Part shown: piece after piece, positions 1 through 64,000 of the stretch | How the letters are laid out: the number at the start of each line of letters is the position of its first letter | Position numbering within the stretch: position 1 is the stretch's first letter | Assembly (NCBI GenBank): GCA_016699305.1 | Contig: CP064970.1 | Coordinates: 1,034,066 to 1,098,065, forward strand | Length of the DNA stretch: 64,000 nucleotides | Direction: 5' to 3' | Source: Alphaproteobacteria bacterium | GTDB lineage: Bacteria > Pseudomonadota > Alphaproteobacteria > GCA-016699305 | The notes under the pieces: model-generated | The model's database searches: none | What the model saw: only the letters and a program-made list of their open reading frames with translations | Told to the model about the DNA's origin: nothing | Made by a program: the position numbers and the translations under genes

Positions 1-1628
1 CGAGCCTTGGCCTTTTCCTTGCGAGGCGTGGGGATGTCCACTTGCTCTTCCTCGGCCAAGGGGAGGTTTTGGACGTTGAGGCTGTAGTCGTCGTGGCCCC
101 ATTCGCATTTGGTAAGAACGGCACGGGGGATTTTACGGAGGGTTAGGTTTTCAAACGCATCCGCTTTGCCTCGGAAGGCGGAACAGCAAATAAGAAGACT
201 GCGCTTGTCGCCCACTTCTTCGGACAAGGCGGCGAGCTGCGCCTGATCCAGCGTTTGCGTTGTCACATAGATGAAGTCGGTCTCGGTTGAATGGCCTTGC
301 TGCCAATAGATTGTCTCGGACGGCGCATAGGTAAAGCCCATCAGCTTGCACATCGCCTGTGTCAGCATGGCGGGATCATAGTCTTTGTTGATGACCGCTT
401 GGCCGTATTTGTCCATCGAGATAAGCGATGGAGCCAACGCGTAATAGCGGAATCCACCGCCGCCCTTCCAACCCACAGCTTCGGTTATGCCGCCCTTGTC
501 TTCGCCATCGATCACCTTTTTGAGGCGCGGAATGATATGCGTATGGCAATGCTCGCCGAGTTCGATCATGATCCACCGCCGCCCCATTTTGTGAGCAACC
601 GCGCCCGTCGTGCCAGAACCAGCGAAGGAATCGAGGACGAGATCACCCGGATTGGTGGCCAAGAGAAGAATCTTTTGCAGAAGCCTCTCTGGTTTTGGTG
701 TCCCAAATAGGTCGGTAACTTTTACGTCAGGAAATAGGTTCTTTAGCTCGTATTTTGCCTGTCTGTTGTGACCTGTTTCTTCAAGGTCAGTCCATAAGGT
801 TGAAGGAGGGAGCCCCTCCATATCTGCGAGATAAGTGCGACGAATAAGGCGTGTATAGTCAGGCGAATAGCGAATCTCACCGGTTTTCATTTTCTCTTCA
901 ATCGTTTCACGCGACCAACGCCATCCATTGGGCGGATGCTTGATCTTATTTCCTTTCGGGGTAACAATATCGAACTGCAAATTGGTTCTTAGTCCGGGAT
1001 TGTTTACTGGGTTTCCATCAAACCATGCTCCCCTTGGATCATTGTCTGGATTCTTAAAATGTTTTCTCTTATTCATATCGTTTAGAAATTTGGGCGACCA
1101 ATCCGGCTCTTTTGCATAGATGAGAACATCATTGTGATCGAGAGAGAATTTCGTGACATTATTGTTGCTGTTGTCAGAGGTGCGCCAAACAACGTCTGAA
1201 ATAAAACAAGAACGCCCAAACACCTCGTCGCAAAGCACCTTGAGATAGTGGCATTCGTTGTCGTCGATGGTGATCCAGATTGAGCCGTCTTCGGAGAGAA
1301 GGTTGCGCAGGATTTCAAGACGATCGCGCATGAGGCCGAGCCAGATGGAATGTTCCAACCCGTCATCGTAATGAGTGAAAGCCGAGCCGGTGTTATAGGG
1401 CGGATCGATAAAGACGCATTTGACCTTCCCCGCATATTCCTGCTCCAACGCCTTAAGCGCGAGCAGATTGTCGCCAAAGATCAGCTTATTGTCGAACAAA
1501 TCATGATCCGTAACGCGCTTCTCCGCGTGATACGACTTTGTATCATCCTCCAACAAAATCCGAGGCTCCAACCGAGGCCTCTGATCCTTCCCAATCCACG
1601 TCAGTTCCAGCTTTTGCTTTTTTGTCAT
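1..1628 (-). CDS. Beta-class N6-adenine/N4-cytosine DNA methyltransferase (type III Mod-like, N6_N4_Mtase type), 3' end beyond window
   Basis: A manual reverse-complement translation from the ATG at 1628 is open all the way to position 1. Motif IV (VKCVFIDPPYNTG) lies near the N-terminus. The AdoMet-binding motif I (LVLDSFAGSGTTGAVA) lies about 250 aa downstream, which is the beta-class motif order. The track ORF at 1082..1477 is in a different frame and is spurious. The true ORF is absent from the track only because its stop lies outside the window. Confidence 0.85.
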   Translation of the reverse strand, partial: MTKKQKLELTWIGKDQRPRLEPRILLEDDTKSYHAEKRVTDHDLFDNKLIFGDNLLALKALEQEYAGKVKCVFIDPPYNTGSAFTHYDDGLEHSIWLGLMRDRLEILRNLLSEDGSIWITIDDNECHYLKVLCDEVFGRSCFISDVVWRTSDNSNNNVTKFSLDHNDVLIYAKEPDWSPKFLNDMNKRKHFKNPDNDPRGAWFDGNPVNNPGLRTNLQFDIVTPKGNKIKHPPNGWRWSRETIEEKMKTGEIRYSPDYTRLIRRTYLADMEGLPPSTLWTDLEETGHNRQAKYELKNLFPDVKVTDLFGTPKPERLLQKILLLATNPGDLVLDSFAGSGTTGAVAHKMGRRWIMIELGEHCHTHIIPRLKKVIDGEDKGGITEAVGWKGGGGFRYYALAPSLISMDKYGQAVINKDYDPAMLTQAMCKLMGFTYAPSETIYWQQGHSTETDFIYVTTQTLDQAQLAALSEEVGDKRSLLICCSAFRGKADAFENLTLRKIPRAVLTKCEWGHDDYSLNVQNLPLAEEEQVDIPTPRKEKAKA

Positions 1629-1653
1629 TGTTCACTTTTTCCAGATTATAGGG

Positions 1654-2652
1654 TTAGGTTGACAGCCAAATAACAATCAATCCTGCAATAACAGCCACAA
1701 CAATTTCTCCGATCCATGAGCATAGTAACGACCATGTGCGGATAATCCAAATGGGTTTAGCAATTTTCGTTGCTACGGAGGTATTAGCGGTAGGTTGGCA
1801 AGGAGGTTCTACCGAGACGCATTGATCGATTGCGGGAAGATCAAGGGATAGGGTTCTCAACCAAGCTACAAACTCTTTTGGTTTTACGCGGCTGGCGTAA
1901 AAGGACTTGATGCGTTCTTCCTCAGCAGCTTTCTGATCGCAATCGAACAGGTGATCGTTAAAGTCGTGCAGTTTCAAGTCTTGTGTACGCTGTGCATCTA
2001 GGATATAGCCCATCAGTCGCTTAACGCGGGGCTTATATCGCAAGAAAGCAATCTTCTTTTCTTCTTTCGTATTGCTTTGATGCCCGAGGACATAAAGCAA
2101 AGCATCCGTCATTTTCCAAAGGGGCTCGGTTATCCGCTGTACAAATGTTTTTTGATCTATCGCAGGAAAATTCAGATTCTCTTCTTTTCGAGAGTGTTGA
2201 GACAGACCGTAGTATTGGATTTGATTTTCTAGTTCGTCATATATCTGCTTAGGAATTTGTATGCCGGTTCGTTCAGCCCAGATAAGAAAGCTTACCGTAT
2301 AAAATTCTGGGGTCTTCTCCTTGTCTTGCTCAAAGGATTCAAAGTCGTAGTCCTTCACATATGCCTCGATTTCGCCTTTCTCTGCGGCCTTTAACGCACC
2401 GGCGAAACAATCCGCAGACTGCTTGTCTTGTCGAATAATCTCTTCTAACTTCTGGAGACCCACTGCCGTCTCACAGTACCTATAAAACAAATCGTTAAGT
2501 TGTTTTGACCTGTGCGCATCGTCGTCAAATTCAAGATGGAGGTACAAAACCAGCGCGGGCAAAGGCAGATGGTCGGGAACGGGAATTTTTCCCGCGCCCT
2601 CTGAAAGAAACCTTTCGATCATTAATTCTCTCATCCCTTCACTTCCCATGTG
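1654..2652 (-). CDS. Hypothetical protein with a C-terminal transmembrane helix (tail-anchored), AT-rich
   Basis: The track ORF is 1654..2712. The likely start is the ATG at 2652 (MSGHMGSEG...). The C-terminus, WIGEIVVAVIAGLIVIWLST, is hydrophobic. The gene is distinctly lower in GC than its neighbours. I recognise no conserved catalytic motif. Confidence 0.55.
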   Translation of the reverse strand, partial: HMGSEGMRELMIERFLSEGAGKIPVPDHLPLPALVLYLHLEFDDDAHRSKQLNDLFYRYCETAVGLQKLEEIIRQDKQSADCFAGALKAAEKGEIEAYVKDYDFESFEQDKEKTPEFYTVSFLIWAERTGIQIPKQIYDELENQIQYYGLSQHSRKEENLNFPAIDQKTFVQRITEPLWKMTDALLYVLGHQSNTKEEKKIAFLRYKPRVKRLMGYILDAQRTQDLKLHDFNDHLFDCDQKAAEEERIKSFYASRVKPKEFVAWLRTLSLDLPAIDQCVSVEPPCQPTANTSVATKIAKPIWIIRTWSLLCSWIGEIVVAVIAGLIVIWLST

Positions 2653-2749
2653 TCCGCTCATTATTCTCCAGCAAAATCCGAAGTTCCAACCGAAGTTCCC
2701 GATCCTTCCCAATCCACGTCAATTCCAGTTTTTGCTTTTTATTAGTCAT
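2639..2749 (-). pseudogene. Diverged duplicate of the methyltransferase 5' end (encodes MTNKKQKLELTWIGKDRELRLELRILLENNERTHGK)
   Basis: The DNA is about 80% identical over roughly 90 bp to the start of the methylase gene at 1540-1628. The peptide is near-identical to the methylase N-terminus, MTKKQKLELTWIGKDQRPRLEPRILLEDD. It overlaps the start of the 352-aa gene in another frame. Confidence 0.6.
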
Positions 2750-3482
2750 TTTTTTGATGATCCAAGTTTTCTGATGGGTAGAGAAGAATGCGAAAATCCC
2801 TGTCGATATTTTTGAAAGCATCTCTCATAGCGGCATATCTTATTTCGTATTCCTGATTATAGGATTTGGCTGGTAGATCTGTTTTTCCCCCTTCACCCAA
2901 CCAAGCATAAACTAAACTCATTGTCTCGATTAAACCCTCTATCGACGACCTTAGCTTATCTCCAATAAATATTTTGTTTGATGTGTAATTTTCATAAAAA
3001 GAGAGCAAGGGTGTTTTGGCATCTTGATGCGCCTTTTCAAGCTTCAGTTTTTGATAGGCATGAAATCTATAACTATATTCCACATTTCTGACTCTGGCCT
3101 TCTCCTCTTCTGAGAATGCTGCCTGTGCCAAAAACTCATTCAATCGTTCTAATGAAACATCCGTGCAATTCTCAATAGGTTTCAGTTGGAGGGTGCGATA
3201 ATAGATTTCTTCGAGCTTGCGCTGCGCCATTGAGAGATCGTTCCAAAGCTTCGGAAGCATGCCGAATTCAATGTCATGAAGTTTTGATAACCGATTAAAG
3301 GTAGAATCTATACGAAGATTGAATTTGCTTTGTTGTTCCTGAAATTTTGCATCAAGCCCCATTTTCCCTAGAACCAAACAAACAAAAATGACAAACACAA
3401 GAATTAGAACAACATAAATGCCATATCTCTGAATTTCTTGATTTATAAAGATTTGAATTATTGGATTAAGCGTCTCCGTCAT
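2742..3482 (-). CDS. Hypothetical protein with an N-terminal transmembrane helix, AT-rich
   Basis: The protein starts MTETLNPIIQIF. A GGAGG ribosome-binding site lies 5 nt upstream. The ATG overlaps the helicase TGA as ATGA. The transmembrane segment is YGIYVVLILVFVIFVCLVLG, followed by a helical soluble part. Confidence 0.6.
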   Translation of the reverse strand: MTETLNPIIQIFINQEIQRYGIYVVLILVFVIFVCLVLGKMGLDAKFQEQQSKFNLRIDSTFNRLSKLHDIEFGMLPKLWNDLSMAQRKLEEIYYRTLQLKPIENCTDVSLERLNEFLAQAAFSEEEKARVRNVEYSYRFHAYQKLKLEKAHQDAKTPLLSFYENYTSNKIFIGDKLRSSIEGLIETMSLVYAWLGEGGKTDLPAKSYNQEYEIRYAAMRDAFKNIDRDFRILLYPSENLDHQKND

Positions 3483-6451
3483 AATAGCCTCCATTCCACA
3501 CAAAACAGCGGCGTCACTTCGTGCCTGCTGTCCTGCAGTTGCCGTTCTAATTGATTAATAAGCTCTTCGCGCCTTGCGTCAATTTTATCTTGGCTCGTGA
3601 AAAGTTCATGTCGTTTTTGGGAGCGGCGTTTTTCGAAGGCGGCTTTTTGTTTTTGGAACGCCAATTTTTCCGCCAAACTAATCAATTGCTTAGATTGACG
3701 GTCGGCCTCGCGGATGTCTCGGTCGAGCTGCTTCAGTTCAATCTCAAGACCGGTCTTCAAGTCCTCGGCCCAACGGTCGAGCTTGTCGAGTTCCTCTTCA
3801 AAATAGCGGTGATTGCTCACTTCCGATTCGTTTAGGAGGGCTGCGACACGCACTGAACGATCAGCTTCCGCCGCATTCTGGTGTGGACAGGTGGAAAATT
3901 CTCCCTCGACCGAGGCCGAAAGCAGGAAGAGCTTCTCGCCAAATTCCTGCGGCAGGATTGCGCCGGTTTCGTCGCAAGTGATGAAGATCAGGGTTTCGGT
4001 TTCTTCGAAGGTTTTGATCGTCAGCTTGTCGAGCCAGAGCCATCCCTGTTTGCCGCGCTGCTCTTCCAGCAACGCAATCTTGTGCGGATAGGAGGAAAGG
4101 TCAAAAAGCAATGTTGCCGAAGGCGTCTCAAGCTCACGCCCCTTTTGAATAACGCGCTCCCCCATAAGATCGGACATGCGATAGGGATACCCCGTCACCG
4201 GAACCTTGGAGGAACCGCGCTTCGGCGTTGCAAGAGGATCGACCGGCTCGGCGGCCTTGGTTTCCAGATAATGATAAATGGGCGTGCGGTCACCATCGCT
4301 TGGCCTTTTCCCACGCGCGATGAAGGCGGCATCGTCGCCGAAGATCAGCTTTTCATCGTTGAAGAAGAACATCCCGTCATAGATGAATTTCGTCAGCTCC
4401 CAGAAATGATGCGTGACGGTGTCGATGCGCTTTTTTGTCGCCTCCATGCTGAACTTCAGATGTTTGGTCACGTCCTCGTCGAAATGCTCGAACAGCATGG
4501 TGCGCGTTTCGGCGATACGGCTTTGGATTGGCTCTTCCATTTCGGATTGAAGTTGCGTGAAGGCTCGTTCAATCTCTTCCGGCCTGCGGCAGGTTTCAAA
4601 AATCTCCAGCACGCGCTTTTCAAAGTCTATGCCGGACTCAACGCGGCCAAGAACCTCATCCGAAGCACCGAAAACGCCGTCGAAAAGCTGAAACTTCTCT
4701 TTTAGCAATTCATAGATGCGCTGATCGGCCAGATTGTCTTTGTTCAGAAAGTTGATGACGACCACATCGTGCTTCTGGCCGTAACGATGGCAACGGCCAA
4801 TGCGTTGCTCGATGCGCTGCGGATTCCAAGGCAGGTCGTAATTGACGATGAGTGAGCAGAACTGGAGATTGATGCCCTCGGCGGCGGCTTCGGTGGCAAT
4901 CATCACCTCGGCATGGTCACGGAAGAAATCGACCAAAGCCATGCGCATATCGACGTTTTTCGATCCCGTAATGCGGCCTGTCTCGGCGTTTTTGTCGAGC
5001 CAAAACGCATAAATGTCTTTGGCAAGATCGTCCGTGTTCTGGCCGTTGAAGGTCACGATTTTGCCGCGATACCCGTTGTCTTCCAGATACTCTTTCAAAT
5101 AACGCTGCGTGCGGCTGGATTCCGTGAAGACAAGAGCTTTGCGCGCACCACCAAGTTCCCCCATGCGAGCGAAGCCGGTTTGCAGCGATGTTAAGAGAGC
5201 CTTGGCTTTGGTTTCTATCTTGATCGAACGTGCTAGGGCTTCGAAACTGTTGATCTGCTCAATCTCGTAATTCAGTTTTTCGATGTCGATGTCTTTATGC
5301 TTGGGTGGGGCGGCTCGTTCTTCTTCCTCGCCATCCTCGGCATATTCGATGTCAATGTCCTGATCGGCTATAAACGCGCCACGCAGGTTCAGTTTTTCTT
5401 CCTTGCGGGTCTCGCGCATTTTCTCAAGGCGTGCTTTGATCGTTTTCAGCGTACCGACAAGCGCGAAGGACGATGAAGCGAGAAGTTTGCGGATGATGAG
5501 GACGACCAGTTTTCTTTGAGCCCACGGAATGGCGTAGGTATCTTGCTGGAGGAGAAAATCGGAAACTTCGTCGTAGAGCCTTTGTTCCTCGACAGATAGT
5601 CTGAACGGCTGTGTTATCGCTTCGCGGCGTGTGTAACGGATATATTCCAAAACCTGCCGCCGTAATGTGCGTTGAACAAACGGTGCGAGACGGGATTTCA
5701 GGTCGTCAATGTTGGGATTGCCGTTGACATACGCCGTTTTGAACGTGTCGATCCCGCCAAAAATCCGGTCGTCGATCAGCGAGGCAAGGCCGTAAAGCTC
5801 CATGAGCGAGTTTTGAAGGGGCGTTGCTGTTAAAAGCACCTTTTTATGATCCGCCAAGGCCGCCTGAATATTGCGGCCCATTTTATTGTCTTTCTTGAAC
5901 AGGTTTCGAAGCTTGTGGGCTTCGTCGATCACCACCAGATGCCACGGCATAGCCTTCATCTGCTCGGCATAGCGATTGGCGAATTGATAGGAAACGATGA
6001 CAACACCCGCAAAATCGAAGGGATCGCCATTTTGGCAACGCTCCGCATAATTGCTGCTTTCCAGTACAAGCGTGGGGAGGTTGAACTTTTCTTCCAGCTC
6101 AATCGACCATTGGCGGCGCAGGACGGCGGGACAAATGACGATGAGTCGCCGCTTATGTTCGGCCCATAGCTGGCAAAGCAAGATGCCGGCCTCAATGGTT
6201 TTGCCGAGGCCGACTTCGTCCGCCAGCATGACCCCCTTGGATAGGGGGGATCGAAGCGCAAAAAGCGCGGCCTCAATCTGGTGCGGATTAAGGTCTACGG
6301 CGGCGTCAAAAAGCGAAGTTGTAAGGCGATCAACAACCGCCGAGGCTTTCTTGGTCGAAATCTCGTGCGCAAAATACTTGGCGTGATAAGGGGTTAGGAC
6401 TGCTTTCGAGCACCTATTTTCTGCCCCAGATTGTTCTTCGTGTGCTCTCAT
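3479..6451 (-). CDS. SNF2-family (SF2) helicase/ATPase, 990 aa
   Basis: Motif I is LADEVGLGKT. Motif II is VVIDEAHKLRN. The SNF2 signature is LLTATPLQNSLMELYGL. Motif VI is QRIGRCHRYGQ. The C-terminal region has a long coiled-coil-like extension. Confidence 0.9.
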   Translation of the reverse strand: MRAHEEQSGAENRCSKAVLTPYHAKYFAHEISTKKASAVVDRLTTSLFDAAVDLNPHQIEAALFALRSPLSKGVMLADEVGLGKTIEAGILLCQLWAEHKRRLIVICPAVLRRQWSIELEEKFNLPTLVLESSNYAERCQNGDPFDFAGVVIVSYQFANRYAEQMKAMPWHLVVIDEAHKLRNLFKKDNKMGRNIQAALADHKKVLLTATPLQNSLMELYGLASLIDDRIFGGIDTFKTAYVNGNPNIDDLKSRLAPFVQRTLRRQVLEYIRYTRREAITQPFRLSVEEQRLYDEVSDFLLQQDTYAIPWAQRKLVVLIIRKLLASSSFALVGTLKTIKARLEKMRETRKEEKLNLRGAFIADQDIDIEYAEDGEEEERAAPPKHKDIDIEKLNYEIEQINSFEALARSIKIETKAKALLTSLQTGFARMGELGGARKALVFTESSRTQRYLKEYLEDNGYRGKIVTFNGQNTDDLAKDIYAFWLDKNAETGRITGSKNVDMRMALVDFFRDHAEVMIATEAAAEGINLQFCSLIVNYDLPWNPQRIEQRIGRCHRYGQKHDVVVINFLNKDNLADQRIYELLKEKFQLFDGVFGASDEVLGRVESGIDFEKRVLEIFETCRRPEEIERAFTQLQSEMEEPIQSRIAETRTMLFEHFDEDVTKHLKFSMEATKKRIDTVTHHFWELTKFIYDGMFFFNDEKLIFGDDAAFIARGKRPSDGDRTPIYHYLETKAAEPVDPLATPKRGSSKVPVTGYPYRMSDLMGERVIQKGRELETPSATLLFDLSSYPHKIALLEEQRGKQGWLWLDKLTIKTFEETETLIFITCDETGAILPQEFGEKLFLLSASVEGEFSTCPHQNAAEADRSVRVAALLNESEVSNHRYFEEELDKLDRWAEDLKTGLEIELKQLDRDIREADRQSKQLISLAEKLAFQKQKAAFEKRRSQKRHELFTSQDKIDARREELINQLERQLQDSRHEVTPLFCVEWRLL

Positions 6452-6570
6452 TCATCCAGTCTCTGATTCGTAAAGCCATCTACCCCTCCAGTTGAGAAAC
6501 CTTAAGCCATAACGACAATAAAGGATAGCCGAATGTTTCTAAAAGCCTTGTCTTTTAGTGAGTTAGATCT

Positions 6571-7002
6571 TCAATCCACCTGTTGTGCCGTCAGGAACAT
6601 TGCCTTTTCAAGGGCGGCGAAAAACTGCTGATAGGGCTGCGGATCCTCGATGGCAGTGATGTTGTACTGGGCGTTGGCGCGGACGATAGTCTGGGGCGTG
6701 CCGCGATCACGGACGCTGACGGTCATGCGCATGGCGTAACCGTTTAATTTTGTTCCACTTACTGTGCCGAGAGTGGCGTCGGCCTTGTCGATCACAAAGC
6801 CCAGATCTTGAAGCGTGGCGATGATGGTGCGCAGGGTCTTGGCCTTGTCGGTCGTGTCGAAGGCCCGGCTTTGCATGCTGCGCAGCGCCACTTGGCTTTC
6901 GGAGGTCTGAAGAACCTGATTACGGCTGTCTGTCTGGCATGCGGTCAGAAGCAAAAGGACCATAAAGGGAACTGCTACGGTCTTGATCGGATGGCGGGAC
7001 AT
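6571..7002 (-). CDS. Lipoprotein (signal peptide, lipobox LLTAC)
   Basis: The N-terminus is MSRHPIKTVAVPFMVLLLLTAC. It is a paralogue of the next gene: both share an LQDLGF motif and a C-terminal YQ(Q/E)FF..L....FLTA motif. Confidence 0.6.
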   Translation of the reverse strand: MSRHPIKTVAVPFMVLLLLTACQTDSRNQVLQTSESQVALRSMQSRAFDTTDKAKTLRTIIATLQDLGFVIDKADATLGTVSGTKLNGYAMRMTVSVRDRGTPQTIVRANAQYNITAIEDPQPYQQFFAALEKAMFLTAQQVD

Positions 7003-7026
7003 TGGCTTTCCTTTTGTTTCAATGCG

Positions 7027-7608
7027 TTAGATTTCGTTGGCCGTCAGGAAGACCGACTGCGAGAGCTTGTCGAAGAACTCCTGGTACAGCTTGGGATCGT
7101 TAAGCGGCTCAGTCGTTGAGACTTGCCCCTGATTGTTCCAAACCACGCGCTGGAAGGTCACACGCGCGGCGGTTTCCTTGTCGGCCACGGGGCGGGTGAT
7201 CAGGCTGACGCGTATTTTCTGCTTCTCGTCATAGATCACGGGCGTGCCGATCATGACCCTCAAGAATATGACGGCGGCGACCTGTCCGGCCTCGGTGGCA
7301 TCCCGATCTTTCGAGCCGACGACCACACCAAGGCCCGTTTCGCTTTCCTCAAGATTGAAGCCCAAATCCTGTAAAACCTGCGCGCCGGCCGACAGGAGCT
7401 TCTTTTCATCCTTGGTCTCGAACCGGCGGGTTTGGGATTGGCGCTGCTGGAGGCTTTCCTGCGTCAACTCCAGTGCCTCCTTGGGCACCGTTTGGGCACA
7501 GGCGGACAGGGACAGCAAAACAACAAGACAGAGGGCAAGTTTGCGCATCATGGCCCCCTTAAAAGCTGGAGGAGCGATAGGCGTAATCACGCACTTTGCC
7601 CGCTTCAT
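7027..7608 (-). CDS. Lipoprotein, paralogue of the 6571..7002 gene (lipobox LSAC)
   Basis: The signal peptide is MMRKLALCLVVLLSLSAC. The true start is probably the internal Met near 7551. Confidence 0.6.
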   Translation of the reverse strand: MKRAKCVITPIAPPAFKGAMMRKLALCLVVLLSLSACAQTVPKEALELTQESLQQRQSQTRRFETKDEKKLLSAGAQVLQDLGFNLEESETGLGVVVGSKDRDATEAGQVAAVIFLRVMIGTPVIYDEKQKIRVSLITRPVADKETAARVTFQRVVWNNQGQVSTTEPLNDPKLYQEFFDKLSQSVFLTANEI

Positions 7609-8008
7609 CGAATTTCACGATAATGGTGAGTGTCCGTTGGGTCGTGCTGGAAGCGCCCGAACCGCTGCTCATACCGCCGCCAAGGCCGCCCAGCAGCCCC
7701 GCGCCGCCCGTTGCGCCAGCTCCGCCAAACACCAGCCCGAGGCCGCCGGAGGACGTGGAATAGACCTTTTCGGTCGAAATCTTGTCATAGACCCAGCTTT
7801 CCCGGCGGTTTTCATCGGTCGTCACCATGTTCGGGGATCCCAGTACCTCGACGACTTCTGCCGACGTCATGCCCTTGTGAAGCTCCCGCTGGGCGGCAGC
7901 GACCGTCAGGCGGCCCTTGTCTTGGTTGGAAACGTCAGCGCGGTGATCTTGGGCGGAAGCGCAGGCTGCCAATGGCAGGAGTAAGGCGCATAGCAAAACT
8001 TTGTTCAT
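7559..8008 (-). CDS. Small lipoprotein with a BamE/SmpA-OmlA-like fold and a glycine-zipper segment
   Basis: The lipobox is LPLAAC. The segment LTVAAAQRELHKGMTSAEVVEVLGSPNMV resembles the SmpA/OmlA fold. A Gly-rich stretch (GGLGLVFGGAGATGGAGLLGGLGGG) follows. Confidence 0.5.
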   Translation of the reverse strand: MNKVLLCALLLPLAACASAQDHRADVSNQDKGRLTVAAAQRELHKGMTSAEVVEVLGSPNMVTTDENRRESWVYDKISTEKVYSTSSGGLGLVFGGAGATGGAGLLGGLGGGMSSGSGASSTTQRTLTIIVKFDEAGKVRDYAYRSSSF

Positions 8009-8145
8009 GGTGTTCTCCAGCGGGTCAAAGAAATCTTTCGAATTGTCTTATCACGCTGATGTGCCAATTCCGGTCACATTGCCCCTTGGCGGGCCGAGGT
8101 TTTTTGTGGCAGAGTAACAGCGAGAGCAAAACGGAAGCCATTCCC

Positions 8146-9135
8146 ATGCGATTTGAAAAAGCCGAAGACTTGCTGAACCTTGCCTTTGCCATGCAATCGA
8201 GCGCCGATGGCGTTTCGCTGGCCGACATTGAGCAGATGTTCGAGGTTTCGCGCCGGACAGCCATGCGCATGTGGGACGCCGTGGTGCGGGTTTATCCGCA
8301 GACGGAGGAGAAGACCGATGCCTGCCGTATCAAGCGCTGGCGCATTCCTTCTGCGACAAATGGGCGACATTTGGCCCTGACGCCCGACGAACTGGCGACC
8401 CTCGACATGGCCGCCAAGGCCTTTAACGGGCGCGGGCTGCGCCTTCAGGCCAAAGCACTGCGCTCCCTGTGCGGCAAGATCAAAAGTTTTCAGAAGTGCG
8501 AAGCATCACGCCGGATTGAGCCAGACCTTGAGGCTTTGATTGAGGCCGAAGGCCTAGCTGCACGTCCAGGCCCGCGGCCCAAGATCAAGGTCGAGCATCT
8601 TCATGCCCTACGCGAAGCGATCAAGGCCTGCCAGATCGTCGAGATTCTCTATCGTGGCAAGGGAAAGAAAGAGGCTGAGGTCAAACGGGTTGCACCTTAT
8701 GGGTTCCTCTACGGCCACCGGCATTATCTCGTCGGCGGCGGCACGGAGAAGGGGCGCGAAACCTCTCGCTACCACTTCATCCTTTCGCAGATCGAAGATG
8801 TCACCATCACAAAGCAGGGCTTCCGCCGCGATCCTGCCTTCAACATTCAAAGCTATGCCGAGGAATCCTTTGGCATCTGGAAGGAAAAGCCTGTCGAAGT
8901 CGTTTGGAAATTCACGCCGCGCGCCGCTGAGGCCGCCCGTGATTTCGTGTTCCATCCAAGCCAAAAAATCAGCGAAGGCAAAGACGGCTCCATGACCGTT
9001 CGCTTCAAGGCAGGCGGCATGCTGGAAATGGCTTGGCATCTCTATATGTGGGGCGATCAGGTCGAAGTCGTCAAACCCGCCGCGCTGCGCAAAATGGTAA
9101 ACAGTCACGCGCGGAAGTGGGAAGGCTTGCCCTAG
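8146..9135 (+). CDS. HTH-WYL-WCX transcriptional regulator (BrxR/CapW/YafY-like)
   Basis: The start ATG is at 8146, with a GGAAG ribosome-binding site. The N-terminus is a wHTH (SLADIEQMFEVSRRTAMRMWDAV). The central region resembles a WYL domain (RYHFILSQIEDVTI). The C-terminal extension is about 100 aa. The 5' part of the track ORF is antisense junk. Confidence 0.7.
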   Translation: MRFEKAEDLLNLAFAMQSSADGVSLADIEQMFEVSRRTAMRMWDAVVRVYPQTEEKTDACRIKRWRIPSATNGRHLALTPDELATLDMAAKAFNGRGLRLQAKALRSLCGKIKSFQKCEASRRIEPDLEALIEAEGLAARPGPRPKIKVEHLHALREAIKACQIVEILYRGKGKKEAEVKRVAPYGFLYGHRHYLVGGGTEKGRETSRYHFILSQIEDVTITKQGFRRDPAFNIQSYAEESFGIWKEKPVEVVWKFTPRAAEAARDFVFHPSQKISEGKDGSMTVRFKAGGMLEMAWHLYMWGDQVEVVKPAALRKMVNSHARKWEGLP

Positions 9136-9156
9136 GTGATCGTAAACGAGGTTTAA

Positions 9157-10062
9157 ATGTGTAACGCCTATAATCATCCATCATACTGTACCTGTGGTTG
9201 GGGTGGATGGACTTCTTTTGCCCGCCCATCAGATAAGGCCGGCAACGCCGCTGTAAATTTTTGGCGGTCTGCGTGGTCTTCGGGCCGGTTGGCAAGATAC
9301 GAAACTTACACATGCCCCAATTACACTTGCTGGATATGCGGTGCCAAGGTGTTCTTCTATCACTCTCCTTTCGGCGGGCGCGTTTTCTTTGACGAACTTG
9401 GGCCGCCTTGGCCTCGCCATGCTTGTTTCGCAAAAACCGATTCCGCTTTTATCAAAGCCCCAGAGCCATCTGGCTATATTCTTCCAAGCGCAGCCCCTGC
9501 CTTTTGTCCCGCCGCCTGGAGTCGAGACGGATGGGATCCAATCGAAATTATCTCGTCCGCTCTTAGTGACAAGAAAGAGGATCAAGATTTTTATATGCTA
9601 GAAGTGCGCCGCGTCGCTGCGGCAGAGGGAACCTTGTGTCTAGGCGCGCACCTCAAGAAAAACATTGCGCGCGATACGCCTGTTTTTCTTAGAGAAACAG
9701 ATATGATTGGCGTTTATGAAATCGATTATCTTGACGCCGAAAACCTAAACGGTTCCGGCGAGCGTCTCAAAGCCTATCAAAACGCGAATAGCGCGGCGGC
9801 TTATGAATATTGGCAGTTGGCAACCCTGGATAATGATCCCAAAGCGCAGAACTATGTCGCTATGCTTTTGCTTTTTTACACGCCTTTCAGATTTCTTAAA
9901 GGCGTTTCCGTTGATGACGCTCCGTCTATCATGGAGGCCAGATATTGGCTTGAAAAGGCAGCTAGCGGAAACGCCATTGAGGCTGTTTGTAATTTGAAAA
10001 GGCTCAATGAAAGACAAATGGAAGGGAAACCGTTCTTCCGCTCGGAATATCAGTTGGATTGA
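9157..10062 (+). CDS. Hypothetical protein: N-terminal Cys-rich (putative Zn-ribbon) region plus C-terminal Sel1/TPR-like repeats
   Basis: Cysteine clusters are C-x9-C-x-C and CPNYTCWICGAK...RHAC. The C-terminal repeats have the AAYEYWQLA...YWLEKAASGNAIEA pattern. The gene starts 22 bp after the WYL regulator stop, so it is probably co-transcribed. Confidence 0.5.
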   Translation: MCNAYNHPSYCTCGWGGWTSFARPSDKAGNAAVNFWRSAWSSGRLARYETYTCPNYTCWICGAKVFFYHSPFGGRVFFDELGPPWPRHACFAKTDSAFIKAPEPSGYILPSAAPAFCPAAWSRDGWDPIEIISSALSDKKEDQDFYMLEVRRVAAAEGTLCLGAHLKKNIARDTPVFLRETDMIGVYEIDYLDAENLNGSGERLKAYQNANSAAAYEYWQLATLDNDPKAQNYVAMLLLFYTPFRFLKGVSVDDAPSIMEARYWLEKAASGNAIEAVCNLKRLNERQMEGKPFFRSEYQLD

Positions 10063-10341
10063 GCCTGCTATGGGAGGGGCGAACAACCGCTCTTGGGCCC
10101 ACGTCATTAAGGGGTAAGGTTGATAAAAGGTTTCTCTATCGTTTTCATCCAACCGCGCCCGATCTTTTGGTCGCAATATACGGTAAACAACATCTTTATT
10201 AAGGTTCAATTCTTGCCCCTGAATTAACGCAAAGGTAAGGAAGTATGCGGCAATATCCCCTTGGGTAAGTGCGTCCTTTTGGTGAAACGGGCGGCGCTTG
10301 CCGCGTGGGGAAAACGTTTCGTTTCAAGCGATTGGGCGGGG

Positions 10342-13300
10342 ATGACCGAGGGCACCAAAACACAGCTGAACAAACCATGGTTGCTTGCGACTACGGCGCT
10401 GTGCAGCCTCGTGGTGTTTGCGGCGCAGGCGGCAACCCCCGCACCCAGAACGCTGCCGCAAGGCGGATCAGTCGTCGCCGGAAACGCAGGCATCAGCACG
10501 TCCGGCGCAAACATGACCGTGAACCAGAGCAGCAGCTCGGCGGTTATCAACTGGAACAAGTTCGACGTTGGGTCACAGGCGAAGGTGCAGTTTAATCAGC
10601 CTGACGCGTCCTCGCGCACGCTGAACCGTGTTTTGTCGAGCGACCCGTCACAGATTTACGGGCAAGTGACGGCGAACGGTCAGCTTTATTTTGTGAACCC
10701 CAACGGCGTGATCGTCGGGCAGGGGGCAAGGATCGAGGCGGGCTCCATCACCGCGACCACGATGGACATCGGCAACGATGCCTTCATGGCGGGAGCGAAT
10801 AGCTTCAGCCGAGGCTCGGCCACAGGCGAGATCGTCAACCAAGGAACGCTTGCCGCCGCGCCTAAAGGTTATGTCGCGCTGATCGGCGCAAAGGTTACAA
10901 ACAAAGGCACCATCACCGCCCCGCAAGGCCAAGTGGCTATGGCGGCAGGGGACAAGGTCACCTTGCCCGTCACAGGCAGCGGCCTGATCGGCATCGAAGT
11001 TGATGCGGCCTCTGTTCAAACGGCTATCACGAATGAAGGCACGATCACCGCGCCTGATGGCAGTGTCTATATCAAAGCCGAAACCGCCAGCAGCCTTGGT
11101 GCGCAGATTGTCAACAAGGGCACGATCACGGCCAAGAATGTGGCCATGCAATCGGCCAGTGGCAGCGTGACAACCTCGGCGGCCAGCGTAATCGCTGCTG
11201 ATAATGTAACCGCGCGCGCTAAAGTCTTGGATATTGATGGCTCTGTTCGGACCTTTGGCGATACGGCGCAAATTGGGCTTTATGCTGGGTATCTGAGCCT
11301 GCGCGGAAGTCTAGAGGCTCAAAACGCAAACGGAACCGGCGGCGCGATTGAAGCCGTCGGCACGCAAGAAACCAACCTGTTTGGTGCAAAGCTGACCGCC
11401 AGCGGCATGAATGGCGGCGGGACGATCAAGATCGGCGGAGATGCGCAGGGCAGCGGCACGTTGCAACGTTCGGCGCAGACGACGGTTGATAAAGCGACAA
11501 CACTCAAAGCCAGCGCATTGGCGACAGGCGATGGCGGGACGGTGATTGTCTGGTCGGACGGTAAGACCAGCTTCGCCGGTTCGATCGAAGCCACGTCCGC
11601 AACTGGTAAAGGCGGCAACGCCGAAGTGTCCGGTAAGGTGAAGCTCAGCTATCAAGGCTATGCCGACCTGCGGGGCGCGAGCGGGACGGCGGGCACATTG
11701 CTGCTCGATCCAACAGACTTTACGGTCGCGGCCTCAGGCGGTGACATGACCGGCGCGGCGTTGTCGGCGCAGCTCGAAGGCGCGAACGTGACGTTGCTTT
11801 CCAGTAATGGCAGCAGCGGTACAGCAGGAAATATCAATATCAACGACACGGTATCGTGGAGCTCTGCGTTCGGCCTTACGCTTAGCGCGGCTGCGGACAT
11901 CAATATCAATGCCGCGATTACGACAAGCACAGGCTTGTTGACGCTGACAACGGGCAGCGCAAGCTATAGTACTTATGTAAATGCAAACGTCACAGCGAAC
12001 AGAATCGTATCGACCTATGACACGATTCTGGTTAAGGCTGAAACAGCAACAGTCGAATTAACGGGCAGTAGTCCAGCTTTGACGATCGCGGGAACCAGCT
12101 ATACGTTGATCAACAATCTCTCTAGCTGCAACTCAATGACATTGTCAGGAGCTTATGCTCTCAACGCCAATATCGGAACAGCAACGGTTCCGATTGGATC
12201 CAGCGCAACGCCTTTTACCGGAAAGATCAATGGCCTTGGCCACACGGTTACAGTCAACATAACGGCCAGCGGCGATAATACAGGTTTGTTTGGATATGCT
12301 TCGCTTGCCTCGATCAAGAATATAGGTGTGAGCGGCAGCGTGTCGGCGACAACGACAAGTTACACGGGTGCTCTTGTCGGGTATAGTGTGAATAGTACGA
12401 TTTTGAACAGCTGGTCGACGGCAACCGTTCACGGGCAGAATTACGTTGGCGGGCTTGTCGGCCAGAACACGGCCAATACCAGTAAAACCGCGTCAATCAT
12501 CATGAGCTATGCCAAGGGCGCGGTGACGTCAGAAACGGGCAGCTATTATGTTGGCGGGTTGGTCGGCGAAAATCTGGGAACAGCCAGCGGCAGCAGTGCT
12601 GTTGTAACATCAAGCTACGCCATCGGAGCCGTCACGGGCACAAACTATGTAGGCGGCTTGATCGGTTATAATTACAGCAATACCAGTGGTACGGCACCAA
12701 TTACATCCAGCTATGCGACAGGGAATGTTACTGCTGACTATTATGCCGGTGGTCTTATCGGCTATAACTATGGGCAGTCCAGCGGTAACGCTTCGATCAA
12801 TTCCAGCTATGCGACAGGGGCGGTCGGCAGTGCCGCAGCGCAATATGCCGGCGGTCTTATCGGGTGGAATAATACAAACAACGGTACGGCTTCGATCGAG
12901 CTTAGCTATGCGACGGGCGCGGTGCAGGGGGCGTATTATCTTGGCGGTCTTGTCGGGTATAATTATGGGAATAGCAGCGGTACGGCTTCGATCGCGAATA
13001 GCTATGCAACGGGTTCCGTCACAGGCGATGCTGGCGGACAGGCAACAGGCGGTCTTGTCGGCTGGAATAAAATCAACAGCGGTACTGCGCCGATAACGGC
13101 CAGTTATGCCGTCGGCGCGGTTAGTGGCGGGACCTATGTAGGCGGATTGACGGGCTTGAATAGTGGCACGGTGACCAGCAGCTATTGGGACACGCAAACA
13201 ACAGGACAGGCGACAAGCACAAGCGGTACAGGCATGACAACGGCCCAGCTTAAGTCAGCTTTGCCGTCGGGATTTAGTGCGGCCGTTTGGCGTATATCCG

Positions 13301-15798
13301 CCGGAACATCCTATCCTGACTTGTTGTGGAAAGGGATTCCGCAACAAGTGATTTCCGGTACGATCGGCAGCGTGCTTGCAGGGCAAACGATCCAGCTTGT
13401 CCTGAATGGTGCGGTTCTGGGGTCGGCACTAACAAACGCAAGCGGCGCGTTTACAATTAGCGTCAGTTCGGGCGCGGTTGGAGCCGGATCGTCCGTATTG
13501 CTCTATGCCGATAACAGCAGCTTTACTGGAACATATGTGGGTGTCGGGACAGGCGGCGATATGACGGGGCTGGCGCTTGGTTCAGGCGGGGTGAAGGTGA
13601 CGGGCGCTGCGGCGACGGCGCTGGACGTGACGGCTTTGATGAAAAGCGCGGTTGGCGGTTTGACGGATAGTGATATTCTTTATACGACGGCAAGCTCCAG
13701 TGTCACGGTTGGTGGCAACTTGGCGGTGACGGCATTTGGCGTGGTCAGCCAGACAGATGCCTTGATTGTATCGGGAACGACCAGCGTTTCCGCGACGGGC
13801 TCTGCTCTGGCTTTCACGAACGCGGCGAACAGTCTGACCGGAACGGTAAGCGTTGCGGCAGCACAGTCTATTTCGATCACGAACAATCGCGCGACCTCTT
13901 TGGGCGCAATAACGGCCAGCGGCGATATCCTTGTTCGCGCGAACGGATCGATTGCGATCGAGAGTGGATCGGTTCTGACGTCGAGTGCTGGCGGAATTGA
14001 TCTTGTGGCTTCCGGCGATCATTTCATAAATAACGGAACAGGTGCGGCGTTGTCCGCAGCGACAAGCTGGCATATCTATACGGCAAGCCCGACGGGCAAT
14101 ACGCTTGATGGTTTGAGTTATAATTACAGTCAATATGGCGCTTCTTATGGCGACACGTTGCTTGGAACCGGAAACGGTCTGATTTATGCGTCCAGTTTGG
14201 CCACAACGCAGGTTAGTGTAACGGGGGCAATAAGCAAGGTTTATGACGCGGCGGACACTGCGACAGTCGGGCTTGCAGACGTTGCTCTGACGACGACGGG
14301 GTTGAGCGGGGCGACTTATACTTACTCGGTTGGCGCGGCCTCGTATGACAGCAAAAATGTAGGAACGGGCAAAACGGTTACAGCGGCGGTTACGCTGACG
14401 GGAATTACAGAGGCGACCGGACAGGCCGTGTACGGATTTACATCCAGCCTGTCAGGTAGTGGCGCGGTTGGTGAGATCACAGCCAAAACCCTGACTGTGA
14501 CTGGCACAACGGTTTCTGGCAAGGTATATAACGGCGACACGGTGGCGACGGTGAATGTCGGCAGTGCGGCGCTGGCTGGGGTTGTCGGCGTGGATGCGGT
14601 GAGCCTCGGGACGGGCAGTGCGGTTGGGGCGTTTGCGGATAAGAATGTTGGAACGGGCAAGAGCGTCACAGCTAGCGGGTTCACCATCACGGGCACGGAT
14701 GCGGGGAACTATACGCTGGCCCAGCCGACGGGGCTGAGCGCGGACGTCACAGCGAAGACAATCACCGTAACGGGCGTGATGGCTGCTACAAAAACCTATG
14801 ACACGACCGCGGCGGCGAGCCTGAATGTGGGAAGCGCGACCTTATCCGGCGTCTATGGGAGCGATGTTGTGGGGCTGGATGCGTCTGGTGCGAGTGGGGT
14901 GTTTGCGGATAAAAATGTAGGCACAGGAAAAGGCGTTACAGTTACGGCTTTGGCTTTGAATGGGGCGGATGCCGGCAATTATGTGTTGACGCAGCCCACC
15001 GGCGTTCAAGGCACGATTAACAAAGCAAACCTAACGGTCACGGGCGTAACGGCAGGCGACAAAGTCTATGACGGATCCTTGGCAACCAGCGTGGATGCGA
15101 CGGGGGCCGTCTTGTCAGGTGTTTTGGGCACGGACGCGGTTTCCTTGATTACGATCGGCGCAAGCGCGGCGTTTGCCGATAAGAATGCGGGAACGAACAA
15201 GAGCGTCAATGTCTATGGCCTGGCGTTAACGGGCGTAGATGCCGCGAATTACGATGTCGCGACCATCGGCGTTGTTGCAGATATTTCGCGTAAGGACCTA
15301 ACCTATCAAGTGGCGAATGCCACGACGAATAAGGGTCAGATTCAGCTGGGGGCCGTCACCTTTTCCGGGTTGGTTGGGGGAGACTCGGTTGGTGCTGTTA
15401 GTGAACTGGTCGATGCAGGTGGAAATGTTGTTTCGGTCAGCGCGTCTATACCGGCTGGGACCTATACGCAACGCGTGGCTTCGCTGACGGGGGGGCATGC
15501 TGCAAATTACCATTTGCAACAGACCGGAAGCACGTTTGGAACGCTTGTTGTTGGTCATGCCGTACATTCGGTCTCAGACGAAAAGCTCAACATGATGAAT
15601 CTTTTGGGCATGTGGTATGATAAAGAACGTAAAACACAAGAGAAACCGTATGACCTGCAAGGCTTGCAGGTGCAGGAGTTCTTGTTGGAAAAAGGGCGGC
15701 AGATAGAGCTGATCCGTATCCCAAACGGGCCTAAAGGAAAGAAAATTAGAATCCAAAAGCTCGCGCAAAACACTTCCAGCCGAGCGTCTGCTCAATAA
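10342..15798 (+). CDS. Filamentous haemagglutinin-like two-partner-secretion exoprotein (TpsA) with GLUG-like and YDG/MBG-like repeats
   Basis: The TPS domain motifs are present: NQSSSSAVINWNKFDVG, and NPNGV in QLYFVNPNGVIVGQG. A long pectate-lyase-like Gly/Thr-rich shaft follows. There are about 12 (Y)YVGGL(I/V)GxN repeats and five ~90-aa repeats of the TAKT(L/I)TVTG...KVYDG...GNY type. The track start is a TTG at 10261. The ATG at 10342 precedes an extended signal peptide. Confidence 0.85.
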   Translation: MTEGTKTQLNKPWLLATTALCSLVVFAAQAATPAPRTLPQGGSVVAGNAGISTSGANMTVNQSSSSAVINWNKFDVGSQAKVQFNQPDASSRTLNRVLSSDPSQIYGQVTANGQLYFVNPNGVIVGQGARIEAGSITATTMDIGNDAFMAGANSFSRGSATGEIVNQGTLAAAPKGYVALIGAKVTNKGTITAPQGQVAMAAGDKVTLPVTGSGLIGIEVDAASVQTAITNEGTITAPDGSVYIKAETASSLGAQIVNKGTITAKNVAMQSASGSVTTSAASVIAADNVTARAKVLDIDGSVRTFGDTAQIGLYAGYLSLRGSLEAQNANGTGGAIEAVGTQETNLFGAKLTASGMNGGGTIKIGGDAQGSGTLQRSAQTTVDKATTLKASALATGDGGTVIVWSDGKTSFAGSIEATSATGKGGNAEVSGKVKLSYQGYADLRGASGTAGTLLLDPTDFTVAASGGDMTGAALSAQLEGANVTLLSSNGSSGTAGNININDTVSWSSAFGLTLSAAADININAAITTSTGLLTLTTGSASYSTYVNANVTANRIVSTYDTILVKAETATVELTGSSPALTIAGTSYTLINNLSSCNSMTLSGAYALNANIGTATVPIGSSATPFTGKINGLGHTVTVNITASGDNTGLFGYASLASIKNIGVSGSVSATTTSYTGALVGYSVNSTILNSWSTATVHGQNYVGGLVGQNTANTSKTASIIMSYAKGAVTSETGSYYVGGLVGENLGTASGSSAVVTSSYAIGAVTGTNYVGGLIGYNYSNTSGTAPITSSYATGNVTADYYAGGLIGYNYGQSSGNASINSSYATGAVGSAAAQYAGGLIGWNNTNNGTASIELSYATGAVQGAYYLGGLVGYNYGNSSGTASIANSYATGSVTGDAGGQATGGLVGWNKINSGTAPITASYAVGAVSGGTYVGGLTGLNSGTVTSSYWDTQTTGQATSTSGTGMTTAQLKSALPSGFSAAVWRISAGTSYPDLLWKGIPQQVISGTIGSVLAGQTIQLVLNGAVLGSALTNASGAFTISVSSGAVGAGSSVLLYADNSSFTGTYVGVGTGGDMTGLALGSGGVKVTGAAATALDVTALMKSAVGGLTDSDILYTTASSSVTVGGNLAVTAFGVVSQTDALIVSGTTSVSATGSALAFTNAANSLTGTVSVAAAQSISITNNRATSLGAITASGDILVRANGSIAIESGSVLTSSAGGIDLVASGDHFINNGTGAALSAATSWHIYTASPTGNTLDGLSYNYSQYGASYGDTLLGTGNGLIYASSLATTQVSVTGAISKVYDAADTATVGLADVALTTTGLSGATYTYSVGAASYDSKNVGTGKTVTAAVTLTGITEATGQAVYGFTSSLSGSGAVGEITAKTLTVTGTTVSGKVYNGDTVATVNVGSAALAGVVGVDAVSLGTGSAVGAFADKNVGTGKSVTASGFTITGTDAGNYTLAQPTGLSADVTAKTITVTGVMAATKTYDTTAAASLNVGSATLSGVYGSDVVGLDASGASGVFADKNVGTGKGVTVTALALNGADAGNYVLTQPTGVQGTINKANLTVTGVTAGDKVYDGSLATSVDATGAVLSGVLGTDAVSLITIGASAAFADKNAGTNKSVNVYGLALTGVDAANYDVATIGVVADISRKDLTYQVANATTNKGQIQLGAVTFSGLVGGDSVGAVSELVDAGGNVVSVSASIPAGTYTQRVASLTGGHAANYHLQQTGSTFGTLVVGHAVHSVSDEKLNMMNLLGMWYDKERKTQEKPYDLQGLQVQEFLLEKGRQIELIRIPNGPKGKKIRIQKLAQNTSSRASAQ

Positions 15799-15821
15799 TA
15801 AAAGTACCGATTTTTATACTT

Positions 15822-16885
15822 CGCAGATTCAACTAGCCAGCGCATAAAAGTGGGAGCGTAAAGCTGATAACCTCTTGGCAAGCAAGAGGTTAAGCATGGC
15901 AAACTATCGAAGGCTGACGGCGGAAGACCGATGTCAGATATACGCCCTGAACAAGCAGGGCAGCACGCAGCAACAGATTGCCGACCATCTGGGCGTCAGC
16001 CAGAGCGCGGTCAGCCGAGAACTCGAGCGGAACAGCGGAGGCCGAGGCTATCGGTTCAAGCAAGCGCAAGAAAAAGCTTCGGCGCGGCAGGCGGTGCGGT
16101 CCAGGCCGCGCAAGCTGACGAAGGGCTTGCGGCGGCGGATCGAGACCAAGCTGCGTACGGCCCGTTGGTCGCCGGAACAGGTCAGCGGCTGGCTCGCCGA
16201 ACAAGGCGTATCGCTCAGCCATGAACGCATCTATCAGATGATCTGGCAGGACAAGCGCGAGGGCGGCGAGCTCTGGAAGACCCTGAGGCGGCGCGGCAAG
16301 CGGTATAACAAACGCGCGGGAAAGACGGCAGGAAGAGGTCTGATTCCCAATAGAATCGACATATCAGAGCGTCCCACCGTGGTGGAGCACAAGAGCCGCG
16401 TGGGCGATTGGGAAGGCGATACGGTCGTGAGCGCGGGCCACAAAGGCGGCCTTCTGACACTTGTCGAGCGCAAAACGAAGCTGACAAAAATCGCCAAACT
16501 GCCACGCGCCACAGCAGTGGCCACACGCAAGGCAACCGTGCGCAAGCTCGCCGCCATCAGCGAGCGCGTCCACACGATCACTTTCGACAACGGCAAAGAG
16601 TTTGCCGATCACCAGAACATGGCTTCTGCCTTGGGCGCGGACATCTTCTTTGCCAAGCCCTATCACGCTTGGGAACGCGGTCTGAATGAGAACACCAACG
16701 GCCTGATCCGCGACTTCTTCCCAAAGGGTACGGACTTCTCTACAATCACCTCCGCCGAGGTTGCCAAGGTCGAACGTCTCCTTAACGATCGCCCGCGCAA
16801 GTCTCTCGGTTTCAAGTCACCAAAAGAGGTTTTTCTAGCCGCCGCGGCCCCGTAGAATTTTATGCGCTGGCTAGTTGAATCTGCG
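15822..16885 (+). mobile_element. IS30-family insertion sequence, intact
   Basis: Perfect 28-bp terminal inverted repeats, cgcagattcaactagccagcgcataaaa, lie at 15822-15849 and, as the reverse complement, at 16858-16885. They flank a single transposase ORF. Confidence 0.85.
15896..16855 (+). CDS. IS30-family transposase (HTH + DDE)
   Basis: The start ATG is at 15896, with an AAGAGG ribosome-binding site. The N-terminal HTH is QQQIADHLGVSQSAVSRELERN. The catalytic core resembles the DDE family (WEGDTV...FDNGKEF...NENTNGLIR). Confidence 0.85.
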   Translation: MANYRRLTAEDRCQIYALNKQGSTQQQIADHLGVSQSAVSRELERNSGGRGYRFKQAQEKASARQAVRSRPRKLTKGLRRRIETKLRTARWSPEQVSGWLAEQGVSLSHERIYQMIWQDKREGGELWKTLRRRGKRYNKRAGKTAGRGLIPNRIDISERPTVVEHKSRVGDWEGDTVVSAGHKGGLLTLVERKTKLTKIAKLPRATAVATRKATVRKLAAISERVHTITFDNGKEFADHQNMASALGADIFFAKPYHAWERGLNENTNGLIRDFFPKGTDFSTITSAEVAKVERLLNDRPRKSLGFKSPKEVFLAAAAP

Positions 16886-16957
16886 CTTTGTTAAGTGTGC
16901 GCGCTCCAGATTTACGCGAAAAATTCAGCCCTTCACAAAGACCCAAGGAGAAAGCCC

Positions 16958-17626
16958 ATGGTGCGTTTCGCCGGAATTTTGAAAAAGGTTATGCCGCTTG
17001 CTTTGATCGGCGCGATGGCCTTGGCTTCGGCGGCGCAGGCCAGCGAAGTGGACGGTTTCCGCTCGGCGCGTTTTGGGCAAAAGGAAAAAGAAGTGATCGC
17101 TGCGGCGGCCAAGGATCTGGGCGTGAAGGCCGATGCGATCAAGACAACGAAGGACGATTCTCTGAAAGTCACAGTTCTCTCCGCCAAGCTGCCGCGCTTC
17201 GCACCGGTTGAAACAGCCGCGACGGTTAATTATGTGATGGGCTATCAATGCAACTGTCTGATGCAGGTCAGCGTGTCGTGGGATCTTCCCGAAGGCAAGG
17301 ATGTCGAATCCCGCAAAACCGCGATGCGCGGCGTTGGCGCGTTGGTTGGCAAGTTCCAAGCGCAGAAGTGGGGCAAGGATGAAACGGTTGTGAACCGTCT
17401 GCCCGGCGAAGCGAAGGAAGGCGAAGAAAGCACGATCATCTTCTTTCGTGGCCAGAACAAGGACGGCGGCGCGATCACGCTCGCGGGCGCTCCGGTCAAG
17501 ATGGAAAAGGGCAAGGCAGGCGAAGGCTTGGTTGCCAATATCGACAACATCAAGGGCGTTTCGTTGATCTATGAAAAGGACGTCGCGAAGCCCGACATTT
17601 ACCGCGTGGATGTCAGCGGCTTCTAA
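16958..17626 (+). CDS. Secreted hypothetical protein
   Basis: An AAGGAG ribosome-binding site precedes the start. The signal peptide is MVRFAGILKKVMPLALIGAMALASAAQA. There are no recognisable motifs. Confidence 0.5.
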   Translation: MVRFAGILKKVMPLALIGAMALASAAQASEVDGFRSARFGQKEKEVIAAAAKDLGVKADAIKTTKDDSLKVTVLSAKLPRFAPVETAATVNYVMGYQCNCLMQVSVSWDLPEGKDVESRKTAMRGVGALVGKFQAQKWGKDETVVNRLPGEAKEGEESTIIFFRGQNKDGGAITLAGAPVKMEKGKAGEGLVANIDNIKGVSLIYEKDVAKPDIYRVDVSGF

Positions 17627-17688
17627 TCTGTTGACGTAAAAACCATCGTGAACGATCGCTGTGAAAAGCCGTATCGACCTAGGTTGCG

Positions 17689-18813
17689 TTAGCTCCGTTT
17701 GCTTTTTACATGGGCACTATTGAGCCAATAGCGGGTGGATTTGCGTTCGCCGGTCCGGATAAGTACCCCTTTTTCGACAAGGTCGCGCAAGTCGCGAGTC
17801 ACAGTCGCACGCGGTGCACCCGTGATTGTAATGTAGTTTTCGGCGCTCAAACCACCCTTGAACCCTTCGATGCCTTCGCGGAAAATGCGGGCGAGGGCTT
17901 TTTCCTGCCTTATGTTCAACGCGCCGCGCACCTTATCATAAAGCTTGGTTTTTTCGATTAGGAAATCGACCGTAGCTTGCGTATAGGCCTGTGCCGTTAG
18001 GATCGTTTTGGAAAAATAGGCTAGCCAATCGTCGATTTGGTTGTCTTTGTTGTTGCGTTCTAATGCATCGTAATAGGCTTTTTTGCGCTGCTGGATGGTA
18101 TGCGAAAGCGCGATCAGCGAAGGCTGCCCCAAAGATTGAGCCAAGGCTTTTTCAGCCAAGCCCCGCGCGATCCGACCATTGCCGTCTTCAAACGGATGGA
18201 TGCAGACGAAATAAAGGTGCGCGATGCCGGCGCGTGTTAAGGCAGACAGCGGCATGGCCCCGCCGGGCGCGGTCTTGTTGAACCAAGAGATGAAGCGCGT
18301 CATCTCCCGCGTCATGGCTTTGGACGGAGGGGCTTCAAAATGAATCTTTGGTTTATAGATCGCACCGGAAACGACCTGCATGGGCTCTTGATGCGTGCGG
18401 TAACGTCCGATGTCTTTCAAATTGGTTCGCCCCGACATGATCCTTGTATGCCAGTCAAAGAGCGTTTCATGCGTCAGGGGATCGGCAAAATGACGATAGA
18501 GGTCGATCATCATATCGGCGATGCCGCGCTCGGCTGGCGGGATTTTCCCTTTGTCCGAATCCAACCCGAAATGCCGCCGAATGGACGAATGCAGGCTCGC
18601 CCGGTCGAGAATCTCGCCTTCGATCTCCGAGGTCTTATAGGCCTCGTCACTCATTAAATCGACCGTCAGGACGGTCTTGTCCGCGTCGCCGATATGTTTA
18701 TAACTGCCTTGCAGGATGCCGGATTGACGCAAGAAGGCCCCTTCCGCTTCCTCAAGCGAGGCTTTGTCGTAGGAGAATTTGGGCCAGTCTTCTTGTTGCC
18801 AATTCCAGATCAT
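17689..18813 (-). CDS. Fic/Doc-family protein (AMPylase-type) with a C-terminal wHTH
   Basis: The Fic motif HPFEDGNGRIARGL is present. Confidence 0.85.
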   Translation of the reverse strand: MIWNWQQEDWPKFSYDKASLEEAEGAFLRQSGILQGSYKHIGDADKTVLTVDLMSDEAYKTSEIEGEILDRASLHSSIRRHFGLDSDKGKIPPAERGIADMMIDLYRHFADPLTHETLFDWHTRIMSGRTNLKDIGRYRTHQEPMQVVSGAIYKPKIHFEAPPSKAMTREMTRFISWFNKTAPGGAMPLSALTRAGIAHLYFVCIHPFEDGNGRIARGLAEKALAQSLGQPSLIALSHTIQQRKKAYYDALERNNKDNQIDDWLAYFSKTILTAQAYTQATVDFLIEKTKLYDKVRGALNIRQEKALARIFREGIEGFKGGLSAENYITITGAPRATVTRDLRDLVEKGVLIRTGERKSTRYWLNSAHVKSKRS

Positions 18814-19017
18814 GAGTTATAAATCCCGTTATTATAGCTCACAATATAGCTTAAATGTGAGCTATAAGTCCAGTTCTTTATGCCTCACGAAAACCCCCTT
18901 GAAGCCATCTTAAAAGAGAAAAAGGGTTTCAAACTGGCAGTATGGATCAAAAACTTATTTGTATATAGATCAGTGGGTTAGAAAATATAGAACAAAACAA
19001 AATCGTTTATAATAGAC

Positions 19018-19986
19018 CTGTTGCGAAAGTCGGTTAATTTTGGGCACAAAGGAATGGCCGATCCCGATGGACAGGGGATCAGAACCCTGAGATGAGATTG
19101 ACGATACCCGCTATGGCGGAGAACTTGGCGGCGTAGGTCGCTTTGGAATAGCGGAAGCGCTCGGCGAAGAGCCGGAAGGACTTGATTTTGGCGAAGACGT
19201 GCTCGACGCGCACGCGAAAACGGCTCAACGCGTGATTGTAGGCGCGTTCGTCTTTCGTCAGTTTGTGCTTTTTCGTTTTCTTGTAGGGGATATCGACGTC
19301 GGGATGATCGCTTTGGATGCCTTGATAGCCGCTGTCGGCGTAAAGGTGAGAACCTTTTGGCAAGGGCGGGCCTCGCCGTCGGAGGGCAAGATCGTGCACG
19401 CGTCCGGGCGCAGGTTTTGACACGCTGACGATTTTCCCTTGCGCCGTGATGACAGCTTCGGTCTTGATCGTGTGACGCTTCTTTTTGCCCGAGTACCAGC
19501 CGCGCTGCTTGCGGCGCGGACGCTGGATCGGTTGCTCCGTGGCATCGACGATCAAAGCCTCGGCTTCCTCGCGGGCCACGCGGATGGACCGCTTCACGCC
19601 AAAAACTGCGGCCACAATCGGCTCGATCCGATGCAAGGCGCGGCTGATCGCCGCTTTGTCCACGCCGTACAAAAGGCCCAGAAAATCCTGCGTGATCGCG
19701 CAACGGTACAGGATCAAAAGCACCAGCAGATGGTCTTCCAACCCGCCGATGCCCCATGGGCGGCCCGTACGGTTCTTCGGCTCAACGACGCGCCGCTGCC
19801 AGCGGGTGCGAAGACGCTCGACCATCTCCAGAAAAAGCGAGGCCTCAACGCCCGTCAGCCGCTGAAATTGCCTCTTGCGCAAAAGCGCAGCACATCTAAA
19901 CTTCGTCATCGGAGAGGCCTCCAACGCCTCTCCAACCTTGAATCATAAGGCTGTTAACAAAGATTCAACGCTGACTTTCGCAACAG
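19018..19986 (-). mobile_element. IS5-family (IS427/IS1031-like) insertion sequence
   Basis: Imperfect terminal inverted repeats share a ctgttgcgaaagtc core, at 19018-19031 and, as the reverse complement, at 19973-19986. They flank a single DDE transposase ORF. Confidence 0.65.
19079..19924 (-). CDS. IS5-family DDE transposase
   Basis: The catalytic region resembles DDE_Tnp_1 (YADSGYQG...RVRVEHVFAKIK). The overlapping minus-strand ORF at 18978..19757 is spurious. Confidence 0.75.
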   Translation of the reverse strand: MEASPMTKFRCAALLRKRQFQRLTGVEASLFLEMVERLRTRWQRRVVEPKNRTGRPWGIGGLEDHLLVLLILYRCAITQDFLGLLYGVDKAAISRALHRIEPIVAAVFGVKRSIRVAREEAEALIVDATEQPIQRPRRKQRGWYSGKKKRHTIKTEAVITAQGKIVSVSKPAPGRVHDLALRRRGPPLPKGSHLYADSGYQGIQSDHPDVDIPYKKTKKHKLTKDERAYNHALSRFRVRVEHVFAKIKSFRLFAERFRYSKATYAAKFSAIAGIVNLISGF

Positions 19987-20516
19987 CTCTAATCAATAAG
20001 ATAATGTGGAGCAAGTTCGCTGCCAAGTATCATCCTCTCCGCCACGCCTATCCAAAATGGATAGGCCGTTTCTGGAACGCGATTGTTCCAACCAATTCAG
20101 AAATCTTCATATATTTCAACGGCAACTGGATCAGAGATTTTGAAACGCATTCTGCATCGCGCACATTTTCCGTGAACCCAGCGTGAACAGAGAGCAGAGA
20201 TTCTCTACAGCAACTGGACTTTCAAAGAAAAGTCCAGTTGCATATCCGCCAAGCACTTACAGCGTTTTTCGTGAAAATAAATGGTAGGGGGATGAGATTC
20301 GAACATAAAGCATTCAAGTGCGTAGTTTGCACCGAAGTCCACGGATTTTCACTGGGGAAGATCGCTGACGACACCGAATTGCTCAAAACTGCAGGCCCAT
20401 TTGAAAGAAGAATCAAAACGCCACTCCGTAAATTTGGGTTTTGTGGATAGTATTGACTGTTTCACTGTATTCGGATACAGTCAGAACACGTTTAATGAAC
20501 CACAGAAGAGAAAGCT

Positions 20517-21416
20517 GTGCTCTATAAAGTTTTGTACTCACGCCGCCGTATTCTGCGAGCAATCCCCTTTTTGCTGGCCATGCCCATCGTCTTCAAGCTG
20601 TCAAAAGCTGTAGCCTCGGAAGACGAAATGGAGCCATTCAAAAAAATCGAAAAGGCTCTTGGAGGACGGATTGGGATAGCTGCCGTCGATACCGCCAACG
20701 GTCAGCGTATTGGCTATCGGGCCGATGAACGTTTTCCCTTGTGCAGCACATTCAAACTCTTATTGGTTGGCGCAGTATTAGCGCGAATTGATTCCGGCAC
20801 AGAAACCCTCGACCGCATGGTCACCTATACACAGAGCGATATATTAGACTACGCTCCTATCACCAAAACGCATTTATCCGAAGGACAGATGTCCATAAAT
20901 GAACTTTGCCAAGCCGCAATCTGTTATAGCGATAATACTGCAGGAAATTTGCTTTTGCAGAGCGTAGGCGGAACGCAAGCACTCAATCGCTACATCCGCA
21001 GTTTGGGAGATAGAATAACGCGCATAGACCGCGCGGAACCATCTATTAATGAGGCGGCCCCAGGAGATATCCGTGATACGACGAGTCCGTTAGCCATGCT
21101 CCAAGACATGGAAACCTTGCTTCTAAAGGATGCACTATCTCAATCGTCCCGAATGCTACTGGTAAATTGGCTGATCGGAAATACAACTGGGGATGCTCGT
21201 TTGCGTGCTGGTACTCCTTCGGCGTGGAAGATTGGCGACAAAACAGGGACAGGCGATCATGGCACGACAAACGATATCGCTGTATTGTGGCCTTCGAACC
21301 GGGATCCTCTGTTGATTGCTGCCTACACAACGGAATCCAATTCTTCTGCTGAGGAGCGTAATGCTGCGTTGGCTCAAATGGGGCAACTTGCGATCACGTT
21401 GTTGCCTGGCGCCTGA
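20517..21416 (+). CDS. Class A beta-lactamase
   Basis: All four class A motifs are present: S70-x-x-K (STFK), SDN (YSDNTAG), the E166 loop (RAEPSINEAAPGD) and KTG (DKTGTG). Confidence 0.85.
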   Translation: MLYKVLYSRRRILRAIPFLLAMPIVFKLSKAVASEDEMEPFKKIEKALGGRIGIAAVDTANGQRIGYRADERFPLCSTFKLLLVGAVLARIDSGTETLDRMVTYTQSDILDYAPITKTHLSEGQMSINELCQAAICYSDNTAGNLLLQSVGGTQALNRYIRSLGDRITRIDRAEPSINEAAPGDIRDTTSPLAMLQDMETLLLKDALSQSSRMLLVNWLIGNTTGDARLRAGTPSAWKIGDKTGTGDHGTTNDIAVLWPSNRDPLLIAAYTTESNSSAEERNAALAQMGQLAITLLPGA

Positions 21417-21556
21417 TACGAGTATCCATTCTCAAAAATACTGTTAAGTTCGAGGACGCTATGCATAAATTCATTAAATCAAGGGATTGTAAAACCGCAC
21501 GAGAGTGATTATTCTTTTTTTTATCAATAGGATAACAAGGAGCACGTTCTCCTCCA

Positions 21557-21777
21557 GTAACGTCCGAACCGCCACCCATCCAAAATGGAGGGGTGTAAGG
21601 CATGTTATCACAGCAATTTCAACAAGTTATAAGTGATTGGAAATTCTGAACCAATAAGGACATTTATCCGAATTGGATTGGATAAAAATTCCTCGAGTCT
21701 GGTTCGAAAAATATGGTTGTTAACGGTTAGAGATGCGAAAACTCTCTACGGAACCCTACTTTTCAGTAGAGAGAAGT
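21557..21777 (+). repeat. ~220-bp repeat, copy 1 (REP-like head + conserved mini-ORF MRKLSTEP.FSVERS + 8-bp-stem hairpin)
   Basis: It is about 88% identical to 24101-24321. It contains the hairpin ctctctac...gtagagag at 21742-21773. Confidence 0.7.
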
Positions 21778-21943
21778 AGGAGCAACTTCGTTAGACACCC
21801 GCTTAGGCGAATGTCTTGGTCCCCCAGAACAGGATGGTGTTGTGTGATTTACCACTTGTTTACCCCCCCCCCCCCATTAAGTATGGTTAACGGGGACGAT
21901 TCGGCACGTCCCATCAAAAAAACGTTCACGGGCGGTGGAACCT

Positions 21944-23914
21944 ATGTTCAATAACTTCGGTATCGGAAAGCGTATCGGTTTCTACATCATTGCATTGATA
22001 GTGGTTGCCTCGGGACTGTTTACTGCCAGCAATATAGTTATTCAGGCAAGACTAAAAGAATCGTCTATTCACGAAACGCTCGATAAAAACTTGACGGCTA
22101 TTGAGATCGCCCTTGACGCAGAGGCAGTACGCGCTGAATCAATGGCCGCAATCGTTGCCGCTTCCCCTCTGGCGATAGAGGCCATGAAACTGTCGGATAG
22201 GGAAAAGCTATATGCAGCCTTCGGGCCTGTATGGAGCAAGACAGAAAAGCCCCTATCGCTTGAAGTGATACATTTTCATAAACCTCCGGCCACTTCCTTT
22301 TTGCGTGTGAATAAAAAGGACAAGTTTGGCGATGATCTTTCTTCTTTTCGCTCCACCGTTGTTGAAACGAATGCAAGCAAGAAAGCCATCAAGGGATTAG
22401 AAAACGGTGTTTCAGGCCTCGGCATTCGTGGAATCGAGCCAATCGCGGATGGTCAAGAGCATCTTGGATCCGTCGAGTTTGGCGTTTCTTTCGGATCAAG
22501 CTTTTTTGAAAAAATCAAAGCGACCTATGGGTGCGATGTTACGTTTTATCTTCAAAACAAGAAAGACAACACGATTAAATCGTTCGCTTCCACGCTTAAG
22601 GGGCAAGGCCTTGCAAGTTCGCAGGATATAAGCGAGGCCATGACAGGCAAGCGTCTTTATTCCACAACTTCTTTGGAAGGGACCGCTGTTGCGGTGCTTG
22701 TTGCGCCGATAAAGGACTATGCCGGAAAGGCCATCGGTGCAATTGAGATTGTTCAGGATATCGGCACGTTTGAGTCCGCTTTCCGCGAAACCATTTACAT
22801 ATCTCTATTTATCAGCATTCTTTTCTTCTTGGCCTCTTTTGCCATGATTGCAGTTATCAACCGTTCGATCGTTAAGCCGATCACCAGCATCACGAATGTC
22901 ATGAATTGTCTGGCCCAGAACGATCTGTCTGTGACCATTCCCTCGATAAAAAGAAAAGATGAAATCGGGCATCTGGTGCAAGCGGCGGAGCGATTTAAAG
23001 AGAGCGTGATAAAAGGAAAGCAACTCGCAGAGGAACAAAAAGCAGAACAGTATAAACAGGGTGCCCGCGCCCAGAAGCTGGAAGAAGAAGTAAAAGCCTT
23101 CCAAAAATCCGTATCGTTGATTGTGTCCGGTGTGGCCTCTGCCGCCGACCAGCTCCACACCACGTCAGAAACCTTGTCGAAGAATGCCACAAATACAAGC
23201 GAGCAAGCGACCTCCGTAGCGGCGGGCGCGGAGCAGGCAAGCGCAAACGTTCAGACGGTAGCTTCATCGGCAGAGGAATTGACGGCATCGATAAGTGAAG
23301 TCAGCAATCACGTAACCGTTGTTCTAAAGGAGGCGGATAAAGCTGTCCAGCAAGCCAACCAAACCAACGAAACAGTAAAAAACCTTTCTCAGGAAGCGGA
23401 GAAAATCGGTTCCGTCATCGAACTTGTGCAACAAATAGCAAGCCAAACAAATCTGTTGGCCTTAAACGCCACAATTGAAGCCGCACGTGCCGGTGAAGCA
23501 GGCAAGGGTTTTGCCGTTGTTGCTTCGGAAGTCAAAAATCTTGCAAATCAGACAGCCAAGGCGACCGAGGAGATTTCTCTTCAAGTGGCAAACATTCAAC
23601 AAATAACGAACGGCACAAGCAAAGACATTGACCAGATAAGCAAGGTCATTTCCAACATAAATGAGTATATGGTTAGCTCGTCCTCTGCAGTTGAGGAACA
23701 GCGCGCTGCAACTCAAGAAATCTCGCGCAGCATAAATGAGGCATCACACGGCACTCAAGACGTTTCCTCAAGTATCGTGAAAATTACGCAAGCTTCATCG
23801 GAGACGGGAACCCTAGCCCAAGAAACTTTAAATGCCGCTAAAAATCTGGCAACACAGTCAGGTGATTTGAAGCAAGAGGTGGAGGCCTTTATTTCGCGCA
23901 TCCAATCAATCTGA
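21944..23914 (+). CDS. Methyl-accepting chemotaxis protein (dCache-like periplasmic domain, HAMP, MCP signalling domain)
   Basis: An N-terminal transmembrane helix is followed by a large periplasmic region, a second transmembrane helix and a HAMP domain. The highly conserved MCP signalling hairpin is present ([31 protein letters not shown]). Confidence 0.85.
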
Positions 23915-24100
23915 GGGTCGTGAAACCATAATATGGCGCACAAAGAGGTTGCGAAAAGATGTCGATGGATTCCTGCCTAATCTTTATGAAGGGGTTATAA
24001 AACTGGGAGTCGACACGTTAAAATTAACCATCAACGGCTTGCGGAAGAAAATAAAGCTGCTTACAATCAACGAGTTAATTTGGAGCATGTTCGCTGCCAC

Positions 24101-24321
24101 GTAACGTCCGCTCCGCCACCCATCCAAATTGGATGGGTGAAGGTCAAATTATACTAGCAATTTCAACAAGTTATAAGTGATTGAAAATTCTGCCTCAATG
24201 AGGACATTTATCCGAATTGGATTGGATAAAAATTCCTCGAGTCGGGTTCGATAAGTATGGTTATTAACGGTCAGAGATGCGAAAACTCTCTACGGAACCC
24301 GACTTTTCAGTAGAGAGAAGT
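24101..24321 (+). repeat. ~220-bp repeat, copy 2
   Basis: It is a direct repeat of 21557-21777. It carries a second mini-ORF beginning MRKLSTEPDFSVERS. Confidence 0.7.
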
Positions 24322-24565
24322 TCGAACAATTTCGAAACTCAAGCGCTCGGTCAGCAGTCGTTGTGGAGCATGGTGCGTTCTAGAGTAAACAGAGACGTGT
24401 GGGCCATGCATCGTGGCTGGATCGTTCTTGGACGTGATGCGATTAGCAGTCATGGCTCTGGCACATCTGCAGAAAGACAGTAAAAGAATCCAACATCAAC
24501 GACATTGCCATTCACATGATCCGGCGCTATGGTAGTGAGTGGTTACTATCTTATGGGGATCAAAA

Positions 24566-25177
24566 GTGAAAACTCGAACGGAACACCTTTCTGCAGATAA
24601 GCGAAAAGATGCTACGATTCAGGCTGTTTTGACTTTGGCAGGCTCCCAGAATCCCAGCGAAATTACTACAGCGGCGATAGCCGAGCATATGAATGTGACG
24701 CAAGGGGCTCTTTTTCGCCACTTCCCGAACAAAGAGGCTATTTGGGAGACGGTGCTGCATTGGGCCGCAAAAAAACTAATCAACTGCATAGACAAAGCGA
24801 CTATCGAGGATTGCTCTTTTTTGAAAGCGCTGGAGGTTTTGTTTATGAGCCATGTCAAGTTTGCGATGGAACACCCCGGTGTGCCGCGCATGATGTTTGG
24901 CGAACTACAACGTGCCGGATCGACACCTGCTAAATGCGTTGTGCAGAAACTTATCGAGCATTATCGTCATCGGGTTCAGGATATCCTTAAGAAGGGAAAA
25001 AAAGCAGGTGAAATCGACTCGACCCTAGATGTAGAGGCGGCTTCGATCCTGTTTATAGGTACGATACAAGGCTTGGTCATGCAGTCGCTCATTGCGGGAG
25101 ACGTATCACAGATGCAGCGCGAAGCGACAAAAGTTTTCAAGATTTATCGACGCGGAATCAGTAGAGGGATGTCATGA
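24566..25177 (+). CDS. TetR-family transcriptional regulator
   Basis: The N-terminal HTH is ITTAAIAEHMNVTQGALFRHFPNKEAI. A GTG start is assumed at 24566. The track uses a GTG at 24539. Confidence 0.7.
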   Translation: MKTRTEHLSADKRKDATIQAVLTLAGSQNPSEITTAAIAEHMNVTQGALFRHFPNKEAIWETVLHWAAKKLINCIDKATIEDCSFLKALEVLFMSHVKFAMEHPGVPRMMFGELQRAGSTPAKCVVQKLIEHYRHRVQDILKKGKKAGEIDSTLDVEAASILFIGTIQGLVMQSLIAGDVSQMQREATKVFKIYRRGISRGMS

Positions 25178-26325
25178 AACAGCTTGGTTTTCAGCGCCGC
25201 GTGTTTTTTGTAGGTGGCGTGCTTGGCCTACTGCTTATTCTGTTTGTGTACGTTGGCGTGCGCTCTGGGCCTTTAGCTCCTGTTGATGTAACAAGCACGA
25301 CGGTTAAATCACAAAGAATATCCCCTGCAATCTTTGGTATTGGTATTGTTGAGGCGCGTTATACTTATAAAATTGGTCCAACGTCTTCTGGACGGATCAA
25401 AACCCTAGATGTTCATGTCGGTGATTTCGTCAAAGCAGGCCAAATTGTTGGCGAAATGGATCCGATTGATCTTGATGACAAGATCAGAGCTTTAGACTCT
25501 GCTCGTAAGAAAGCCGAGGCGTTAAGAAATGAAGCCGAAGTTCGTCGCGCTTATGCACAAACCCAAGAACAGCGCTATATGAAACTGTCGGCTTCTCGTG
25601 CAACAAGTGACGAGACGTATGTTACAAAAAAGCAAGAGTTACAAATAGCAGAGGCAGCTTTTGTTGCCGCAAACGAAGAACTTGGTCGTACGTATGCGGA
25701 GCATGACGCGCTTCTTGCCCAACGCAATAATCTCAAACTCGTTTCCCCTGCAGATGGAATAGTTGCCCTTCGTGATGCCGATCCGGGGACAACTATTGTC
25801 GCGGGACAGCCTATTATTGAGATTATTGATCCGCAAACCTTATGGATTAACACCCGCCTTGACCAGACGAACACACAAAATTTAACGGAAGGGTTGCCTG
25901 CCGATATTGTCTTGCGTTCTCGAAAAGAACGCCCGCTGAAGGGCCGCGTTTATCGCGTTGAACCGAAGGCGGACTCGGTAACAGAAGAAACCATAGCCAA
26001 AATTGTTTTTCAGGAGATTCCTTCTCCTTTACCACCGACAGGAGAACTTGCGGAAATCACCATTCAATTGCCTGCGCTGGATACTCTACCAGTCATTCCG
26101 AATGCGGCCATTCACCGCGACGAGGGAAAGACGGGCGTTTGGACGTTACAGCAAGGCCGATTGTCTTTTGTTGTTGTTAAACTGGGAGAGTCCGATCTTG
26201 ATGGAAACGTTCAAGTGAAGGAGGGAATTAAGGAGGGGGAAGAAATCGCCGTATATAGCGAGAAGCCTTTGTCCCAGCGCCATAGCATTCGCATCGTTCA
26301 AGAAATTCCTACGGTTCGAAAATGA
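25174..26325 (+). CDS. Efflux membrane-fusion (HlyD/DevB/MacA-type periplasmic adaptor) protein
   Basis: An N-terminal transmembrane anchor is followed by a coiled-coil hairpin and a lipoyl/beta-barrel region. Its stop overlaps the start of the next gene. Confidence 0.75.
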   Translation: MKQLGFQRRVFFVGGVLGLLLILFVYVGVRSGPLAPVDVTSTTVKSQRISPAIFGIGIVEARYTYKIGPTSSGRIKTLDVHVGDFVKAGQIVGEMDPIDLDDKIRALDSARKKAEALRNEAEVRRAYAQTQEQRYMKLSASRATSDETYVTKKQELQIAEAAFVAANEELGRTYAEHDALLAQRNNLKLVSPADGIVALRDADPGTTIVAGQPIIEIIDPQTLWINTRLDQTNTQNLTEGLPADIVLRSRKERPLKGRVYRVEPKADSVTEETIAKIVFQEIPSPLPPTGELAEITIQLPALDTLPVIPNAAIHRDEGKTGVWTLQQGRLSFVVVKLGESDLDGNVQVKEGIKEGEEIAVYSEKPLSQRHSIRIVQEIPTVRK

Positions 26326-27527
26326 TAAGCCTTGCCGGACGGGATATTCTTCATTCGTGGGGTAAGTTTGTTTTTACCGGTATTGGCCTGGGCTTGTTGA
26401 TTGGCGTTACGCTGACTATGGCTGGTGTCTATCGCGGCATGGTTGATGACGGGAAGGCTCTTCTCAATAATAGCGGCGCTGATATGTGGGTCGTGCAAAG
26501 GGGCACGCTTGGACCGTATGCCGAGGCCTCTAATCTAAACGACGATGTTTATCGCACTTTGAGGGCTATGAAGGGCGTTTCTGAGGCTGCGAATGTTACT
26601 TATCTGACGATGCAAGTGCGAAAAGGCGCAAGGGATGTTCGCGCCATGGTCGTTGGAATTGCGACAGGCCATCCAAATGGCACGCTCGGATGGCCCCCTT
26701 ATCTTGTGTCGGGAAGACAAATAACAAGAGGACATTATGAAGCCGTTGCCGATATTGCCACGGGCTTTAATCTTGGGGATCAGATTTCTATACGAAGAAA
26801 CACCTATCAGGTTGTTGGGCTAACGAGGCGGATGGTCTCTTCAAGCGGCGACCCCATGATTTTTGTTCCCCTGAAAGATGCCCAAGAGGCGCAGTTTCTC
26901 AAAGACAACGACGCCATCTGGCAAGGACGTCGCCGCACAGAGAACAATCCCTCTTTTAATCGTCCGAATGTTCCCGATCTGCTCGACGCCGTGATCGCCT
27001 CGCAAAGCACAAACACCTTTGTCAATGCCGTGCTGATAACCGTTAAACAAGGCTACGAGCATCGCGACGTTGCGGAAGCCATTCGCCGTTGGAAACGCTT
27101 GACGGTCTATACGAAAGCAGAGATGGAAGAGATTCTTGTTGGAAAACTTATTGCAACATCAGCCAAACAAATTGCAATGTTTCTTGTTATTCTTGCCGTT
27201 GTCAGCGCCGCGATTGTCGCCTTTATTATTTATACACTGACGATGGACAAGATTCGAGAAATTGCAGTTCTTAAGCTCATAGGCACGCGCAACAGAACCA
27301 TCGCGGCGATGATTCTTCAACAGGCCCTCGCCTTGGGAATAATCGGGTTCGTCGTCGGGAAAATATCGGCAACCTATGCCGCCCCCTATTTTCCAAAATA
27401 TATCTTGTTGGTGCCCATGGATTCCATCGCGGGGTTCTTCGCTGTTATGACTATATGTGTGCTGGCAAGTACGGTGGCGATACGCATAGCCCTTAAAGTT
27501 GATCCTGCCGAAGCGATAGGAGGCTAG
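26322..27527 (+). CDS. ABC transporter permease, FtsX/MacB/DevC family
   Basis: The topology is one transmembrane helix, a large periplasmic domain and three C-terminal transmembrane helices, which is typical of MacB/DevC. Confidence 0.75.
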   Translation: MISLAGRDILHSWGKFVFTGIGLGLLIGVTLTMAGVYRGMVDDGKALLNNSGADMWVVQRGTLGPYAEASNLNDDVYRTLRAMKGVSEAANVTYLTMQVRKGARDVRAMVVGIATGHPNGTLGWPPYLVSGRQITRGHYEAVADIATGFNLGDQISIRRNTYQVVGLTRRMVSSSGDPMIFVPLKDAQEAQFLKDNDAIWQGRRRTENNPSFNRPNVPDLLDAVIASQSTNTFVNAVLITVKQGYEHRDVAEAIRRWKRLTVYTKAEMEEILVGKLIATSAKQIAMFLVILAVVSAAIVAFIIYTLTMDKIREIAVLKLIGTRNRTIAAMILQQALALGIIGFVVGKISATYAAPYFPKYILLVPMDSIAGFFAVMTICVLASTVAIRIALKVDPAEAIGG

Positions 27528-27531
27528 GATC

Positions 27532-28275
27532 ATGAGAACGGGAATCCATATCCAAGGGCTTAAAAAGTGTTATGGACAAGGCGAAACGGCAGTTGACGCC
27601 CTAAAAGGGATAGATATGGAGGTGTCTTCAGGCGAAGTGGTTGGCTTGATTGGCCCCTCTGGTTCAGGAAAAAGCACGCTCCTAAAATGTCTGGGCGCTG
27701 TCATCGATCCAACGGCAGGTCGCATGACGTTAGGTGATGAGGTTATTTATAATGATGGATGGAATGTTAAAGACCTGCGTGCGTTGAGGCGAGATAAGAT
27801 CGGTTTTGTCTTTCAAGCTCCCTATCTTATTCCTTTTCTGGATGTAACGGACAATGTTGCCTTGTTGCCCATGTTGGCTGGTGTTCCAAACAAAGAGGCC
27901 CGACGGCAGGCTCTGGACTTGCTTGTTGCACTCGACATTCAACACAGGGCGAAGGCCATGCCTTCCCAATTATCTGGGGGAGAACAGCAGCGTGTTGCCA
28001 TTGCTCGCGGACTAGTCAATCATCCCCCCGTCATTTTGGCTGATGAGCCTACAGCCCCTTTGGATTCTGAGCGAGCTATGACCGTAATTCGCATCTTAAA
28101 CGACATGGCGCGCCAATTTGATACAGCGGTCATCGTCGTGACACATGACGAGAAAATAATCCCGACTTTCAAGCGCATCTATCGTATACGCGATGGCGCA
28201 ACAGTTGAGGAGGTTGGCGAAGGAAAAAGCTCGGCTCTCTTGCCGCCCTCAACCCTTTTAAACCCAAACCAATGA
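27532..28275 (+). CDS. ABC transporter ATP-binding protein (MacB/DevA-type)
   Basis: Walker A is GPSGSGKST. The ABC signature is LSGGEQQRVAIARGL. Walker B is ILADEPT. Confidence 0.85.
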   Translation: MRTGIHIQGLKKCYGQGETAVDALKGIDMEVSSGEVVGLIGPSGSGKSTLLKCLGAVIDPTAGRMTLGDEVIYNDGWNVKDLRALRRDKIGFVFQAPYLIPFLDVTDNVALLPMLAGVPNKEARRQALDLLVALDIQHRAKAMPSQLSGGEQQRVAIARGLVNHPPVILADEPTAPLDSERAMTVIRILNDMARQFDTAVIVVTHDEKIIPTFKRIYRIRDGATVEEVGEGKSSALLPPSTLLNPNQ

Positions 28276-28284
28276 GGAGAAAAA

Positions 28285-28629
28285 ATGGAAAACCAAACCC
28301 CAATGACAGAAACGCAGAATCTGAAACAGATGTTATCCTTTCAGACTGGGGCTGTTGTAAGCCGAATGCTGGTCAAAAACTCTTCAGGCAACGTTACTCT
28401 CTTCGCCTTTGATGAAGGTGAAGGGCTTAGCGAGCACACGGCACCTTTTGACGCGCTGGTGATTGGCATTGAAGGACAGGCGGAGATATCCATTAAAGAT
28501 AAAAGGCAGCTTCTTAATGAGGGAGAAACGCTGTTGCTCCCCGCCAATATTCCACACGCGGTTGTGCCGCAGGGAAAATTTAAGATGTTGCTCATTATGA
28601 TTCGCGGCGAGGCAAAAGCAACGACGTAA
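28285..28629 (+). CDS. Cupin-domain protein
   Basis: Small beta-barrel motifs are present (G..EH.AP.D..VIGIEG.....I and LLPANIPHAV). Confidence 0.55.
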   Translation: MENQTPMTETQNLKQMLSFQTGAVVSRMLVKNSSGNVTLFAFDEGEGLSEHTAPFDALVIGIEGQAEISIKDKRQLLNEGETLLLPANIPHAVVPQGKFKMLLIMIRGEAKATT

Positions 28630-29057
28630 GTCCTAAAGGAGATTTCTGAATGCTCGCAAAGAAAGTCGTGATAGTAGGTTATTGTTATTAAACGAGGAGA
28701 GGGCATCATCGCTCTCCCTATCGTTAGTTCGGATCCCAAACGCGCATTCGAAACGTATTAACCATCAGCCTCTTGTAGACAAAAATAAAGACGTGCATAA
28801 TCAACGCGTTAATATGGAGCATGTTCTTCCCCAGTCACGTCCGCCCCGCCAGCCTATCCAAATTGGATGGGGTCTAGAGAGAATTTCTTATCCGCATCAA
28901 GCCGTTGCGACGGTTCGTCTTTTCAGAGAGTGCATCCGGATTGGATGGATTGAATAGAGTTCGTGTACCGCGCTATTTTACCCTGAACAGTCGGTGAACA
29001 GAGCGCAGAGATTCTCTACCACAACCGGACCTCACAGAGAGAAAACGGAAGGTTTTT

Positions 29058-29942
29058 ATGCTCCTTGACCATCAAAACAATCATTCTCTTCTCACAATTG
29101 CGATTGTCAGCGATGTTCATCATGGGCCGGATCGGGGCACAAAAAAAGGATCGGATACGCTGAAAACATTCCAGCAATTTGTCAATTTTGTCGAACACAC
29201 AAAACCTGATTTCTCTGTTGATCTTGGTGACCGCATTTCGGATACGGATCACGACACCGACATAAACTTTCTGAAAGAAATTGCACAGGAATTCAAAAAA
29301 GTTCCTGGAGACATATTCCATCTCCTCGGCAATCACGACATTGCGAAGCTATCTGCACAGGAAAATAGAGATGCTCTTTGCGGGAAGGTCGTTTCGTTCA
29401 GTTTTGACACAAAAGGGTTTCATATAGTCTTTTGGAACACAAACCCACGGCTTGATCAAACGCGCGGATTTTCTTCTCAAGAAGAAGATCTTGAGTGGCT
29501 AAGAACCGATCTTGAGTCCGCCACTCTTCCCACCGTTATCTTTACGCATCTGCCTTTAGACAACGGAAGCATGAGGGGAAATTTCTATTTCGATAAGGAT
29601 TATCCCCATCATGCAGGTTACCCCGAAATTCAAGGAGAAAAGATACGAACCGTCATCGAAGAAAGCGGCAAAGTCTTTCTCTGTATAAATGGGCACGCTC
29701 ATTGGAACGCCTATCATTGCATTGACGGCATTCATTATGTCACCATCCCTTCTTTGACAGAGACGTTTCTTACTTGGCCTCATCCTGATGAGGCGTATGC
29801 AAAGCTGTGTATCGGTGAACAAATCGAAATCGAGGTTTTCGGACGAGCGCCGATTTTTTATCGATTGCCCATCAAAGATCTGGCATCGCATTGGGTAAGT
29901 TCATTCAAGCCATACTCACCCAAGAAAGTTATGCCGAGTTGA
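29058..29942 (+). CDS. Metallophosphoesterase (calcineurin-like)
   Basis: The calcineurin-like motifs are present: IVSDVHHG, LGDRISD, LGNHD and NGHAHWN. Confidence 0.75.
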   Translation: MLLDHQNNHSLLTIAIVSDVHHGPDRGTKKGSDTLKTFQQFVNFVEHTKPDFSVDLGDRISDTDHDTDINFLKEIAQEFKKVPGDIFHLLGNHDIAKLSAQENRDALCGKVVSFSFDTKGFHIVFWNTNPRLDQTRGFSSQEEDLEWLRTDLESATLPTVIFTHLPLDNGSMRGNFYFDKDYPHHAGYPEIQGEKIRTVIEESGKVFLCINGHAHWNAYHCIDGIHYVTIPSLTETFLTWPHPDEAYAKLCIGEQIEIEVFGRAPIFYRLPIKDLASHWVSSFKPYSPKKVMPS

Positions 29943-30208
29943 ACTAGTCTTGGTATCGGCGTTTTGAGCAATCAAAATGGACACCGATATCAAGAATTAC
30001 GAAAAATCAATGGGTTACAAAAACGCATAAAAACTTTTGTTCTTTTAAATCATATACATAACAAGGAGCCTGTTCTTCCCCAGTCACGTCCGCCCCGCCA
30101 TCCTACGCCTTTGGCTTCGGGTGGCAGGCCACCTTTGGTGGACTGACGCCCAATATAAAAAGTTGTAGGGTGTCTCCCGAAGCCTTTTGGCGTAGGGAGA
30201 CCGTCTCC

Positions 30209-30445
30209 ATGTGGTATGTCTATTTTCTTAGGCTCAGTAATGGGCATGTTTACGTCGGATCGACCAACGATTTGAAGCGGCGTTTTTCTTCACACCAATC
30301 TGGACAGGTTGAATCAACCAAGCCGCATCTACCCGCCAAACTGAAAAGCTACATTGCTGTTGAAACCGAAGATATAGCGAGAACGCTTGAAAGATACTTC
30401 AAATCCGGCTCCGGCAAGGCTTTTTCCAATAAGCGGTTTTGGTGA
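30209..30445 (+). CDS. Small GIY-YIG nuclease-family protein
   Basis: The GIY-YIG motif is MWYVYFLRLSNGHVYVGSTNDLKRRFSSHQSG. The C-terminus has a KSGSGKAFSNKRFW tail. Confidence 0.75.
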   Translation: MWYVYFLRLSNGHVYVGSTNDLKRRFSSHQSGQVESTKPHLPAKLKSYIAVETEDIARTLERYFKSGSGKAFSNKRFW

Positions 30446-30594
30446 GAATTAGGCACCATCTGATTGCCAGATAGGCCAAAACTCTCTAAAAGTTATGGTA
30501 GCTGTTGACTCGGTACGGCGCGGTTAAGTCAACGGGTTAGGTATCTGGATGTATTTCGTGTGGTGGGAGGAGACAACCAAAAGGAGAATGCATC

Positions 30595-30933
30595 ATGGTG
30601 GATTGGCTTTTTCCCTTAATCGGCGGCCTCGGCCTTGGTTCTTTGCTTAAAGGAATTGTTGACCACTTACTCGCGGCCAAATCAAAATCGAATGATCGCA
30701 CATATCAAGAAAAAAAGGACTCATACATGGGGTTTCTTCAGGCTATCGCTGAGTCAACGTATGAGCCATCACTACAGAAAACAACTATGGCCGGTTTAGC
30801 AAAAGCGAGATGCGATTTGTTTGGATCGCGAGAAGTGAGGGATCGCATAAATGAATACCAAGTTCAGAAAGATAATCGCGAGTCCATTCTCAGTGAGATG
30901 ATAATCGCAATGCGAAAAGATCTGGGTTTCTAA
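30595..30933 (+). CDS. Hypothetical small protein
   Basis: This is an ORF with no recognisable motif. It sits between the two GIY-YIG paralogues. Confidence 0.35.
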   Translation: MVDWLFPLIGGLGLGSLLKGIVDHLLAAKSKSNDRTYQEKKDSYMGFLQAIAESTYEPSLQKTTMAGLAKARCDLFGSREVRDRINEYQVQKDNRESILSEMIIAMRKDLGF

Positions 30934-31127
30934 TCACTCTGCGCTATATATTTTATACTGATCAATCTGTTGGCGCGATAGGATTTCTCGCGCCAGAACC
31001 CTCCGCCCCGCCAGCCTTCGCCCTAAGAAGGGCTTCGGCTGGCTTACGCCAGACGGAGCAAAACAAAAAAGGGAAGGCTGCCCTTCGAAGCCTTGGCGTA
31101 GGAGGGCTGGTTAGGACAGACAACGCC

Positions 31128-31445
31128 ATGTTTTATGTCTATCTCATTCAAAGCGAAGCTTTTCCAGATCAACGCTACGTTGGATTCAGCACCGATCTGA
31201 AGGAGCGTTTGAAAACGCACAACGCGGGCGGCTCCGTTCATACGTCAAAATACAAACCTTGGCGTTTGGTCAGCTATCACGCCTTTGCCGATAAGCGCAA
31301 AGCTCAGGAGTTCGAATATTATCTCAAATCCGGTTCCGGCAGGGCCTTTGCCAATAAGCGGTTTTGGGGAGAACTTGGGATTGATGGTGCGAAGAATCTC
31401 CGAGTAAAACCTACGCTTCAGGCGAACATAACGAACTCAAGTTAA
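31128..31445 (+). CDS. Small GIY-YIG nuclease-family protein (paralogue of the 30209..30445 gene)
   Basis: The motif MFYVYLIQSE...RYVGFSTDLKERLKTHN is present. The C-terminus has the tail KSGSGRAFANKRFW. Confidence 0.75.
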   Translation: MFYVYLIQSEAFPDQRYVGFSTDLKERLKTHNAGGSVHTSKYKPWRLVSYHAFADKRKAQEFEYYLKSGSGRAFANKRFWGELGIDGAKNLRVKPTLQANITNSS

Positions 31446-31634
31446 CATTCCCCGACGAAAAGCCATTCATAAAGACAGCGACAAATGGGTGTCGTCGCCC
31501 AAACTGAATGGGGCCTAAAGGACAAAATTGACACACATACAGTGACCAAATCGCTTTCCGCAGGGCAAATTTCTTGCTTTGAGAAAAGCCCATGGATAAC
31601 GTTTTTTATCCCTCTCTCGATCTCGTGAAATCCC

Positions 31635-33101
31635 ATGCCACAAAAGCTGACGCTTGTTTTCGCCGCCGTGTTCCTGCTGCTAGCCATGGCGCCGCCTGAA
31701 TCCGCACACGCTGATTTGATCCCATCGGGCGATGGTGACTGCTACAACACGGTGACTCATGTCATCACCAGCGGGGCCTGCCCAAGCTCGGGCGGATCGA
31801 CCGCCCCGGAGACGCCATCGGCTTCTGCCCTGAACACACCATCGGCTGCTGCCGTGAACACACAATCGACCACCATGAAGACACAAGGCGCGTTCACGGC
31901 CATCCAATCAGCCAGCAGTGCTGCGGTCAGCGACCAGATTAACGCTGACGACAGTACGGATGACGGGCAGGATGACGACGATGCAAACGACGGCACGACG
32001 ACCTCCGCGACCGACGTTGCCTATTGCGACTCTTCCCAGTGTTACAGCAGCAAGGGCAATGTGGTGGGTTCGTGCAATTCCCTGGCTGGTGTCTGTTATG
32101 CGGGCTATCCCTATGCCGACAAGGCCTGCGACACGTCTTCGGAGTGCAGCAATAGCGGCCTCGCCGACACGAATCATACCTATGACACGGGCTACCAGAG
32201 TGCGGGATTGAGCGATGAGATGAAAAAAGCTCAGAGCGCGCAAATGGCCTCAACCTTCTTTCAGGTCCTGGCTATTGTGGCGGCTATGCCTGCAGGGCTC
32301 GACGCTGTTTCTCAACAGATGGTCCGTCCTAAAAAAATCCCGTCTCTATATGATTATGGTTTGAGCTTAACGAGCCATTATGGCGAGTCGAATTTCTCGG
32401 GTTCCGGTTCAGGCGCAGGCGGGGTGCGCGACGAGAGAAACATCGGCTTTACGATAAAGGGCGGGGTGAGTACCGACGATTGGGGCGTGAGCGTGAGCGT
32501 TCCTGTGCAGCGTTCGCGGAGCGATGGCATCTACTCGGCCACCAATAACACCAGCTATGGCTTTGCCGTCACGCCGGTTTACCACCTTCTGCGTGAACCC
32601 TTGCACGGGCTGTCGCTGAATCTGGGGACCGTGTTCGGCTATGGCTATTACAATTACGATCATCTCCACAAGCTCAACGACCCGGCGGGGCCGTTTCGCC
32701 TCGGCGACTACGAGGATGACCAGAACATCCAGATGGGCGCCTTTTTCAAGGCCTCACAACATATGCGCGCCAACTCGGTGTTGAGCCTGGGGGCCTCCTA
32801 TGTCAATCACCATGCCTTACAGAACAGGGGTGATGTCGGCCTCGATAACGCCGTGACCATGGTCAATCTTGGCTATCTCTACAAGCTTTCCAACAAATCC
32901 CGCATCACAGCAGATATGAAGATGGTTCATGTCAGCCAATACGCGCTCGACGCATCGTCCACATACGGTCAGGCCGATATCGGCTTCACACAGAAACTAG
33001 ACAAAGACATCGCCCTGCGCGCCAAGGTTACGCGCAGCTTCGGTCATAGTGATTGGACATCGACAGACGGTATGCTCAACCTGCTTTGGACCGGAATGTA
33101 A
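31635..33101 (+). CDS. Secreted Asp/Ser/Cys-rich protein with a putative C-terminal outer-membrane beta-barrel
   Basis: The signal peptide is LLLAMAPPESAHA. An acidic low-complexity middle follows. The C-terminal ~270 aa have an alternating hydrophobic pattern. Confidence 0.5.
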   Translation: MPQKLTLVFAAVFLLLAMAPPESAHADLIPSGDGDCYNTVTHVITSGACPSSGGSTAPETPSASALNTPSAAAVNTQSTTMKTQGAFTAIQSASSAAVSDQINADDSTDDGQDDDDANDGTTTSATDVAYCDSSQCYSSKGNVVGSCNSLAGVCYAGYPYADKACDTSSECSNSGLADTNHTYDTGYQSAGLSDEMKKAQSAQMASTFFQVLAIVAAMPAGLDAVSQQMVRPKKIPSLYDYGLSLTSHYGESNFSGSGSGAGGVRDERNIGFTIKGGVSTDDWGVSVSVPVQRSRSDGIYSATNNTSYGFAVTPVYHLLREPLHGLSLNLGTVFGYGYYNYDHLHKLNDPAGPFRLGDYEDDQNIQMGAFFKASQHMRANSVLSLGASYVNHHALQNRGDVGLDNAVTMVNLGYLYKLSNKSRITADMKMVHVSQYALDASSTYGQADIGFTQKLDKDIALRAKVTRSFGHSDWTSTDGMLNLLWTGM

Positions 33102-33109
33102 TACGAAGC

Positions 33110-34087
33110 ATGTTGGCAAGACGCATCTTTGTTTTATGGATGTTGCTTTTTCCGGCGATGGCTTCGGCGGCGAATGCGCCGCCCGTTTTCTTTCCCGGCA
33201 CAAACATGGCCCTTGAGGATGGCGACATCATCCTTTCCAGCACACTGAACTCGATCGATGTGCTGAACCGTGTATTTGGATACCCTTCTGGCCCCTATAC
33301 GCACGCCACTTTGTTCCTGAACTTGCCTGACAAGGGGCCGCAACTGCTGAGCTTTCAGGCATCAGGTCTGCTTTATGTTGACCCGGCGGCATATATGGCG
33401 CGCGCCTATAAAATGGCGCTGGTGCGGTTGCGCCCAGGGTCTGATTCCAAGAGAATTCGGGACGCTTTTACGGAAGTCAGTCGGCGTAAGCTGGAATTCG
33501 ATTTCGATATGCGCTGGCCGGCCATTGACAGCCCCAAAACCTATTGCGTGGGGCTGATATCCCAAATCTTCCGGGTTGCCGATTTGCCCGATCCCTTTCC
33601 TTTTCGCGCCGCGCGCCCGAATGATTTTTGGAGTCGCTGGGGACACCAGACGCTCAATCTCGATCTTGCTCAGATTGTCTCGCCCAATGCTGTTCTGGCC
33701 GAAAAGACGTTCGAGGTTGTGGCCACCTACCAGAACCCTGCCATCAACGCGACGGGTTATGAAGCCATGCAAAATGCGGTGGTGAACCGCATCGAACATT
33801 ACCTTGATGTTGAGAAACGAAACTTCGCCGCGCCGAGTCTAGGCGATCTGCTTGTCTTGCGAATAGCCAAGCTCGGCCTTGTTGAGAACGCTCCCATTCT
33901 TTCGCGTCTGCCTCCCGAGAAACAACGCATTTTTGTGGTCTTTAACGACTTTATGGAAAGCGTGACGAGAAAGACCTTTCGCACCATGGCGCGCGATGAA
34001 GAGGCCGTATGGAGCGAGAAAGACGTGACTGATCTCACCGAAAGCATCGCCGACGCCTATCGTGACCGATATTTTGTTTCACCCTAA
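33110..34087 (+). CDS. Secreted hypothetical protein
   Basis: The signal peptide is MLARRIFVLWMLLFPAMASAANA. There are no motifs. Confidence 0.45.
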   Translation: MLARRIFVLWMLLFPAMASAANAPPVFFPGTNMALEDGDIILSSTLNSIDVLNRVFGYPSGPYTHATLFLNLPDKGPQLLSFQASGLLYVDPAAYMARAYKMALVRLRPGSDSKRIRDAFTEVSRRKLEFDFDMRWPAIDSPKTYCVGLISQIFRVADLPDPFPFRAARPNDFWSRWGHQTLNLDLAQIVSPNAVLAEKTFEVVATYQNPAINATGYEAMQNAVVNRIEHYLDVEKRNFAAPSLGDLLVLRIAKLGLVENAPILSRLPPEKQRIFVVFNDFMESVTRKTFRTMARDEEAVWSEKDVTDLTESIADAYRDRYFVSP

Positions 34088-34829
34088 AATACGCCGTCTT
34101 TGTTTCTTTGGGGCGCTTGTCCTCCTGCTGGCGCCAGTAGAAGCACAAGCCGCATGCAGCGCATCCATGGCGCAAGAGCTGGCGCAAGCGACCATGACAA
34201 GGCTGCATGACCTGGTCGGCGGCACAATCCCGCCGCCCCCTTATATTGTGCTGCATGCAAGCGCCGCTGATCTTCCGCGGGGCGGCGAGGATGTGGTGGG
34301 TGTTTACCAGCCGCCTTTGCAAACCATGCACCTTGTGTGCGGTAAAGAGACGACGACGGATGATTTCACCACTGAAGTGCGGCACGAGGCCACGCATCAT
34401 TATCTCTACGCCGCCTTTGGTCTTGTGCCGTTCTGGCTGAATGAAGGGCTTGCAACCTATATGGAAAGCGGGCCGCTGACGGAGGCCACGGCGAAAGATC
34501 ATCTCAACCCTTCGCGGCTAAGAACTTTTCAAGCGCTGATCCGCCATGGCACTGCGCCACAGCTTTCGGATATTCTGAAAAACGCACGAAGCCATCTCGC
34601 GCTTTCCGATACCTATGCCGCCTGCTGGGCGCTGATTTTCGCATTGATGCATGATGATGATGCGCAACGCCAAGCTCGTCACCGCCGGATGCTCCGGTCC
34701 CTTTTGGCCCTGGCCGCATCACAGCCCGAAGGCATCAACGCAGCCTTTGTCGAAGAAATAACGCGCGATGGTGAAAGCTTGGAAGAATGGGAACAAAGCT
34801 GGCGTCGCGCTCTTTGGGCCTGGCGCTAA
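34062..34829 (+). CDS. Putative Zn-metallopeptidase-like protein (HExxH: HEATHH)
   Basis: A signal-peptide-like N-terminus is present. HEATHHYLYAAFG is a single HExxH motif. Confidence 0.45.
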   Translation: MTDILFHPKIRRLCFFGALVLLLAPVEAQAACSASMAQELAQATMTRLHDLVGGTIPPPPYIVLHASAADLPRGGEDVVGVYQPPLQTMHLVCGKETTTDDFTTEVRHEATHHYLYAAFGLVPFWLNEGLATYMESGPLTEATAKDHLNPSRLRTFQALIRHGTAPQLSDILKNARSHLALSDTYAACWALIFALMHDDDAQRQARHRRMLRSLLALAASQPEGINAAFVEEITRDGESLEEWEQSWRRALWAWR

Positions 34830-34925
34830 CCAAAACAAAGGGTTTCAAATCATCGATCCCTTTTCGTCCCCCTGCTTGATGCGGGGCTTACCTCCGCCCA
34901 GCCATTGACAGAGCCCTAGCGGCAC

Positions 34926-36974
34926 TCAGGGTTCTTCCCCCGCTTTATGCGGAGCTTCCAAATAAGCCTGCCAGGCGGATTGCAATCCGGCGGGGGCTTG
35001 TAGCACGAGATTGGCGGGGGGCAGTTCGGCGAGGAAGCGGGAAGGGATGGCGGGGCCCCAGTTGCCGTGTAGGCGGCGGGTGGTGGCCAGGGTGATGATG
35101 GCTTGGCGGCGGGCGCGGGTCAGGCCCACATAGGCCAGGCGGCGTTCTTCCTCTAAAGCCGAGCTGCCGCCTTCGTCCAGGGCGCGGCGATGGGGAAACA
35201 GGCCTTCTTCCCATCCGGCCAGGAATACCGTGTCGAATTCCAGCCCCTTGGCGGCGTGGATGGTCATCAGGCTGACGGCCTCGGCATCGTTGGCTTCAAG
35301 AACTTCGGCCACCAGGGCGATATGCTCTAAAAAGGCCGATAAATCGGCAAAAGCCGCCAGGGCGTTTTGCAGTTCCTTGAGATTCTCAAGGCGCGATTTG
35401 GCATCCGGCCCCGTCTCGGCCTGCCAGAAAGCCAACAAACCCGAATTTTCCATCACCAGCCGCGCCAATTGATCCGGCGGCAGGCGCGTGGCCTCGTCCC
35501 GCCAACGGTCCAGTTTGTCCAGCAAATCCGTCAGGGCCTGGCGGGGTTTGGGCTTGATCTCGGTCCCGGCGATCAATTGCGCAGCAGCGGCGGTCAGAGG
35601 GATGCCTTGCGCCTGGCGCAGGGCGTGCAGCCGCGCCAACACGGCGGGGCCAAGGCCGCGCTTGGGCGTGTTGATGATGCGCTCGAAAGCCAAATCGTCT
35701 TGCGGGGCGGCGATGACGCGCAAATAGGCGACCGCGTCGCGCACTTCCTGGCGTTCATAAAAACGCGCGCCGCCCACCACGCGGTGCGGAATGCCCAGCA
35801 CCACCAGGCGCTCTTCAAACTCGCGTGTCTGGAATCCGGCGCGCACCAACACGGCCATCGATCGTAGGGGAGTGCCCTGATGATATGACTGGGCGATGTG
35901 TTCGCCCACGCGATGCGCCTCGTCCGCGCCGTCCCAGCAGGGCCACAAGCGCACCGGTTCGCCCACCGCATCCGCTGTCCATAGGGTCTTGCCCAGACGG
36001 CCTCGGTTATGGGCGATCAGTCCCGATGCGGCGGCCAGGATATGGCCGGTCGAGCGGTAATTTTGTTCTAACCTGACCAAGCGCGCGCCGGGAAAGTCCT
36101 TTTCAAAGCGCAAGATATTGCCGATCTGCGCCCCGCGCCAGCTGTAGATCGACTGGTCGTCATCGCCCACGCAGCACAGATTGCGATGCTCTTGGGCCAA
36201 CAGGCGCAGCCATAAATATTGCACCGTGTTGGTGTCTTGATATTCGTCCACCAAGATATAACGCCACCGGCGGCGGCAATCGGCCAGAATGTCGCTATGC
36301 TCGCGCAGCAAGGTCAAGGCATGCAGCAAAAGATCGCCAAAATCGCAGGCGTTCAGCGCCAATAGGCGTTCTTGGTACCGCGCGTAAATGGCCGGCAGTC
36401 GGCCCCCGAATTCGCGTCCGCCGTCATGGGGGGAGATATCGGCGGGACGCAAGGCCGCGTCCTTCCAGGACTGGATGGCGGCCAGGGCCACGCGCGCCGG
36501 GTTGCGCTTGGCGTCAAGGTTTTCCTCTTCCAGAATCTGCTGTAACAGGCGCAGTTGATCGTCGGTGTCGAGGATGGAAAAGCCCGGAGCCAGGCCCACG
36601 CGCTCGGCATAACGGCGCAGCAGCCGCGTGGCCAGGGCGTGGAACGTGCCTAGCCACCAGCCTTCGACCGGCTGGCCCAGCAGATGGGCCACGCGCAGGC
36701 TCATCTCGCGCGCGGCCTTGTTGGTGAAGGTCACGGCCAGCACCTGCCAGGGCGAGGCTTTGCCCGAGATCAGCAACCAGGCCAAGCGGGTGGTCAGGGC
36801 CTTGGTCTTGCCCGTGCCTGCCCCTGCAAGCACCAGCACCGGCCCTTCGGTGGTCATCACGGCCTCGCGCTGGGGCGGATTCAACCCCTCTAACAACGCC
36901 GCCGCCGCCGGATGCAAGGGCGCATCGGGCATGTCGGGCAAGGTCATGGGGGGAATGGAGGCGGGAAGGTTCAT
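34926..36974 (-). CDS. uvrD: UvrD/Rep-family ATP-dependent DNA helicase
   Basis: Walker A is AGAGTGKT. The SF1 motifs are present (ILVDEYQDTN, VGDDDQSIYSWRGA). Confidence 0.9.
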   Translation of the reverse strand: MNLPASIPPMTLPDMPDAPLHPAAAALLEGLNPPQREAVMTTEGPVLVLAGAGTGKTKALTTRLAWLLISGKASPWQVLAVTFTNKAAREMSLRVAHLLGQPVEGWWLGTFHALATRLLRRYAERVGLAPGFSILDTDDQLRLLQQILEEENLDAKRNPARVALAAIQSWKDAALRPADISPHDGGREFGGRLPAIYARYQERLLALNACDFGDLLLHALTLLREHSDILADCRRRWRYILVDEYQDTNTVQYLWLRLLAQEHRNLCCVGDDDQSIYSWRGAQIGNILRFEKDFPGARLVRLEQNYRSTGHILAAASGLIAHNRGRLGKTLWTADAVGEPVRLWPCWDGADEAHRVGEHIAQSYHQGTPLRSMAVLVRAGFQTREFEERLVVLGIPHRVVGGARFYERQEVRDAVAYLRVIAAPQDDLAFERIINTPKRGLGPAVLARLHALRQAQGIPLTAAAAQLIAGTEIKPKPRQALTDLLDKLDRWRDEATRLPPDQLARLVMENSGLLAFWQAETGPDAKSRLENLKELQNALAAFADLSAFLEHIALVAEVLEANDAEAVSLMTIHAAKGLEFDTVFLAGWEEGLFPHRRALDEGGSSALEEERRLAYVGLTRARRQAIITLATTRRLHGNWGPAIPSRFLAELPPANLVLQAPAGLQSAWQAYLEAPHKAGEEP

Positions 36975-37193
36975 GACTTCTTGAATAGCATGCCCAAGAC
37001 CGATCTTGTCACGATGTTCTGACTGTCCGGCTTTAGATTCTGGCGAAAAAAAGGAAAAGGCAGACGGGATGCCGAGTTAACCTTTTGCAAACCCAAGAAT
37101 CGCTTGGGATGCACAAAAACGCTTTGCAACCGAGTCTATCTCCTATACCCCTTGAGGAGATGATTCTCGATCTTTGTGCAGGAGGCTCGCGCC

Positions 37194-38678
37194 ATGATCA
37201 CCTTGTCCGTTGCTGATCCCGATCTGTCCACCATGAGTCCGCGCCTGACGGTGCTGGGCATCGGCGGCGCGGGGAACAACGCCGTGGACAATATGATCCG
37301 CGCCAATTTGCAGGGCGTGGATTTTATCAGCGCGAACACCGATGCCCAGGCGCTGGAAGGCAGCCTGGCACCCAAGAAGATCCATCTGGGACCGCACACC
37401 ACGCGCGGCCTGGGCGCGGGCGCGCGGCCCGATATCGGACGCGCGGCGGCGGAAGAGCAGCTGGACGAGATCATGGCGGCCTTGGAAGGCTCGAACATGC
37501 TGTTCATCGCGGCGGGCATGGGCGGCGGCACGGGCACCGGCGCGGCTCCGGTCGTGGCGCGCGCCGCGCGTGAGGCCGGCATGCTGACCGTGGCCGTGGT
37601 GACCAAGCCGTTCCAATTCGAAGGCGCGCAGCGCATGCGCACCGCCGAGGCCGGCATGGCCGAGCTTCAGCAATATGTGGACACGCTGATCGCCATCCCC
37701 AATCAGAACCTGTTCAGAATCGCCAACGAGAAGACGACCTTCGTCGAAGCCTTTCGCATGGCCGACGAGGTCTTGCATTGCGGCGTGCGCGGCGTGACGG
37801 ATTTGATCGTCGTGCCGGGCATCATCAATTTGGATTTTGCCGATATCCGTTCGGTGATGAGCGGCATGGGCCGCGCCATGATGGGCACGGGCGAGGCCGA
37901 AGGCCAGGGCCGCGCCACCTCCGCCGCCGAAGCCGCCATCGCCAATCCCTTGTTGGACGAAGTGTCGATGAAGGGCGCGCGCAGCGTGCTGATCAACATC
38001 ACCAGCGGTCCGGACATGACCCTGTTCGAGGTGGATCAAGCCGTCAGCCGCATCCGCGAAGAGATCGACGCGGATGACGCGAACATCATCTTTGGCACCA
38101 GCTTTAGCGAAGATATGGAAGGCCGTTTGCGCGTTTCCGTGGTCGCCACCGGCATGGATGTGGGCGAGGCCGTGGGCACGAACACGAATGCGGGCGGCGT
38201 GGTGCATCTGGCGCATGAGCGCAGCCGGGGCGCGTCGCTGCGCACTTATGGCAACCCGCCGGCGCAGGAAAACATCTATGCCGCCGCACCGCGCATGCAG
38301 CAGAGCGTGGCGCAGACTTCGGTTTATGCCGATTCCGCGCGTGTGGCCACGCCCATGGCCGCCACCGGCACCGACAGCTTCATGGCCCCGCGTTCGGCCC
38401 AAGCGCCGATGCGCGCGCCGGCCTCGGCCCAAGGCGGCGTGGCGGTCAATCGCTATTCGGCCCCGCCGCAAAGCGCATCCAGCGCCCCGGTCGCGGCAGG
38501 CAATGACGCCAATCTGTTCGACCGCGCCCCGCCGCCCGCCACCGCCCCGGCCTCTGCCCCCAGCGATAGCGGCAATCTCTCGGTCAACCCGCAGGAAAAA
38601 CCCCGGCTTTCCGGCCGCGAAGAACCCACCGCCGAGCGCATGGACATTCCGACTTTCTTGCGGCGGCAGTCGAATTAA
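37194..38678 (+). CDS. ftsZ: Cell-division GTPase FtsZ (long C-terminal linker, conserved C-terminal peptide DIPTFLRRQ)
   Basis: The tubulin/FtsZ signature GGGTGTG is present. The catalytic T7 loop is NLDFADI. A ~180-aa P/A-rich linker precedes the conserved C-terminal peptide. The 515-aa minus-strand ORF at 37143..38690 is an antisense artefact. Confidence 0.9.
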
Positions 38679-38795
38679 GGGCCCTCGCATAATGGCGAAG
38701 GGTTGTTAATTCTGTATGGATAAAGCCGGGTGGGAAGCAAGCTCGATCAGGCTTGCATGTCTCGCTCTGACATTCTGTCCTTGGCACTGAGCTTG

Positions 38796-40202
38796 TCATA
38801 CGCCTTGAGGCGTTTCCTCGACTTCCACCTTGTTGCGACCGGATTCTTTGGCGCGGTAGAGGGCTTTATCCGCACGGGCCAGCAAGCTGGCCATGTCCGC
38901 CCCGCCCACATTGTCGGCAATGCCAAAACTGGCGGTGACGGTGATGCCTCCCGGAATGCCGACATTGATGGTCGTGGCGGCCAATTTTTGACGTAGGCGC
39001 TCGACGACGCTGGCACCTAGCTCCAGAGTCGTGCCGGGCATGACAATGGCAAATTCTTCACCGCCTAGACGCGCCACGATATCCGAGGGACGCAAGCCCA
39101 CTTGCAGGCAGCGCACCAACTCACGCAGTATGTCATCTCCCGCTGCATGGCCATATCGGTCATTGACCAGTTTGAAATGATCCAGGTCCACGATGGACAG
39201 ACATAAAGGATGGCTGCCGTTATGGCTGCGATCCAGCAAACGGGGCAAGGTTGTCTCCAAATAGCGCCGATTGAAGGCGGCGGTCAGCGGATCGACCACG
39301 GCCAGCATCATATTGCTGGTATAGTCGCGTCTGAGGCGTTCGTGATAGCGTTTTTGCTGCACCTGCAGGCGCAATCGGGCGATCAGTTCATGATCGTCGA
39401 CCGGTTTCATCAGGTAATCACTGGCACCCAGGTCCAAACCGCGCACCACGCGGCCCAGATCGCTATCGTCCGATAGCATCAACATGGGCAAGGTGCGGCT
39501 GGCTTCGTGCGCGCGCATCTCGGCCACCAGGCGCAAGGGATCTTCGCGGGTGATGCTAAGATCCAAAATAACCACGTCATAACCATGCTCGGCGGCGGCC
39601 AGGACATCGGACGCGCTTTGAGTCATAGTCGTTTGCACCCCTTCGCGTTGCAAGGCGCGGTCGAAATGCTCTGCCGCGTGCGTGTCGTCATCTAACAGCA
39701 GGATGCGGCTGCCGACCAACGAGTCGGGCGCGGGGGCGCTGTCGCTGGAGGTCAGGCACGCACCGACATTCTCCGCAATGCCCTGACGTAAGCGCCATTC
39801 ATCCAAAGTTAGCTTGAAGCGCAACAGCGACCTTACCCGCGCCAACAAAGCGATATCGTTGATCGGTTTGGTCAGAAAATCATTGGCTCCGGCCTCGAGC
39901 CCCTTCACACGGTCGCTGACATCGGACAAGGCCGTCACCATCACAACAGGGATATGGCGCGTTTCCGGATTGAGTTTAAGCTTTAGGCACGTCTCGAACC
40001 CGTCCATCTCGGGCATCATCACATCCAGCAAGATCAGATCGGGAAGTTCTGCCGCCGCTACGGTCAAGGTCTGCGCGCCGTTATCTGCCGTCAGAACGGT
40101 ATAGTATTCCCGTGTCAGCTTGGCCGAGAGCAGTTTGACATTCAGCGGGTTGTCATCCACCACCAGGATGCGCGCAGACACGGAGCTTAGACCCCATTTC
40201 AA
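38796..40202 (-). CDS. PleD-like response regulator: REC-REC-GGDEF diguanylate cyclase
   Basis: Two receiver domains are present (DD...D, LILLDVMMPEMDGFE). The GGDEF active site is RLGGEEF. Confidence 0.85.
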   Translation of the reverse strand: MKWGLSSVSARILVVDDNPLNVKLLSAKLTREYYTVLTADNGAQTLTVAAAELPDLILLDVMMPEMDGFETCLKLKLNPETRHIPVVMVTALSDVSDRVKGLEAGANDFLTKPINDIALLARVRSLLRFKLTLDEWRLRQGIAENVGACLTSSDSAPAPDSLVGSRILLLDDDTHAAEHFDRALQREGVQTTMTQSASDVLAAAEHGYDVVILDLSITREDPLRLVAEMRAHEASRTLPMLMLSDDSDLGRVVRGLDLGASDYLMKPVDDHELIARLRLQVQQKRYHERLRRDYTSNMMLAVVDPLTAAFNRRYLETTLPRLLDRSHNGSHPLCLSIVDLDHFKLVNDRYGHAAGDDILRELVRCLQVGLRPSDIVARLGGEEFAIVMPGTTLELGASVVERLRQKLAATTINVGIPGGITVTASFGIADNVGGADMASLLARADKALYRAKESGRNKVEVEETPQGV

Positions 40203-40354
40203 GAGAAGTGATCCCTAAGCTTCAAGCACACCACGAGGGGGTAAGTTTTTAGTTAAAGGTCCGATGCCTTGAAACGATTTTCTGGCACCAGAAGGCGCAA
40301 CAGTAATTTGTTGCATTTTATGTATAAAAATACATGGGCGCATATCCAGCAAAC

Positions 40355-40431
40355 TGGGGCGGCCGATGGGACTCGAACCCACGACAACTCGGACCACAAC
40401 CGAGGGCTCTACCAACTGAGCTACGGCCGCC
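40355..40431 (-). tRNA. tRNA-His (anticodon GUG) with a genome-encoded G-1 and CCA
   Basis: The sequence was folded by hand. The acceptor stem is GCGGCCG/CGGCCGC. The D-arm contains AGCTCAGTTGGTAGAGC. The anticodon stem is CTCGG/CCGAG with loop TTGTGGT. The T-loop is TTCGAGT. The extra 5' G pairs with the discriminator C. Confidence 0.85.
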
Positions 40432-40532
40432 ATGTCTTGGTCAGACGCCGACACCTTAACCTGGAATTTAAAGTTATTTCCACTATCTTGTTGCTTTCGC
40501 CCTTCCCCTCTTGCCCAAGGATCGATTCGAGC

Positions 40533-41966
40533 ATGACTTCAACACCGGCTGACGCCTCTTTTGCGGTTCTGAATGGACTGGATGTCGACTCAGCGCGGCA
40601 GAGTGTCAGCGAGGCTTTGAACGGCGCGGATGACGGCGAGCTGTTCGTCGAGTGCGCGGCAAGCGAGAGCCTTGTGTGGGACGATGGACATTTGCGCAGC
40701 GCCAGTTTCCGCCAGCATCGGGGAATGGCCTTGCGTGCCTTGGCTGGTGAGGCATGCGTATTGGCGCATGGCAGCGAGGTCGGTCATGAGGCGCTGGATC
40801 GCGCAGGTCAGACCGTAAGACAGGCCCTGGCGGGGCGGAATGGCGTGTGGGACTCCACGCCGATCCAGGCGGCAGGGCCTTGCGTGGCGGAAGCCGGCGA
40901 TCCCTTGCGTGAAGGAACGATGCCTCAACGTCTGGCTTTGCTGGCCGAGATGGATGGCCTATTGCGCGCCCGCGATCCGCGTGTGCGGCAAGTCAGCCTC
41001 AGCTGGAACGCCGAGATTCAAGACGTGGCCATTTTACGCCCGGACGGGCAGATCGTGACCGATCATCGGCCCTTGGTGCGGGCCGGCGTCAATGTGGTGC
41101 TGCGTCAGGGCGAGCGTCAAGAAAGCGGCAGCGGCAATGCGGGCGGACGCGGCGGTTTCGACTCGTGGCTATCCATGGATTCGTGGCAAGTCTTGATGGA
41201 CGAAGCCTTGCTGAATGCCTCGCGCGCGCTTGAATCCATTCCTGCCCCGGCGGGCGAGATGACCGTGGTGCTGGGGCCGGGCTGGCCCGGCGTGCTGTTG
41301 CATGAGGCGGTCGGGCATGGACTGGAAGGCGATTTCAACCGACGCGGCAGTTCCGCTTTTGCCGGGATGGTGGGCCAGCGCGTGGCCGCACCGGGCGTGA
41401 CCGTGGTCGATGACGGCAGCTTGCCGGGACGGCGCGGATCCCTGACCGTGGACGACGAAGGCACCCCCACGCAGCGCACCGTGTTGATCGAGGACGGCAT
41501 CCTCAAGGGCTATTTGCAGGACCGGCTGAATGGCCGCCTGACCGGCGTGGCCTCGACCGGCAATGGTCGGCGTCAGAATTATGCCTGCCGTACAATGCCA
41601 CGCATGACCAATACCTTCATGCTTTCTGGCGTCCATGATCCGGCCGAGATCATCGCCAGCGTCCCCAACGGAATCTATGCCACGCATTTTGGCGGCGGAC
41701 AGGTGGATATCACCTCGGGGCAATTCGTTTTCGATGCCACCCAGGCCTTTCTGATCGAGAACGGTCGTATAGGTGCCCCTTTGAAAGGCGTTAGTCTGAT
41801 CGGCGCGGGATCGCGGGTGCTGCAGCGTATCTCCATGATCGGCCATGACAGCCAGATGGATCCGGGTATCGGATTTTGTGGCAAAGAGGGGCAGACTGTG
41901 CCTGTGGGGGTGGGGTTACCCACTATCAGGCTTGACGGCATCACCGTCGGGGGACAAAAATTTTAG
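40533..41966 (+). CDS. tldD: Metalloprotease TldD
   Basis: The TldD/PmbA motif HEAVGHGLEGDFNRRGSSAFAG is present. The protein length and conserved C-terminal GG..D are consistent with TldD. The track ORF starts 264 nt upstream across the tRNA and is too long. Confidence 0.85.
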   Translation: MTSTPADASFAVLNGLDVDSARQSVSEALNGADDGELFVECAASESLVWDDGHLRSASFRQHRGMALRALAGEACVLAHGSEVGHEALDRAGQTVRQALAGRNGVWDSTPIQAAGPCVAEAGDPLREGTMPQRLALLAEMDGLLRARDPRVRQVSLSWNAEIQDVAILRPDGQIVTDHRPLVRAGVNVVLRQGERQESGSGNAGGRGGFDSWLSMDSWQVLMDEALLNASRALESIPAPAGEMTVVLGPGWPGVLLHEAVGHGLEGDFNRRGSSAFAGMVGQRVAAPGVTVVDDGSLPGRRGSLTVDDEGTPTQRTVLIEDGILKGYLQDRLNGRLTGVASTGNGRRQNYACRTMPRMTNTFMLSGVHDPAEIIASVPNGIYATHFGGGQVDITSGQFVFDATQAFLIENGRIGAPLKGVSLIGAGSRVLQRISMIGHDSQMDPGIGFCGKEGQTVPVGVGLPTIRLDGITVGGQKF

Positions 41967-41969
41967 CCT

Positions 41970-42545
41970 ATGAAGATTCCCTTTCTTAGCCTTCTGCTCT
42001 GCGTACTGGTTCCCCCGGTATGGCTTTCTCCAGCTCCAGCCTGGTCCGCAGGTGCCAGCAAGGCGTCCATCCCGACCAAATCCGCCCCCGCCGCGCAATC
42101 CGCGATGTTTGGCATGTGGGCGACCCACAGCCTCGATGAAAAAGGCGGGACCACCTGCTACATGTCGCTGCGTCCCATCAAGCCTGCACCCTGGAAGGTC
42201 AAGGGCAAGCGGCGCGGCTCCACTTATGTGATGATTACCCACCGTCCGGTGGAGGGCAGTCTGAATGTCGTGTCCGTAACGGCAGGCTACACATTTAAAT
42301 CCGGGAGCGAAGCGATAATTCAATTCGACTCCAAAAAAGATATGCGACTTTTTACCGAAGGTGATACGGCCTGGACGCGCGACTCAGCAGCTGATCGCGA
42401 CTTGGCCAAGTTGGTTCGTACATCAAAAACCATGACAATTAAGGGTCATTCCATTCACGGAGACATCCTATCGGACAGCTATGATCTGACCGGCGCGATG
42501 GCGGCCTGGAAGTCGATCAGCAAAAGATGTGGGGTCAAGGAATGA
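41970..42545 (+). CDS. Secreted IalB-like (invasion-associated locus B family) protein
   Basis: A signal peptide is present. The size, ~190 aa, matches the family. There are two conserved Cys. The assignment is from the overall pattern and is not certain. Confidence 0.45.
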   Translation: MKIPFLSLLLCVLVPPVWLSPAPAWSAGASKASIPTKSAPAAQSAMFGMWATHSLDEKGGTTCYMSLRPIKPAPWKVKGKRRGSTYVMITHRPVEGSLNVVSVTAGYTFKSGSEAIIQFDSKKDMRLFTEGDTAWTRDSAADRDLAKLVRTSKTMTIKGHSIHGDILSDSYDLTGAMAAWKSISKRCGVKE

Positions 42546-42711
42546 CCTTCCTGCCACAGGGGCGGCTGATTTATGTGTGGAAGATGGTAAGTCCCTTGCG
42601 CTTGATGGTGGAATCGCCTATTCCTTGCCTAGGTTTCGACATGATTCGTGGTGCCTGATGGCTTGCGAGTCTGTGGATTGTGTTTCGTCCATGCCGTTGG
42701 GGAGGTTCCTC

Positions 42712-43386
42712 ATGAAGTTGGTTGCGCTTAGCGCGATGATGATGCTGTCGTTGTCAGCATGCATGATGTTCCCGGAAGCGGTGCCTCCCAAGGCCATTAG
42801 TTTCCGCGACACGGCGGTGGCCGCGCCTACGGACAGAATTATGGTCCTGGTAGCGGGAACTTCGTTGGAAGAGCGCCAAAGGCTTGAGCGCCGCTTGGAG
42901 CGTCAGCTGGGAGCCGTGGGCGTCGTGGCCTTCCCCAGTGTCGATGCGTTCCCGCCGACACGGCCCTACACGCCGCCTTATGTGGTCCAGGCTCTGTCTG
43001 GGACGGGTGCGACGATGGTCTTGGCCATGGTGCGTCAGGGCAGCACGACGACCAAGGATTGGTTGCCCGAGAATGCCGTTCAGTCGCAAACACGCACGAT
43101 CGGTACATTGATGGCAGGCATGGAATATGCGCAAAGCCAGCGCCGCGGCGGTGAGCGTTTCGGTGGCTTCTCGGCACCGCTGACCAACACGCGCTTCGAT
43201 GCTCTGTTGTTCAATGTTGCGACTGGCCAGGTGGCATGGCGTGGCTTGATCGCCAGTGGCGGCAGCCTTTATTCCGAATTCCACACCAAGGGTCCTTTTG
43301 CGGATGACCCCATCCAGGTGATTTCGGAAAAAACAGTTTGGCGTTTGGGCCGCGATGGCGTTGTGCCGTTGCCAAAGGAGGACTGA
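42712..43386 (+). CDS. Lipoprotein, hypothetical
   Basis: A GGGGAGG ribosome-binding site precedes the start. The lipobox is MKLVALSAMMMLSLSAC. Confidence 0.5.
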   Translation: MKLVALSAMMMLSLSACMMFPEAVPPKAISFRDTAVAAPTDRIMVLVAGTSLEERQRLERRLERQLGAVGVVAFPSVDAFPPTRPYTPPYVVQALSGTGATMVLAMVRQGSTTTKDWLPENAVQSQTRTIGTLMAGMEYAQSQRRGGERFGGFSAPLTNTRFDALLFNVATGQVAWRGLIASGGSLYSEFHTKGPFADDPIQVISEKTVWRLGRDGVVPLPKED

Positions 43387-43445
43387 CCTCTTTCTCGCCT
43401 CTGCATTATCCTTTCGGGGATAGTGAGTGTGATCTAAGGCCGATC

Positions 43446-43480
43446 TGCGATGCAGACCGGCCTTTTTTCTAAGAAACAGC
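43446..43480 (+). terminator. Rho-independent terminator
   Basis: The sequence aggccgatctgcgatgcagaccggccttttttc has stem AGGCCG/CGGCCT followed by T6. Confidence 0.6.
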
Positions 43481-43597
43481 GGTCATGCTTGGCTATTGAG
43501 TTCTATATGAACAGGAAAAACAAGGGCCTGCTATGCAGCTAAGCGCGGGAGTCTGGTGCTATGGCAGGCTATGCATAACGCCAGCACGGCCTGGAGG

Positions 43598-45232
43598 CTA
43601 AGCCGTTGGTTTGGGCAAAAGCGAGCTTTTTAGGACAGATCCGATCCTGCGGATTGGGCCTAACCCATCTCCAGCTTTCGACAGCGGTTTTTCTTCTACC
43701 TGAGACGTTGGTTCTTCAGCTTTTCCAGACGGCTTCCATCTCGTCAAAGCGTCCAAAATGGGGGCAAACAGCCTTTTGGCAAGCTTTTTCTCTTGGGCCG
43801 AGACGTCCATAATCCCAGATTTTGCGTCCTTTTCCACACGGGCGACCTCATTTGTCGCTTCGGCCACGGCGCTTTTTGTCGCTTCAGATAAATAGTCCGG
43901 ATGTTCAGCCAGGTAATAATCACCTATTTCGTTGCTCATATTGTCTCGTTCCTTGGTGGGTAGCATGTCACGAAAAGATTTATCACTTTTCCCGCCATTG
44001 AGAGCAACGACCGCCTTGCGCACAACGATGTCGGTAGGGTTGGTGTCTCTCCATGATCCCTCAATCGTTGCTTTTGGAGCCAAATCCCATTTTTCTTCTA
44101 ATGCCGCTTGCGAATCGCTGTCCAAGGCTTGATAAGCGCTATGCATACTCAGCCAGTAAATTGTCTTGGTTTTGGCGTCCACCTTTTCCGCCGCCTTCTC
44201 GCGGATTTTGGTGTACACACGATGCGCGGCGGAATTGGCCACATCTAACGGCACGTTTGGATCAAGCAGACTGGGCAGGGTGTTATGCGATGGATTATCC
44301 GAATTATTCCTTGTTATCATATCTAAGGCGCGCAAATCATACACAATTTGACGCCCCATTTCCGGGTCCATATCTAAGTCCTTGGCATGTTTTTTCGCCG
44401 CAGCAATGGCTGCTCGGTCCGCTTCAATCTCCAGAAGTTGCATTTCTTGATCGCCATACACTTTTATGCCGCCCGATTCCTCTCGATCCATCTGACGCCG
44501 TCTTACATGCTCGATCTCATGCGTCGCGAAAACCATTTCAGACCTACTTCCGGGGTCCTTGCCCGAAGGGCCAATATATTCCCATTGAAATTCTCCCAGA
44601 GTATTCATAGTATCCTGAAAAGTCTCCGATTTATTTGGAAAGACCATGAAAGGGGATTGTATAGAACTTACTGTCGAGACATTCAATCCATCGTGGTTTT
44701 GTTTGCCAATATTTAATAGAATAGCCGCCATGTCGATATTATCCGCAGGTATACCATTTCTTTCCAAAGTTTCATCTACAAGTTTCCTGGATTGATCAAA
44801 TGTTATTCCTGAGAAGTCTTTATAATCAAGATGTTCATCTAATATTCTTGCCATTCCACGGACTGCACTTTTTGCATATCCGCTTAATTCGTCATATGTC
44901 GCCACCACAGCCGTTATATCTGTTAAATGTTTTGGTGCCGTAAGACATATTGCCTTCAAAGTCTGTTCGCCCAAACGTTCTTTTGTTTCTGGTGTTATCA
45001 GAAATTTTGGCGCCGGCGCATCCTTGCCCGTTATTCCGGAGCAGTCTAATTCACGGGCGGCGGCCTTGAAAAGATCCAGCGCATTCGTCTCAACGGGAGC
45101 GCGTAACGGTGACACGCCCTCGTTCCAGTCTCCTGCCATGGCATTGCTTGGGAAGCCTGTGATCAGTCCAAGTGTCAGAACAGGGCCTAATGCGCGATTA
45201 TGAGGTGTTAATCTAGGCATTGTATTCTCCAC
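43598..45232 (-). CDS. Secreted 544-aa protein with a single HExxH motif (HEIEH); AT-rich, putative horizontally acquired metalloprotease-like/effector-like protein
   Basis: A Sec-type signal peptide is present (GPVLTLGLITGFPSNAMA). THEIEHVRRR is the single HExxH motif. GC is lower than the neighbouring rsmD and rluB. Confidence 0.5.
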   Translation of the reverse strand: MENTMPRLTPHNRALGPVLTLGLITGFPSNAMAGDWNEGVSPLRAPVETNALDLFKAAARELDCSGITGKDAPAPKFLITPETKERLGEQTLKAICLTAPKHLTDITAVVATYDELSGYAKSAVRGMARILDEHLDYKDFSGITFDQSRKLVDETLERNGIPADNIDMAAILLNIGKQNHDGLNVSTVSSIQSPFMVFPNKSETFQDTMNTLGEFQWEYIGPSGKDPGSRSEMVFATHEIEHVRRRQMDREESGGIKVYGDQEMQLLEIEADRAAIAAAKKHAKDLDMDPEMGRQIVYDLRALDMITRNNSDNPSHNTLPSLLDPNVPLDVANSAAHRVYTKIREKAAEKVDAKTKTIYWLSMHSAYQALDSDSQAALEEKWDLAPKATIEGSWRDTNPTDIVVRKAVVALNGGKSDKSFRDMLPTKERDNMSNEIGDYYLAEHPDYLSEATKSAVAEATNEVARVEKDAKSGIMDVSAQEKKLAKRLFAPILDALTRWKPSGKAEEPTSQVEEKPLSKAGDGLGPIRRIGSVLKSSLLPKPTA

Positions 45233-45269
45233 TTCATTGCGTAATCATTATATATAATAATGAAACTAA

Positions 45270-45860
45270 TTACAAGGATTTATTGGTTTCTTCGCTTTGC
45301 ATCAACGAGATAATATGGATGCGCGTATCGCCATAACGTCGATCCAGGCGCAATTCCAGCCCTGGGGGCAGGGGCAAGGTTTCAAGGGCGGCGGTTTCGA
45401 CCACCACCATGGCACCATCGGCCAGCCAGCCTTGACGCATCAAGACGGGCAAGACCCGCGCGGGGATGTCCTGGCGATAGGGCGGGTCCAGGAAGATCAG
45501 TTGGCAGGGCTGCGCGGCGGGGGGAATTTTCAAAATATCAGCGCGGATGAGGTGAAAGCGTTCGGGTGGGATCGACAACCCGGCCAAATTGCCATGCGTG
45601 GTGCGCAGCGAAGATTGGGCGTTATCGGCGAAACTGGCATGCGCCGCCCCGCGCGAGAGGGCCTCGATCCCCAGCGCCCCGGTGCCGCAACAGGCATCCA
45701 GCACCCGCGCGTCTTTAAGCACCGAACCCGCGCGCACCCAGTCGCGGTGTTCCAAAATATCAAAGACCGCCTCGCGCACTTTGTCGCTGGTCGGGCGCAC
45801 CTGGGAGCTGGACGATGCCGTCAGCCTTTGCCCCCCGTAAACTCCGCCGATAACCCGCAT
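45270..45860 (-). CDS. rsmD: 16S rRNA (guanine966-N2)-methyltransferase RsmD
   Basis: AdoMet motif I is VLDACCGTGALGIEALSRGA. Motif IV is LIFLDPPY. Confidence 0.8.
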   Translation of the reverse strand: MRVIGGVYGGQRLTASSSSQVRPTSDKVREAVFDILEHRDWVRAGSVLKDARVLDACCGTGALGIEALSRGAAHASFADNAQSSLRTTHGNLAGLSIPPERFHLIRADILKIPPAAQPCQLIFLDPPYRQDIPARVLPVLMRQGWLADGAMVVVETAALETLPLPPGLELRLDRRYGDTRIHIISLMQSEETNKSL

Positions 45861-45866
45861 CGCCCT

Positions 45867-46703
45867 TTAGCCTCGTCCCGGTTCGTCTTCTTTGTTGAAA
45901 TAGGAGGGGATCTGCTGACGCAGCACAAGCCCTGAAATCTCGTCGGCGGACCCCACATTCAGCTTGCCCAGCTGGAACGGCCCATAGGCCACGCGGATCA
46001 GCCGTGTGACGATCAAATCCAGATGCGCCATCAATTTGCGCACCTCGCGGTTTTTGCCCTCGGTCAAGGATACCTGAAGCCAAGCGTTGCTGCCGCCTTG
46101 CTGCCGCTCTAAGAACGCCTGAACGGGGCCATAGCGTACGCCATCCACCGTAATGCCCTGGGCCAGACGATCCAGCGCGCCAGGGGCGGGCACACCATGC
46201 ACCCGCACGCGATAAACCCGTCGCCAGCCGGTGCTGGGCAATTCCAGATGCCGCGACAACGCGCCGTCATTGGTCAGCAGCAATAGGCCTTCGCTGGGGA
46301 AGTCCAGCCGTCCCACCGACACCACGCGCGGCAGGCTGGGCGGCAGATGGTCGAACACCGTCGGGCGGCCTTGTGGGTCGCGCGCCGTGGTCATCAATCC
46401 GGCCGGTTTGTGATAACGCCACAGGCGTGTGGGTTCGGGCGCGTTCAGCGGCTTGCCGTCCACGACCACTGAGTCCCCAGGCCCCACCGTGATGGCCGGG
46501 CTGGTCAGCACCTTGCCGTTCAAGACCACGCGGCCCTGTTCGATCCAGCGTTCGGCATCGCGGCGCGAACACAGCCCCGCCCGCGCCAAACGACGCGCGA
46601 TGCGCTCTTTCGTGTCGGCGCTTGCGGGGGGGGCTTCCACAGCGGCTTGGTCCTTGGGTTTCCCTCGGGACTGGCCAGCGGCCTTTGATTTTGCTAAGTC
46701 CAT
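45867..46703 (-). CDS. rluB: rRNA pseudouridine synthase, RsuA/RluB family (S4 domain + catalytic domain)
   Basis: The S4 domain is ERIARRLARAGLCSRRDAERWIEQGRVVLNG. The catalytic Asp motif is GRLDFPSEGLLLLTNDG. Confidence 0.75.
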   Translation of the reverse strand: MDLAKSKAAGQSRGKPKDQAAVEAPPASADTKERIARRLARAGLCSRRDAERWIEQGRVVLNGKVLTSPAITVGPGDSVVVDGKPLNAPEPTRLWRYHKPAGLMTTARDPQGRPTVFDHLPPSLPRVVSVGRLDFPSEGLLLLTNDGALSRHLELPSTGWRRVYRVRVHGVPAPGALDRLAQGITVDGVRYGPVQAFLERQQGGSNAWLQVSLTEGKNREVRKLMAHLDLIVTRLIRVAYGPFQLGKLNVGSADEISGLVLRQQIPSYFNKEDEPGRG

Positions 46704-46729
46704 GACAGGCTATGTAGCATGGATCGATC

Positions 46730-47485
46730 ATGTCTGGACACTCACAGTTCAAAAACATCATGCACCGCAAGGGCGCTCAAGACGCCAAGCGGGCGCGCGC
46801 CTTCACCCGTATCGCGCGGGAAATCTCGGCTTCGGTGCGCGGCGGCGCGGCGGATCCGGGGTCTAACCCGCGCCTGCGCGCCGCGATGGAGGCCGCCCGC
46901 ACGGCCAATATGCCGCGTGAGCGCATCGAACGCGCCGTCCGCTCCGCCCTTCCCGGCGCGGCGGGGACGGTGCCCGATGATGTGCGCTATGAAGGCTATG
47001 GCCCCGGGGGCGTTGCGATCATTGTCGAGGCCATGACCGACAATCGCAACCGCACCGCTTCGGAACTGCGGACCACTTTTAGCAAAAGAGGCGGCTCGTT
47101 GGGCGAGACCAATTCGGTGGCTTATATGTTCGAACGCATTGGCCGCGTGGTCTATCCCGCCTCTGCCGGCACGCCCGATGCCGTGTTGGAGGCAGCCATC
47201 GATGCGGGGGCCCAAGACGCGGTTTTCGACGGCGAGATTCACGAAATCACCGGCCCCCAAGACAAATTGGGCGATCTGCGCGACGCCTTGGAATCCGCCC
47301 TGGGCACGCCGCAAGAGGCCCGCTTGGCCTGGCGGCCCGTGATGCGCGCGCCCGTGACCGATTTGGCGACAGCCCAAAGCCTGCTGGGCTTATTAGAGGC
47401 GCTGGACGAGCTGGACGACGTGCAACGTGTTGAAACAAATGCGGAAATAGAGCCCGATATCCTGGATCAATTAGAGAAAGGCTGA
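46730..47485 (+). CDS. yebC: YebC/PmpR-family DNA-binding transcriptional regulator
   Basis: The N-terminus is MSGHSQFKNIMHRKGAQDAKRA..., which is the highly conserved family signature. Confidence 0.85.
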   Translation: MSGHSQFKNIMHRKGAQDAKRARAFTRIAREISASVRGGAADPGSNPRLRAAMEAARTANMPRERIERAVRSALPGAAGTVPDDVRYEGYGPGGVAIIVEAMTDNRNRTASELRTTFSKRGGSLGETNSVAYMFERIGRVVYPASAGTPDAVLEAAIDAGAQDAVFDGEIHEITGPQDKLGDLRDALESALGTPQEARLAWRPVMRAPVTDLATAQSLLGLLEALDELDDVQRVETNAEIEPDILDQLEKG

Positions 47486-47628
47486 ATCGGCATCCCCGGC
47501 GCTGGCGCAAGTGTTTGACTCGCCTGCCCGTGCCGGTCTAGAAAGGTGTCCTTGCATAAGAGCCGCGCTCATCAGGGGCGCGGGGGGCTTGTGTGTTGTG
47601 TGTTCTGGTGTGTGGGAGAACAGGTATC

Positions 47629-47952
47629 ATGTACGCCATCGTCAAAACCGGCGGTCAGCAATTCAAGGTCAGCGAAGGCGATGTCCTGCGCGTGAACCGC
47701 AGACCCGAGGAACCCGGCTCCGCCGTGAAGATTGAAGAAGTTCTGATGCTGGGCAACGAGACCGGCCAAGTCAGCGTGGGCGCGCCCGTTGTGGCCGGTG
47801 CCAGCGTGTCGGCCACGGTCGAGGCGCATACGCGCGGCGCACGCATCTTGATCTTCAAAAAGCGTCGCCGCCAGAATTCGCGTCGCAAGAACGGCCATCG
47901 CCAGGATTACACGATGATCAAGATCACCGGCATCCAAGGCAAGGTCGCTTAA
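47629..47952 (+). CDS. rplU: 50S ribosomal protein L21
   Basis: The protein starts MYAIVKTGGQQFKVSEGDVLRV. Confidence 0.9.
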   Translation: MYAIVKTGGQQFKVSEGDVLRVNRRPEEPGSAVKIEEVLMLGNETGQVSVGAPVVAGASVSATVEAHTRGARILIFKKRRRQNSRRKNGHRQDYTMIKITGIQGKVA

Positions 47953-48012
47953 GAGAGTTAAACTTCGCATCCGGGCGATGCCTGGATCGGTCAATGGCAG
48001 GAGTTCAAGGGT

Positions 48013-48264
48013 ATGGCACATAAAAAAGCGGGCGGTTCATCGCGCAATGGACGCGACACGGCGGGCCGCCGTTTGGGTGTGAAGCTGTTCGGCGGTCAAA
48101 TGGCCGAAGCGGGCAATATTCTGGTGCGCCAGCGCGGCACGCCGTATAAGCCCGGCCTGAATGTCGGCGTGGGCAAGGATCACACCTTGTTCGCCATGGC
48201 CGATGGCCATGTGCGCTTCAGCAAAGGCTTTGCCGGCACCACCGTCTCGATCGAGACGGCCTAA
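48013..48264 (+). CDS. rpmA: 50S ribosomal protein L27
   Basis: The protein starts [29 protein letters not shown]. Confidence 0.9.
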
Positions 48265-48298
48265 CATCGGGTTCATACGGGACACCGTCTCGTTTAAA

Positions 48299-48326
48299 AG
48301 GGGCCGCAAGGCCCCTTTTCTTTTCC
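48299..48326 (+). terminator. Rho-independent terminator after rpmA
   Basis: The sequence aaaaggggccgcaaggccccttttctttt has stem GGGGCC/GGCCCC, loop GCAA and a T-run. Confidence 0.65.
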
Positions 48327-48488
48327 CGCTGAGGGAGAGATGGGTAGCGCTATGCCGAGGGTCGTTGGAAGAAAGGATAAGCCTTTATGCGGCGCTTATA
48401 GGGGGCCGCGCTTTCATATTTTAAGAGATTGTTAAGATGTGAATGACATGGCTATATTCAATTGCCCTGCTTCCTATCGCAATAAGGA

Positions 48489-48959
48489 ATGGACGCCATG
48501 CTAAAAAAGACGATCATCGGTTTTATGCTGGCCCTGTTCGCAGGACCTCTCTCCGCTCATGCTGAAATGCCCGGACAGCCTTGCACCGCCGCGCAAATCG
48601 GCACAACGAAAATGGCCGATGACAAGCAAAATATCATCGCTTGCCTAGAAACGGGTAAAGCCGCCCCGGAGAACGTCCAAGAATGGAAAGCTATGACATC
48701 ATCAGGTGGTGGCGGATTAACGGGAGGGTGCACGTTAGCCTATAGGCCAGGTGACCGTAACAGGGTAGGTTCTTCATTATATGTCCAAGAATCTTGGGGA
48801 ATGGGCTGTAGAAAAAACGGCGCATCTGTAAGCATGCAAACAACGGTTCTCTATGGTAGCACCGCTTGCAATAGCCTGGCGGCTCAAGGGTACGAGTGCG
48901 GTATCTCTGAAAAAAAAGATGGATTGGAATCGACGGCATGCCTATGCGTGAAAAAGTAG
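48489..48959 (+). CDS. Small secreted Cys-containing protein (paralogue A)
   Basis: The signal peptide is MDAMLKKTIIGFMLALFAGPLSAHA. The first 68 aa and ~95 bp upstream are near-identical to the 49197..49865 gene. Confidence 0.6.
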   Translation: MDAMLKKTIIGFMLALFAGPLSAHAEMPGQPCTAAQIGTTKMADDKQNIIACLETGKAAPENVQEWKAMTSSGGGGLTGGCTLAYRPGDRNRVGSSLYVQESWGMGCRKNGASVSMQTTVLYGSTACNSLAAQGYECGISEKKDGLESTACLCVKK

Positions 48960-49196
48960 CTTTTTTCTCTAAGGGTTCTTGTTCGTCGCCTTTGCTGGCT
49001 TCCTCGTTGGGTGGGCATATATTCAGCGGGATACGTTGTGCGCTTTGTGTAAAGTAAGTTGGCAATACCGTTGATCACACGGGGTAACACCGGGGCGCGG
49101 CTCTTATAGGGGGCCGCGCTTTCATATTTTAAGAGATTGTTAAGATGTGAATGACATGGCTATATTCAATTGCCCTGCTTCCTATCGCAATAAGGA

Positions 49197-49865
49197 ATGG
49201 ACGCCATGCTGAAAAAGACGATCATCGGTTTTATGCTGGCCCTGTTCGCAGGACCTCTCTCCGCTCATGCTGAAATGCCCGGACAGCCTTGCACCGCCGC
49301 GCAAATCGGCACAACGAAAATGGCTGATGACAAGCAAAACATCATCGCTTGCCTCCTTACTGGCAAAACCGCCCCGGAAAATGTTCAGGAATGGAAAGAT
49401 ATGGCAAATACAGACAAAAATATATCTTACTCACTAACGTGTGAAGACTGGAAAGACTCTGGATTCAGTAGCAAGGATGCTTGTATCAAAGATGGTCGCT
49501 GGCATCTTGTTTATATAAACGATGATAATGGGAAAACGACATTTGGAAGTCTTAAAGAGTTTAAAAGCTATACCGATCAGGGGGCTGATGTAAAAAACAA
49601 CGATTACAATGGAGACAGTCATATTTGTCAGACTGTTGTGTGGAAAGGTAATCTAGTGCACTGCCTAGACGGCGTTCGTGTACAAGGTGAGGTATGGAGA
49701 AATGATCTCAAGTATAATGACAATAAGATTGGGCTGGGTGCTGTGGCACGCAGGTCTGATGGAGTAAGAGTATCTTCAAATGTTGTTCCAAGAAGTAATG
49801 GAGATTTAGAATTTGCTGTTTTCCCAACTCCGGGGATGGCGTTCAAATGGTTTGTAAGGTTTTAA
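49197..49865 (+). CDS. Small secreted protein (paralogue B; same leader and N-terminus, divergent C-terminus)
   Basis: A near-identical ~290-bp 5' region (49103-49400) is shared with 48395-48690. Confidence 0.6.
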   Translation: MDAMLKKTIIGFMLALFAGPLSAHAEMPGQPCTAAQIGTTKMADDKQNIIACLLTGKTAPENVQEWKDMANTDKNISYSLTCEDWKDSGFSSKDACIKDGRWHLVYINDDNGKTTFGSLKEFKSYTDQGADVKNNDYNGDSHICQTVVWKGNLVHCLDGVRVQGEVWRNDLKYNDNKIGLGAVARRSDGVRVSSNVVPRSNGDLEFAVFPTPGMAFKWFVRF

Positions 49866-49931
49866 ATAAAAGGTGTATCAAGGATATGGCGGTTACAATG
49901 CTGATGATCGCACAGGGTAAGGCTGTAGGGA

Positions 49932-50657
49932 ATGAGGCTGCTCATGAGGAATGCCATGATTGCTCTTGCGACGCTGCTGGTCGGTGTCAGTCTTGGTCTA
50001 CCTAGCTTTGCCGCAGCATGGGCTACCCCTGGCGCGGCTTGTACCCAAGAGGGCGCAAACGCTAACAGCGATGGCTTTCTCACCTGTACCGGCGGGGTCT
50101 GGGTATCCAATGCCGTCCTACTGGGTACGACATCCGCCACATGCGATTCCACAAAGGCCGGATATATCCGTTATACCGGCGGCCAATTTGAGGGCTGCAA
50201 TGGAACGGGGTGGATTTAGTTGGCGAGTAGTTCGCCCCTGAAAGTCTACAAGGCGGATGGCGTTACAGTATTGGGGACCTTGGTTGGTAGTTATGATAGA
50301 TCTTGCCAAGGTATTGTCTATGCAGACAGTAATGGGATTCTTAATAATCTTTCTATGGGCGCCTGCTATTCGACTGGTGGATATGCCAATGTGTTTTTCT
50401 CGGGATCAAACTGTACTGGAACTACCTATTTTGATGGCAACACCCCAACCAATAACCTTGGTTACTGCTGTACCGGATCAGCTTCTTGTACTACAAATAA
50501 ATGTGCGAGTGCGGGCTATGTAACTTCACTTGGTTATGTGCCATATGGAAGCTTCCGAAATAGTGCGGGGGCTTGCACTAATAATTCGTCCACAGTTTAT
50601 CCCATGGCAACAGTTACGCCTTGCAGTGATAACGGCACTCCCTGCGTCGTGAAATAA
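49932..50657 (+). pseudogene. Secreted Cys-rich protein interrupted by a single in-frame TAG (50217-50219)
   Basis: ORFs 49932..50219 and 50220..50657 are in the same frame and separated only by TAG. The first carries the signal peptide (MRLLMRNAMIALATLLVGVSLGLPSFAAAWA). Both halves are Cys-, Gly- and Thr-rich. Confidence 0.5.
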
Positions 50658-50734
50658 GCAACCTTACCGATTTCTTTCCGGTTTAGTTTTTGTGTTCGTA
50701 GCGTCTGCCGACATCCTTGTTATCCTGCCGAACC

Positions 50735-50990
50735 ATCTTTTGACTTTTGCGTTTTAACGGGCCGTGGATGGCCTGAAAGAGGCTGAATCGCAGACTCTTT
50801 TCTGAAATCCCGCACCATCGGCCAGGTCAGGAGATGGACTCCCGCCTTCGCGGGAGTGACTCACGAGGAGAGAAAGGCGCACAACAAACCATGCCGCGCT
50901 CATTGAAGCATCACCCTCTCAACTTGGTCATGCTCGCGCATGCGGGCATCCATCACCTGTCATTCACGCTGGTGCTGAATCGCAGAATCC
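50735..50990 (+). repeat. ~260-bp MITE-like repeat element, copy 1
   Basis: It is about 93% identical to 54473-54730. Internal palindromes are gactcccgccttcgcgggagtgactc and gc(g/c)cgcgca(g/t)gcgggc. The motif gctgaatcgcaga recurs near both ends. Confidence 0.7.
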
Positions 50991-51203
50991 TTCATCTCAA
51001 TCACAGCGGGCCGCTTCATAGGCCTTTGTGAACCGCGCCTAAATATGGGATCACGGAAATATGACGAGCGGCGAGCGCTGAAGGGAAATCCACCCACGCG
51101 CCTTGACGCTCGGGGATAATATTCCATTTTTCTCCTGAAAGAGCTGGGAAAGTCCATCTCTTACGCCCATGATCTTCTCATGCGCCATAAAAAGGATCGC
51201 CCC

Positions 51204-51713
51204 ATGCCCGCCGCCGTCAAGCCCGAAGCCCAAGATGCCGCCGCGCCCTTTGTGGGAGATAAAGCCCCCGATTTCACATTGCCCGCTTTGGGCGCGGCGA
51301 CCGATACGGTGCGACTGCGCGACCTGCTGGATCATTGGGTGGTGCTGTATTTCTACCCCAAGGACAACACATCCGGCTGCACGGTCGAAGCCTGCGATTT
51401 TCGCGACTCCTTCGCCACTCTCAAGCGCGCAGGGGCGTTGGTTGTGGGCGTGTCGCGCGATAGCCTGAAAAGCCATCAATCCTTCCAAACCAAACACGAT
51501 CTGCCCTTCATCCTGGCCGCCGATGAAGACGGCGCGACCTGCCAAGCCTATGGCGTCTGGGTCGGCAAGAGCATGTATGGCCGTTCCTATATGGGGATCG
51601 AGCGCAGCACTTTCCTAATCGATCCCAAAGGCCGCATCCACCACCTCTGGCGCAAAGTCAAAATCCCCGGACATGTGCAAGACGTGTTGGAGGTGATGAA
51701 TAAGGGGAAGTAA
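51204..51713 (+). CDS. bcp: Thiol peroxidase Bcp (peroxiredoxin)
   Basis: The peroxiredoxin motif is YFYPKDNTSGCTVEAC. Confidence 0.8.
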   Translation: MPAAVKPEAQDAAAPFVGDKAPDFTLPALGAATDTVRLRDLLDHWVVLYFYPKDNTSGCTVEACDFRDSFATLKRAGALVVGVSRDSLKSHQSFQTKHDLPFILAADEDGATCQAYGVWVGKSMYGRSYMGIERSTFLIDPKGRIHHLWRKVKIPGHVQDVLEVMNKGK

Positions 51714-51777
51714 GACCCTAAAAGAAGAAGGGCCGCGCTTTCCGCACGGCCCCGTCTTTTTCCCGAACGCCTAATCG

Positions 51778-53115
51778 TTAGGCGGGCACAGGCGGAGTCA
51801 GTATGGGCGGCAAACCGCGTTCCTTGCTTGGCCGCACGGCCCAAGCACGAGAGGCCGGCTGAGGCGCGGGCGGCGCATCCGTGACGTCCTTGATCAAGGC
51901 CACACGTTTCTTCAGTTCGTCGCCTTGATATCTCTGTGCCAACTGTCCTTCCATCATCTTGCGCATGGTGGCGCGTTCGATATCACTGCCACGCAGATCA
52001 ACACTGCGGCTACCTCCGACAGTCCATGTGTCGAAACGGTCCACCACATACCCCACCATCAATTTCAGGGCATGATCTCTGATCTCGCGCGGGTATTCAG
52101 GCTCACCTTCGGGCGAAGGAAGCAAATCCAGGCTTTGATAGCCATTGGCCCCAAAACTGTGTTGCAGCACCGCCATTTTCGATTGGGACAAGCCAGGGGA
52201 CTCGCTTTGAATCCTCACATGAATGGCCGTGTTGTGGGGCTTGGGATCGGCCAGATCCAACGTATAGAAACACGATTGATCAAAAGGAACCGTCGAATAG
52301 CCGGGCGGCGTTTCTTGCATGATAGAACCGATGACTGTGGCCCATGTCTCATGCGTTGCCCGATGAGCCTGCCATTCCGGCGCGGACGGATTCCCATGAT
52401 ATGGCGGGTTACGCAAATAACCGCCGTTCAAAGAATTGGCCCCCAAAGGCCCCGATATTCCTGGTTGAGCCCCTGGCGAAGAAGAAGATGCGCCGATACC
52501 TGCTTGCGACGCCGGTCGCGTATGTGGTGTGGGCGCGGCGGCGTTCTGATGCGGAACTGCAGGCGAGAGCATCGACGACAACGCCTCATCAATCAGTTTG
52601 TACGCATCTTCAACATTTGAATGCGCTCCCCAAGACTGCCGCAGCTGGGCTAGGCGAGCCATGACTCTGGCATAAGCCGACAATTTCTTCGTCGGATCCG
52701 CATTTGCTGGCGCTTTAATCTCACGAAGGGCAGTGAGCAGGTCACTCACTTGCTGGTTAAAGTCATGATGCGGACCGCCAGGCTGCTTGTCTTGCTGGGG
52801 AATGGCATCCCGTACCGCAACCAAGGATTCCATGACTGTTTTCATGGTTTCTTTTCTTTGTTCGGCAGACCCACTCGCCCCAAACGCCATCAGACTCCGC
52901 ATTCTGGTCATTTGCGTCTTTTGAAAGAGCGGATAATCATGAATGTGGTGGAATTGAAAATTCCGTGTCAGCCGCTTGGTAAGAGCTGTGTGCACCTTAT
53001 CACGCATCGAATGGGGATCGATGCTGCGGTCAAGCATCTCTTGGTATTCCCTGTGGGCCGCATCCGCATCTGTCGCGGCCAAGCGCATCAGCGCTGCAAT
53101 ATCAGTCCGTGCCAT
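51778..53115 (-). CDS. Hypothetical Pro/Gly/Ser-rich protein
   Basis: This is a 445-aa ORF with no recognisable motif. A bidirectional terminator-like hairpin lies at 51727-51765, between it and bcp. Confidence 0.45.
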   Translation of the reverse strand: MARTDIAALMRLAATDADAAHREYQEMLDRSIDPHSMRDKVHTALTKRLTRNFQFHHIHDYPLFQKTQMTRMRSLMAFGASGSAEQRKETMKTVMESLVAVRDAIPQQDKQPGGPHHDFNQQVSDLLTALREIKAPANADPTKKLSAYARVMARLAQLRQSWGAHSNVEDAYKLIDEALSSMLSPAVPHQNAAAPTPHTRPASQAGIGASSSSPGAQPGISGPLGANSLNGGYLRNPPYHGNPSAPEWQAHRATHETWATVIGSIMQETPPGYSTVPFDQSCFYTLDLADPKPHNTAIHVRIQSESPGLSQSKMAVLQHSFGANGYQSLDLLPSPEGEPEYPREIRDHALKLMVGYVVDRFDTWTVGGSRSVDLRGSDIERATMRKMMEGQLAQRYQGDELKKRVALIKDVTDAPPAPQPASRAWAVRPSKERGLPPILTPPVPA

Positions 53116-53420
53116 TCTCTGTCTCCTTAATAGCTAAACTCGATCTATTTCTGAATAAGTATCAAAACGCTTTCCGAGCGTTCTTGATGTGGATATTACT
53201 CGCGCTTCCAACACCTATCAAGCGTCAAATACTTTCGATTTTATCCCTTTCTTTCAGTCCCAGGAGTTATGATGATCTGTAATTTTACAAATATAATCAT
53301 ATATTTATTTGTTCATTCATCATAAAAACACGGCAACGATCATCATCATTCCTTAGCCTTTCTTGACTAACATCACGGAGACTGCGTGACCTGTCCGTTC
53401 TTGCGGGGAAGGAGGCGGAA

Positions 53421-54230
53421 ATGTGGAAGGCTGTGGCGTTGGGATTGGCGCTGATTTGGGGCGCAGGCGCGGCATCCGCCGCTGAATCTTGGCCGCCGGG
53501 CAGTGCCTGGCTGTTGGGGCAAGCCAGGAAACAACCCGATTTCGCCCAGGCGGAAAGACTGCATCCCAACTTCTATCCGACGCGCGACGGACAAAGTTTT
53601 ATCGTGGTCTGGCAGCCTCAGCGCGAAGCACCCAAAAAGTGGATCGTCTCGCTGCCCGGCACGGGAGGCTTCGCGACCAAGGATTTATCCATCTGGTATC
53701 CGCATCTTCAGGGCCGGAATGTCGGCGTGGTGAATGTGCAATGGTGGCTGGGACGCGGCGACCGGACCGAAGATTATTACACCCCGTCCCAAATATACCG
53801 CGAGATCGACTTGATCCTGGCGCGGCTGGGAGTCGCCCCAGGATCGGCCCTGTTGCACGGTTTCAGCCGGGGTTCGGCCAATATCTATGCCGTGGCGGCA
53901 TTGGATCGGACGAAAGGGCACCAATATTTCTCGACCATCATCGCCCATTCAGGCAGCGCCAATGAGGGCTATCCCCCCACGCAAGAAATCGTCCGGGGAG
54001 CCTATGGCGCACGTCCCTTTGCCGGAACCCGCTGGATCACCGTCTGCGGCGAGCGCGATTCCAACCCCGAACGCGATGGCTGCCCCGCCATGCGCCGCAC
54101 CGGCACATGGATCAAAGGTCTGGGCGGGACGATCGGCCTAGCCATCGAAGACCCGGAATACGGACATGGCGCGTTGCACCTGAACCCCATCAATGCCCGC
54201 AAGGCACTGGACGATTTCCTGGGACGATAG
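53421..54230 (+). CDS. Secreted alpha/beta-hydrolase (esterase/depolymerase-like)
   Basis: A signal peptide is present. The nucleophile elbow is GFSRGS. An Asp and a His lie downstream. Confidence 0.55.
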   Translation: MWKAVALGLALIWGAGAASAAESWPPGSAWLLGQARKQPDFAQAERLHPNFYPTRDGQSFIVVWQPQREAPKKWIVSLPGTGGFATKDLSIWYPHLQGRNVGVVNVQWWLGRGDRTEDYYTPSQIYREIDLILARLGVAPGSALLHGFSRGSANIYAVAALDRTKGHQYFSTIIAHSGSANEGYPPTQEIVRGAYGARPFAGTRWITVCGERDSNPERDGCPAMRRTGTWIKGLGGTIGLAIEDPEYGHGALHLNPINARKALDDFLGR

Positions 54231-54251
54231 GCTTGCTTTACGCCCTATCCG

Positions 54252-54437
54252 GCTGACCACAGCCCCACGCCAGCGCGGACTTGGCGCATCGTGGCCTCGG
54301 CTTCGGTGGCGGCCAGCTCGGTATGCTGCTTGACGCTGCTTTGCGCGAACAACACGCAGTGCGCGGGGTCGATCCCCGCCGCGATATAGGCCGCCGCGAT
54401 TTCGCGCGTATTGGTCGCCAAGTTTCCCGCATGTTCG
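54252..54437 (-). pseudogene. Internally deleted, 5'-truncated duplicate of trpS
   Basis: Bases 54252-54321 match trpS 56258-56327, with 2 mismatches. Bases 54314-54437 match trpS 56986-57109 at 100%. The junction is at an 8-bp direct repeat, cagctcgg, that occurs at both deletion endpoints in intact trpS. Confidence 0.8.
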
Positions 54438-54472
54438 AGGTAGAGGTGGTTCAGCCTTCCTCCTGGAGACCG

Positions 54473-54730
54473 TCTTTTGACTTTTGCGTTTTAACGGGCT
54501 GTGGATGGCCTGAAAGAGGCTGAATCGCAGACTCTTTTCTGAAATCCCGCACCATCGGCCAGGTCAGGAGATGGACTCCCGCCTTCGCGGGAGTGACTCA
54601 CGAGGAGAGAAAGGCGCACAACAAACCATGCCGCGCTCATTGAAGCATCACCCTCTCATTTTAGTCATGCCCGCGCAGGCGGGCATCCATCACCCGTCGT
54701 TTACGCTGACGCTGAATCACAGACTCTTAC
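54473..54730 (+). repeat. ~260-bp MITE-like repeat element, copy 2
   Basis: See copy 1. It lies immediately next to the trpS remnant. Confidence 0.7.
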
Positions 54731-54822
54731 CCAACAACGGCGGATGGAGCCTTTTCATAGATTTCCACAAACAGCGCCGAAATAGAGGCATAAAGCGGCA
54801 GGCCGCTTTCGTGGGTTTCCTG

Positions 54823-56073
54823 CTAAATTCTAGGGGTATCTGATGCTCTTTGCTCGTGGCTTTGATTTGGTCTGACCGCTTTCGGATTCGCGTTAAGATG
54901 CTTTTCAAGCAGGGGGAAAGCCCCTTTAAACCACAGCCCCAGCCTTGCATAGACATCTTCTTGCCCAAGCGGTGGCTTGGCGTGGACCGCGAGCACCAAC
55001 TGACCCATGGTAGGATTAGCCCCGGCCAATCGGGGGAATATCTCCCGCCATTTAACGTATTCTTCCTTGTCCCACAATTTACGCGTTTGTTCTTTGCGCC
55101 TGGCTAACTGTTCTTTTACTGGCAAATCCTGCGGTATCTGGTCGAATATTAATCTCTGCTCGTGATAGAAATCGGGATGCAGGTTCAGCTGGAACCAGTT
55201 CATCGTGCACGTCGCCGCGATAACCTCGTGGATATACTGCCGTACGGCGGCGCATTTCTCGGGCACCTCCAAGAATTCTTCCAAACGGTTGGCGATATCC
55301 GCATCGCAGATGCCCGGGACCCTAAGCCGGGATTCCATCGTCGGCCCCATGCCGCCCGAGTTATAATCGTCATAGGCCATAAAACCACCAAGGCCGAGAT
55401 CGTGATTGCGCTGCGACCAAGGAACATCGCTGCCGGGCCCATGATCAGGGAAGGGAGGCAGATAGCTGCCCAGCGGCAAGACTAATTCTAGGTCCGGCCA
55501 TTTGCCTAACGCGACTCCATAGCGAAATCCGCTAGGCAAGACGCGTTCGGACGGATCCTCGCGCCCTAGGAATAACCTGTTACATTTTCCTTCAACACTT
55601 CTTTTCCGCGTCATCCAAGCGGCTTCATGAGCCAGCAAGTCGTGCACGATCCCATCGATCCATTCCGCGCGCTTGGGCGACCTTTCGGCGACATCCTTAA
55701 GGGCCGCCGCACGGATTGATAAGTTGCTTTCGATGACGTCCTTGGGCATCGGCCAGTCGGAGCGACGCAGGGCGCGAAGATTTGCTCGGCCATCTTTTTT
55801 CCAATGAATGGGAACGATTTTCTCGATCATCGCCTCGCCCAGATGATGCCGTAAATGTTCAACGAAATGCTCCACTATCATGGGAGGCAGATCTATGTCC
55901 AAGTCAAGATCCCCGTAAGAATCCATTTTCCATGCGCATGGATCGACATCCTTGCCTGCGCTGGCCCGCATTCTGGACAGCTGAGATTCAAACATGATGG
56001 CGGGACCAAAAACCCTTATCAGCCATTCTGTGGCTTGCTCAAAAGTGTGTTGGTGGCGATCATCTTGTGTCAT
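54823..56073 (-). CDS. Hypothetical cytoplasmic protein, 416 aa
   Basis: The ORF is clean and there are no motifs. It lies between the trpS remnant/MITE and intact trpS. Confidence 0.5.
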   Translation of the reverse strand: MTQDDRHQHTFEQATEWLIRVFGPAIMFESQLSRMRASAGKDVDPCAWKMDSYGDLDLDIDLPPMIVEHFVEHLRHHLGEAMIEKIVPIHWKKDGRANLRALRRSDWPMPKDVIESNLSIRAAALKDVAERSPKRAEWIDGIVHDLLAHEAAWMTRKRSVEGKCNRLFLGREDPSERVLPSGFRYGVALGKWPDLELVLPLGSYLPPFPDHGPGSDVPWSQRNHDLGLGGFMAYDDYNSGGMGPTMESRLRVPGICDADIANRLEEFLEVPEKCAAVRQYIHEVIAATCTMNWFQLNLHPDFYHEQRLIFDQIPQDLPVKEQLARRKEQTRKLWDKEEYVKWREIFPRLAGANPTMGQLVLAVHAKPPLGQEDVYARLGLWFKGAFPLLEKHLNANPKAVRPNQSHEQRASDTPRI

Positions 56074-56247
56074 CGCGTTCTCTCCAAGACAAGAAACACC
56101 GGCGATACGTATCGTATTAGCTCAGCCGTCTGATAAGGTAAACAGTCTTCCCTCTATAGCGATGGGTCAGGCCAGAAGAACCATCCTCCAGCTACGGCCC
56201 AACTCGGCCCTACATCCCGAACGCGAGGCCAGCCCATTCTTTCTTGA

Positions 56248-57264
56248 TCAGTCCCCCGCTGACCACAATCCCACGCCAGCGCGGACTTGGCGCATCGTGG
56301 CCTCGGCTTCGGTGGCGGCCAGCTCGGCGCTGCGGGATAGGATGGCGTCTAGATGCGCGGCATCGGACATCAAGCGGCGCATATCGGCGGTGATCGGGGC
56401 CATTTGCGCCACGGTCAGATCCGCCAGTTTCTCCTTGAAGGTGGAAAAAGACGCGCCCGCATACTCGGCCAACACCGCCTCGCGCGATGTATCGGCAAGG
56501 GCGGCGTAGATCGATATCAGATTGTCGGCTTCGGGGCGCGATTCCAACTCCGCCAGCGTGGCGGGCAGCGGGTGCGGATCGGTCTTGGCCTTGCGGATCT
56601 TCAAGGCGATGGCATCGGCGTCATCGGTCAGGTTGATGCGCGAATAATCGGACTCGTCCGATTTGCTCATTTTCTTGGTGCCGTCGCGCAGCGACATCAC
56701 TCGCGCGGCCTGGCCCTGGATCACCGGCTCGGGCAAGGGGAAAATCTCGGTCCCGAAGGCGCGATTGAACGCGCCCGCGATATCACGCGCCAATTCCACA
56801 TGCTGCTTTTGATCGTCGCCCGTGGGCACATGGGTGGCCTTGTACATCAAGATATCGGCGGCCATCAGCACCGGATAGGCGTATAGGCCCAGCCCCGCTT
56901 GCTCTTTGTGTTTGCCCGCTTTGTCCTTGAACTGCGTCATGCGGTTCAGCCATCCCATGGGCGTGATGCAGGAAAATATCCAGCCCAGCTCGGTATGCTG
57001 CTTGACGCTGCTTTGCGCGAACAACACGCAGTGCGCGGGGTCGATCCCCGCCGCGATATAGGCCGCCGCGATTTCGCGCGTATTGGTCGCCAAGTTTCCC
57101 GCATGTTCGGGCGTGGTCAGGCCATGTAGATCCGCGATGAACAGGAAATTTTGCGCTTGGCTTTGCATACGAACCCAGGGCTTTAAGGCCCCCAGATAAT
57201 TCCCCAAATGCAATCCCGACCCCGTGGCGCGAATACCGGAAACGATGCGTTTTTGCGTGGTCAT
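56248..57264 (-). CDS. trpS: Tryptophan--tRNA ligase
   Basis: The HIGH-type motif is GSGLHLGNYLG. The KMSKS motif is present. Confidence 0.9.
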   Translation of the reverse strand: MTTQKRIVSGIRATGSGLHLGNYLGALKPWVRMQSQAQNFLFIADLHGLTTPEHAGNLATNTREIAAAYIAAGIDPAHCVLFAQSSVKQHTELGWIFSCITPMGWLNRMTQFKDKAGKHKEQAGLGLYAYPVLMAADILMYKATHVPTGDDQKQHVELARDIAGAFNRAFGTEIFPLPEPVIQGQAARVMSLRDGTKKMSKSDESDYSRINLTDDADAIALKIRKAKTDPHPLPATLAELESRPEADNLISIYAALADTSREAVLAEYAGASFSTFKEKLADLTVAQMAPITADMRRLMSDAAHLDAILSRSAELAATEAEATMRQVRAGVGLWSAGD

Positions 57265-57306
57265 GTGCCGAATCCCTTATGTTTGGGTTATGTGCCGTAA
57301 AGAGCT

Positions 57307-57531
57307 TTATGAGGCATCTGAGAGAATAGGCGCAAAGCGCCAAGTGCCATCGGGCAACTGCTCGTTAAACATATCCTTGGGCCGCACCCATACGCGACCG
57401 TCCTTACAATTCTGGTACACCACCATGTCTTGCAAAGTTTCAGAATGAATGGCCTCCCCCAACACACGATATAAGCCGCCTTTATAGTGGCGATGCGTGG
57501 GCGTGGGATCTTCCTGCGCGGCGGCCAACAT
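57307..57531 (-). CDS. DUF1653-like small protein
   Basis: A 74-aa ORF containing the HYKGGLYRV motif. Confidence 0.4.
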   Translation of the reverse strand: MLAAAQEDPTPTHRHYKGGLYRVLGEAIHSETLQDMVVYQNCKDGRVWVRPKDMFNEQLPDGTWRFAPILSDAS

Positions 57532-57539
57532 GTAGTAAC

Positions 57540-58346
57540 CTACTCCGACTTGACCGGCATCTTGATGGGGCCTTCGGCGCGACCATAGATGAACTGGTGG
57601 ACATAGGGGTTGCCCGAAAAATCGATCTCTTCCTTCGGCCCCTGCCAGATGATGCGCCCTTCATGCAGCATGGCGATGCGGTCGGCGATCTTGCGCGCGC
57701 TGGTCATGTCATGGGTGATGGACAAAGCCGTCGCGCCCAATTGCTTCACGCATTGTAAGATCAAGTTGTTGATGACATCGGCCATGATGGGGTCTAGGCC
57801 CGTGGTCGGCTCGTCGAAAAACAGAATCTGCGGCTCGGCGGCGATGGCGCGCGCCAGGGCCACACGCTTTTGCATGCCGCCCGACAATTCCGCCGGATAC
57901 ATATCGGCCACGTCCGGGGTCAGGCCCACGGCGGCCAGCTTGGACACGGCCAGATCTTTGGCCTGACGCGCGGATAGACGTTTGCCGCTGCCTTGCAGCA
58001 AGCGAAACGCCACATTGCGCCATACAGGCAGCGAGTCGAACAACGCCGCCCCCTGAAACAACATGCCAAAGCGGTCCACATGCGCCTCGCGCGCGCGGCC
58101 GCGCAGCCCCACCGTCTCCTCGCCATCCAGCTTGATCGAACCGTCATCCGGCTCCAACAGGCCCAAGATGCATTTCAGCATCACCGATTTTCCCGTGCCC
58201 GAGCCACCGATGACCACCAAGGACTCGCCCGCCTTGATCGACAGGTCCATGCCGCGCAGCACCTGCTTGGGACCAAAGGACTTGCTAAGGCCCGACAGCA
58301 CCAAGCGCGGCTGGGCGGTGGAAGCGGGAGAGGAAGAAGCGTTCAT
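57540..58346 (-). CDS. mlaF: ABC transporter ATP-binding protein, MlaF-like
   Basis: Walker A is GGSGTGKS. The ABC signature is LSGGMQKRVALARA. Walker B is LFFDEPT. Confidence 0.75.
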   Translation of the reverse strand: MNASSSPASTAQPRLVLSGLSKSFGPKQVLRGMDLSIKAGESLVVIGGSGTGKSVMLKCILGLLEPDDGSIKLDGEETVGLRGRAREAHVDRFGMLFQGAALFDSLPVWRNVAFRLLQGSGKRLSARQAKDLAVSKLAAVGLTPDVADMYPAELSGGMQKRVALARAIAAEPQILFFDEPTTGLDPIMADVINNLILQCVKQLGATALSITHDMTSARKIADRIAMLHEGRIIWQGPKEEIDFSGNPYVHQFIYGRAEGPIKMPVKSE

Positions 58347-58371
58347 GAGACGTGTTTCCTAGTGTCAGGCG

Positions 58372-59214
58372 TCAGCGGGAGAAGAACAGCCCGGTCAAGA
58401 CGTAGTTGAACAGCAAGATCAAGATGGAAGCCGAAACCACGGCATTGGTCGTCGCGCGGCCAACGCCTTGCGCGCCGCCCTTCGAGGCGAAGCCGCAATA
58501 ACACCCCATCAAGGTGATGATAAAGCCAAAGACGGCCCCCTTGACCAAGCCCAGCACGACATCCTCGGTCTTGAGGTAATCGATGGTCCTTTGCAGATAG
58601 GTCGCGGCGTTGAAGTCCAGCTGATAGACGCTGATCAAAAACCCGCCGAACACGCCGACGATATCGGCCACCAGCACCAGCAAGGGCAGCATCAGCACGC
58701 CGGCCAATAGGCGCGGCACGATAAGATATTTATGGGGATTGGCCGAAAGGGTCATCAAGGCATCGATCTGCTCGGTCACGCGCATGGTGCCGATCTCGGC
58801 CGCCATCGAGGCGCCGATGCGTCCCGCCACCATCAAGCCGCCCAAGACAGGCCCCAATTCGCGCGTCATCGACAGCACCACGACCGTTGCCACCGCGCCT
58901 TCGGCCTGGAAGCGCGCGAATCCGGTGTGGCTTTGCAGCGCCAACACCATGCCGGTGAACAACGCCGTCAGCCCCACGACCGGGAGGGAGTAATAGCCAA
59001 TCTCCACCATCTGCCGCAACAACTGCCTGACATAGATCGGCGGCTGCACGATCGCCGACAAAGAGCGGCCCGTGAACAGACCAAAGCGCCCCGTCGCCTG
59101 GAGGAAGTCCAAGAACGTGCGGCCTATCGTGCCCAAAAACCGTTCGACCAGGGTCGGACCCGACTCCGACTCGACCGCCGATGCTTTCACAGGAAGATGA
59201 GAGTTTGCAGCCAT
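58372..59214 (-). CDS. mlaE: ABC transporter permease, MlaE-like
   Basis: The family pattern ERFLGTIGRTFLDFL...GRSL is present, with multiple transmembrane helices. The start at 59214 was chosen by family length. The track start is 59316. Confidence 0.7.
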   Translation of the reverse strand: MAANSHLPVKASAVESESGPTLVERFLGTIGRTFLDFLQATGRFGLFTGRSLSAIVQPPIYVRQLLRQMVEIGYYSLPVVGLTALFTGMVLALQSHTGFARFQAEGAVATVVVLSMTRELGPVLGGLMVAGRIGASMAAEIGTMRVTEQIDALMTLSANPHKYLIVPRLLAGVLMLPLLVLVADIVGVFGGFLISVYQLDFNAATYLQRTIDYLKTEDVVLGLVKGAVFGFIITLMGCYCGFASKGGAQGVGRATTNAVVSASILILLFNYVLTGLFFSR

Positions 59215-59385
59215 GACGAACGCCTGGGTAAGAAATCGTGAATGATTCGATGTCGGCCCATGACGGGCGCGACAACCTGACCGATGAACGCTAGCGGCCA
59301 GCCGCCTCTGTGTCAAAGGGCCGCTGACAAAAAGAAAAGGGCGCGACCCTTCAGATCGCGCCCCATTCTGCCCTGGAGGAAGGGA

Positions 59386-64000
<4,615 letters not shown>

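Follow-up and report, generated by a model that had tools for sequence, protein, structure and literature searches.

The locus at the start of the window, by which we mean the whole 64,000-nucleotide stretch of DNA analysed here, is likely to be a type III restriction–modification (R-M) system held in a conserved unit with an upstream SNF2/RapA-like helicase, with the small cargo genes in it being passengers. The locus is probably under the control of a divergently encoded WYL regulator, as gene arrangement suggests.

Gene organization of the locus

An earlier note had described four co-oriented genes on the minus strand (a helicase, two proteins with membrane helices and a beta-class methyltransferase), and this layout was borne out by ORFs and homologues. 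As homologues were found for 4 of 4 (helicase, p246, p322 and mod), these are real conserved genes rather than chance ORFs. The window is continued by a 19-kb public contig, L001, which is 100% identical to it over 15,851 bp and ends 170 bp past res. Beyond window position 1, L001 completes mod with its final 17 codons and then carries a SieB-like gene (167 aa) and a type III Res gene (885 aa); the expectation that more of the system lies past that position was thus correct. The features inside the window are as follows.

8146-9135, plus strand: WYL/WCX transcription regulator (Pfam, PADLOC)
6571-8008, minus strand: three small lipoprotein-like genes (ORFs, N-termini)
3479-6451, minus strand: SNF2/RapA-like helicase, 990 aa (Pfam, PADLOC, NCBIfam, motifs)
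2742-3482, minus strand: p246 cargo gene, N-terminal membrane helix (ORF, hydrophobicity)
2639-2749, minus strand: remnant of the mod 5′ end, 36-codon ORF MTNKKQKLELTWIGKDRELRLELRILLENNERTHGK* (direct repeat with intact mod)
1654-2622, minus strand: p322 cargo gene, C-terminal membrane helix (ORF call on L001)
1-1628 (in frame 3-1628), minus strand: mod, type III beta-class N6-adenine DNA methyltransferase (PADLOC, Pfam, PDB relatives)

The successive junctions helicase/p246, p246/p322 and p322/mod measure −4, 119 and 25 bp, respectively. A promoter and terminator scan of the locus returned counts at chance level and is uninformative, so that operon structure and WYL control are argued from spacing and synteny only.

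A type III Mod–Res pair

Inside the window lie 542 of the 559 codons of mod, the other 17 being off the window, and the full length was taken from L001. Its product matched the PADLOC model MTase_III PDLC03636 with 721.4 bits and Pfam N6_N4_Mtase with 159.6 bits, and carries DPPY at aa 75 ahead of FAGSGTTG at aa 335, the arrangement of motif IV before motif I that marks the beta class. Its relatives in PDB include Mod of H. pylori (6k0w; 3e-56) and EcoP15I Mod (4zcf_A; 1.5e-40). Between loci the central region of Mod varies and the ends are conserved; this central, target-recognition region is variable even between otherwise near-identical loci.

The Res gene is found 530 bp past the end of mod, off the window on L001. 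Its 885-aa product matched PADLOC REase_III with 764.8 bits as well as Pfam ResIII and RE_endonuc, has EcoP15I Res as a PDB relative (3.8e-7), and contains TGVGKT at 70, DESH at 205 and PD at 809 with ETK at 823, that is, an SF2 motor plus a C-terminal PD-(D/E)xK nuclease. The two genes are co-oriented with mod first, in the order mod, 15 bp, the 167-aa gene, 10 bp, res; in many relatives mod and res are directly adjacent. The methylase had been held not to be part of a classical mod-res pair. Because a type III Res gene sits just past mod on L001, and with a methylase that reaches 721 bits against MTase_III, that view is overturned: judged from gene sequence and neighbourhood, the methyltransferase is the Mod of a classical type III pair.

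The pair is like the type III systems EcoP15I and EcoP1I in its methylase (a beta-class adenine enzyme with homology to the Mod proteins of EcoP15I and H. pylori), in a Res with SF2 motor and C-terminal PD-ExK nuclease, and in the position of mod before res on one strand. Type III R-M is taken to consist of two genes; the difference here is that a conserved SNF2/RapA-like helicase gene stands ahead of mod in nearly all relatives of this locus, extra genes sit in the helicase/mod and mod/res gaps, and the upstream regulator is either WYL (here) or a small HTH protein (in enterobacteria).

The SNF2 helicase and conservation of gene order

The helicase matched Pfam SNF2-rel_dom (117 bits) and Helicase_C, in agreement with its earlier description as a SNF2 enzyme and not a Res, and carries GLGKT at 81, DEAH at 176, TATPLQN at 208 and QRIGRCHR at 549. 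Its closest solved relative is RapA (5e-36 in the PDB search). The PADLOC DrmD model PDLC02619 scored 691.7 bits over aa 45-674 only, and NCBIfam DISARM_DrmD_b scored 695 bits, under its cut-off of 950, the DrmD match being confined to the motor (aa 45-679); the C-terminal ~310 aa, coiled coil included, fall outside the DrmD models. PADLOC HmaA scored only 197.6 bits, well under DrmD. Helicase homologues are labelled by PGAP only as 'SNF2-related protein'.

Among 44 informative metagenome loci with full-length helicase homologues (defined as those with at least 7.5 kb of sequence downstream of the helicase), the order helicase, methyltransferase, Res was found in 41. Order and strand are conserved at helicase identities from 38 to 88%, across Alphaproteobacteria, Gammaproteobacteria and Nitrospirae, and the gap is often 10-85 bp. 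The triad is also present in eight loci from alphaproteobacterial genomes, related MAGs among them, in Pseudochelatococcus and Endozoicomonas, and on four plasmids (of Salmonella, Klebsiella, Aeromonas and Blastomonas). The helicase gene was found in 30 of 5,426 complete E. coli genomes, the triad being present in the one locus that was opened. Enterobacterial loci with the arrangement HTH, SNF2, [cargo], Mod, Res include those of E. coli CFSAN064036 (NZ_CP028166.1, 3086131-3095600) and of Salmonella plasmid NZ_CP100694.1. The identities of helicase and of Res rise and fall together (Spearman 0.976, n=8). The three exceptions among the 44 are L063 and L112, which are without methyltransferase and Res, and L076, with the methyltransferase only; a close helicase copy, L012, is likewise without a full Mod–Res pair. 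Thus, the helicase can exist without Mod–Res. A literature search of limited coverage, and so weak evidence, returned no paper that gives a name to a triad of SNF2 and type III genes or refers to the accessions of the enterobacterial proteins.

Cargo genes between the core genes

The gap between helicase and Mod (slot A) measures either 150 bp or less (17 loci) or more than 600 bp (24 loci), and no locus falls between these sizes. Of the gaps between Mod and Res (slot B), 31 are empty and 10 hold cargo. Clustering of the 106 cargo ORFs gave 66 clusters, of which 46 are singletons, and Pfam on 76 of these ORFs returned AAA_15/AAA_21, Schlafen-AlbA_2, Fic, RhuM, GmrSD, AIPR, OLD-TOPRIM, SIR2, DUF4276, HerA, Abi_C and HNH. 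Cargo of the close relatives includes AbiJ, LmuB-like, Panacea and Ymh genes.

In the present locus the cargo consists of p246, p322 and the SieB-like gene, with GC lower than that of the core genes (much lower for p246 and p322). p246 is 246 aa long from an ATG that overlaps the helicase stop by 4 bp, or 253 aa from an upstream TTG, and has one hydrophobic helix (aa 16-47), the rest being a predicted all-alpha four-helix-bundle domain. p322 is 322 aa long as called on L001, or 352 aa from the longest TTG ORF, and consists of a conserved all-alpha N-terminal module (~aa 1-265) and a C-terminal hydrophobic membrane helix (aa 296-322). Accordingly, the N-terminal and C-terminal transmembrane helices previously ascribed to the two proteins were found, while the lengths of 247 and ~333 aa given with them were not.

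Neither p246 nor p322 matched any family in Pfam, NCBIfam, PADLOC or PHROGs. The p246 family comprises ~240-aa proteins with no annotation; a scan of 40 members for known families gave scattered single weak matches only, and a fold search with p246 returned generic helical bundles only from PDB and nothing at E≤0.001 from a viral structure library. Family motifs are conserved in p246 itself, and its predicted fold is confident. Among ~45 related loci the family occurs in only three; in L016 a distant relative immediately follows the helicase, and L009 has a closer one. For distant family members two short contigs gave context, one adjoining a BrnT/BrnA pair, which is uninformative.

Most p322 homologues end in a Ymh-type HEPN domain (PF09509, RNPKAH motif) instead of a membrane helix; in p322 of the window the HEPN (Rx4-6H) nuclease domain is missing, with the membrane helix in its place. 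The form ending in a transmembrane helix is also found in another genome (P0004; 74% identity). Within the ~45 related loci the p322 family is confined to this one, and homologues elsewhere have no helicase or methylase nearby. The idea that p246 and p322 form a conserved pair was ruled out, since in L002, which has the closest homologue of p322, the gene upstream of that homologue is unrelated to p246. Phage origin was also rejected: viral contigs searched with p322 and with the helicase yielded no relatives, and a typical p246-family member had no match in phage and plasmid collections.

The SieB-like gene (167 aa, between mod and res, outside the window on L001) matched PF14163 with 33.1 bits (threshold 26) over aa 27-101 only and has two hydrophobic segments. 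By this Pfam match and these segments it is like SieB superinfection-exclusion proteins; unlike them in setting, it is chromosomal and lies within an R-M operon, not in the immunity region of a prophage. No PADLOC family was matched by the SieB-like protein.

A repeat search found an 81-nt direct repeat with one copy between the cargo genes: positions 2660-2740 are 85% identical to 1542-1622, that is, to codons 3-29 of intact mod. L009 and L010 have equivalent mod remnants between their cargo genes, as does L015 beside a helicase 3′ remnant. The remnant is read as a scar of cassette exchange; because the mod 5′ end is duplicated, exchange at conserved flanks is the mechanism proposed. The suggestion that membrane proteins had been grafted into a helicase/methylase scaffold does not hold up, since across ~45 related loci the slot is empty or filled with unrelated genes, the p246 family being found in three loci and p322 here only. 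On the comparison of these sequences, p246 and p322 are swappable passenger genes and not parts of a new machine; they may possibly be abortive-infection-type effectors, as had been suggested, although as passengers. It is only their position that ties p246 and p322 to defence, and p322, without its relatives' HEPN domain, could be inert.

There are precedents for genes embedded in this way: Ymh-type HEPN genes and PrrC are found in R-M operons (PMC3710099, PMC12707154), and p322 sits inside an R-M operon between helicase and mod. Like the genes of the present slots, the embedded Abi and anticodon-nuclease genes (PrrC in EcoprrI; Ymh, RloC, RhuM and Fic in type I systems) are unrelated to one another and often exchanged, and the same families fill triad slots elsewhere (Ymh, Abi_C/AbiJ, RhuM, Fic, AAA plus DUF4276, and OLD-type ATPases; PMC3710099; PMC12707154). 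The hosts differ, being type I there and type III here, and unlike those genes p246 and p322 have membrane anchors and no nuclease or known toxin domain.

The WYL regulator and the lipoprotein-like genes

The WYL gene is divergent from the helicase operon, and its product matched Pfam WYL (29 bits) and WCX (56 bits) and gave a PADLOC WYL match. L013, L015 and L019 have homologues of 67-92% identity, likewise upstream of the helicase and divergent from it, making four loci in all. The protein is like the WYL regulators of defence loci of the BrxR/CapW kind, with WYL plus WCX and a gene that neighbours the operon and is conserved along with it; it probably regulates the locus. The WYL gene is separated from the helicase by three lipoprotein-like genes of 143, 173/193 and 149 aa (the last BamE-like by a weak match), with signal-peptide/lipobox-like sequences at their N-termini and a GC of 0.57-0.60, above that of the restriction genes. 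The trio is present in L019, a remnant in L014, and absent from L013 and L015; whether it belongs to the locus is uncertain.

Comparison with other helicase–methylase systems

A RapA-like SNF2 motor with a site-specific adenine methylase recurs in BREX type 3 (BrxHII-PglX), ARMADA (ArmA-ArmB) and Hma/BR (bioRxiv 10.1101/2025.09.15.676423; PMC12839542), and the present locus has the same pairing. There, the methylase is PglX-like and is accompanied by a YprA helicase, a DUF499 ATPase or PglZ; here, it is a type III Mod with Res as its partner. The Hma definition is centred on a DUF499 (BrxC-like) ATPase with helicase and methylase (PMC12839542), and no DUF499 ATPase is present in the locus. ARMADA is defined by a YprA-like helicase, ArmC, and a PglX-like methylase, ArmB (bioRxiv 10.1101/2025.09.15.676423); the locus has no YprA or DUF1998 protein and its methylase is a type III Mod. 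In MADS, mad6, mad7 and mad8 are mandatory in the authors' model and there is no SNF2 gene (bioRxiv 10.1101/2023.03.30.534895). Here, no PADLOC mad model was matched by Res or the three small proteins, none was among the best 25 matches of the helicase and of Mod, and an HTH gene of the MAD1 type is absent from the window. In E. coli, homologous helicases have a small HTH gene upstream that PGAP names 'MAD1'.

The locus is like class 1 DISARM (DrmD plus DrmMI plus DrmA/B/C) in a SNF2 motor nearest to DrmD models and an adenine methylase, and unlike it in having no DrmA, DrmB (DUF1998) or DrmC (PLD), the effector here being a type III Res; moreover, the C-terminal third of the helicase is unrelated to the DrmD models and its score is under the curated cut-off. 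The drmA/B/C-like, DUF1998 or PLD genes surmised to lie off the window did not materialize, L001 having the SieB-like gene and res instead, and no DUF1998, PLD, DrmA, YprA or DUF499 protein was found in the 19 kb of L001 or among the largest flanking ORFs of eight related loci. Membership in DISARM, Hma/BR, ARMADA and MADS was ruled out, as the defining partner genes are absent.

Discussion

The earlier view of a restriction or defence locus was right, and a working scheme can be drawn from general knowledge of type III enzymes. A Mod dimer would methylate one strand of a short asymmetric site, and Mod–Res would bind unmethylated sites on incoming DNA, slide with ATP and cut when two inversely oriented sites communicate. 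RapA recycles RNA polymerase; by its conservation, the SNF2 motor may be a co-inherited accessory assisting restriction, which might, for instance, strip bound proteins from DNA, remove anti-restriction factors or recycle complexes. The helicase/Mod and Mod/Res gaps would be insertion hot-spots with cassettes swapped by recombination at the conserved flanks, the cassettes here being p246, p322 and the SieB-like gene, all putative small membrane proteins of lower GC. By analogy with PrrC in a type I system, their role would most likely be an independent, Abi-like back-up defence at the membrane.

How far the helicase and the small genes belong to the restriction system can be weighed against several other readings. 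That the helicase is a mere defence-island neighbour, or a single-gene defence of its own, functionally unconnected with Mod–Res, would fit the clustering of defence genes, L012 and the 3 of 44 metagenome loci that hold it without a full pair, and the action of SNF2 helicases in several unrelated systems (PMC11232893; bioRxiv 10.64898/2025.12.08.692795). We consider this unlikely, given an order and strand kept down to 38% helicase identity and across three bacterial groups, the short gaps, the tight co-variation with Res, and the same order on replicons of E. coli, Salmonella, Klebsiella, Aeromonas and Blastomonas. A class 1 DISARM or a relative (ARMADA, Hma/BR, MADS) with its remaining genes off the window is hardly credible: the best PADLOC and NCBIfam helicase matches are indeed DrmD models and the upstream HTH of E. 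coli is named 'MAD1', yet the DrmD match covers the motor only, at 695 against a cut-off of 950, the off-window genes are the SieB-like gene and Res, none of the DUF1998, PLD, DrmA, YprA or DUF499 genes occurs in the locus or the flanking ORFs searched, the methylase is not PglX-like, and MADS needs mad6-8 and is without a SNF2 gene. For L001 this reading is already refuted as far as the contig reaches, 170 bp past res.

A new integrated defence system, with p246 and p322 as obligatory effectors of the helicase and methylase, is suggested by four genes tightly packed on one strand, by the 4-bp overlap of p246 with the helicase stop and by the p246 relatives in L016 and L009. It is nonetheless very unlikely, as slot A is empty in 17 of the 41 triad loci and holds unrelated genes in the others, p322 is missing from every other triad locus and has homologues that occur on their own in other places, p246 and p322 both differ in GC from the core and have the mod 5′ scar between them, and a complete Mod–Res pair already supplies the effector. 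The small genes could instead be decaying or non-defence passengers, such as non-functional toxin or Abi remnants. The loss from p322 of the HEPN domain found in most homologues, the adjoining pseudo-mod fragment and the decay of mod itself in the related locus L014 speak for decay; both ORFs are intact, however, the p322 form ending in a membrane helix is kept at 74% identity in P0004, and p246 retains its family motifs and a confident predicted fold, so that we regard decay as doubtful.

Starting from the preferred type III assignment with its co-inherited helicase, we tentatively propose a further step, which is possible though not our expectation: that the SNF2–Mod–Res triad is a distinct defence family, unnamed in the literature searched, in which the SNF2 motor is needed for type III restriction or changes its range, and in which the slots are a cassette-exchange site for back-up effectors, including p246 (a four-helix bundle behind a membrane helix) and p322 (a HEPN-partner module newly equipped with a membrane anchor). 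The slots so conceived are flanked by conserved sequence, that of the helicase 3′ end and that of the mod 5′ end.

In practical terms the outcome for the window itself is more limited: what had been an 'unclassified module' is mostly explained. For the type III family, a third, strongly co-inherited SNF2 motor would raise the question of what a RapA-like remodeller adds to a sliding restriction enzyme, and SNF2–Mod–Res would link classical R-M to the helicase–methylase modules of DISARM, BREX and ARMADA. The motor occurs in environmental Alphaproteobacteria, on chromosomes of E. coli and on plasmids of Salmonella and Klebsiella, and since natural E. coli examples exist, the question is testable there directly. 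The slots would in addition provide a catalogue of candidate defence genes, among them two unannotated families, one of which has hundreds of representative clusters.

A predicted type III Mod-Res pair behind the helicase

The four co-oriented minus-strand genes described in the earlier note were all found in the window, and the operon was completed by L001, a 19.3-kb assembly contig that was retrieved by exact-protein look-up, is 100% identical to the window across the shared 15,851 bp and continues for another 3,416 bp beyond window position 1. The genes are as follows.

3479-6451, minus: helicase, 990 aa (Pfam SNF2-rel_dom and Helicase_C)
2742-3482, minus: p246, 246 aa when started at the ATG, which gives a 4-bp overlap at the helicase stop codon
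1654-2622, minus: p322, 322 aa by the public-contig call (longest ORF, 352 aa)
1628 to beyond position 1, minus: methyltransferase gene mod (542 of 559 codons inside the window)
L001, off window, 15 bp after the mod end: SieB-like gene, 167 aa (Pfam SieB, 33.1 bits, passing the 26-bit threshold)
L001, off window, 10 bp after the SieB-like gene: res, 885 aa (ResIII and RE_endonuc domains)

The helicase motifs are canonical (GLGKT 81, DEAH 176, TATPLQN 208 and QRIGRCHR 549). p246 carries a single strongly hydrophobic helix (aa 16-47), and that of p322 forms its extreme C-terminus (aa 296-322). Mod, the last 17 codons of which are supplied by L001, has the beta-class motif order, with DPPY (aa 75) before FAGSGTTG (aa 335); it matches PADLOC MTase_III with 721 bits, and its nearest solved relatives are the Mod subunits of H. 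pylori and EcoP15I. Res scores 764.8 bits against REase_III, contains TGVGKT, DESH and the nuclease motif PD(809)...ETK(823), and has EcoP15I Res as its sole solved relative. Because res is present on L001 and the family scores and solved relatives of both proteins agree, the locus is predicted to encode a classical type III Mod-Res pair. The earlier note had denied such a pair; res lies off the window and was invisible to it. Its suggestion that the rest of the system may lie beyond the window start was borne out in that further genes are found there, these being the SieB-like gene and res and not drmA/B/C.

Two related loci depart from this layout. In L018, three full-length mod paralogues (8245-9837, minus; 14770-16356; 19161-20750), 61-63% identical to the window Mod, surround one res, one of them upstream of the helicase in inverted orientation and another after res, which may be a specificity-switching arrangement. 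In L014 (14389-15811), only the C-terminal half of Mod persists, the DPPY half being gone, with Res intact at 90% identity; this system appears to be decaying.

Conservation of the helicase-Mod-Res order

The helicase was searched for across one genome per species. The order helicase, Mod, Res on one strand was found in the eight alphaproteobacterial loci that reach far enough (from seven MAGs, one with two near-identical loci), at 64-88% identity for the helicase and 66-99% for Res, and the identities of the two proteins to the window copies co-vary (Spearman 0.976, n=8). Pseudochelatococcus and Endozoicomonas share the gene order; their helicases and that of a Nitrospirae contig, which ends before any res, are 47-53% identical to the window copy. 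When metagenomes were scanned with 15 aligned helicases as query, at least 549 relatives emerged; among the 44 returned loci that extend 7.5 kb or more downstream, 41 carry a methylase and then a Res-type gene, the exceptions being L063 and L112 (both genes missing) and L076 (a methylase, with no detectable Res). The triad order was also found on plasmids of Salmonella, Klebsiella, Aeromonas and Blastomonas, and in the one locus opened among the 30 of 5,426 complete E. coli genomes that harbour the helicase gene, where PGAP gives helicase and Res generic names only. Two sub-forms are distinguished: one with a Mod of ~560-630 aa and a Res of ~885-980 aa, the other pairing a methylase of ~1,050-1,100 aa with a ~1,120-aa Res-like protein. 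Judged by sequence and gene order, the SNF2 helicase is a conserved partner of Mod-Res, and no name for the triad was found in the literature searched, which was limited in scope.

A further exception is L012 (331-5965), a second helicase copy, 87% identical, in the same MAG as the triad of L013; it lacks Mod and Res, and downstream of it lie a truncated AAA-like ORF and Hsp70-like and histidine-phosphatase-like genes.

Comparison with other helicase-methylase defence systems

The best profile matches of the helicase are DrmD (DISARM) models, but these cover the motor only (aa 45-679), and the NCBIfam DrmD score is 695 against a curated cut-off of 950. Among solved structures, RapA is the closest. 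Extension past position 1, where the earlier note had proposed looking for DUF1998 or PLD genes, revealed neither these nor DrmA on L001, nor did the largest ORFs flanking eight related loci include any of them; those ORFs are either housekeeping genes or defence genes of other kinds (for example, Mokosh-like and GmrSD). DISARM was thus rejected, as were Hma/BR, which require a DUF499 ATPase (PMC12839542), ARMADA, which requires a YprA helicase plus a PglX-like methylase (bioRxiv 10.1101/2025.09.15.676423), and MADS, which requires mad6-8 and lacks an SNF2 gene (bioRxiv 10.1101/2023.03.30.534895): the required components of each are missing at this locus.

PGAP assigns the name MAD1, a MADS protein, to a small HTH gene upstream of the enterobacterial SNF2-Mod-Res loci L032, L026 and L031. 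In L032 (E. coli NZ_CP028166.1; 9814-10014), none of the other PGAP-annotated genes bears a MADS label, and the name could mislead automated system calls.

Cargo in the helicase|Mod and Mod|Res slots

The gaps between the triad genes serve as slots with variable contents. In the related locus L009, where the helicase is 88% and Res 98.6% identical to those of the window, the helicase|Mod slot holds a Ymh-HEPN protein, a homologue 69% identical to p246 and an unrelated protein of 234 aa, and the Mod|Res slot an unrelated 144-aa membrane protein. Elsewhere the helicase|Mod slot holds an AbiJ/Abi_C protein, a DUF3800 protein, an LmuB-like ATPase, MBL-fold proteins, or a membrane protein with a Panacea antitoxin. 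Across the metagenome set this gap is bimodal (≤150 bp in 17 loci, >600 bp in 24, none intermediate; 5.3 kb at most); 10 loci carry genes in the Mod|Res gap and 31 carry none. The 106 gap ORFs formed 66 similarity clusters, 46 of them singletons. Pfam families detected among 76 cargo ORFs were AAA_15/AAA_21, Schlafen-AlbA_2, Fic, RhuM, GmrSD, AIPR, OLD-TOPRIM, SIR2, DUF4276, HerA, Abi_C and HNH, kinds typically embedded in R-M loci. GC content is 0.37 in p246, 0.45 in p322 and 0.42 in the SieB-like gene, with 0.50-0.52 in helicase, mod and res and 0.57-0.60 in flanking genes. The earlier note had suggested that the membrane proteins could be effectors within the module; slot contents differ among close relatives, however, with the p246 family in three loci and p322 in the window alone by gap-ORF clustering, and p246 and p322 are predicted to be cargo, not parts of a new machine.

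A probable trace of cassette exchange is seen directly 3′ of the p246 stop codon, where an 81-nt copy (2660-2740) is 85% identical to the 5′ codons of mod (1542-1622) and forms a dead 36-codon ORF (MTNKKQKLELTWIGK...). Similar mod 5′ remnants lie between cargo genes in L009 and L010, and beside a helicase 3′ fragment in L015. Recombination at the conserved mod 5′ end probably brought 'p322 plus mod' behind 'helicase plus p246'. The L015 fragments (1401-1678; ≤10 bp apart, helicase before mod), ~8 kb upstream of the intact system, resemble a scar left by an older 'bare' junction of helicase and mod.

The p246 and p322 families

A single close relative of p246 was found among 5.8 billion proteins, and a profile search retrieved 479 representative clusters, almost all of 235-250 aa, sharing the N-terminal membrane helix and a conserved motif, KxHExEFEVLPxxW; the family is unnamed in every library searched. 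The AF2 model of p246 is confident (mean pLDDT 89.5) and combines a long helix (membrane segment plus stalk) with a four-helix bundle; a cytoplasmic location of this bundle is suggested by lysines just past the membrane helix. For p322, 29 homologues share an all-alpha N-terminal module of ~260 aa. Most end in a Ymh domain (PF09509; RNPKAH motif), a HEPN family known from R-M operons (PMC3710099), in place of which p322 and a homologue from another genome (P0004) carry the C-terminal membrane helix. The homologues stand alone or adjoin integrases, HEPN_Swt1 or HigBA genes, with no helicase or methylase beside them in the contexts examined; the p322 model (mean pLDDT 78.9) matched no solved fold.

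Regulator and flanking genes

The region upstream of the helicase comprises:

6571-8008, minus: trio of small lipoprotein-like genes, lying between helicase and WYL regulator
8146-9135, plus: WYL/WCX regulator, divergent from the helicase
9157-10062, plus: 301-aa protein, downstream of the WYL gene
10261-15798, plus: 1,845-aa TPS/YDG/Glug protein, a two-partner-secretion-type exoprotein

L013, L015 and L019 keep the regulator in the same divergent position upstream of the helicase (67-92% identity), and enterobacterial loci have a small HTH gene instead. The lipoprotein-like trio (one weakly BamE-like, two paralogous) occupies the same place in L019 and is absent from L013 and L015. The 301-aa protein matched no family in any library and has no homologue in the related loci. 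Just beyond the regulator, Mokosh-like genes (RNase_H_2 plus AAA_11/AAA_12; PADLOC MkoA and MkoC matches) were observed in L015 (4208-7630) and L019 (2524-5934), where the regulator may sit between two defence systems. Across the window, GC swings from 0.46-0.50 (20000-32000) to 0.60-0.65 (34000-42000 and 58000-64000), which suggests further foreign islands.

Proposed working

By analogy with known type III enzymes, Mod would methylate an asymmetric site on one of its strands; unmethylated DNA would be cut by Mod-Res once ATP-triggered sliding had taken place between sites in inverse orientation. Conservation points to the SNF2 motor as a functional accessory, which, by analogy with RapA, might plausibly clear bound proteins or recycle complexes. 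From their position and the slot contents elsewhere, p246, p322 and the SieB-like protein would be independent passengers, which possibly provide a PrrC-type back-up defence at the membrane (PMC12707154) but may just as well be inert. The module flagged in the earlier note is largely explained by known biology. Of remaining interest are the very widespread triad, its two cassette slots and the two unannotated protein families.

Follow-up and report, generated by a model that had tools for sequence, protein, structure and literature searches.

Genes of the abortive-infection type lying between restriction-modification (R-M) genes have previously been described, the closest cases being PrrC, an anticodon nuclease of the Type Ic R-M locus EcoprrI, and the HEPN/Abi genes that some R-M operons contain (Anantharaman et al. 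2013, PMC3710099; review PMC12707154). As far as those accounts describe such loci, the operon analysed here, located at the beginning of a 64,000-nucleotide stretch of Alphaproteobacteria bacterium DNA (the window), resembles them in carrying abortive-infection-type cargo between R-M genes. It differs from PrrC/EcoprrI in being a Type III system with an upstream SNF2 helicase, and in that the cargo protein, p352, has a transmembrane (TM) tail instead of HEPN and a guard role that is hypothetical. The passages considered from PMC3710099 and PMC12707154 make no mention of scars consisting of an orphan methylase (mod) start, which are the subject of this work.

Other systems share part of this arrangement. 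DISARM class 1 combines the DrmD SNF2 helicase with the DrmMI methylase, and the window likewise holds a DrmD-type helicase with a methylase later in the operon; however, this methylase is a full-length Type III Mod match and is followed in relatives by a Type III Res rather than by DrmA, DrmB (DUF1998) or DrmC, none of which is visible in the window or was seen in relatives L007 and L008. Type III mod genes exchange alleles and TRDs by recombination in conserved flanks, as in the modA/modH alleles. The window mod is also a mosaic, with conserved 5' and 3' segments around a unique centre, but here the segment brought one more gene along, upstream of mod, and a stump remained. Homology-facilitated illegitimate recombination (HFIR), known from Acinetobacter and Streptococcus transformation, combines one homologous anchor with one microhomology join. 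It predicts the product found in the window, i.e. foreign DNA joined by homology in mod with an illegitimate join near the anchor, a product recognized here from sequence alone. Integrative elements at gene ends (such as tRNA 3' ends) and integron cassettes likewise have a duplicated gene end flanking the insert while the target stays intact, and one of our comparison loci, L001, is similarly an array of cargo separated by repeats; unlike those elements, scars of the window type have neither a fixed core site nor a dedicated recombinase.

The operon lies on the minus strand, in the order SNF2 (DrmD-like) helicase, p253, L2 (the orphan mod start), p352 (the "352-aa" gene) and Type III Mod. The helicase (3479..6451, 990 aa, Pfam SNF2-rel_dom and Helicase_C) matches the PADLOC DrmD profile (PDLC02619, E=3.7e-208) and shows 84-88% amino acid identity to the helicases of L004-L007 and L139. 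It is followed by p253 (2742..3482), which according to the ORF list encodes a 246-aa membrane protein, its N-terminal transmembrane helix falling in a hydrophobic stretch of residues 23-54, and whose ATG overlaps the helicase stop (ATGA), its own stop being found 3 nt into the orphan leader ORF. No match to p253 was found in Pfam or PADLOC; its homologues occur in L139/L140 (68-69% identity) and L008 (23%). The GC content is 0.38-0.40 for p253 and 0.44-0.46 for p352, versus 0.52-0.55 for the helicase. Mod (1..1628; 542 codons visible, the gene running past the window start) matches Pfam N6_N4_Mtase (PF01555, E=1.4e-46) and, over residues 1-524, PADLOC MTase_III (PDLC03636, E=2e-217). The window ends inside mod; a Type III Res gene (REase_III, E~1e-230) comes after mod in relatives L007 and L008. 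Within the interval between helicase and mod, hereafter the slot, the minus strand shows no terminator-like site, and promoter-like sites of the region are at chance level. Rfam yielded nothing in window positions 1-7000, and no integrase or recombinase was seen among the ORFs of the first 12 kb (ORF list, plus Pfam on the 4 operon proteins and 5 flanking ORFs).

L2 (2639..2749, minus strand) consists of an ATG and 36 codons closed by a TGA at 2641-2639, its mod-homologous part spanning about 2657-2749. Its counterpart, L1, comprises the first ~30 codons of the intact mod (1540-1628, minus strand). The preliminary description had reported this second copy of the methylase 5' end together with the peptides of both copies; the copy is real and the peptides are correct. 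A repeat search on the minus strand aligns L2 2660-2740 with L1 1542-1622 over 81 ungapped nt at 85% identity and a spacing of 1118, the longest identical run being 21 nt, and MAFFT carries the match from the ATG (2749 versus 1628) to about 2657, with one extra codon (AAT) in L2. Across the 64-kb window the 24-nt core YTGGAAYTGACGTGGATTGGNAAG has exactly two occurrences, and 100 dinucleotide-preserving shuffles gave no core match even when 3 mismatches were allowed. What the two copies share is the conserved N-terminus (KLELTWIGK..RPRLEPRILLED) of the Type III Mod family of this operon, rather than a mere ribosome-binding site or generic leader peptide.

L2 carries the MTNKKQ allele, as do the mods of L139 and L005, from which it differs at 2 of the first 47 nt and at about 9 of the next 43. 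Codons 1-15 are far better preserved than codons 16-30, which show two P->L and two D->N changes at conserved residues. Since the distal differences include conserved Pro and Asp codons, L2 is, judging by its sequence, a pseudogene remnant of the resident mod. Its ATG overlaps the p253 stop in the same way as at the junctions of the last cargo gene with mod in L005, L007, L008 and L139. Taken by itself, the feature is an ordinary pseudogene scar, whose value lies in the recurrent pattern.

The gene that follows, p352 (1654..2634, minus strand), encodes a 326-aa product from ATG 2634 (MRELMIERF...), the mechanical ORF being 352 aa long from TTG 2712. All 17 homologues compared begin M..(N)YTGK(V/I)..P(D/E)HLPLP, which places the real start at ATG 2634, 4 nt past the leader ORF stop; the first ~26 codons of the 352-aa ORF are hence an out-of-frame read of the leader, the L2 and p352 frames being one base (+1) apart. 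It had been proposed that the 352-aa ORF takes over from the leader in another frame: the overlap is confirmed, but the start at TTG 2712 is not. The leader (KLELTWIGK) is absent from all 17 homologues checked; the second copy is accordingly not a functional start of p352, in agreement with the earlier view of it as a recombination scar.

p352 homologues are rare (19 among 5.8 billion proteins). A C-terminal Hypoth_Ymh (HEPN) domain is present in 7 of the 19, in the place where the window p352 has a TM helix. Pfam and PADLOC gave no match for p352, hence no HEPN domain was detected in it. According to the AF2 model (pLDDT 78.6) the protein is an all-helical domain followed by a C-terminal transmembrane helix; a comparison of the model with the PDB gave no fold match with E<1. 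The Ymh-type homologues (L003, L018-L023) have no helicase or mod nearby, which indicates that the p352 family is not an intrinsic part of the operon. Both p352 and p253 would presumably serve in defence.

The origin of p352 is indicated by L001, in which positions 10119-11127 are collinear with window positions 2594..1584 throughout p352, its spacer and the leader as far as WIGKD. The 25-nt spacer from the p352 stop to the mod ATG (1629..1653, minus strand) aligns with the spacer 3' of the L001 homologue and, on this alignment, travels with p352. Two further candidate resemblances upstream of the L001 homologue were rejected: a 254-aa gene considered as a p253 homologue, which would have made a two-gene cassette, is 19% identical and Bro-N-like, and the upstream DNA considered as a degenerate leader has a score against functional leaders that is reached by 477-597 of 1000 shuffles.

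The mod gene itself combines sequences of different affinity. The 5' 120 codons find their best match in L007 (0.89-0.95 nt identity) and the 3' 100 codons theirs in L139/L005 (0.90-0.93), and drmD is also closest to L139 and L005 (87-88% aa identity). The middle (TRD) is unique to the window, and the right-hand crossover is therefore not placeable exactly. L1 and L2 belong to different allele classes, each matching a different relative. Together with the collinearity described above, this supports the earlier suggestion that the cassette came from a related locus, and indicates that it brought its own mod start. At the left join, window positions 2673-2612 are weakly similar to the sequence upstream of the L001 homologue (3-5 of 500-1000 shuffles reach the score) and share TGCTGGAG, a weakly supported, suggestive microhomology.

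We consider it probable (about 0.7), on sequence grounds, that L2 is a recombination scar, dating from the entry of p352, together with a mod 5' end from a related locus, into the helicase-linked R-M operon. The ancestral operon would have consisted of helicase, p253, mod and res, with abutting or overlapping genes and thus no intergenic DNA open to insertion, and L2 would be the stump of the mod that first followed p253. Donor DNA carrying p352, the spacer and the 5' part of mod would have entered through a homologous right-hand crossover inside mod and an illegitimate left-hand join in the resident mod at roughly codon 30. The expected product is codons 1-30 of the resident mod (L2), then p352, then a complete hybrid mod starting with L1, so that the operon would retain a working methylase and gain a cargo gene, with the distal half of L2 decaying later. 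The direction of transfer and the mechanism, HFIR, are what this arrangement suggests, as is translational coupling: with an ATG in L2 that overlaps the stop of p253, and an L2 stop 4 nt short of the p352 ATG, ribosomes may be handed along the operon. No relative representing the empty site (helicase, p253 and a mod with intact MTNKKQ leader) was found, the nearest being L008 with its 23% identical p253-like protein.

Of the modular swap envisaged in the preliminary description, the scar with an imported mod start is thus retained, while two elements are given up. Mod is not the usual neighbour of the helicase: in 10 of 13 relatives the two are separated by between one and three unrelated cargo genes, and in the window p253 takes that place. 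Neither was the event a clean exchange by homology in the conserved 5' region of mod, since no duplicate would then remain, and the left join appears illegitimate.

Similar events seem to have been repeated in related helicase-Type III R-M operons, all comparison loci being metagenome assemblies. The slot content is different in every relative and defence-like, including Septu, AbiJ/Abi_C, Ymh-HEPN, Panacea, DUF3800 and others; these sequences mark the helicase-to-mod interval as a variable slot in which Abi genes and further defence cargo are housed. Scars like that of the window, with differing cargo, occur in L139/L140, L001, L114, L081, L047 and L073, and loci with the same leader before different genes, which the preliminary description proposed to look for, are among them. 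The closest relative, L139/L140, has a p253 homologue, an orphan leader of about 26 codons, a family-C gene of 234 aa and mod. In L114, Septu PtuA/PtuB stands between a 63-codon piece of the mod 5' end, 87% identical to the locus's own mod, and mod itself, while L081 has PtuA/PtuB, a 24-codon leader fused in frame to a SEC-C protein, and mod. L001 displays two leader stumps after successive genes.

The orphan repeats are about 30 to 190 nt long, and their breakpoints fall at about codons 9, 10, 24, 26, 27, at or beyond 30, 33, 40 and 63, with a 5' skew in a sample that was chosen for an intact leader core; L056, L058, L096, L104 and L120 are excluded from the orphan count, their short leader ORFs being frameshifted full-length mods. 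As the breakpoints differ among loci, recombination is not site-specific and has no defined site. Long direct repeats are soon deleted, and the skew may thus be a matter of survivorship and not of target preference. The idea of a recombination hotspot holds for the repeated use of the junction, with breakpoints from codon ~9 to 63, although the "hotspot" may largely be operon geometry plus survivorship and not a special sequence.

A scar origin is compatible with L2 having since been kept for a function, either as a uORF coupling p253 to p352 translation or as a 36-aa mimic of the Mod N-terminus, which we regard as possible, if tentatively so. The tight junctions on both sides of L2 and the better preservation of codons 1-15 agree with it, as do the other orphan ORFs, which end at -8 (L001_b), -4 (L139), -4 (L116) and 0 nt (L001_a) from the next gene start or, in L081, are fused in frame. 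However, such stop/start proximity goes only weakly beyond chance, the probability of landing in the frame of the donor upstream gene being estimated at ~1/3 per event, and as a sign of selection it was rejected as not clearly above chance; moreover, the distal half of L2 has lost its conserved residues, and the stumps of L007 and L139 are likewise decaying. A more speculative extension would treat the mod 5' and helicase 3' ends as recombinase-independent docking points, at which defence cassettes are taken up and stacked into an integron-like array by homology-anchored recombination, with stumps retained as a translation relay and mobile elements such as the L001 island ferrying units of cargo plus leader between hosts.

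An unlikely alternative is that the stump arose once after p253 and that the cargo was then swapped by homologous recombination, with two leaders (or leader and mod) as flanks, one possible route being a circular cargo-plus-leader intermediate and Campbell-style integration. A single crossover of such a circle yields exactly the order leader, cargo, leader, mod; L1 and L2 have their 21-nt identical run in common; and the cargo that comes after p253 and an orphan leader is p352 in the window but the family-C 234-aa gene in L139. But two copies of 85% identity with a 21-nt identical run make a poor substrate for homologous recombination. Moreover, the window stump has the AAT codon and a breakpoint at or beyond codon 30, while the L139 stump lacks that codon, breaks off at about codon 26 and has no derived substitutions in common with the window stump, which points to independent events. 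Clearly less probable still is an in-situ tandem duplication of the mod 5' end that later diverged, with p352 inserted between the copies. Recent local leader duplications do occur, as shown by L073, whose 176-nt duplication (97% identity) takes in non-coding DNA upstream along with a REP-like element; the window copies, however, are 85% identical and of two allele classes matching different relatives, mod is mosaic, and p352 and its downstream leader were inherited as a unit common to L001. Finally, site-specific recombination (integron-like, or at an att site in the mod 5' end) or a programmed frameshift joining leader to p352 can be dismissed as very improbable, since, against the direct repeats on either side of a single gene, the integrase adjoining L001 and the +1 offset of L2 and p352, the breakpoint codons vary from locus to locus with no common recombination core, the L001 integrase is split and outside the array, the ORF list shows no recombinase in or directly beside the operon (a minority of the small ORFs there being domain-searched), no Rfam element was found, and the leader is missing from the p352 homologues and has lost conserved residues in L2.

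Read as the scar of an imported p352 and mod start, the locus constitutes a sequence-level record of a gene added inside a tightly packed R-M operon with the essential methylase not inactivated. Orphan mod starts are an easy marker of such insertions, and the helicase-to-mod slot of SNF2-linked Type III systems is a practical hunting ground for new defence or guard genes, for which p253, p352, the family-C protein and the SEC-C protein are candidates.

The preliminary description placed a diverged second copy of the methylase (mod) 5' end ahead of an inserted gene, and this copy is confirmed: positions 2660-2740 and 1542-1622 share 85% identity over 81 ungapped nt and, when one extra codon (AAT) is allowed, the repeat begins at the two ATGs (2749 and 1628) and extends as far as about 2657. 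The 24-nt core of this conserved mod 5' end, hereafter the leader, occurs exactly twice in the 64 kb, and in none of 100 shuffles, even when 3 mismatches were tolerated. The orphan copy, L2 (2749..2639), translates as MTNKKQKLELTWIGKDRELRLELRILLENNERTHGK and ends at the TGA at 2641-2639. The mechanical 352-aa ORF opens within L2 in a different frame; homologues of its product, p352, all start M..NYTGKVSIPEHLPLP, which sets the true start at ATG 2634, 4 nt past the L2 stop, and gives a product of 326 aa. Since identical runs between L2 and L1 (the first ~30 codons of the intact mod) reach 21 nt at most, p352 is fairly stable at present. A 23-nt direct repeat of 83% identity, at 1639-1661 (spacer, immediately before the mod ATG) and 2850-2872 (3' part of the upstream gene p253), is probably due to chance, because its spacing of 1211 is out of register with the 1118 of the leader repeat.

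The operon harboring these copies lies on the minus strand. It opens with a 990-aa SNF2 helicase (6451..3479; Pfam SNF2-rel_dom and Helicase_C; PADLOC DrmD, E=3.7e-208), whose stop is overlapped (ATGA) by the true ATG, at 3482, of p253, a 246-aa protein with one N-terminal TM helix and no family match in Pfam or PADLOC. L2, p352 and a Type III Mod follow, the latter with its start at 1628 and its end beyond the window (PF01555, E=1.4e-46; PADLOC MTase_III, E=2e-217). As mod precedes a Type III Res (E~1e-230) in relatives, instead of DISARM DrmA/B/C, the operon is an SNF2-helicase-linked Type III R-M system and no canonical DISARM. Neither a minus-strand terminator-like site nor an Rfam element was found between helicase and mod. 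A WYL/WCX-domain gene of BrxR-like architecture (8146-9135, plus strand), which may regulate the operon, lies ~1.7 kb upstream of the helicase start beyond three small lipoprotein-like genes; at comparison locus L007 such a gene (L007:8597-9670) is immediately upstream of the helicase. Further away, 10261-15798 (plus strand) encodes an 1845-aa two-partner-secretion exoprotein (TPS, GLUG and YDG domains) with no relation to the scar.

That the leader is a ribosome-binding site or a portable leader peptide was rejected, as this Mod family conserves KLELTWIGK..RPRLEPRILLED at its N-terminus. Scanning metagenome contigs for the exact 24-nt core yielded 115 stretches (L024-L138) from soil, freshwater and human gut, the majority encoding an intact Mod of 530-590 aa and coming from widely differing communities; the human-gut variant reads MAQDKKLQKLELTWIGKDD, and frameshifted Mods appear in L056, L058, L096, L104 and L120. 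In one Parvibaculaceae locus (L010) the only helicase is surrounded by three Type III mods, all full-length and paralogous (8245-9837, minus; 14758-16380 and 19149-20750, plus), with leaders near-identical in DNA.

Concerning which copy is resident, the L2 ATG overlaps the p253 stop, resembling the canonical junction between last cargo gene and mod in L005, L007, L008 and L139, and L2 carries the MTNKKQ allele (the extra AAT) of the intact mods of L139 and L005, the loci that best match the window helicase (87-88% aa) and mod 3' end (0.90-0.93 nt identity). L007 gives the best match for L1 and some 120 mod codons beyond it (0.89-0.95 nt; in alignment columns 41-120 the amino acids are 100% identical). 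From p352 through its 25-nt spacer into the leader beyond, the window is collinear with L001:10119-11127, where a 74%-identical p352 homologue precedes a leader stump. In its first 47 nt L2 departs from the L139/L005 allele at 2 positions, against ~9 in the next 43; among the changes are two P->L and two D->N substitutions at residues that all functional alleles keep, a pattern expected for a decaying stump. GC content is 0.52-0.55 in the helicase, 0.44-0.46 in p352 and 0.38-0.40 in p253. Taken together, these sequence comparisons indicate an L139/L005-like backbone whose mod would have been broken near codon 30 by an incoming unit made up of p352 and an L007-like mod 5' part, with a second crossover probably further inside mod.

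The p352 family is rare (19 matches in 5.8 billion proteins) and combines a conserved helical N-domain of ~270 aa with variable C-termini: a Hypoth_Ymh (HEPN) domain, another tail, or a TM helix, the last in the window protein and its closest homologue. The AF2 model of p352 (pLDDT 78.6) has no fold match in the PDB. Because Ymh-type members adjoin integrases or TA genes, none of them near a helicase or mod, the family is mobile cargo, foreign to this operon. Among the Ymh-type loci (L003, L018-L023), a ~216-aa gene, SpoVG and a ~365-aa gene come next in L018, L019, L021 and partly L003.

The earlier expectation that mod normally follows the helicase is not borne out: in 13 helicase relatives a slot of 0.2-3.2 kb separates them, with differing and partly shuffled contents, namely TM proteins of two families, an LmuB-like SMC ATPase with a protein of cargo family C, SocA/Panacea, AbiJ/Abi_C, DUF3800 and a PDC-M48B MBL protein. 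A methylase directly after the helicase occurs only in distant relatives, with other methylase types. Most cargo boundaries lack a leader scar, hence the bulk of the exchange probably proceeds by clean recombination in the conserved flanks.

Scars recur elsewhere. The closest relative (L139/L140; helicase 88% aa) shows the order helicase, Ymh-HEPN (256 aa), p253 homologue (68%), orphan leader (MTKKQKLDLTWIGKDQRPQLAPWILL...), family-C 234-aa gene and intact MTNKKQ mod; the orphan breaks near codon 26 and its ORF end overlaps the next gene as ATGA. As it is of the other allele type and shares zero derived substitutions with L2, this scar, judging from the alleles, arose independently, at the same junction but with other cargo. 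In L114 a mod fragment with 63 good codons (87% identity over 174 nt to its own mod) precedes Septu PtuA (E=1e-164) and PtuB (E=3e-39), then intact mod. L081 has helicase, PtuA, PtuB, a 24-codon leader fused in frame to a SEC-C-motif protein (a fusion also in L074 and L134), and an intact mod start. L001 presents a helicase 3' fragment, a Bro-N-like gene, the p352 homologue, a stump to WIGKD, a 171-aa TM gene, a stump to WIGK and HEPN_Swt1; these remnants (L001:7753-17409) lie on an integrative element (split integrase, HTH gene, relaxase/DUF3363, AlpA) that may be a vehicle moving units of cargo plus leader. L047 has two stumps, one upstream of HNH and PDC-M56A, and L073 a recent 97%-identical duplicate of the mod start with a REP-like element. 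Such elements (translated ...NVARMQRSVIR...) truncate a PIN-like gene in L073:4998-5500 and L129, and separate the duplicate from intact mod. At L007:1401-1677, 8 kb upstream of the intact system, a helicase 3' fragment in decay runs straight into a degenerate leader (WIGK->LIRK, ~26 codons); its neighbour is a housekeeping ADH gene, on the border of a defence island (RNase_H_2 and SF1 helicase, DUF4238, WYL). In L006:14389-15811 mod homology begins only at ~residue 256 of the window mod (ORF 14903-15811), and a family-C gene immediately precedes it; this mod seems to lack its N-terminal half, and the truncation may be another rearrangement at the helicase-to-mod junction.

Breakpoints vary between loci from about codon 9 to 63, and true orphan fragments end 0-446 nt past the core in ~20 cases and >1000 nt in 2, in a metagenome sample chosen by the presence of an intact core. 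The differing breakpoints of the loci, with no recombinase gene seen in the window operon, largely rule out a mechanism of att-site or integron-like type. The simplest model would be homology-facilitated illegitimate recombination, with a homologous anchor in mod and an illegitimate join nearby; at the window left join a shared octamer, TGCTGGAG, and weak similarity to L001 upstream sequence are suggestive only. Two non-exotic factors could account for the clustering at the mod start. Stops and starts overlap and leave no intergenic DNA, so cargo entering between p253 and mod would spare both only by breaking mod and bringing a new mod start; and long duplicated segments would be lost fast through repeat recombination, so that only short, diverged stumps persist. 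The reading as a modular swap is supported in part: L2 is best read as the scar of DNA inserted from a related locus, at a junction used more than once, but the junction is no defined recombination site. The orphan ORFs, ending at -8 (L001_b), -4 (L139), -4 (L116), 0 (L001_a) and +4 nt (window) relative to the next start and in frame in L081, fit a translational-coupling relay, and the first 15 codons of L2 are well preserved, but by rough estimate the fit is not clearly beyond chance.

Abi/HEPN genes inside R-M operons are well documented, with PrrC in EcoprrI, Ymh and AbiJ among the examples (PMC3710099; PMC12707154). What the present loci add is the SNF2-linked Type III slot and the recurring orphan mod starts that record cargo entry, for which a limited literature search found no description. 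L2 itself is an ordinary pseudogene stump, and it is the pattern of scars across loci, rather than the window feature, that holds the greater, if moderate, interest.

Follow-up and report, generated by a model that had tools for sequence, protein, structure and literature searches.

Introduction

Transcriptional regulators of the WYL class have been described both in phage-defence operons and in responses to DNA damage. The closest characterised relative of the regulator considered here is DriD (CCNA_01151; PDB 8TP8, 8TPK and 9PFQ), an ssDNA-activated WYL activator of the SOS-independent DNA-damage response. Work in Caulobacter has so far treated it as a chromosomal regulator of the damage response. 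Proteins of the DriD family are homodimers in which the WCX domain serves dimerisation and ssDNA binds between WYL and WCX. Characterised DriD is an activator, and among the members of its Caulobacter regulon are a division inhibitor and a nuclease (PMC9186387). Within the recognition helix of DriD, Arg37, Glu40 and Arg41 contact the bases of a box with the form ATACGAC-N7-GTCGTAT (PMC10853764). The box beside driD activates the divergent operon and not driD itself, and the level of DriD is unchanged on damage (PMC13004042).

Here we describe a gene pair in a 64-kb stretch of DNA, referred to below as the window. An initial annotation of this sequence had placed the pair within a possible defence island, and had labelled its first gene a BrxR/CapW-like regulator. 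Our analysis reassigns this regulator from a generic marker of defence islands to the DriD family, and characterises the uncharacterised gene that follows it.

Results

Organisation of the locus

The two open reading frames reported in the initial annotation exist as described. The regulator gene lies on the forward strand at 8146-9135 and encodes 329 aa arranged as wHTH, three-helix linker, WYL and WCX, and on the same strand a gene of 301 aa from an unnamed family, here called the cargo gene, occupies 9157-10062. The gap between them is short, as had been noted, but measures 21 bp (9136-9156) rather than 22; it carries a GAGG ribosome-binding site at 9148-9151 and contains no terminator-like site, there being too little room for a terminator. 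As such a spacer implies co-transcription, we infer that the regulator and cargo genes are transcribed together. Scans of 6400-10400 for Rfam families and repeats gave no matches.

Divergent from the regulator, on the reverse strand at 6571-8008, are genes for three lipoproteins of 143, 193 and 149 aa, of which the 149-aa one is BamE-like by Pfam; they are syntenic with the regulator in three related loci (L094, L178 and L181). The neighbouring defence operon occupies 1-6451 of the reverse strand and consists of an SNF2 helicase gene, a 253-aa gene, a 352-aa gene and a DPPY methylase gene. The helicase/methylase operon that had been pointed out previously is therefore real, with a DrmD-like SNF2 helicase (3479-6451, reverse strand; PADLOC DrmD, 3.7e-208) and a DPPY DNA methylase whose reverse-strand open reading frame runs from about 1630 to position 1 and past the left window edge. 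Neither the 253-aa nor the 352-aa gene of this operon has a PADLOC or Pfam match. At L180, the same helicase and methylase (79-91% nucleotide identity) are directly divergent from a DriD-like gene. In the window, a giant adhesin, IS30, IS5 and a beta-lactamase follow the pair.

The regulator belongs to the DriD family by sequence

Pfam places a WYL domain at residues 150-220 of the regulator and a WCX domain at residues 249-324. When the protein was searched against the PDB with phmmer, C. crescentus DriD (8tp8/8tpk/9pfq) matched residues 1-322 of 329 with an E-value of 5e-59, and a profile of the regulator returned DriD at 2e-84, PafB/C at 3e-6 and BrxR at 0.05-0.24 (0.054 and 0.24 for structures 7t8k and 7qfz), putting DriD about 78 orders of magnitude ahead of the next WYL protein. 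For PafB and PafC, the matches were partial and confined to the WYL or WCX regions (E 3e-6 to 2e-4), and this profile search of the PDB, in which CapW structures are deposited, listed no further WYL regulator, and none CapW-like, at E<=1. Over residues 1-135, the alignment to the wHTH and three-helix region of DriD shows no large gaps. The BrxR-specific Pfam domains PF26109 (winged helix) and PF26107 (C-terminal) are absent from the regulator at E<=0.01 and are both present in the regulator of locus L002, and no CBASS-type genes were found flanking the regulator. The gulf between the DriD and BrxR scores and the lack of BrxR Pfam domains largely rule out a BrxR/CapW-type identity, and the original label is not borne out. 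From these alignments, the regulator is a full-length DriD homologue, in the DNA-damage branch of the WYL regulators. The initial annotation had set its proposal of a defence role against the prospect of a PafBC-type SOS regulator heading a known repair factor; the regulator does fall in the DNA-damage branch, but the gene downstream is no known repair factor.

Homologues of the regulator at E<1e-20 number more than 1,100 and are mostly 328-329 aa long. The base-contacting residues R37 and R41 are invariant in 54 homologues, and in at least 90% of these the Glu at position 40 gives way to Met. Among the residues with which DriD contacts ssDNA, the alignment shows Y168 and Y192 unchanged (Y169 and Y194 in the regulator), conservative changes at R178 (K180), K202 (R204) and W206 (F211), and S172 replaced by K174. 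By its homology to DriD, the regulator is best read as an ssDNA-sensing WYL transcription factor.

A variant operator lies upstream of the regulator

The 137-bp divergent intergenic region contains, at 8059-8079, a putative variant of the DriD-type operator, ATGTGCC-AATTCCG-GTCACAT, with the core TGNC-N7-GNCA, located 66 nt 5' of the regulator ATG and 50 nt from the divergent lipoprotein ATG. Scored with a motif built from the own upstream regions of the regulator homologues, this box is the sole strong match in the 64 kb (score 24.4; runner-up 11.5), and the core occurs upstream of 59 of the 76 homologous regulators, with about 3 expected by chance. The architecture of the Caulobacter box is kept, with each half-site shifted by one base (TGNC/GNCA for CGNC/GNCG), and this base change pairs with the E40 to M substitution in the recognition helix, which is near-invariant in the subfamily. 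The operator consensus of the subfamily is GTGTGNCAGAATCGGTCACAT. The strict Caulobacter core CGNC-N7-GNCG has no match in 8009-8145, and strict boxes (CGNC-N7-GNCG, and TACGAC-N7-GTCGTA with <=3 mismatches) were rejected as candidates, being no more frequent than in shuffled sequence and never found 5' of the regulator.

Just 3' of the box, TTGGC-N16-GTGGCA is conserved in L179 and L180, and extended -10-like motifs (GTGnTAnnnT) are present in more distant relatives; these motifs suggest a promoter directed at the regulator gene. A terminator-like hairpin at 8084-8099 was considered as an attenuator and dismissed, as it is conserved in neither L179 nor L180. The asymmetry of the box spacer was considered as a guide to the direction of activation; it fits three Caulobacter promoters but was dropped, as secondary boxes in L178 and L180 gave opposite answers. 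Given this contradictory spacer orientation, the regulated direction cannot be read from sequence. The lipoprotein unit may be an alternative or additional target of the operator. Since the driD-adjacent box of Caulobacter serves the divergent operon and DriD levels stay constant, the cargo may be constitutively expressed together with the regulator.

The cargo gene occupies an exchangeable slot

DNA similarity between the window and all close relatives stops at 9125-9139, within about 10 bases of the regulator stop codon. In sister genomes the same slot is filled by GmrSD, by RmuC with SAP, by DUF4238 or by a 403-aa gene, or is empty, and an integrase and BrxC/PglY are found near it. Tightly spaced, co-oriented and very diverse downstream genes, rich in nucleases, are present in 30 of 67 more distant loci. 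The family of the cargo gene was found in none of 80 DriD-like loci. As the family is absent from these loci and similarity ends at the regulator stop codon, comparison of the loci indicates that the regulator and cargo genes do not form a two-gene system that is conserved. The cargo open reading frame has a GC3 of 0.48 and the regulator one of 0.685. The cargo is compositionally foreign, and the best reading is that it was recently acquired by horizontal transfer. A larger conserved module of helicase, regulator and family gene was rejected as a candidate, the helicase at L073 sharing only generic SNF2 similarity.

The cargo protein has two putative zinc sites and belongs to a large unnamed family

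The 301-aa protein has no match in Pfam, NCBIfam, PADLOC or PHROG, including none at E<=0.01 to the PADLOC-DB v2 models, and contains no recognisable catalytic domain, whether nuclease, NTPase or other. No relevant description of such a system emerged from a literature search. The protein has 333 homologues, and its family comprises 2,831 clusters at 50% identity. The N-terminal cysteine cluster that had drawn attention to this protein is real, and the quoted stretch YTCPNYTCWICGAKVFFYHSPFGGRVFFDELGPPWPRHAC is present in it exactly: C58, C61, H88 and C90 are invariant across 121-150 homologues, showing that the cluster is no chance feature, and form, at residues 53-90, a putative CCHC zinc ribbon. 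Conservation extends to another site nearer the N-terminus, C2/H7/C11/C13, which forms a putative CHCC zinc knuckle (residues 2-17). At this N-terminal site 310 sequences have one arrangement of ligands and 28 have a swapped one, with no mixed sequences, which supports a Cys/His metal site. We considered an N-terminal catalytic cysteine, as in SRAP or the Ntn-hydrolases, and rejected it because the 28 sequences that lose this Cys gain Cys16, with no mixed class, which is the behaviour of a metal ligand.

The protein further has a motif formed by W121, W126 and P128. The AF2 model of the protein has an overall pLDDT of 76, rising above 90 in a beta domain at residues 126-208, and the core beta-barrel resembles Mop/TOBE/OB folds, with a Foldseek probability of 0.99 but an E-value of 0.13; none of the fold matches reaches statistical significance. 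Residues 213-289 are predicted to form four helices, which make up a degenerate Sel1-like repeat. The Sel1/TPR-like C-terminus claimed initially is weak in the protein itself, for which Pfam Sel1 (PF08238) gives E 0.15 and 13.1 bits against a cut-off of 30.7; it gains support from these predicted helices, from the full-length homologues P0003, P0036, P0045 and P0051, which score 38-53 bits (E 1e-9 to 4e-14), and from the NCBI name of the exact protein, 'sel1 repeat family protein'. The tails of family members alternate between Sel1, DUF349, a CobT-type VWA domain, a cold-shock domain, T5orf172 and lysine-rich sequence. The likeness of the modelled barrel to these folds, with the fusions to cold-shock, T5orf172 and lysine-rich tails, suggests that the cargo may bind nucleic acid.

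Members of the family reside in defence islands

The commonest neighbours of family genes are restriction-modification genes, integrases and known defence genes, and not repair genes. One member lies inside a type I restriction-modification operon, between hsdS and hsdM (L177), and another directly 3' of HsdR (L023); such embedded members are on the same strand as the operon, with overlaps or short gaps. Others adjoin Gabija-like ATPase/UvrD genes, DISARM-like DrmABC, or BrxR with DUF499 and DUF1156 genes, and a true BrxR adjoins a family member at L002. Some are in ordinary contexts, for example in Methylomicrobium. Homologues of the 301-aa protein are typical residents of defence islands, in keeping with the setting first proposed; this enrichment is an estimate over about 90 loci, made with no formal background. 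Only two family loci were found among phage contigs in IMG/VR, and this near-absence fits a cellular gene and is silent on activity.

The placement of a WYL regulator immediately 5' of an uncharacterised gene within a defence island is confirmed for the window, and the co-occurrence of homologues with WYL regulators, suggested initially as a check, proved recurrent but not usual: of about 84 family loci, 7 (about 8%) have a WYL-WCX regulator next to the family gene. In two of these seven (L073 and L086) the regulator is of the DriD-like subfamily, in different gene orders. At L073, two DriD-like boxes occupy an intergenic stretch 5' of the family gene, which is preceded by a small membrane ORF; DriD-like boxes 5' of family genes were limited to L073 and the lineage of the window, with none at the other 78 genome loci. 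When neighbouring genes were clustered all against all, no partner gene was conserved with the family in more than 7 of about 84 loci, and the small ORFs directly 5' of family genes have no Pfam match and no mutual similarity.

Discussion

We put at about even the chance that the cargo gene is acquired defence-island cargo co-transcribed with the DriD-like regulator. In this model, a DriD-family ssDNA-sensing regulator would sit at a defence-island hot spot, and the 301-aa gene would have been acquired there as cargo. Single-stranded DNA arising from DNA damage or phage replication would cause the regulator to bind the box at 8059-8079, and the bound regulator would alter how the regulator-cargo unit, the divergent lipoprotein unit or both are transcribed. 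The zinc module and beta-barrel of the cargo would bind nucleic acid and its Sel1-like tail a protein partner, and the cargo would work on its own as an accessory to phage defence or to damage tolerance.

The homology of the regulator to DriD also allows the 301-aa protein to be a damage effector of a DriD regulon, like DidA or BapE, that binds ssDNA or damaged DNA in repair rather than acting against phage. A division inhibitor and a nuclease are already part of the Caulobacter regulon (PMC9186387), the DriD-like boxes of L073 precede a small membrane ORF and a family gene, the protein combines an OB-like barrel with zinc sites, and the cargo of related regulators is nuclease-rich and includes RmuC. 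However, the gene is accessory and recently acquired, its family neighbours restriction-modification, integrase and defence genes most often and not repair genes, and the other 78 loci lack a DriD-like box 5' of the family gene, so that we judge this role unlikely, while allowing it a real chance of being correct. The adjacency could be incidental, the 3' flank of the regulator being a recombination hot spot and the cargo a selfish or neutral gene, such as a Sel1-type adaptor, with no tie to ssDNA sensing. Every close relative has another downstream gene or none, the family is missing from all 80 DriD-like loci, and the adhesin, IS30, IS5 and beta-lactamase follow in the window. Against this are three independent adjacencies of DriD-like regulators and family genes in three gene orders (the window, L073 and L086), where far fewer than one would be expected for a single-copy regulator and about 25 alphaproteobacterial loci, and the further WYL-WCX adjacencies in Polynucleobacter and Comamonadaceae; in addition, the 21-bp spacing, ribosome-binding site and lack of a terminator force co-expression. 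We consider incidental adjacency improbable.

A model that builds on the initial annotation, in which a BrxR/CapW-type WYL repressor heads a dedicated two-gene defence operon and silences a toxic effector until infection, would suit the defence-island setting, the wHTH-WYL-WCX architecture that is common to CapW, and the true BrxR that adjoins a family member at L002; CapW-type repressors are also reported to sense ssDNA (PMC11662680). It is difficult to reconcile with a regulator that lacks the BrxR Pfam domains, matches DriD at 2e-84 against 0.05-0.24 for BrxR and has no CapW-like match at E<=1, with a pair that is not a conserved operon, and with a characterised relative that is an activator (PMC9186387), and we regard it as very improbable. 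Returning to acquired cargo under a DriD-like regulator, a broader proposal can be put forward tentatively, with the balance of probability clearly against it: that DriD-like regulators with TGNC-N7-GNCA operators are the alphaproteobacterial counterparts of BrxR/CapW, ssDNA-sensing hubs that switch on slotted cargo such as GmrSD, RmuC, PD-(D/E)XK nucleases, DISARM-like operons and the 301-aa gene, and that the cargo family (about 2,800 clusters), with its double zinc module and beta-barrel, acts as a new stand-alone effector or sensor in defence by recognising phage nucleic acid. If true, this would tie an SOS-independent damage regulator directly to anti-phage immunity.

Members of the DriD family are found here at a hot spot that exchanges defence genes among close relatives, and if DriD-like regulators do control the genes in this slot, ssDNA sensing would be a shared trigger for repair and immunity. 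The operator consensus and the pairing of E40 to M with one base change per half-site provide experimental handles. The cargo family is large and bears no database name, both of its metal sites are well supported, and its habitat in defence islands is consistent, so that it is a reasonable candidate for functional screens, and the 301-aa gene is one for a new stress- or phage-response gene.

Comparison with known systems

DISARM class 1 consists of DrmD, DrmMI, DrmA, DrmB and DrmC; the neighbouring operon shows a DrmD match and a methylase, and continues beyond the window. Like Sel1-repeat (SLR/TPR-like) adaptors, the cargo protein has predicted helical hairpins in its C-terminal 80 residues, close full-length homologues with significant Sel1 repeats and a Sel1 name at NCBI, although its own Sel1 score is below the threshold; in contrast to these adaptors, the part that defines its family is the N-terminal double zinc module with the beta-barrel, Sel1 being one of several tails. 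Type I restriction-modification operons are known to harbour accessory genes, such as prrC, the anticodon nuclease gene of the EcoprrI locus, and family members between hsdS and hsdM (L177) or after hsdR (L023) resemble such genes in their position. The product of the gene in the window shows no likeness to PrrC or RloC and matches no PADLOC model, and the gene itself is attached to a regulator and not to a restriction-modification operon.

As in BrxR/CapW systems, a WYL regulator is placed immediately 5' of variable defence genes, and the picture of one regulator with many swappable systems suits this slot; CapW likewise combines a WCX domain with ssDNA sensing. However, there is no significant sequence relationship, and the nearest characterised relative here is an activator, in contrast to the repressors BrxR and CapW. 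The likeness to DriD is far closer. The two proteins are of the same length class (329 and 327 aa), align over their full length and share the domain order wHTH, three-helix bundle, WYL and WCX; R37 and R41 are kept, and most ssDNA contacts are kept or conservatively changed. Both have a 21-bp pseudo-palindromic box with a 7-nt A/T-rich spacer in their own divergent intergenic region, the spacer consensus being AGAAWCG in the subfamily and AGAAACG at Caulobacter driD. The half-sites differ, being TGNC/GNCA here, with M for E40, and CGNC/GNCG in Caulobacter, and the box is 66 nt from the ATG here rather than 10 nt. Unlike DriD, which governs a fixed chromosomal regulon, the regulator described here is the hub of an exchangeable defence-island slot.

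Results

The regulator gene (8146-9135, plus strand) encodes 329 amino acids with Pfam WYL and WCX domains and is followed on the plus strand by the gene for the 301-aa cargo protein (9157-10062). Both open reading frames are present as claimed in the initial annotation, and the gap it put at 22 bp is indeed short but measures 21 bp; it holds a GAGG ribosome-binding site, and no terminator-like structure was found in it. As read from the sequence, this gene arrangement would force cargo and regulator to be expressed together. NCBI names these exact proteins 'WYL domain-containing protein' and 'sel1 repeat family protein', respectively.

A PDB sequence search over all chains with the regulator as query returned only Caulobacter crescentus DriD entries (residues 1-322, E 5e-59). 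A profile built from 54 regulator homologues matched DriD at 2e-84, PafB/PafC partially at 3e-6 and BrxR only at a non-significant 0.05-0.24, with no further WYL regulator in the PDB at E<=1. No BrxR-specific Pfam domains were found in the regulator, while the true BrxR of locus L002 has them. On these grounds membership of BrxR/CapW, as originally proposed, is ruled out, and the regulator is, by sequence, a DriD-family protein; having failed these family tests, the original model of a BrxR/CapW repressor is very improbable. The DriD-like family numbers more than 1,100 proteins at E<1e-20, almost all of 328-329 aa. DriD is an ssDNA-activated transcription activator of an SOS-independent damage response, and recognises its box via R37, E40 and R41 (PMC9186387; PMC10853764). 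In the regulator homologues R37 and R41 are invariant, but position 40 is Met in at least 90%, in contrast to Glu in DriD; in pairwise alignment most ssDNA-contact residues are retained or conservatively exchanged.

The strict Caulobacter core, CGNC-N7-GNCG, was not found upstream of the regulator. In 76 metagenome-derived upstream regions of regulator homologues, from which the operator motif was built, the variant TGNC-N7-GNCA occurs 59 times (about 3 by chance), with the consensus GTGTGNCAGAATCGGTCACAT. This box has the same 21-bp architecture and a nearly identical spacer to that adjoining Caulobacter driD (TTGCGACAGAAACGGTCGTAT), but differs by one base per half-site, a change that matches the replacement of E40 by Met and that we infer to be linked to it. 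The window box, ATGTGCCAATTCCGGTCACAT at 8059-8079, is the sole strong match across the 64 kb and lies in the 137 bp that separate the regulator from a cluster of three divergently transcribed lipoprotein genes (8008 to 6571). Between operator and start codon, a terminator-like hairpin (CCTTGGCGGGCCGAGG, 8084-8099) followed by TTTTTTG overlaps a conserved TTGGC motif; its pairing is not kept in the related loci L179 or L180. Second strong DriD-like boxes occur a few kb from the regulator in L178 (4654-4674, PWM 22.7) and L180 (12594-12614, PWM 21.0), the latter upstream of a 45-aa ORF and an RNase_H_2/SF1-helicase gene; in L095 the regulator adjoins the same kind of helicase. The second boxes suggest that these regulators may control several nearby island genes.

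The window operator may act on the regulator-cargo side, on the divergent lipoprotein side or on both. For the regulator-cargo side, a TTGGC-N16-GTGGCA motif just downstream of the box is kept in L179 and L180 despite otherwise diverged intergenic regions, and more distant relatives show clear extended -10-like motifs, at fixed distance, towards the regulator gene. Against this, the equivalent box in Caulobacter activates the divergent operon CCNA_03891/CCNA_01149 rather than driD, while Caulobacter DriD levels are constant (PMC13004042). The asymmetric spacer has an orientation that agrees with transcription direction at three Caulobacter promoters, but was dropped as a guide and given no weight because the secondary boxes of L178 and L180 give opposite answers. 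In 31 of 80 DriD-like loci a conserved protein of ~460 aa without a Pfam match is encoded divergently from the regulator, with the operator between the two genes (among loci L097-L158, for example L101, 78-1541, and L098, 2473-3852, both minus strand); it may be the counterpart of the DriD-activated Caulobacter operon.

In comparisons of the window with all close relatives, DNA similarity ends with the regulator gene, at window 9125-9139. Downstream of a regulator in the same 90% cluster (L181) lie GmrSD, a 71-aa gene, a 403-aa gene and then an integrase, with lipoproteins and BrxC/PglY upstream. Regulators with 94%, 86% and 78% identity are followed by RmuC and a SAP-domain protein (L178), an uncharacterised 403-aa gene, with divergent Mrr/ResIII and two methylases (L179), and DUF4238, with the SNF2 helicase and methylase of the window directly divergent (L180); at 81% identity (L094) there is no co-oriented cargo, only a convergent 423-aa gene read as proS from sequence. 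The window arrangement was found only in L001 (93.5% nucleotide identity). Sequence was sufficient at 67 loci of more distant relatives, and at 30 of these the regulator is closely followed by a gene in the same orientation; these genes are highly diverse, including PD-(D/E)XK nucleases, a NERD-UvrD helicase, metallophosphatases, ARPP-1 and a nucleotide cyclase. No homologue of the cargo protein was found in the 80 DriD-like loci; third-position GC is 0.48 in the cargo, 0.685 in the regulator and 0.70-0.74 in the lipoprotein genes. By these sequence comparisons the pair is not a conserved operon, and the cargo is apparently an acquired gene.

To the left, a DPPY DNA methylase ORF (~1630 to 1, minus strand) runs off the window edge, and a 60-aa minus-strand ORF (2639-2821) repeats its N-terminal sequence (MTNKKQKLELTWIGKD...), which suggests insertion of a 352-aa gene (1654-2712) within the methylase gene or next to it. 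L180 shares the helicase and methylase of the window but carries different genes in between, including a SocA_Panacea gene. A 154-aa minus-strand ORF (9745-10209) runs antisense to the last part of the cargo gene; its outside segment (10063-10209) reads like a real-protein fragment, perhaps what the insertion left of an older gene. Beyond the cargo, 10261-21416 is accessory DNA and GC stays low until ~32 kb. Read from translation only, this DNA encodes a 1,845-aa exoprotein that, with its GLUG-like repeats, resembles a two-partner-secretion adhesin, then transposases of the IS30 type (15875-16855) and the IS5 type (19079-19924) on either side of a Fic-like protein (17689-18813), and lastly a class A beta-lactamase-like protein (20517-21416).

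The cargo protein has no match in Pfam, NCBIfam, PADLOC or PHROGs, and no solved structure matching it by sequence was found. Homologues number 333 by word-seeded search, 2,226 by N-terminal profile and 2,831 as cluster representatives at 50% identity; they span Proteobacteria, Bacteroidota, Actinobacteria, Verrucomicrobia, Planctomycetota and cyanobacteria, and every member is unnamed. The N-terminal cysteine cluster noted initially is present, with Cys and His invariant among homologues, in the conserved part MCNAWNHxxxCTCGWGG ... YxSYxNPNAxCPVCGAxVFFYQSPxGGRVFFDELGPPWPKHPC..TDN ... WxxxGWxP, which implies two putative four-ligand metal sites. At the first site, the N-terminal Cys goes with Gly16 in 310 sequences, the 28 sequences without it carry Cys16, and no mixed combination occurs; this perfect covariation argues for a structural metal site and counters a catalytic N-terminal cysteine. 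AF2 models give a zinc-ribbon-like hairpin (pLDDT 75-84) and then a confident beta domain (pLDDT >90), which in a minimal member is similar to small barrels of the Mop/TOBE/OB type (Foldseek probability 0.99, TM 0.54 over 55 residues, but E 0.13). C-terminal tails include Sel1 repeats, DUF349, CobT-type VWA, cold-shock domain, T5orf172 and lysine-rich segments. The Sel1 tails belong to the query's subgroup and, with the NCBI name, lend some support to the suggested Sel1-like C-terminus, although the cargo itself has no Pfam match. Zinc sites, OB-like barrel and fusions hint that the protein may bind nucleic acid; they suggest no catalytic activity. The family is near absent from phage contigs (2 loci) and rare on plasmids (34/72,556). 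Members on conjugative plasmids of Serratia, Raoultella and Yersinia (hits H7-H25, Serratia pADAP-like) form a subgroup that matches only from residue 45 on, and therefore has the second zinc ribbon and barrel without the first zinc knuckle.

Neighbour clustering found highly variable neighbourhoods and no fixed partner gene for the family. Its most frequent neighbours are type I R-M subunits, SNF2/UvrD helicases, integrases, KwaB and WYL regulators. The family gene lies inside a type I R-M operon (L177: HsdR, HsdS, 201-aa gene, DUF5655, family gene, HsdM) or directly 3' of HsdR (L023), and adjoins a Gabija-like ATPase and UvrD pair and TerB (L173), T5orf172 and YobI-ATPase genes (L175), DrmA/B/C-like genes (L009, Pseudomonas chlororaphis) or BrxR, DUF499, DUF3780 and DUF1156 (L002). 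HsdR-type genes lie within five genes of it in 8 of ~80 loci, presumably tens of times above expectation from the general frequency of type I R-M. Linkage to WYL regulators is recurrent, WYL-WCX proteins adjoining the family gene in 7 of ~84 loci; DriD-like ones do so in other orders in Kordiimonas (L073, convergent) and Roseicyclus (L086, family gene first). In L073 two adjacent, oppositely oriented DriD-like boxes (7619-7673) lie in an 87-bp intergenic region flanked on one side by a minus-strand operon (1,137-aa, 165-aa and SNF2 genes) and on the other by a small membrane ORF with the family gene, and this region looks as if it were bidirectionally regulated. Some members, for example in Methylomicrobium, have unremarkable contexts.

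Discussion

Our data fit a DriD-like, ssDNA-sensing regulator placed in a hot spot of a defence island, behind which cargo genes can be exchanged, the 301-aa gene being one of many. It is unlikely that the cargo acts in the damage response and not in defence. That cargo and regulator adjoin incidentally, at a hot spot, is rather unlikely, given the tight 21-bp spacing, although the exchange of cargo among relatives would favour it. It is plausible that ssDNA would induce the cargo through the regulator, but the Caulobacter precedent, in which the driD box drives the divergent operon, speaks against this step.

The cargo family, which has no name or description, is new here. WYL regulators at the head of defence systems are well known; what appears to be new, from sequence, is that such a role is taken by the DriD family, with a shifted operator.

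Follow-up and report, generated by a model that had tools for sequence, protein, structure and literature searches.

Deletions in lacI are the classic case of deletion between short direct repeats. In the icd-e14-icdC arrangement, most differences between the two icd 3' ends are synonymous or conservative (PMC13626634). The SGI1 element is integrated in the final bases of trmE, a conserved gene, with imperfect direct repeats of the trmE 3' end as its boundaries (PMC3285670). In homology-facilitated illegitimate recombination (HFIR), a homologous anchor in a conserved gene brings in unrelated DNA (PMC6382021).

The window (the whole stretch of 64,000 nucleotides that was analysed) carries an intact trpS together with a trpS leftover totalling 189 bases, 1.8 kb away from the intact gene. 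The presence of a deleted trpS copy near the intact one had been claimed in an earlier note on this DNA, and was borne out by both BLASTN and a repeat search. As the evidence stands this remnant is an ordinary scar, most likely left where a small gene of foreign origin has recently been inserted. Taken as a whole, we give a probability of roughly 0.55 to the reading that a recent insertion-duplication took place and that the remnant is its scar, real but without function, which a deletion between short repeats later shortened.

Structure of the trpS remnant

The intact gene, located on the reverse strand at 56248-57264 (338 aa, QQR68241.1), was identified as encoding a tryptophan-tRNA ligase by TIGR00233 (298 bits against a cut-off of 176.75, with residues 4-333 covered) and matched PF00579 at E = 1.9e-67. 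The remnant, a 5'-truncated and internally deleted pseudogene fragment on the same strand at 54245-54437 with its own TAG stop at 54245-54247, was resolved by BLASTN and the repeat search into two pieces. Piece A (54313-54437, reverse strand) was identical to trpS 56985-57109 at 125/125 positions and piece B (54249-54321, reverse strand) matched trpS 56255-56327 at 70/73 positions, such that in gene coordinates nt 156-280 (codons 52-94) are joined to nt 938-1010 (codons 313-337). The right end of the remnant previously placed at 54437 was confirmed, whereas the left end had been set at 54252 and the homology begins 3 nt earlier, at 54249. In 10 shuffles of window positions 1-59300 the longest exact repeat was only 14-17 nt, hence the match between trpS and the remnant is far above chance.

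The two pieces meet at a 9-bp direct repeat, CCAGCTCGG, of which the remnant keeps a sole copy at the deletion junction (54313-54321) and intact trpS holds two, at 56319-56327 and 56985-56993. The short direct repeat proposed at this join was therefore found, though at 9 bp instead of the 8 bp originally given. The part of trpS absent from the remnant (56328-56984, reverse strand), together with one copy of the repeat, amounts to 666 bp, or 222 codons, and the implied deletion is in frame. As the repeat is present at both parental endpoints with one copy left at the junction, a microhomology-mediated deletion of this length within a duplicated trpS copy, as suggested in the earlier note, is well supported. 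Intact trpS holds approximately 10 repeat pairs of at least 9 bp, one of which was used in the deletion.

The remnant is annotated by PGAP as a 58-aa hypothetical protein (IPI58_05095). It retains codons 52-94 and 313-337 only, is without a start codon, the HIGH region, the KMSKS region (which lies in the deleted part) and a promoter-like site, and fell below the Pfam tRNA-synt_1b (PF00579) threshold, at 16.2 bits against a cut-off of 21.1. It is best read as a dead, non-functional scar of an ordinary kind and not as a new system. A functional role appears extremely improbable, whether as a 58-aa peptide or, by way of the 183 nt perfectly identical to trpS, as the target or source of antisense regulation of that gene. 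Whilst the deletion keeps the frame, the annotated ORF has a TTG start and read-through from a convergent 269-aa gene would give trpS antisense RNA, the remnant has no promoter-like site or Shine-Dalgarno sequence, a deletion will be in frame by chance in one case out of three, no conservation was evident in relatives as far as seen (contigs L086 and L087), and its protein-database cluster has no other member.

The two 3' tails and the reality of the junction

The remnant differs from trpS at three positions, 54251, 54262 and 54263, which fall in codons 336, 333 and 332, respectively. All three differences are synonymous (p about 0.02) and all lie within the last seven codons, in the terminal 15 of the 189 aligned nt (p about 5e-4). 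The gene ends are also distinct, the remnant ending in G-TAG (G*) and intact trpS in G-D-TGA (GD*), one codon longer, and the homology between the two ends at the stop codon. The clustering of synonymous mismatches and the G* and GD* ends indicate that two different trpS 3' ends are present; these differing ends, with homology that stops at the stop codon, further indicate that both tails are real gene ends with different downstream contexts. The 269-aa gene (53421-54230, forward strand), which is convergent with the remnant and core-like in composition (GC3 0.70), is likely the original neighbour of trpS. Its stop lies 14 nt from that of the remnant, which counts in favour of the insertion-duplication, and a displaced trpS 3' fragment is accordingly found at the insert's far end, abutting the presumed original flank.

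The source of the window is a metagenome-assembled genome (MAG), which lends some weight to an assembly or strain-mixture artefact, in which the remnant and intact trpS would not lie on one molecule, yet such an explanation is very unlikely. Counting against the insertion-duplication, the support for the junctions 54437/54438 and 56254/56255 comes from the MAG assembly alone. A 501-bp short-read contig from the ENA (L081) was 100% identical to 54437->54204, a match that runs across the deletion junction and the three bases peculiar to the remnant into the left flank. Since this contig independently carries the junction, the tail and the left flank, the remnant is not an artefact of long-read assembly, a possibility that the earlier note had raised. 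The same contig connects differently from the MAG, in that the trpS 5' end is linked to the remnant via the 125-bp repeat, and could on this account be cited for an artefact; at a k-mer coverage of 0.32, however, the merging of two loci at that repeat readily accounts for it, and its arrangement would by itself yield a TrpRS without residues 94-315. An assembler would also not invent a deletion at a 9-bp repeat plus three synonymous variants. The linkage seen in L081, which counts against the insertion-duplication, is a chimera assembled at low coverage or else a deletion haplotype that truly exists. In practical terms, the 125-bp and 73-bp repeats break or misdirect short-read assemblies, and a chimeric 115-aa 'TrpS' from the 501-bp contig is the protein's cluster representative in a large protein database.

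In two relatives at approximately 94% identity (L086 and L087) trpS is unbroken across nt 156-280, which suggests that the duplication is lineage-specific, though these contigs stop at trpS nt 877 and 657, respectively, short of the 3' end at which an empty site without the 54440-56250 segment would be visible, and this counts against the insertion-duplication. Logan records for this strain included the exact proteins of four neighbouring genes and neither TrpS nor the remnant ORF; the missing records, taken with the unbroken genes of the relatives, fit with repeats that break k-mer assembly in this lineage only. No closer genome was found among GTDB representatives or JGI metagenomes: the GTDB species representatives had no TrpS of more than 65% identity and no conserved synteny, and the JGI metagenome DNA returned nothing by a wobble-degenerate pattern or by an exact 27-mer. 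No TrpS in the protein database exceeded 69% identity over the full length or 74% over residues 95-338, and neither exact-protein look-ups with the window's own genes nor look-ups with junction-spanning ORFs gave a match.

Compared with the relatives, trpS nt 139-383 were nearly identical and nt 1-138 were 11% diverged. The edge of the conserved tract lies near the truncation point of the remnant. A conversion tract bounded by the remnant was considered and down-weighted, as divergence was just as patchy across mlaE-mlaF.

The intervening segment and its possible history

Between the remnant and trpS lie a repeat element and a 416-aa gene (54823-56073, reverse strand; QQR68240.1), both present where they had been placed in the earlier note. 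The repeat copy (54461-54784) is 87% identical to another copy identified by repeat search at 50723-51045, rising to 95% over a 258-bp core, and holds a long imperfect hairpin (approximately 54563-54699) and an internal 21-nt direct repeat. Of its previous designation as the second copy of a MITE, the existence of two copies was confirmed whilst the MITE label was not established, as neither copy in the window showed clear terminal inverted repeats or a target-site duplication; Rfam searches with the element gave sub-threshold hairpin matches only. A 23-nt filler (54438-54460) between the remnant and the repeat element was rejected as an additional trpS patch (12/13 to trpS 56943-56955) at E = 0.3. 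The ribosome-binding site GGAGAG lies in the spacer from the trpS stop codon to the start of the 416-aa gene (56074-56247), as does CGATACGTATCG, a perfect palindrome of 12 bp at 56103-56114.

The 416-aa protein belongs to a tiny family and had no match in Pfam, NCBIfam, PHROG or PADLOC; its AlphaFold model (pLDDT 78.8) had no fold match in the PDB or BFVD at E < 0.07, and a plasmid collection searched with the insert gave no match. No tyrosine or serine recombinase was found to be encoded in the insert, and no recombinase, transposase or phage gene was present in the insert or within 17-59 kb, which counts against an insertion-duplication. The GC content of the insert is 0.538, and the GC3 of its 416-aa gene is 0.59, compared with 0.77 for trpS and 0.70 for the 269-aa gene.

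The earlier note offered two origins for this arrangement, a recent event that brought the 416-aa gene beside trpS and a tandem duplication that has since decayed. The former is favoured, its delivery mechanism being a matter of inference, for several reasons: the composition of the insert differs from both flanks, the segment 54438-56254 is not duplicated as a tandem event would lead one to expect, the two tails represent distinct synonymous alleles, each with a stop context of its own, and both of the relatives at ~94% identity assemble straight across the 125-bp piece. The alternative, in which part of trpS was copied in a tandem duplication wholly within the genome and one copy then decayed, is disfavoured and appears unlikely. 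Tandem duplications are common in general, and the 100% identity of the copies over 183 nt would be in keeping with one, but the sequence between the copies is not part of the repeated unit. That sequence is unique apart from the dispersed repeat and does not recur next to the remnant, whose left flank bears no relation to 56074-56254. A tandem duplication also leaves the two synonymous tails and stop contexts, as well as the compositional contrast, unexplained.

For the favoured insertion-duplication, we infer the following course of events, including the donor and the route of recombination. The starting state would have been trpS and the 269-aa gene as convergent neighbours. The incoming DNA, which would have comprised the 416-aa gene, the repeat element and the trpS 3' end of a related but distinct lineage, may have recombined within trpS, either by single-crossover (Campbell-type) integration of a circle or by homology-anchored illegitimate recombination. 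Such an event would have left the foreign segment directly behind an intact, hybrid trpS, and would have pushed the original trpS 3' part (nt 156 to the native stop), now 5'-truncated, to the far side, where it abuts the 269-aa gene. Slippage or annealing between the two 9-bp direct repeats, independent of RecA, would then have removed 666 bp from the dead copy. Against this history, a simple two-allele Campbell model predicts differences throughout the copies, whereas 183 nt are identical and the last 15 nt hold three differences; the pattern would need either gene conversion at a later time or a crossover very close to the tail. We rejected an addiction model, under which cells that excise the insert would die, since trpS would be made whole again by recombination between the 73-bp repeats.

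If correctly read, the remnant both dates a recent gene acquisition and shows where it took place, in an uncultivated, deeply branching alphaproteobacterium whose TrpRS is at most 69% identical over its full length to any other TrpRS found. The locus would also show how an essential gene can serve as a homologous anchor for foreign DNA and yet not be inactivated.

Comparison with described insertion systems

The locus may alternatively be viewed as a site-specific integrative islet, with the 416-aa gene carried by a small element that has no integrase and inserts at conserved genes' 3' ends; the intact tail would be attL-like and the remnant attR-like, with an integrase supplied in trans or since lost. 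The arrangement resembles icd-e14-icdC (PMC13626634), and other members of the 416-aa family offer parallels. In one contig (L083), a 289-aa distant paralogue lies between the intact 3' end of mnmE and a copy of the last 25 nt of mnmE (one mismatch and one gap; score 40, with 25 as the highest score among shuffles), a position that equals the SGI1 attB position (PMC3285670), and in another (L082) a family member adjoins the 3' end of a tRNA gene. Several observations nevertheless make such an islet doubtful. The remnant contains trpS nt 156-280, approximately 700 nt upstream of the tail and beyond any plausible 3' core, so that the original duplication would have been approximately 860 bp, far longer than att repeats; no integrase was found; and the four contexts of the family differ, with a duplicated target end in only two of them. 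It is similarly doubtful that the family as a whole represents the cargo of tiny recombinase-less islets inserted at the very 3' end of conserved genes related to translation, for which the targets could be trpS here, mnmE in L083 and the tRNA gene in L082, each with a duplicated 3' end; the trpS remnant would then be the attR-like scar of such an islet and not that of a single chance recombination. Should the mnmE parallel hold more widely, minimal islets at gene 3' ends would form a class of which the 416-aa family is the marker.

The insertion-duplication that we favour may be compared with each of the systems introduced above. As with icd, the e14 prophage and icdC in Escherichia coli K-12, and likewise phage 21, an intact essential or central gene runs into the insert, and the three synonymous differences and one extra codon within the last seven codons could reflect a replacement 3' end of the e14 type. 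Unlike e14, a 15-kb prophage with an integrase, the trpS insert is 1.8 kb and without a recombinase, and unlike icdC the remnant has the internal piece nt 156-280 and a secondary 666-bp deletion. The layout of SGI1 at trmE is exactly that of the family relative at mnmE in L083, but SGI1 has 18-bp direct repeats and encodes Int and Xis, whereas the trpS duplication extends over hundreds of bp and is without an integrase. Direct repeats confined to a short 3' core, as in e14 and SGI1, were thus not found at trpS, where nt 156-280 are included.

The flanking of inserted DNA by an intact and a 5'-truncated copy is also seen in Campbell-type insertion-duplication and in HFIR, each of which draws in unrelated DNA by way of homology to a conserved gene. 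Both are known mainly from laboratory or transformation experiments, the donor and circular intermediate here being hypothetical, and HFIR usually deletes recipient DNA, whereas the trpS locus shows a duplication. The subsequent loss within the remnant, with 9-bp repeat endpoints 666 bp apart and one copy kept, is like the slippage or short-homology annealing of lacI-type deletions and is in no way unusual.

Structure of the trpS remnant and of the two trpS tails

The trpS remnant occupies 54245-54437 on the minus strand, 14 nt from the stop codon of the convergent 269-aa gene (53421-54230, plus strand), the spacing expected of original neighbours; the remnant thus adjoins a core gene. BLASTN of 54230-54460 against 56200-57300 and a whole-window repeat search (families D13 and D16) agreed that 54313-54437 is identical to 56985-57109 (125/125) and that 54249-54321 matches 56255-56327 at 70 of 73 positions, the two pieces corresponding to trpS nt 156-280 (codons 52-94) and nt 938-1010 (codons 313-337), followed by a TAG stop at 54245-54247. 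The matches overlap by 9 nt, CCAGCTCGG, a sequence present in intact trpS at both 56319-56327 and 56985-56993. The earlier note's description of the two copies was therefore correct, if slightly conservative: its 666-bp deletion (222 codons, frame kept) is confirmed by the same 9-mer at both endpoints in the intact gene, and the direct repeat it had placed there is 9 bp rather than 8 bp long. A chance match was excluded, because the longest exact repeats in ten shuffled versions of window 1-59300 reached only 14-17 nt.

The intact gene (56248-57264, minus strand, 338 aa) is a bona fide trpS, scoring 298 bits against TIGR00233 (cut-off 176.75) and E = 1.9e-67 against PF00579. The remnant fell below the Pfam cut-off (16.2 vs 21.1 bits), has no start codon, N-terminal HIGH region or KMSKS loop, and is most likely non-functional; in the annotation it figures as IPI58_05095, a hypothetical protein of 58 aa (window proteins in this region are QQR68237-68243).

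The copies differ at gene nt 996 (codon 332, GGA/GGG), 997 (codon 333, TTG/CTG) and 1008 (codon 336, GCG/GCC), each difference being synonymous. All three lie in the last 15 nt of the 189-nt alignment (p about 5e-4 under uniform mutation), and an all-synonymous outcome for three random substitutions there has p about 0.02. The ends differ too (remnant ...WSAG-TAG, intact ...WSAGD-TGA), with similarity stopping at the stop codon. This pattern is unlike post-duplication drift; two distinct, selection-shaped trpS 3' ends are present, with different downstream contexts, which argues for donor DNA from a related lineage and against a purely internal tandem duplication. The latter, one of two readings in the earlier note, is also contradicted in that segment 54438-56254 is itself unduplicated and the two copies have unrelated outer flanks; the other, a recent duplication or insertion event that delivered the 416-aa gene beside trpS, is favoured by the tails and by the composition of the insert. 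The 183 nt identical between the copies present a difficulty, being at odds with a simple reciprocal Campbell product, where copies would be expected to differ wherever donor and recipient do; reconciling the two requires that the crossover fell very near the tail, that gene conversion followed, or that the donor matched the recipient everywhere but in the tail.

Independent reads, relatives and age of the duplication

Exact look-ups assigned the window to a metagenome-assembled genome (MAG) from NCBI, in which its contig is 2,060,775 bp long. A 501-bp ENA contig, L081 (ERZ15185458 NODE_495735, k-mer coverage 0.32), matched 57376->56985 and 54437->54204 of the window at 100% identity, the two stretches overlapping in the 125-bp repeat. 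This contig shows that short reads independent of the MAG include the left flank, the deletion junction and the three bases peculiar to the remnant; a long-read or polishing artefact is therefore excluded as the source of the remnant, and the assembly artefact considered in the earlier note was not borne out in these reads. For the junctions 54437|54438 and 56254|56255, the MAG is the sole source. The 115-aa ENA protein encoded by L081 (P0123) joins TrpS residues 1-93 through the same junction to the remnant C-terminus ...WSAG, and represents the 90% cluster to which the genuine 338-aa TrpS belongs, so full-length TrpS searches miss the protein itself. The simplest explanation for the connection that L081 makes between the trpS 5' end and the remnant is a de Bruijn chimera formed at low coverage via the 125-bp repeat, and the 115-aa 'TrpS' is probably chimeric. 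Alternatively, the arrangement may reflect a genuine pop-out through recombination of the 125-bp repeats, carried as a minor haplotype, in which case it would yield a TrpRS without residues 94-315.

Amongst GTDB representatives no close genome was found (best TrpS 65%, no shared synteny); full-length TrpS searches reached 69% at best and a query of residues 95-338 reached 74%, and two scans of JGI metagenomes gave no match. Cluster members pointed to relatives with DNA identity of 93-95%, represented by three Logan contigs: L085 (mlaE-mlaF-DUF1653-trpS nt 1-137), L087 from the same strain (trpS nt 1-657) and L086 (trpS nt 1-877). The latter two run unbroken across trpS nt 156-280, and as Logan contigs are k = 31 de Bruijn assemblies, an exact 125-bp second copy would break them. 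For the window's own strain, exact 269-aa, 416-aa, DUF1653 and MlaF proteins were recorded from Logan, and TrpS and the 58-aa remnant ORF from NCBI only. Taken together, these records and the contigs, which cover trpS nt 1-877 at most and stop short of the 3' tail, indirectly suggest that the duplication is specific to this lineage, in which case it would be recent.

Divergence of trpS from these relatives was 11% over nt 1-138 (15 differences, all synonymous), 0.4-1.5% over nt 139-480 (including about 250 nt with one difference) and about 6% beyond. The edge of this low-divergence tract adjoins the remnant truncation point, to which little weight was given because equally sharp patches occur across mlaE-mlaF. 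Over window 59435-56388, divergence from the three contigs was strongly patchy (between 0 and 15 mismatches in every 100 nt), a pattern that suggests frequent recombination between lineages.

The intervening segment and the 416-aa protein family

The segment between the copies (54438-56254) has a foreign-looking composition. Its GC is 0.538 and the GC3 of the 416-aa gene is 0.59, set against 0.70-0.81 in core genes of the window (trpS 0.77, 269-aa gene 0.70, mlaF 0.81, uvrD 0.77), marking a compositionally different block between two core-like genes. It begins with 23 nt of filler (54438-54460) and a repeat element (54461-54784) that is 87% identical, with gaps, to 50723-51045, its 258-bp core being 95% identical between copies. 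The earlier note had rightly seen this as the second copy of a repeat; its designation as a MITE is unproven, in that comparison of the two copies gave no clear sign of either terminal inverted repeats or a target-site duplication. The element contains a long imperfect hairpin (54563-54699) and an internal 21-nt direct repeat. In Rfam, the hairpin matched microRNA precursor models of plants and animals below threshold (31.6 bits vs gathering 150), and these matches reflect structure mimicry, not homology. The 416-aa gene follows (54823-56073, minus strand), with a good ribosome-binding site, GGAGAG. A perfect 12-bp palindrome, CGATACGTATCG (56103-56114), lies ~30 nt upstream of its start and could be an operator. 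Across the whole of 17-59 kb, the searches detected no gene for an integrase, a transposase or a phage protein.

Several other intergenic repeats are scattered over 20-31 kb at 76-91% identity (21557-21803/24101-24347, 28810-28856/30059-30105, 20153-20219/28964-29030 and 30399-30453/31324-31378), near class A beta-lactamase-like, chemoreceptor, TetR regulator and MacB-type efflux genes. The gene at 17689-18813 (minus strand) encodes a member of the Fic/DOC family that carries DUF4172 at its N-terminus. Between 47572 and 53115 lie genes of 149, 156, 222, 145 and 445 aa without a Pfam match (GC3 low and variable, 0.40-0.61), and an AhpC/TSA peroxiredoxin gene breaks up this run; a 300-nt block is common to the 156-aa and 222-aa genes (48389-48688 vs 49097-49396, 95% identity). 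The last gene (51778-53115, minus strand) is 355 aa in the PGAP call (QQR68237.1) and 445 aa from the first ATG; the exact 445-aa product was recorded from one Logan contig, and a one-base frameshift giving 173 aa from another. At 59386-63933 (minus strand), a 1,515-aa ORF is low-complexity repeat over nearly its whole length (units of ~45 aa rich in Gly, Gln, Ser, Thr and Ala, others of 17 aa made of Ser/Gly, and long stretches of poly-proline), with local GC up to 0.82.

The 416-aa protein had no match in Pfam, PHROGs, NCBIfam or PADLOC, and was its own sole match when 5.8 billion proteins were searched by word index. Six distant relatives (26-43% identity), all aligning over the full length, came from a full HMMER search against 1.84 billion representatives. 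An AlphaFold model built on the family alignment was fairly confident (pLDDT 78.8, pTM 0.74) and matched nothing in PDB or BFVD (all E >= 0.07, query-normalised TM (TMq) < 0.2). From these profile, HMMER and fold searches, the gene is therefore real and its family very rare, and its product is not recognisable as a recombinase.

Contig L083 carries a 415-aa family member and a 289-aa distant paralogue (E = 0.002, invariant FPLL motif included). The paralogue lies between the intact mnmE 3' end (...FCIGK*, 2517-2536) and a second copy of the last 25 nt of mnmE (1504-1528, one mismatch and one gap), which is separated by 5 nt from the stop codon of the 415-aa member. The repeat (1504-1528 vs 2517-2542, 1,013 bp apart) scored 40, whereas shuffled sequences reached 25 at most. 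A 36-nt motif with the palindrome TGTGAAC..GTTCAC precedes both family genes (156-191 vs 1539-1574, 33/36 identity), despite the two proteins being only about 20% identical. In L082, a 412-aa homologue is flanked on one side by tRNA-Trp (2066-2141), which precedes secE-nusG, and on the other, at the contig edge, by another tRNA gene's 3' end (3670-3697); in alphaproteobacteria this position is usually held by tuf. In L084, the family member is downstream of an autotransporter gene. Duplicated target ends in two of four family contexts are suggestive of, and do not establish, a dedicated mini-islet.

Origin of the locus and comparison with known systems

The trpS locus is most likely the scar of a recent insertion-duplication followed by a secondary short-repeat deletion. 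We infer that incoming DNA of a related lineage, bearing a 3' part of trpS together with the 416-aa gene and the repeat element, recombined within trpS, either as a circle by single crossover or through homology-anchored illegitimate recombination (PMC6382021). This would have produced an intact hybrid trpS, then the insert, then a displaced 5'-truncated copy (nt 156 to the native stop). The dead copy would subsequently have lost 666 bp between the 9-bp direct repeats by slippage or short-homology annealing, using one of about ten trpS direct-repeat pairs of at least 9 bp. The remaining 73-bp and perfect 125-bp direct repeats are recombination substrates, and the perfect repeat identity fits a young event.

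The scar is an instance of an already known type of event. SGI1-type islands sit at the last 18 bp of trmE/thdF (PMC3285670), which is relevant to L083, where a family paralogue is bracketed by mnmE 3' ends in the same layout as the window's 269-aa gene, remnant, insert and trpS. The closest textbook case is icd-e14-icdC of E. coli K-12, in which the gene extends into a prophage with a C-terminal pseudogene at its other end (PMC13626634). The trpS locus has this layout and its synonymous tail differences in common with icd-e14-icdC, but differs in two defining features, having no recombinase and repeats that are not confined to a short 3' core.
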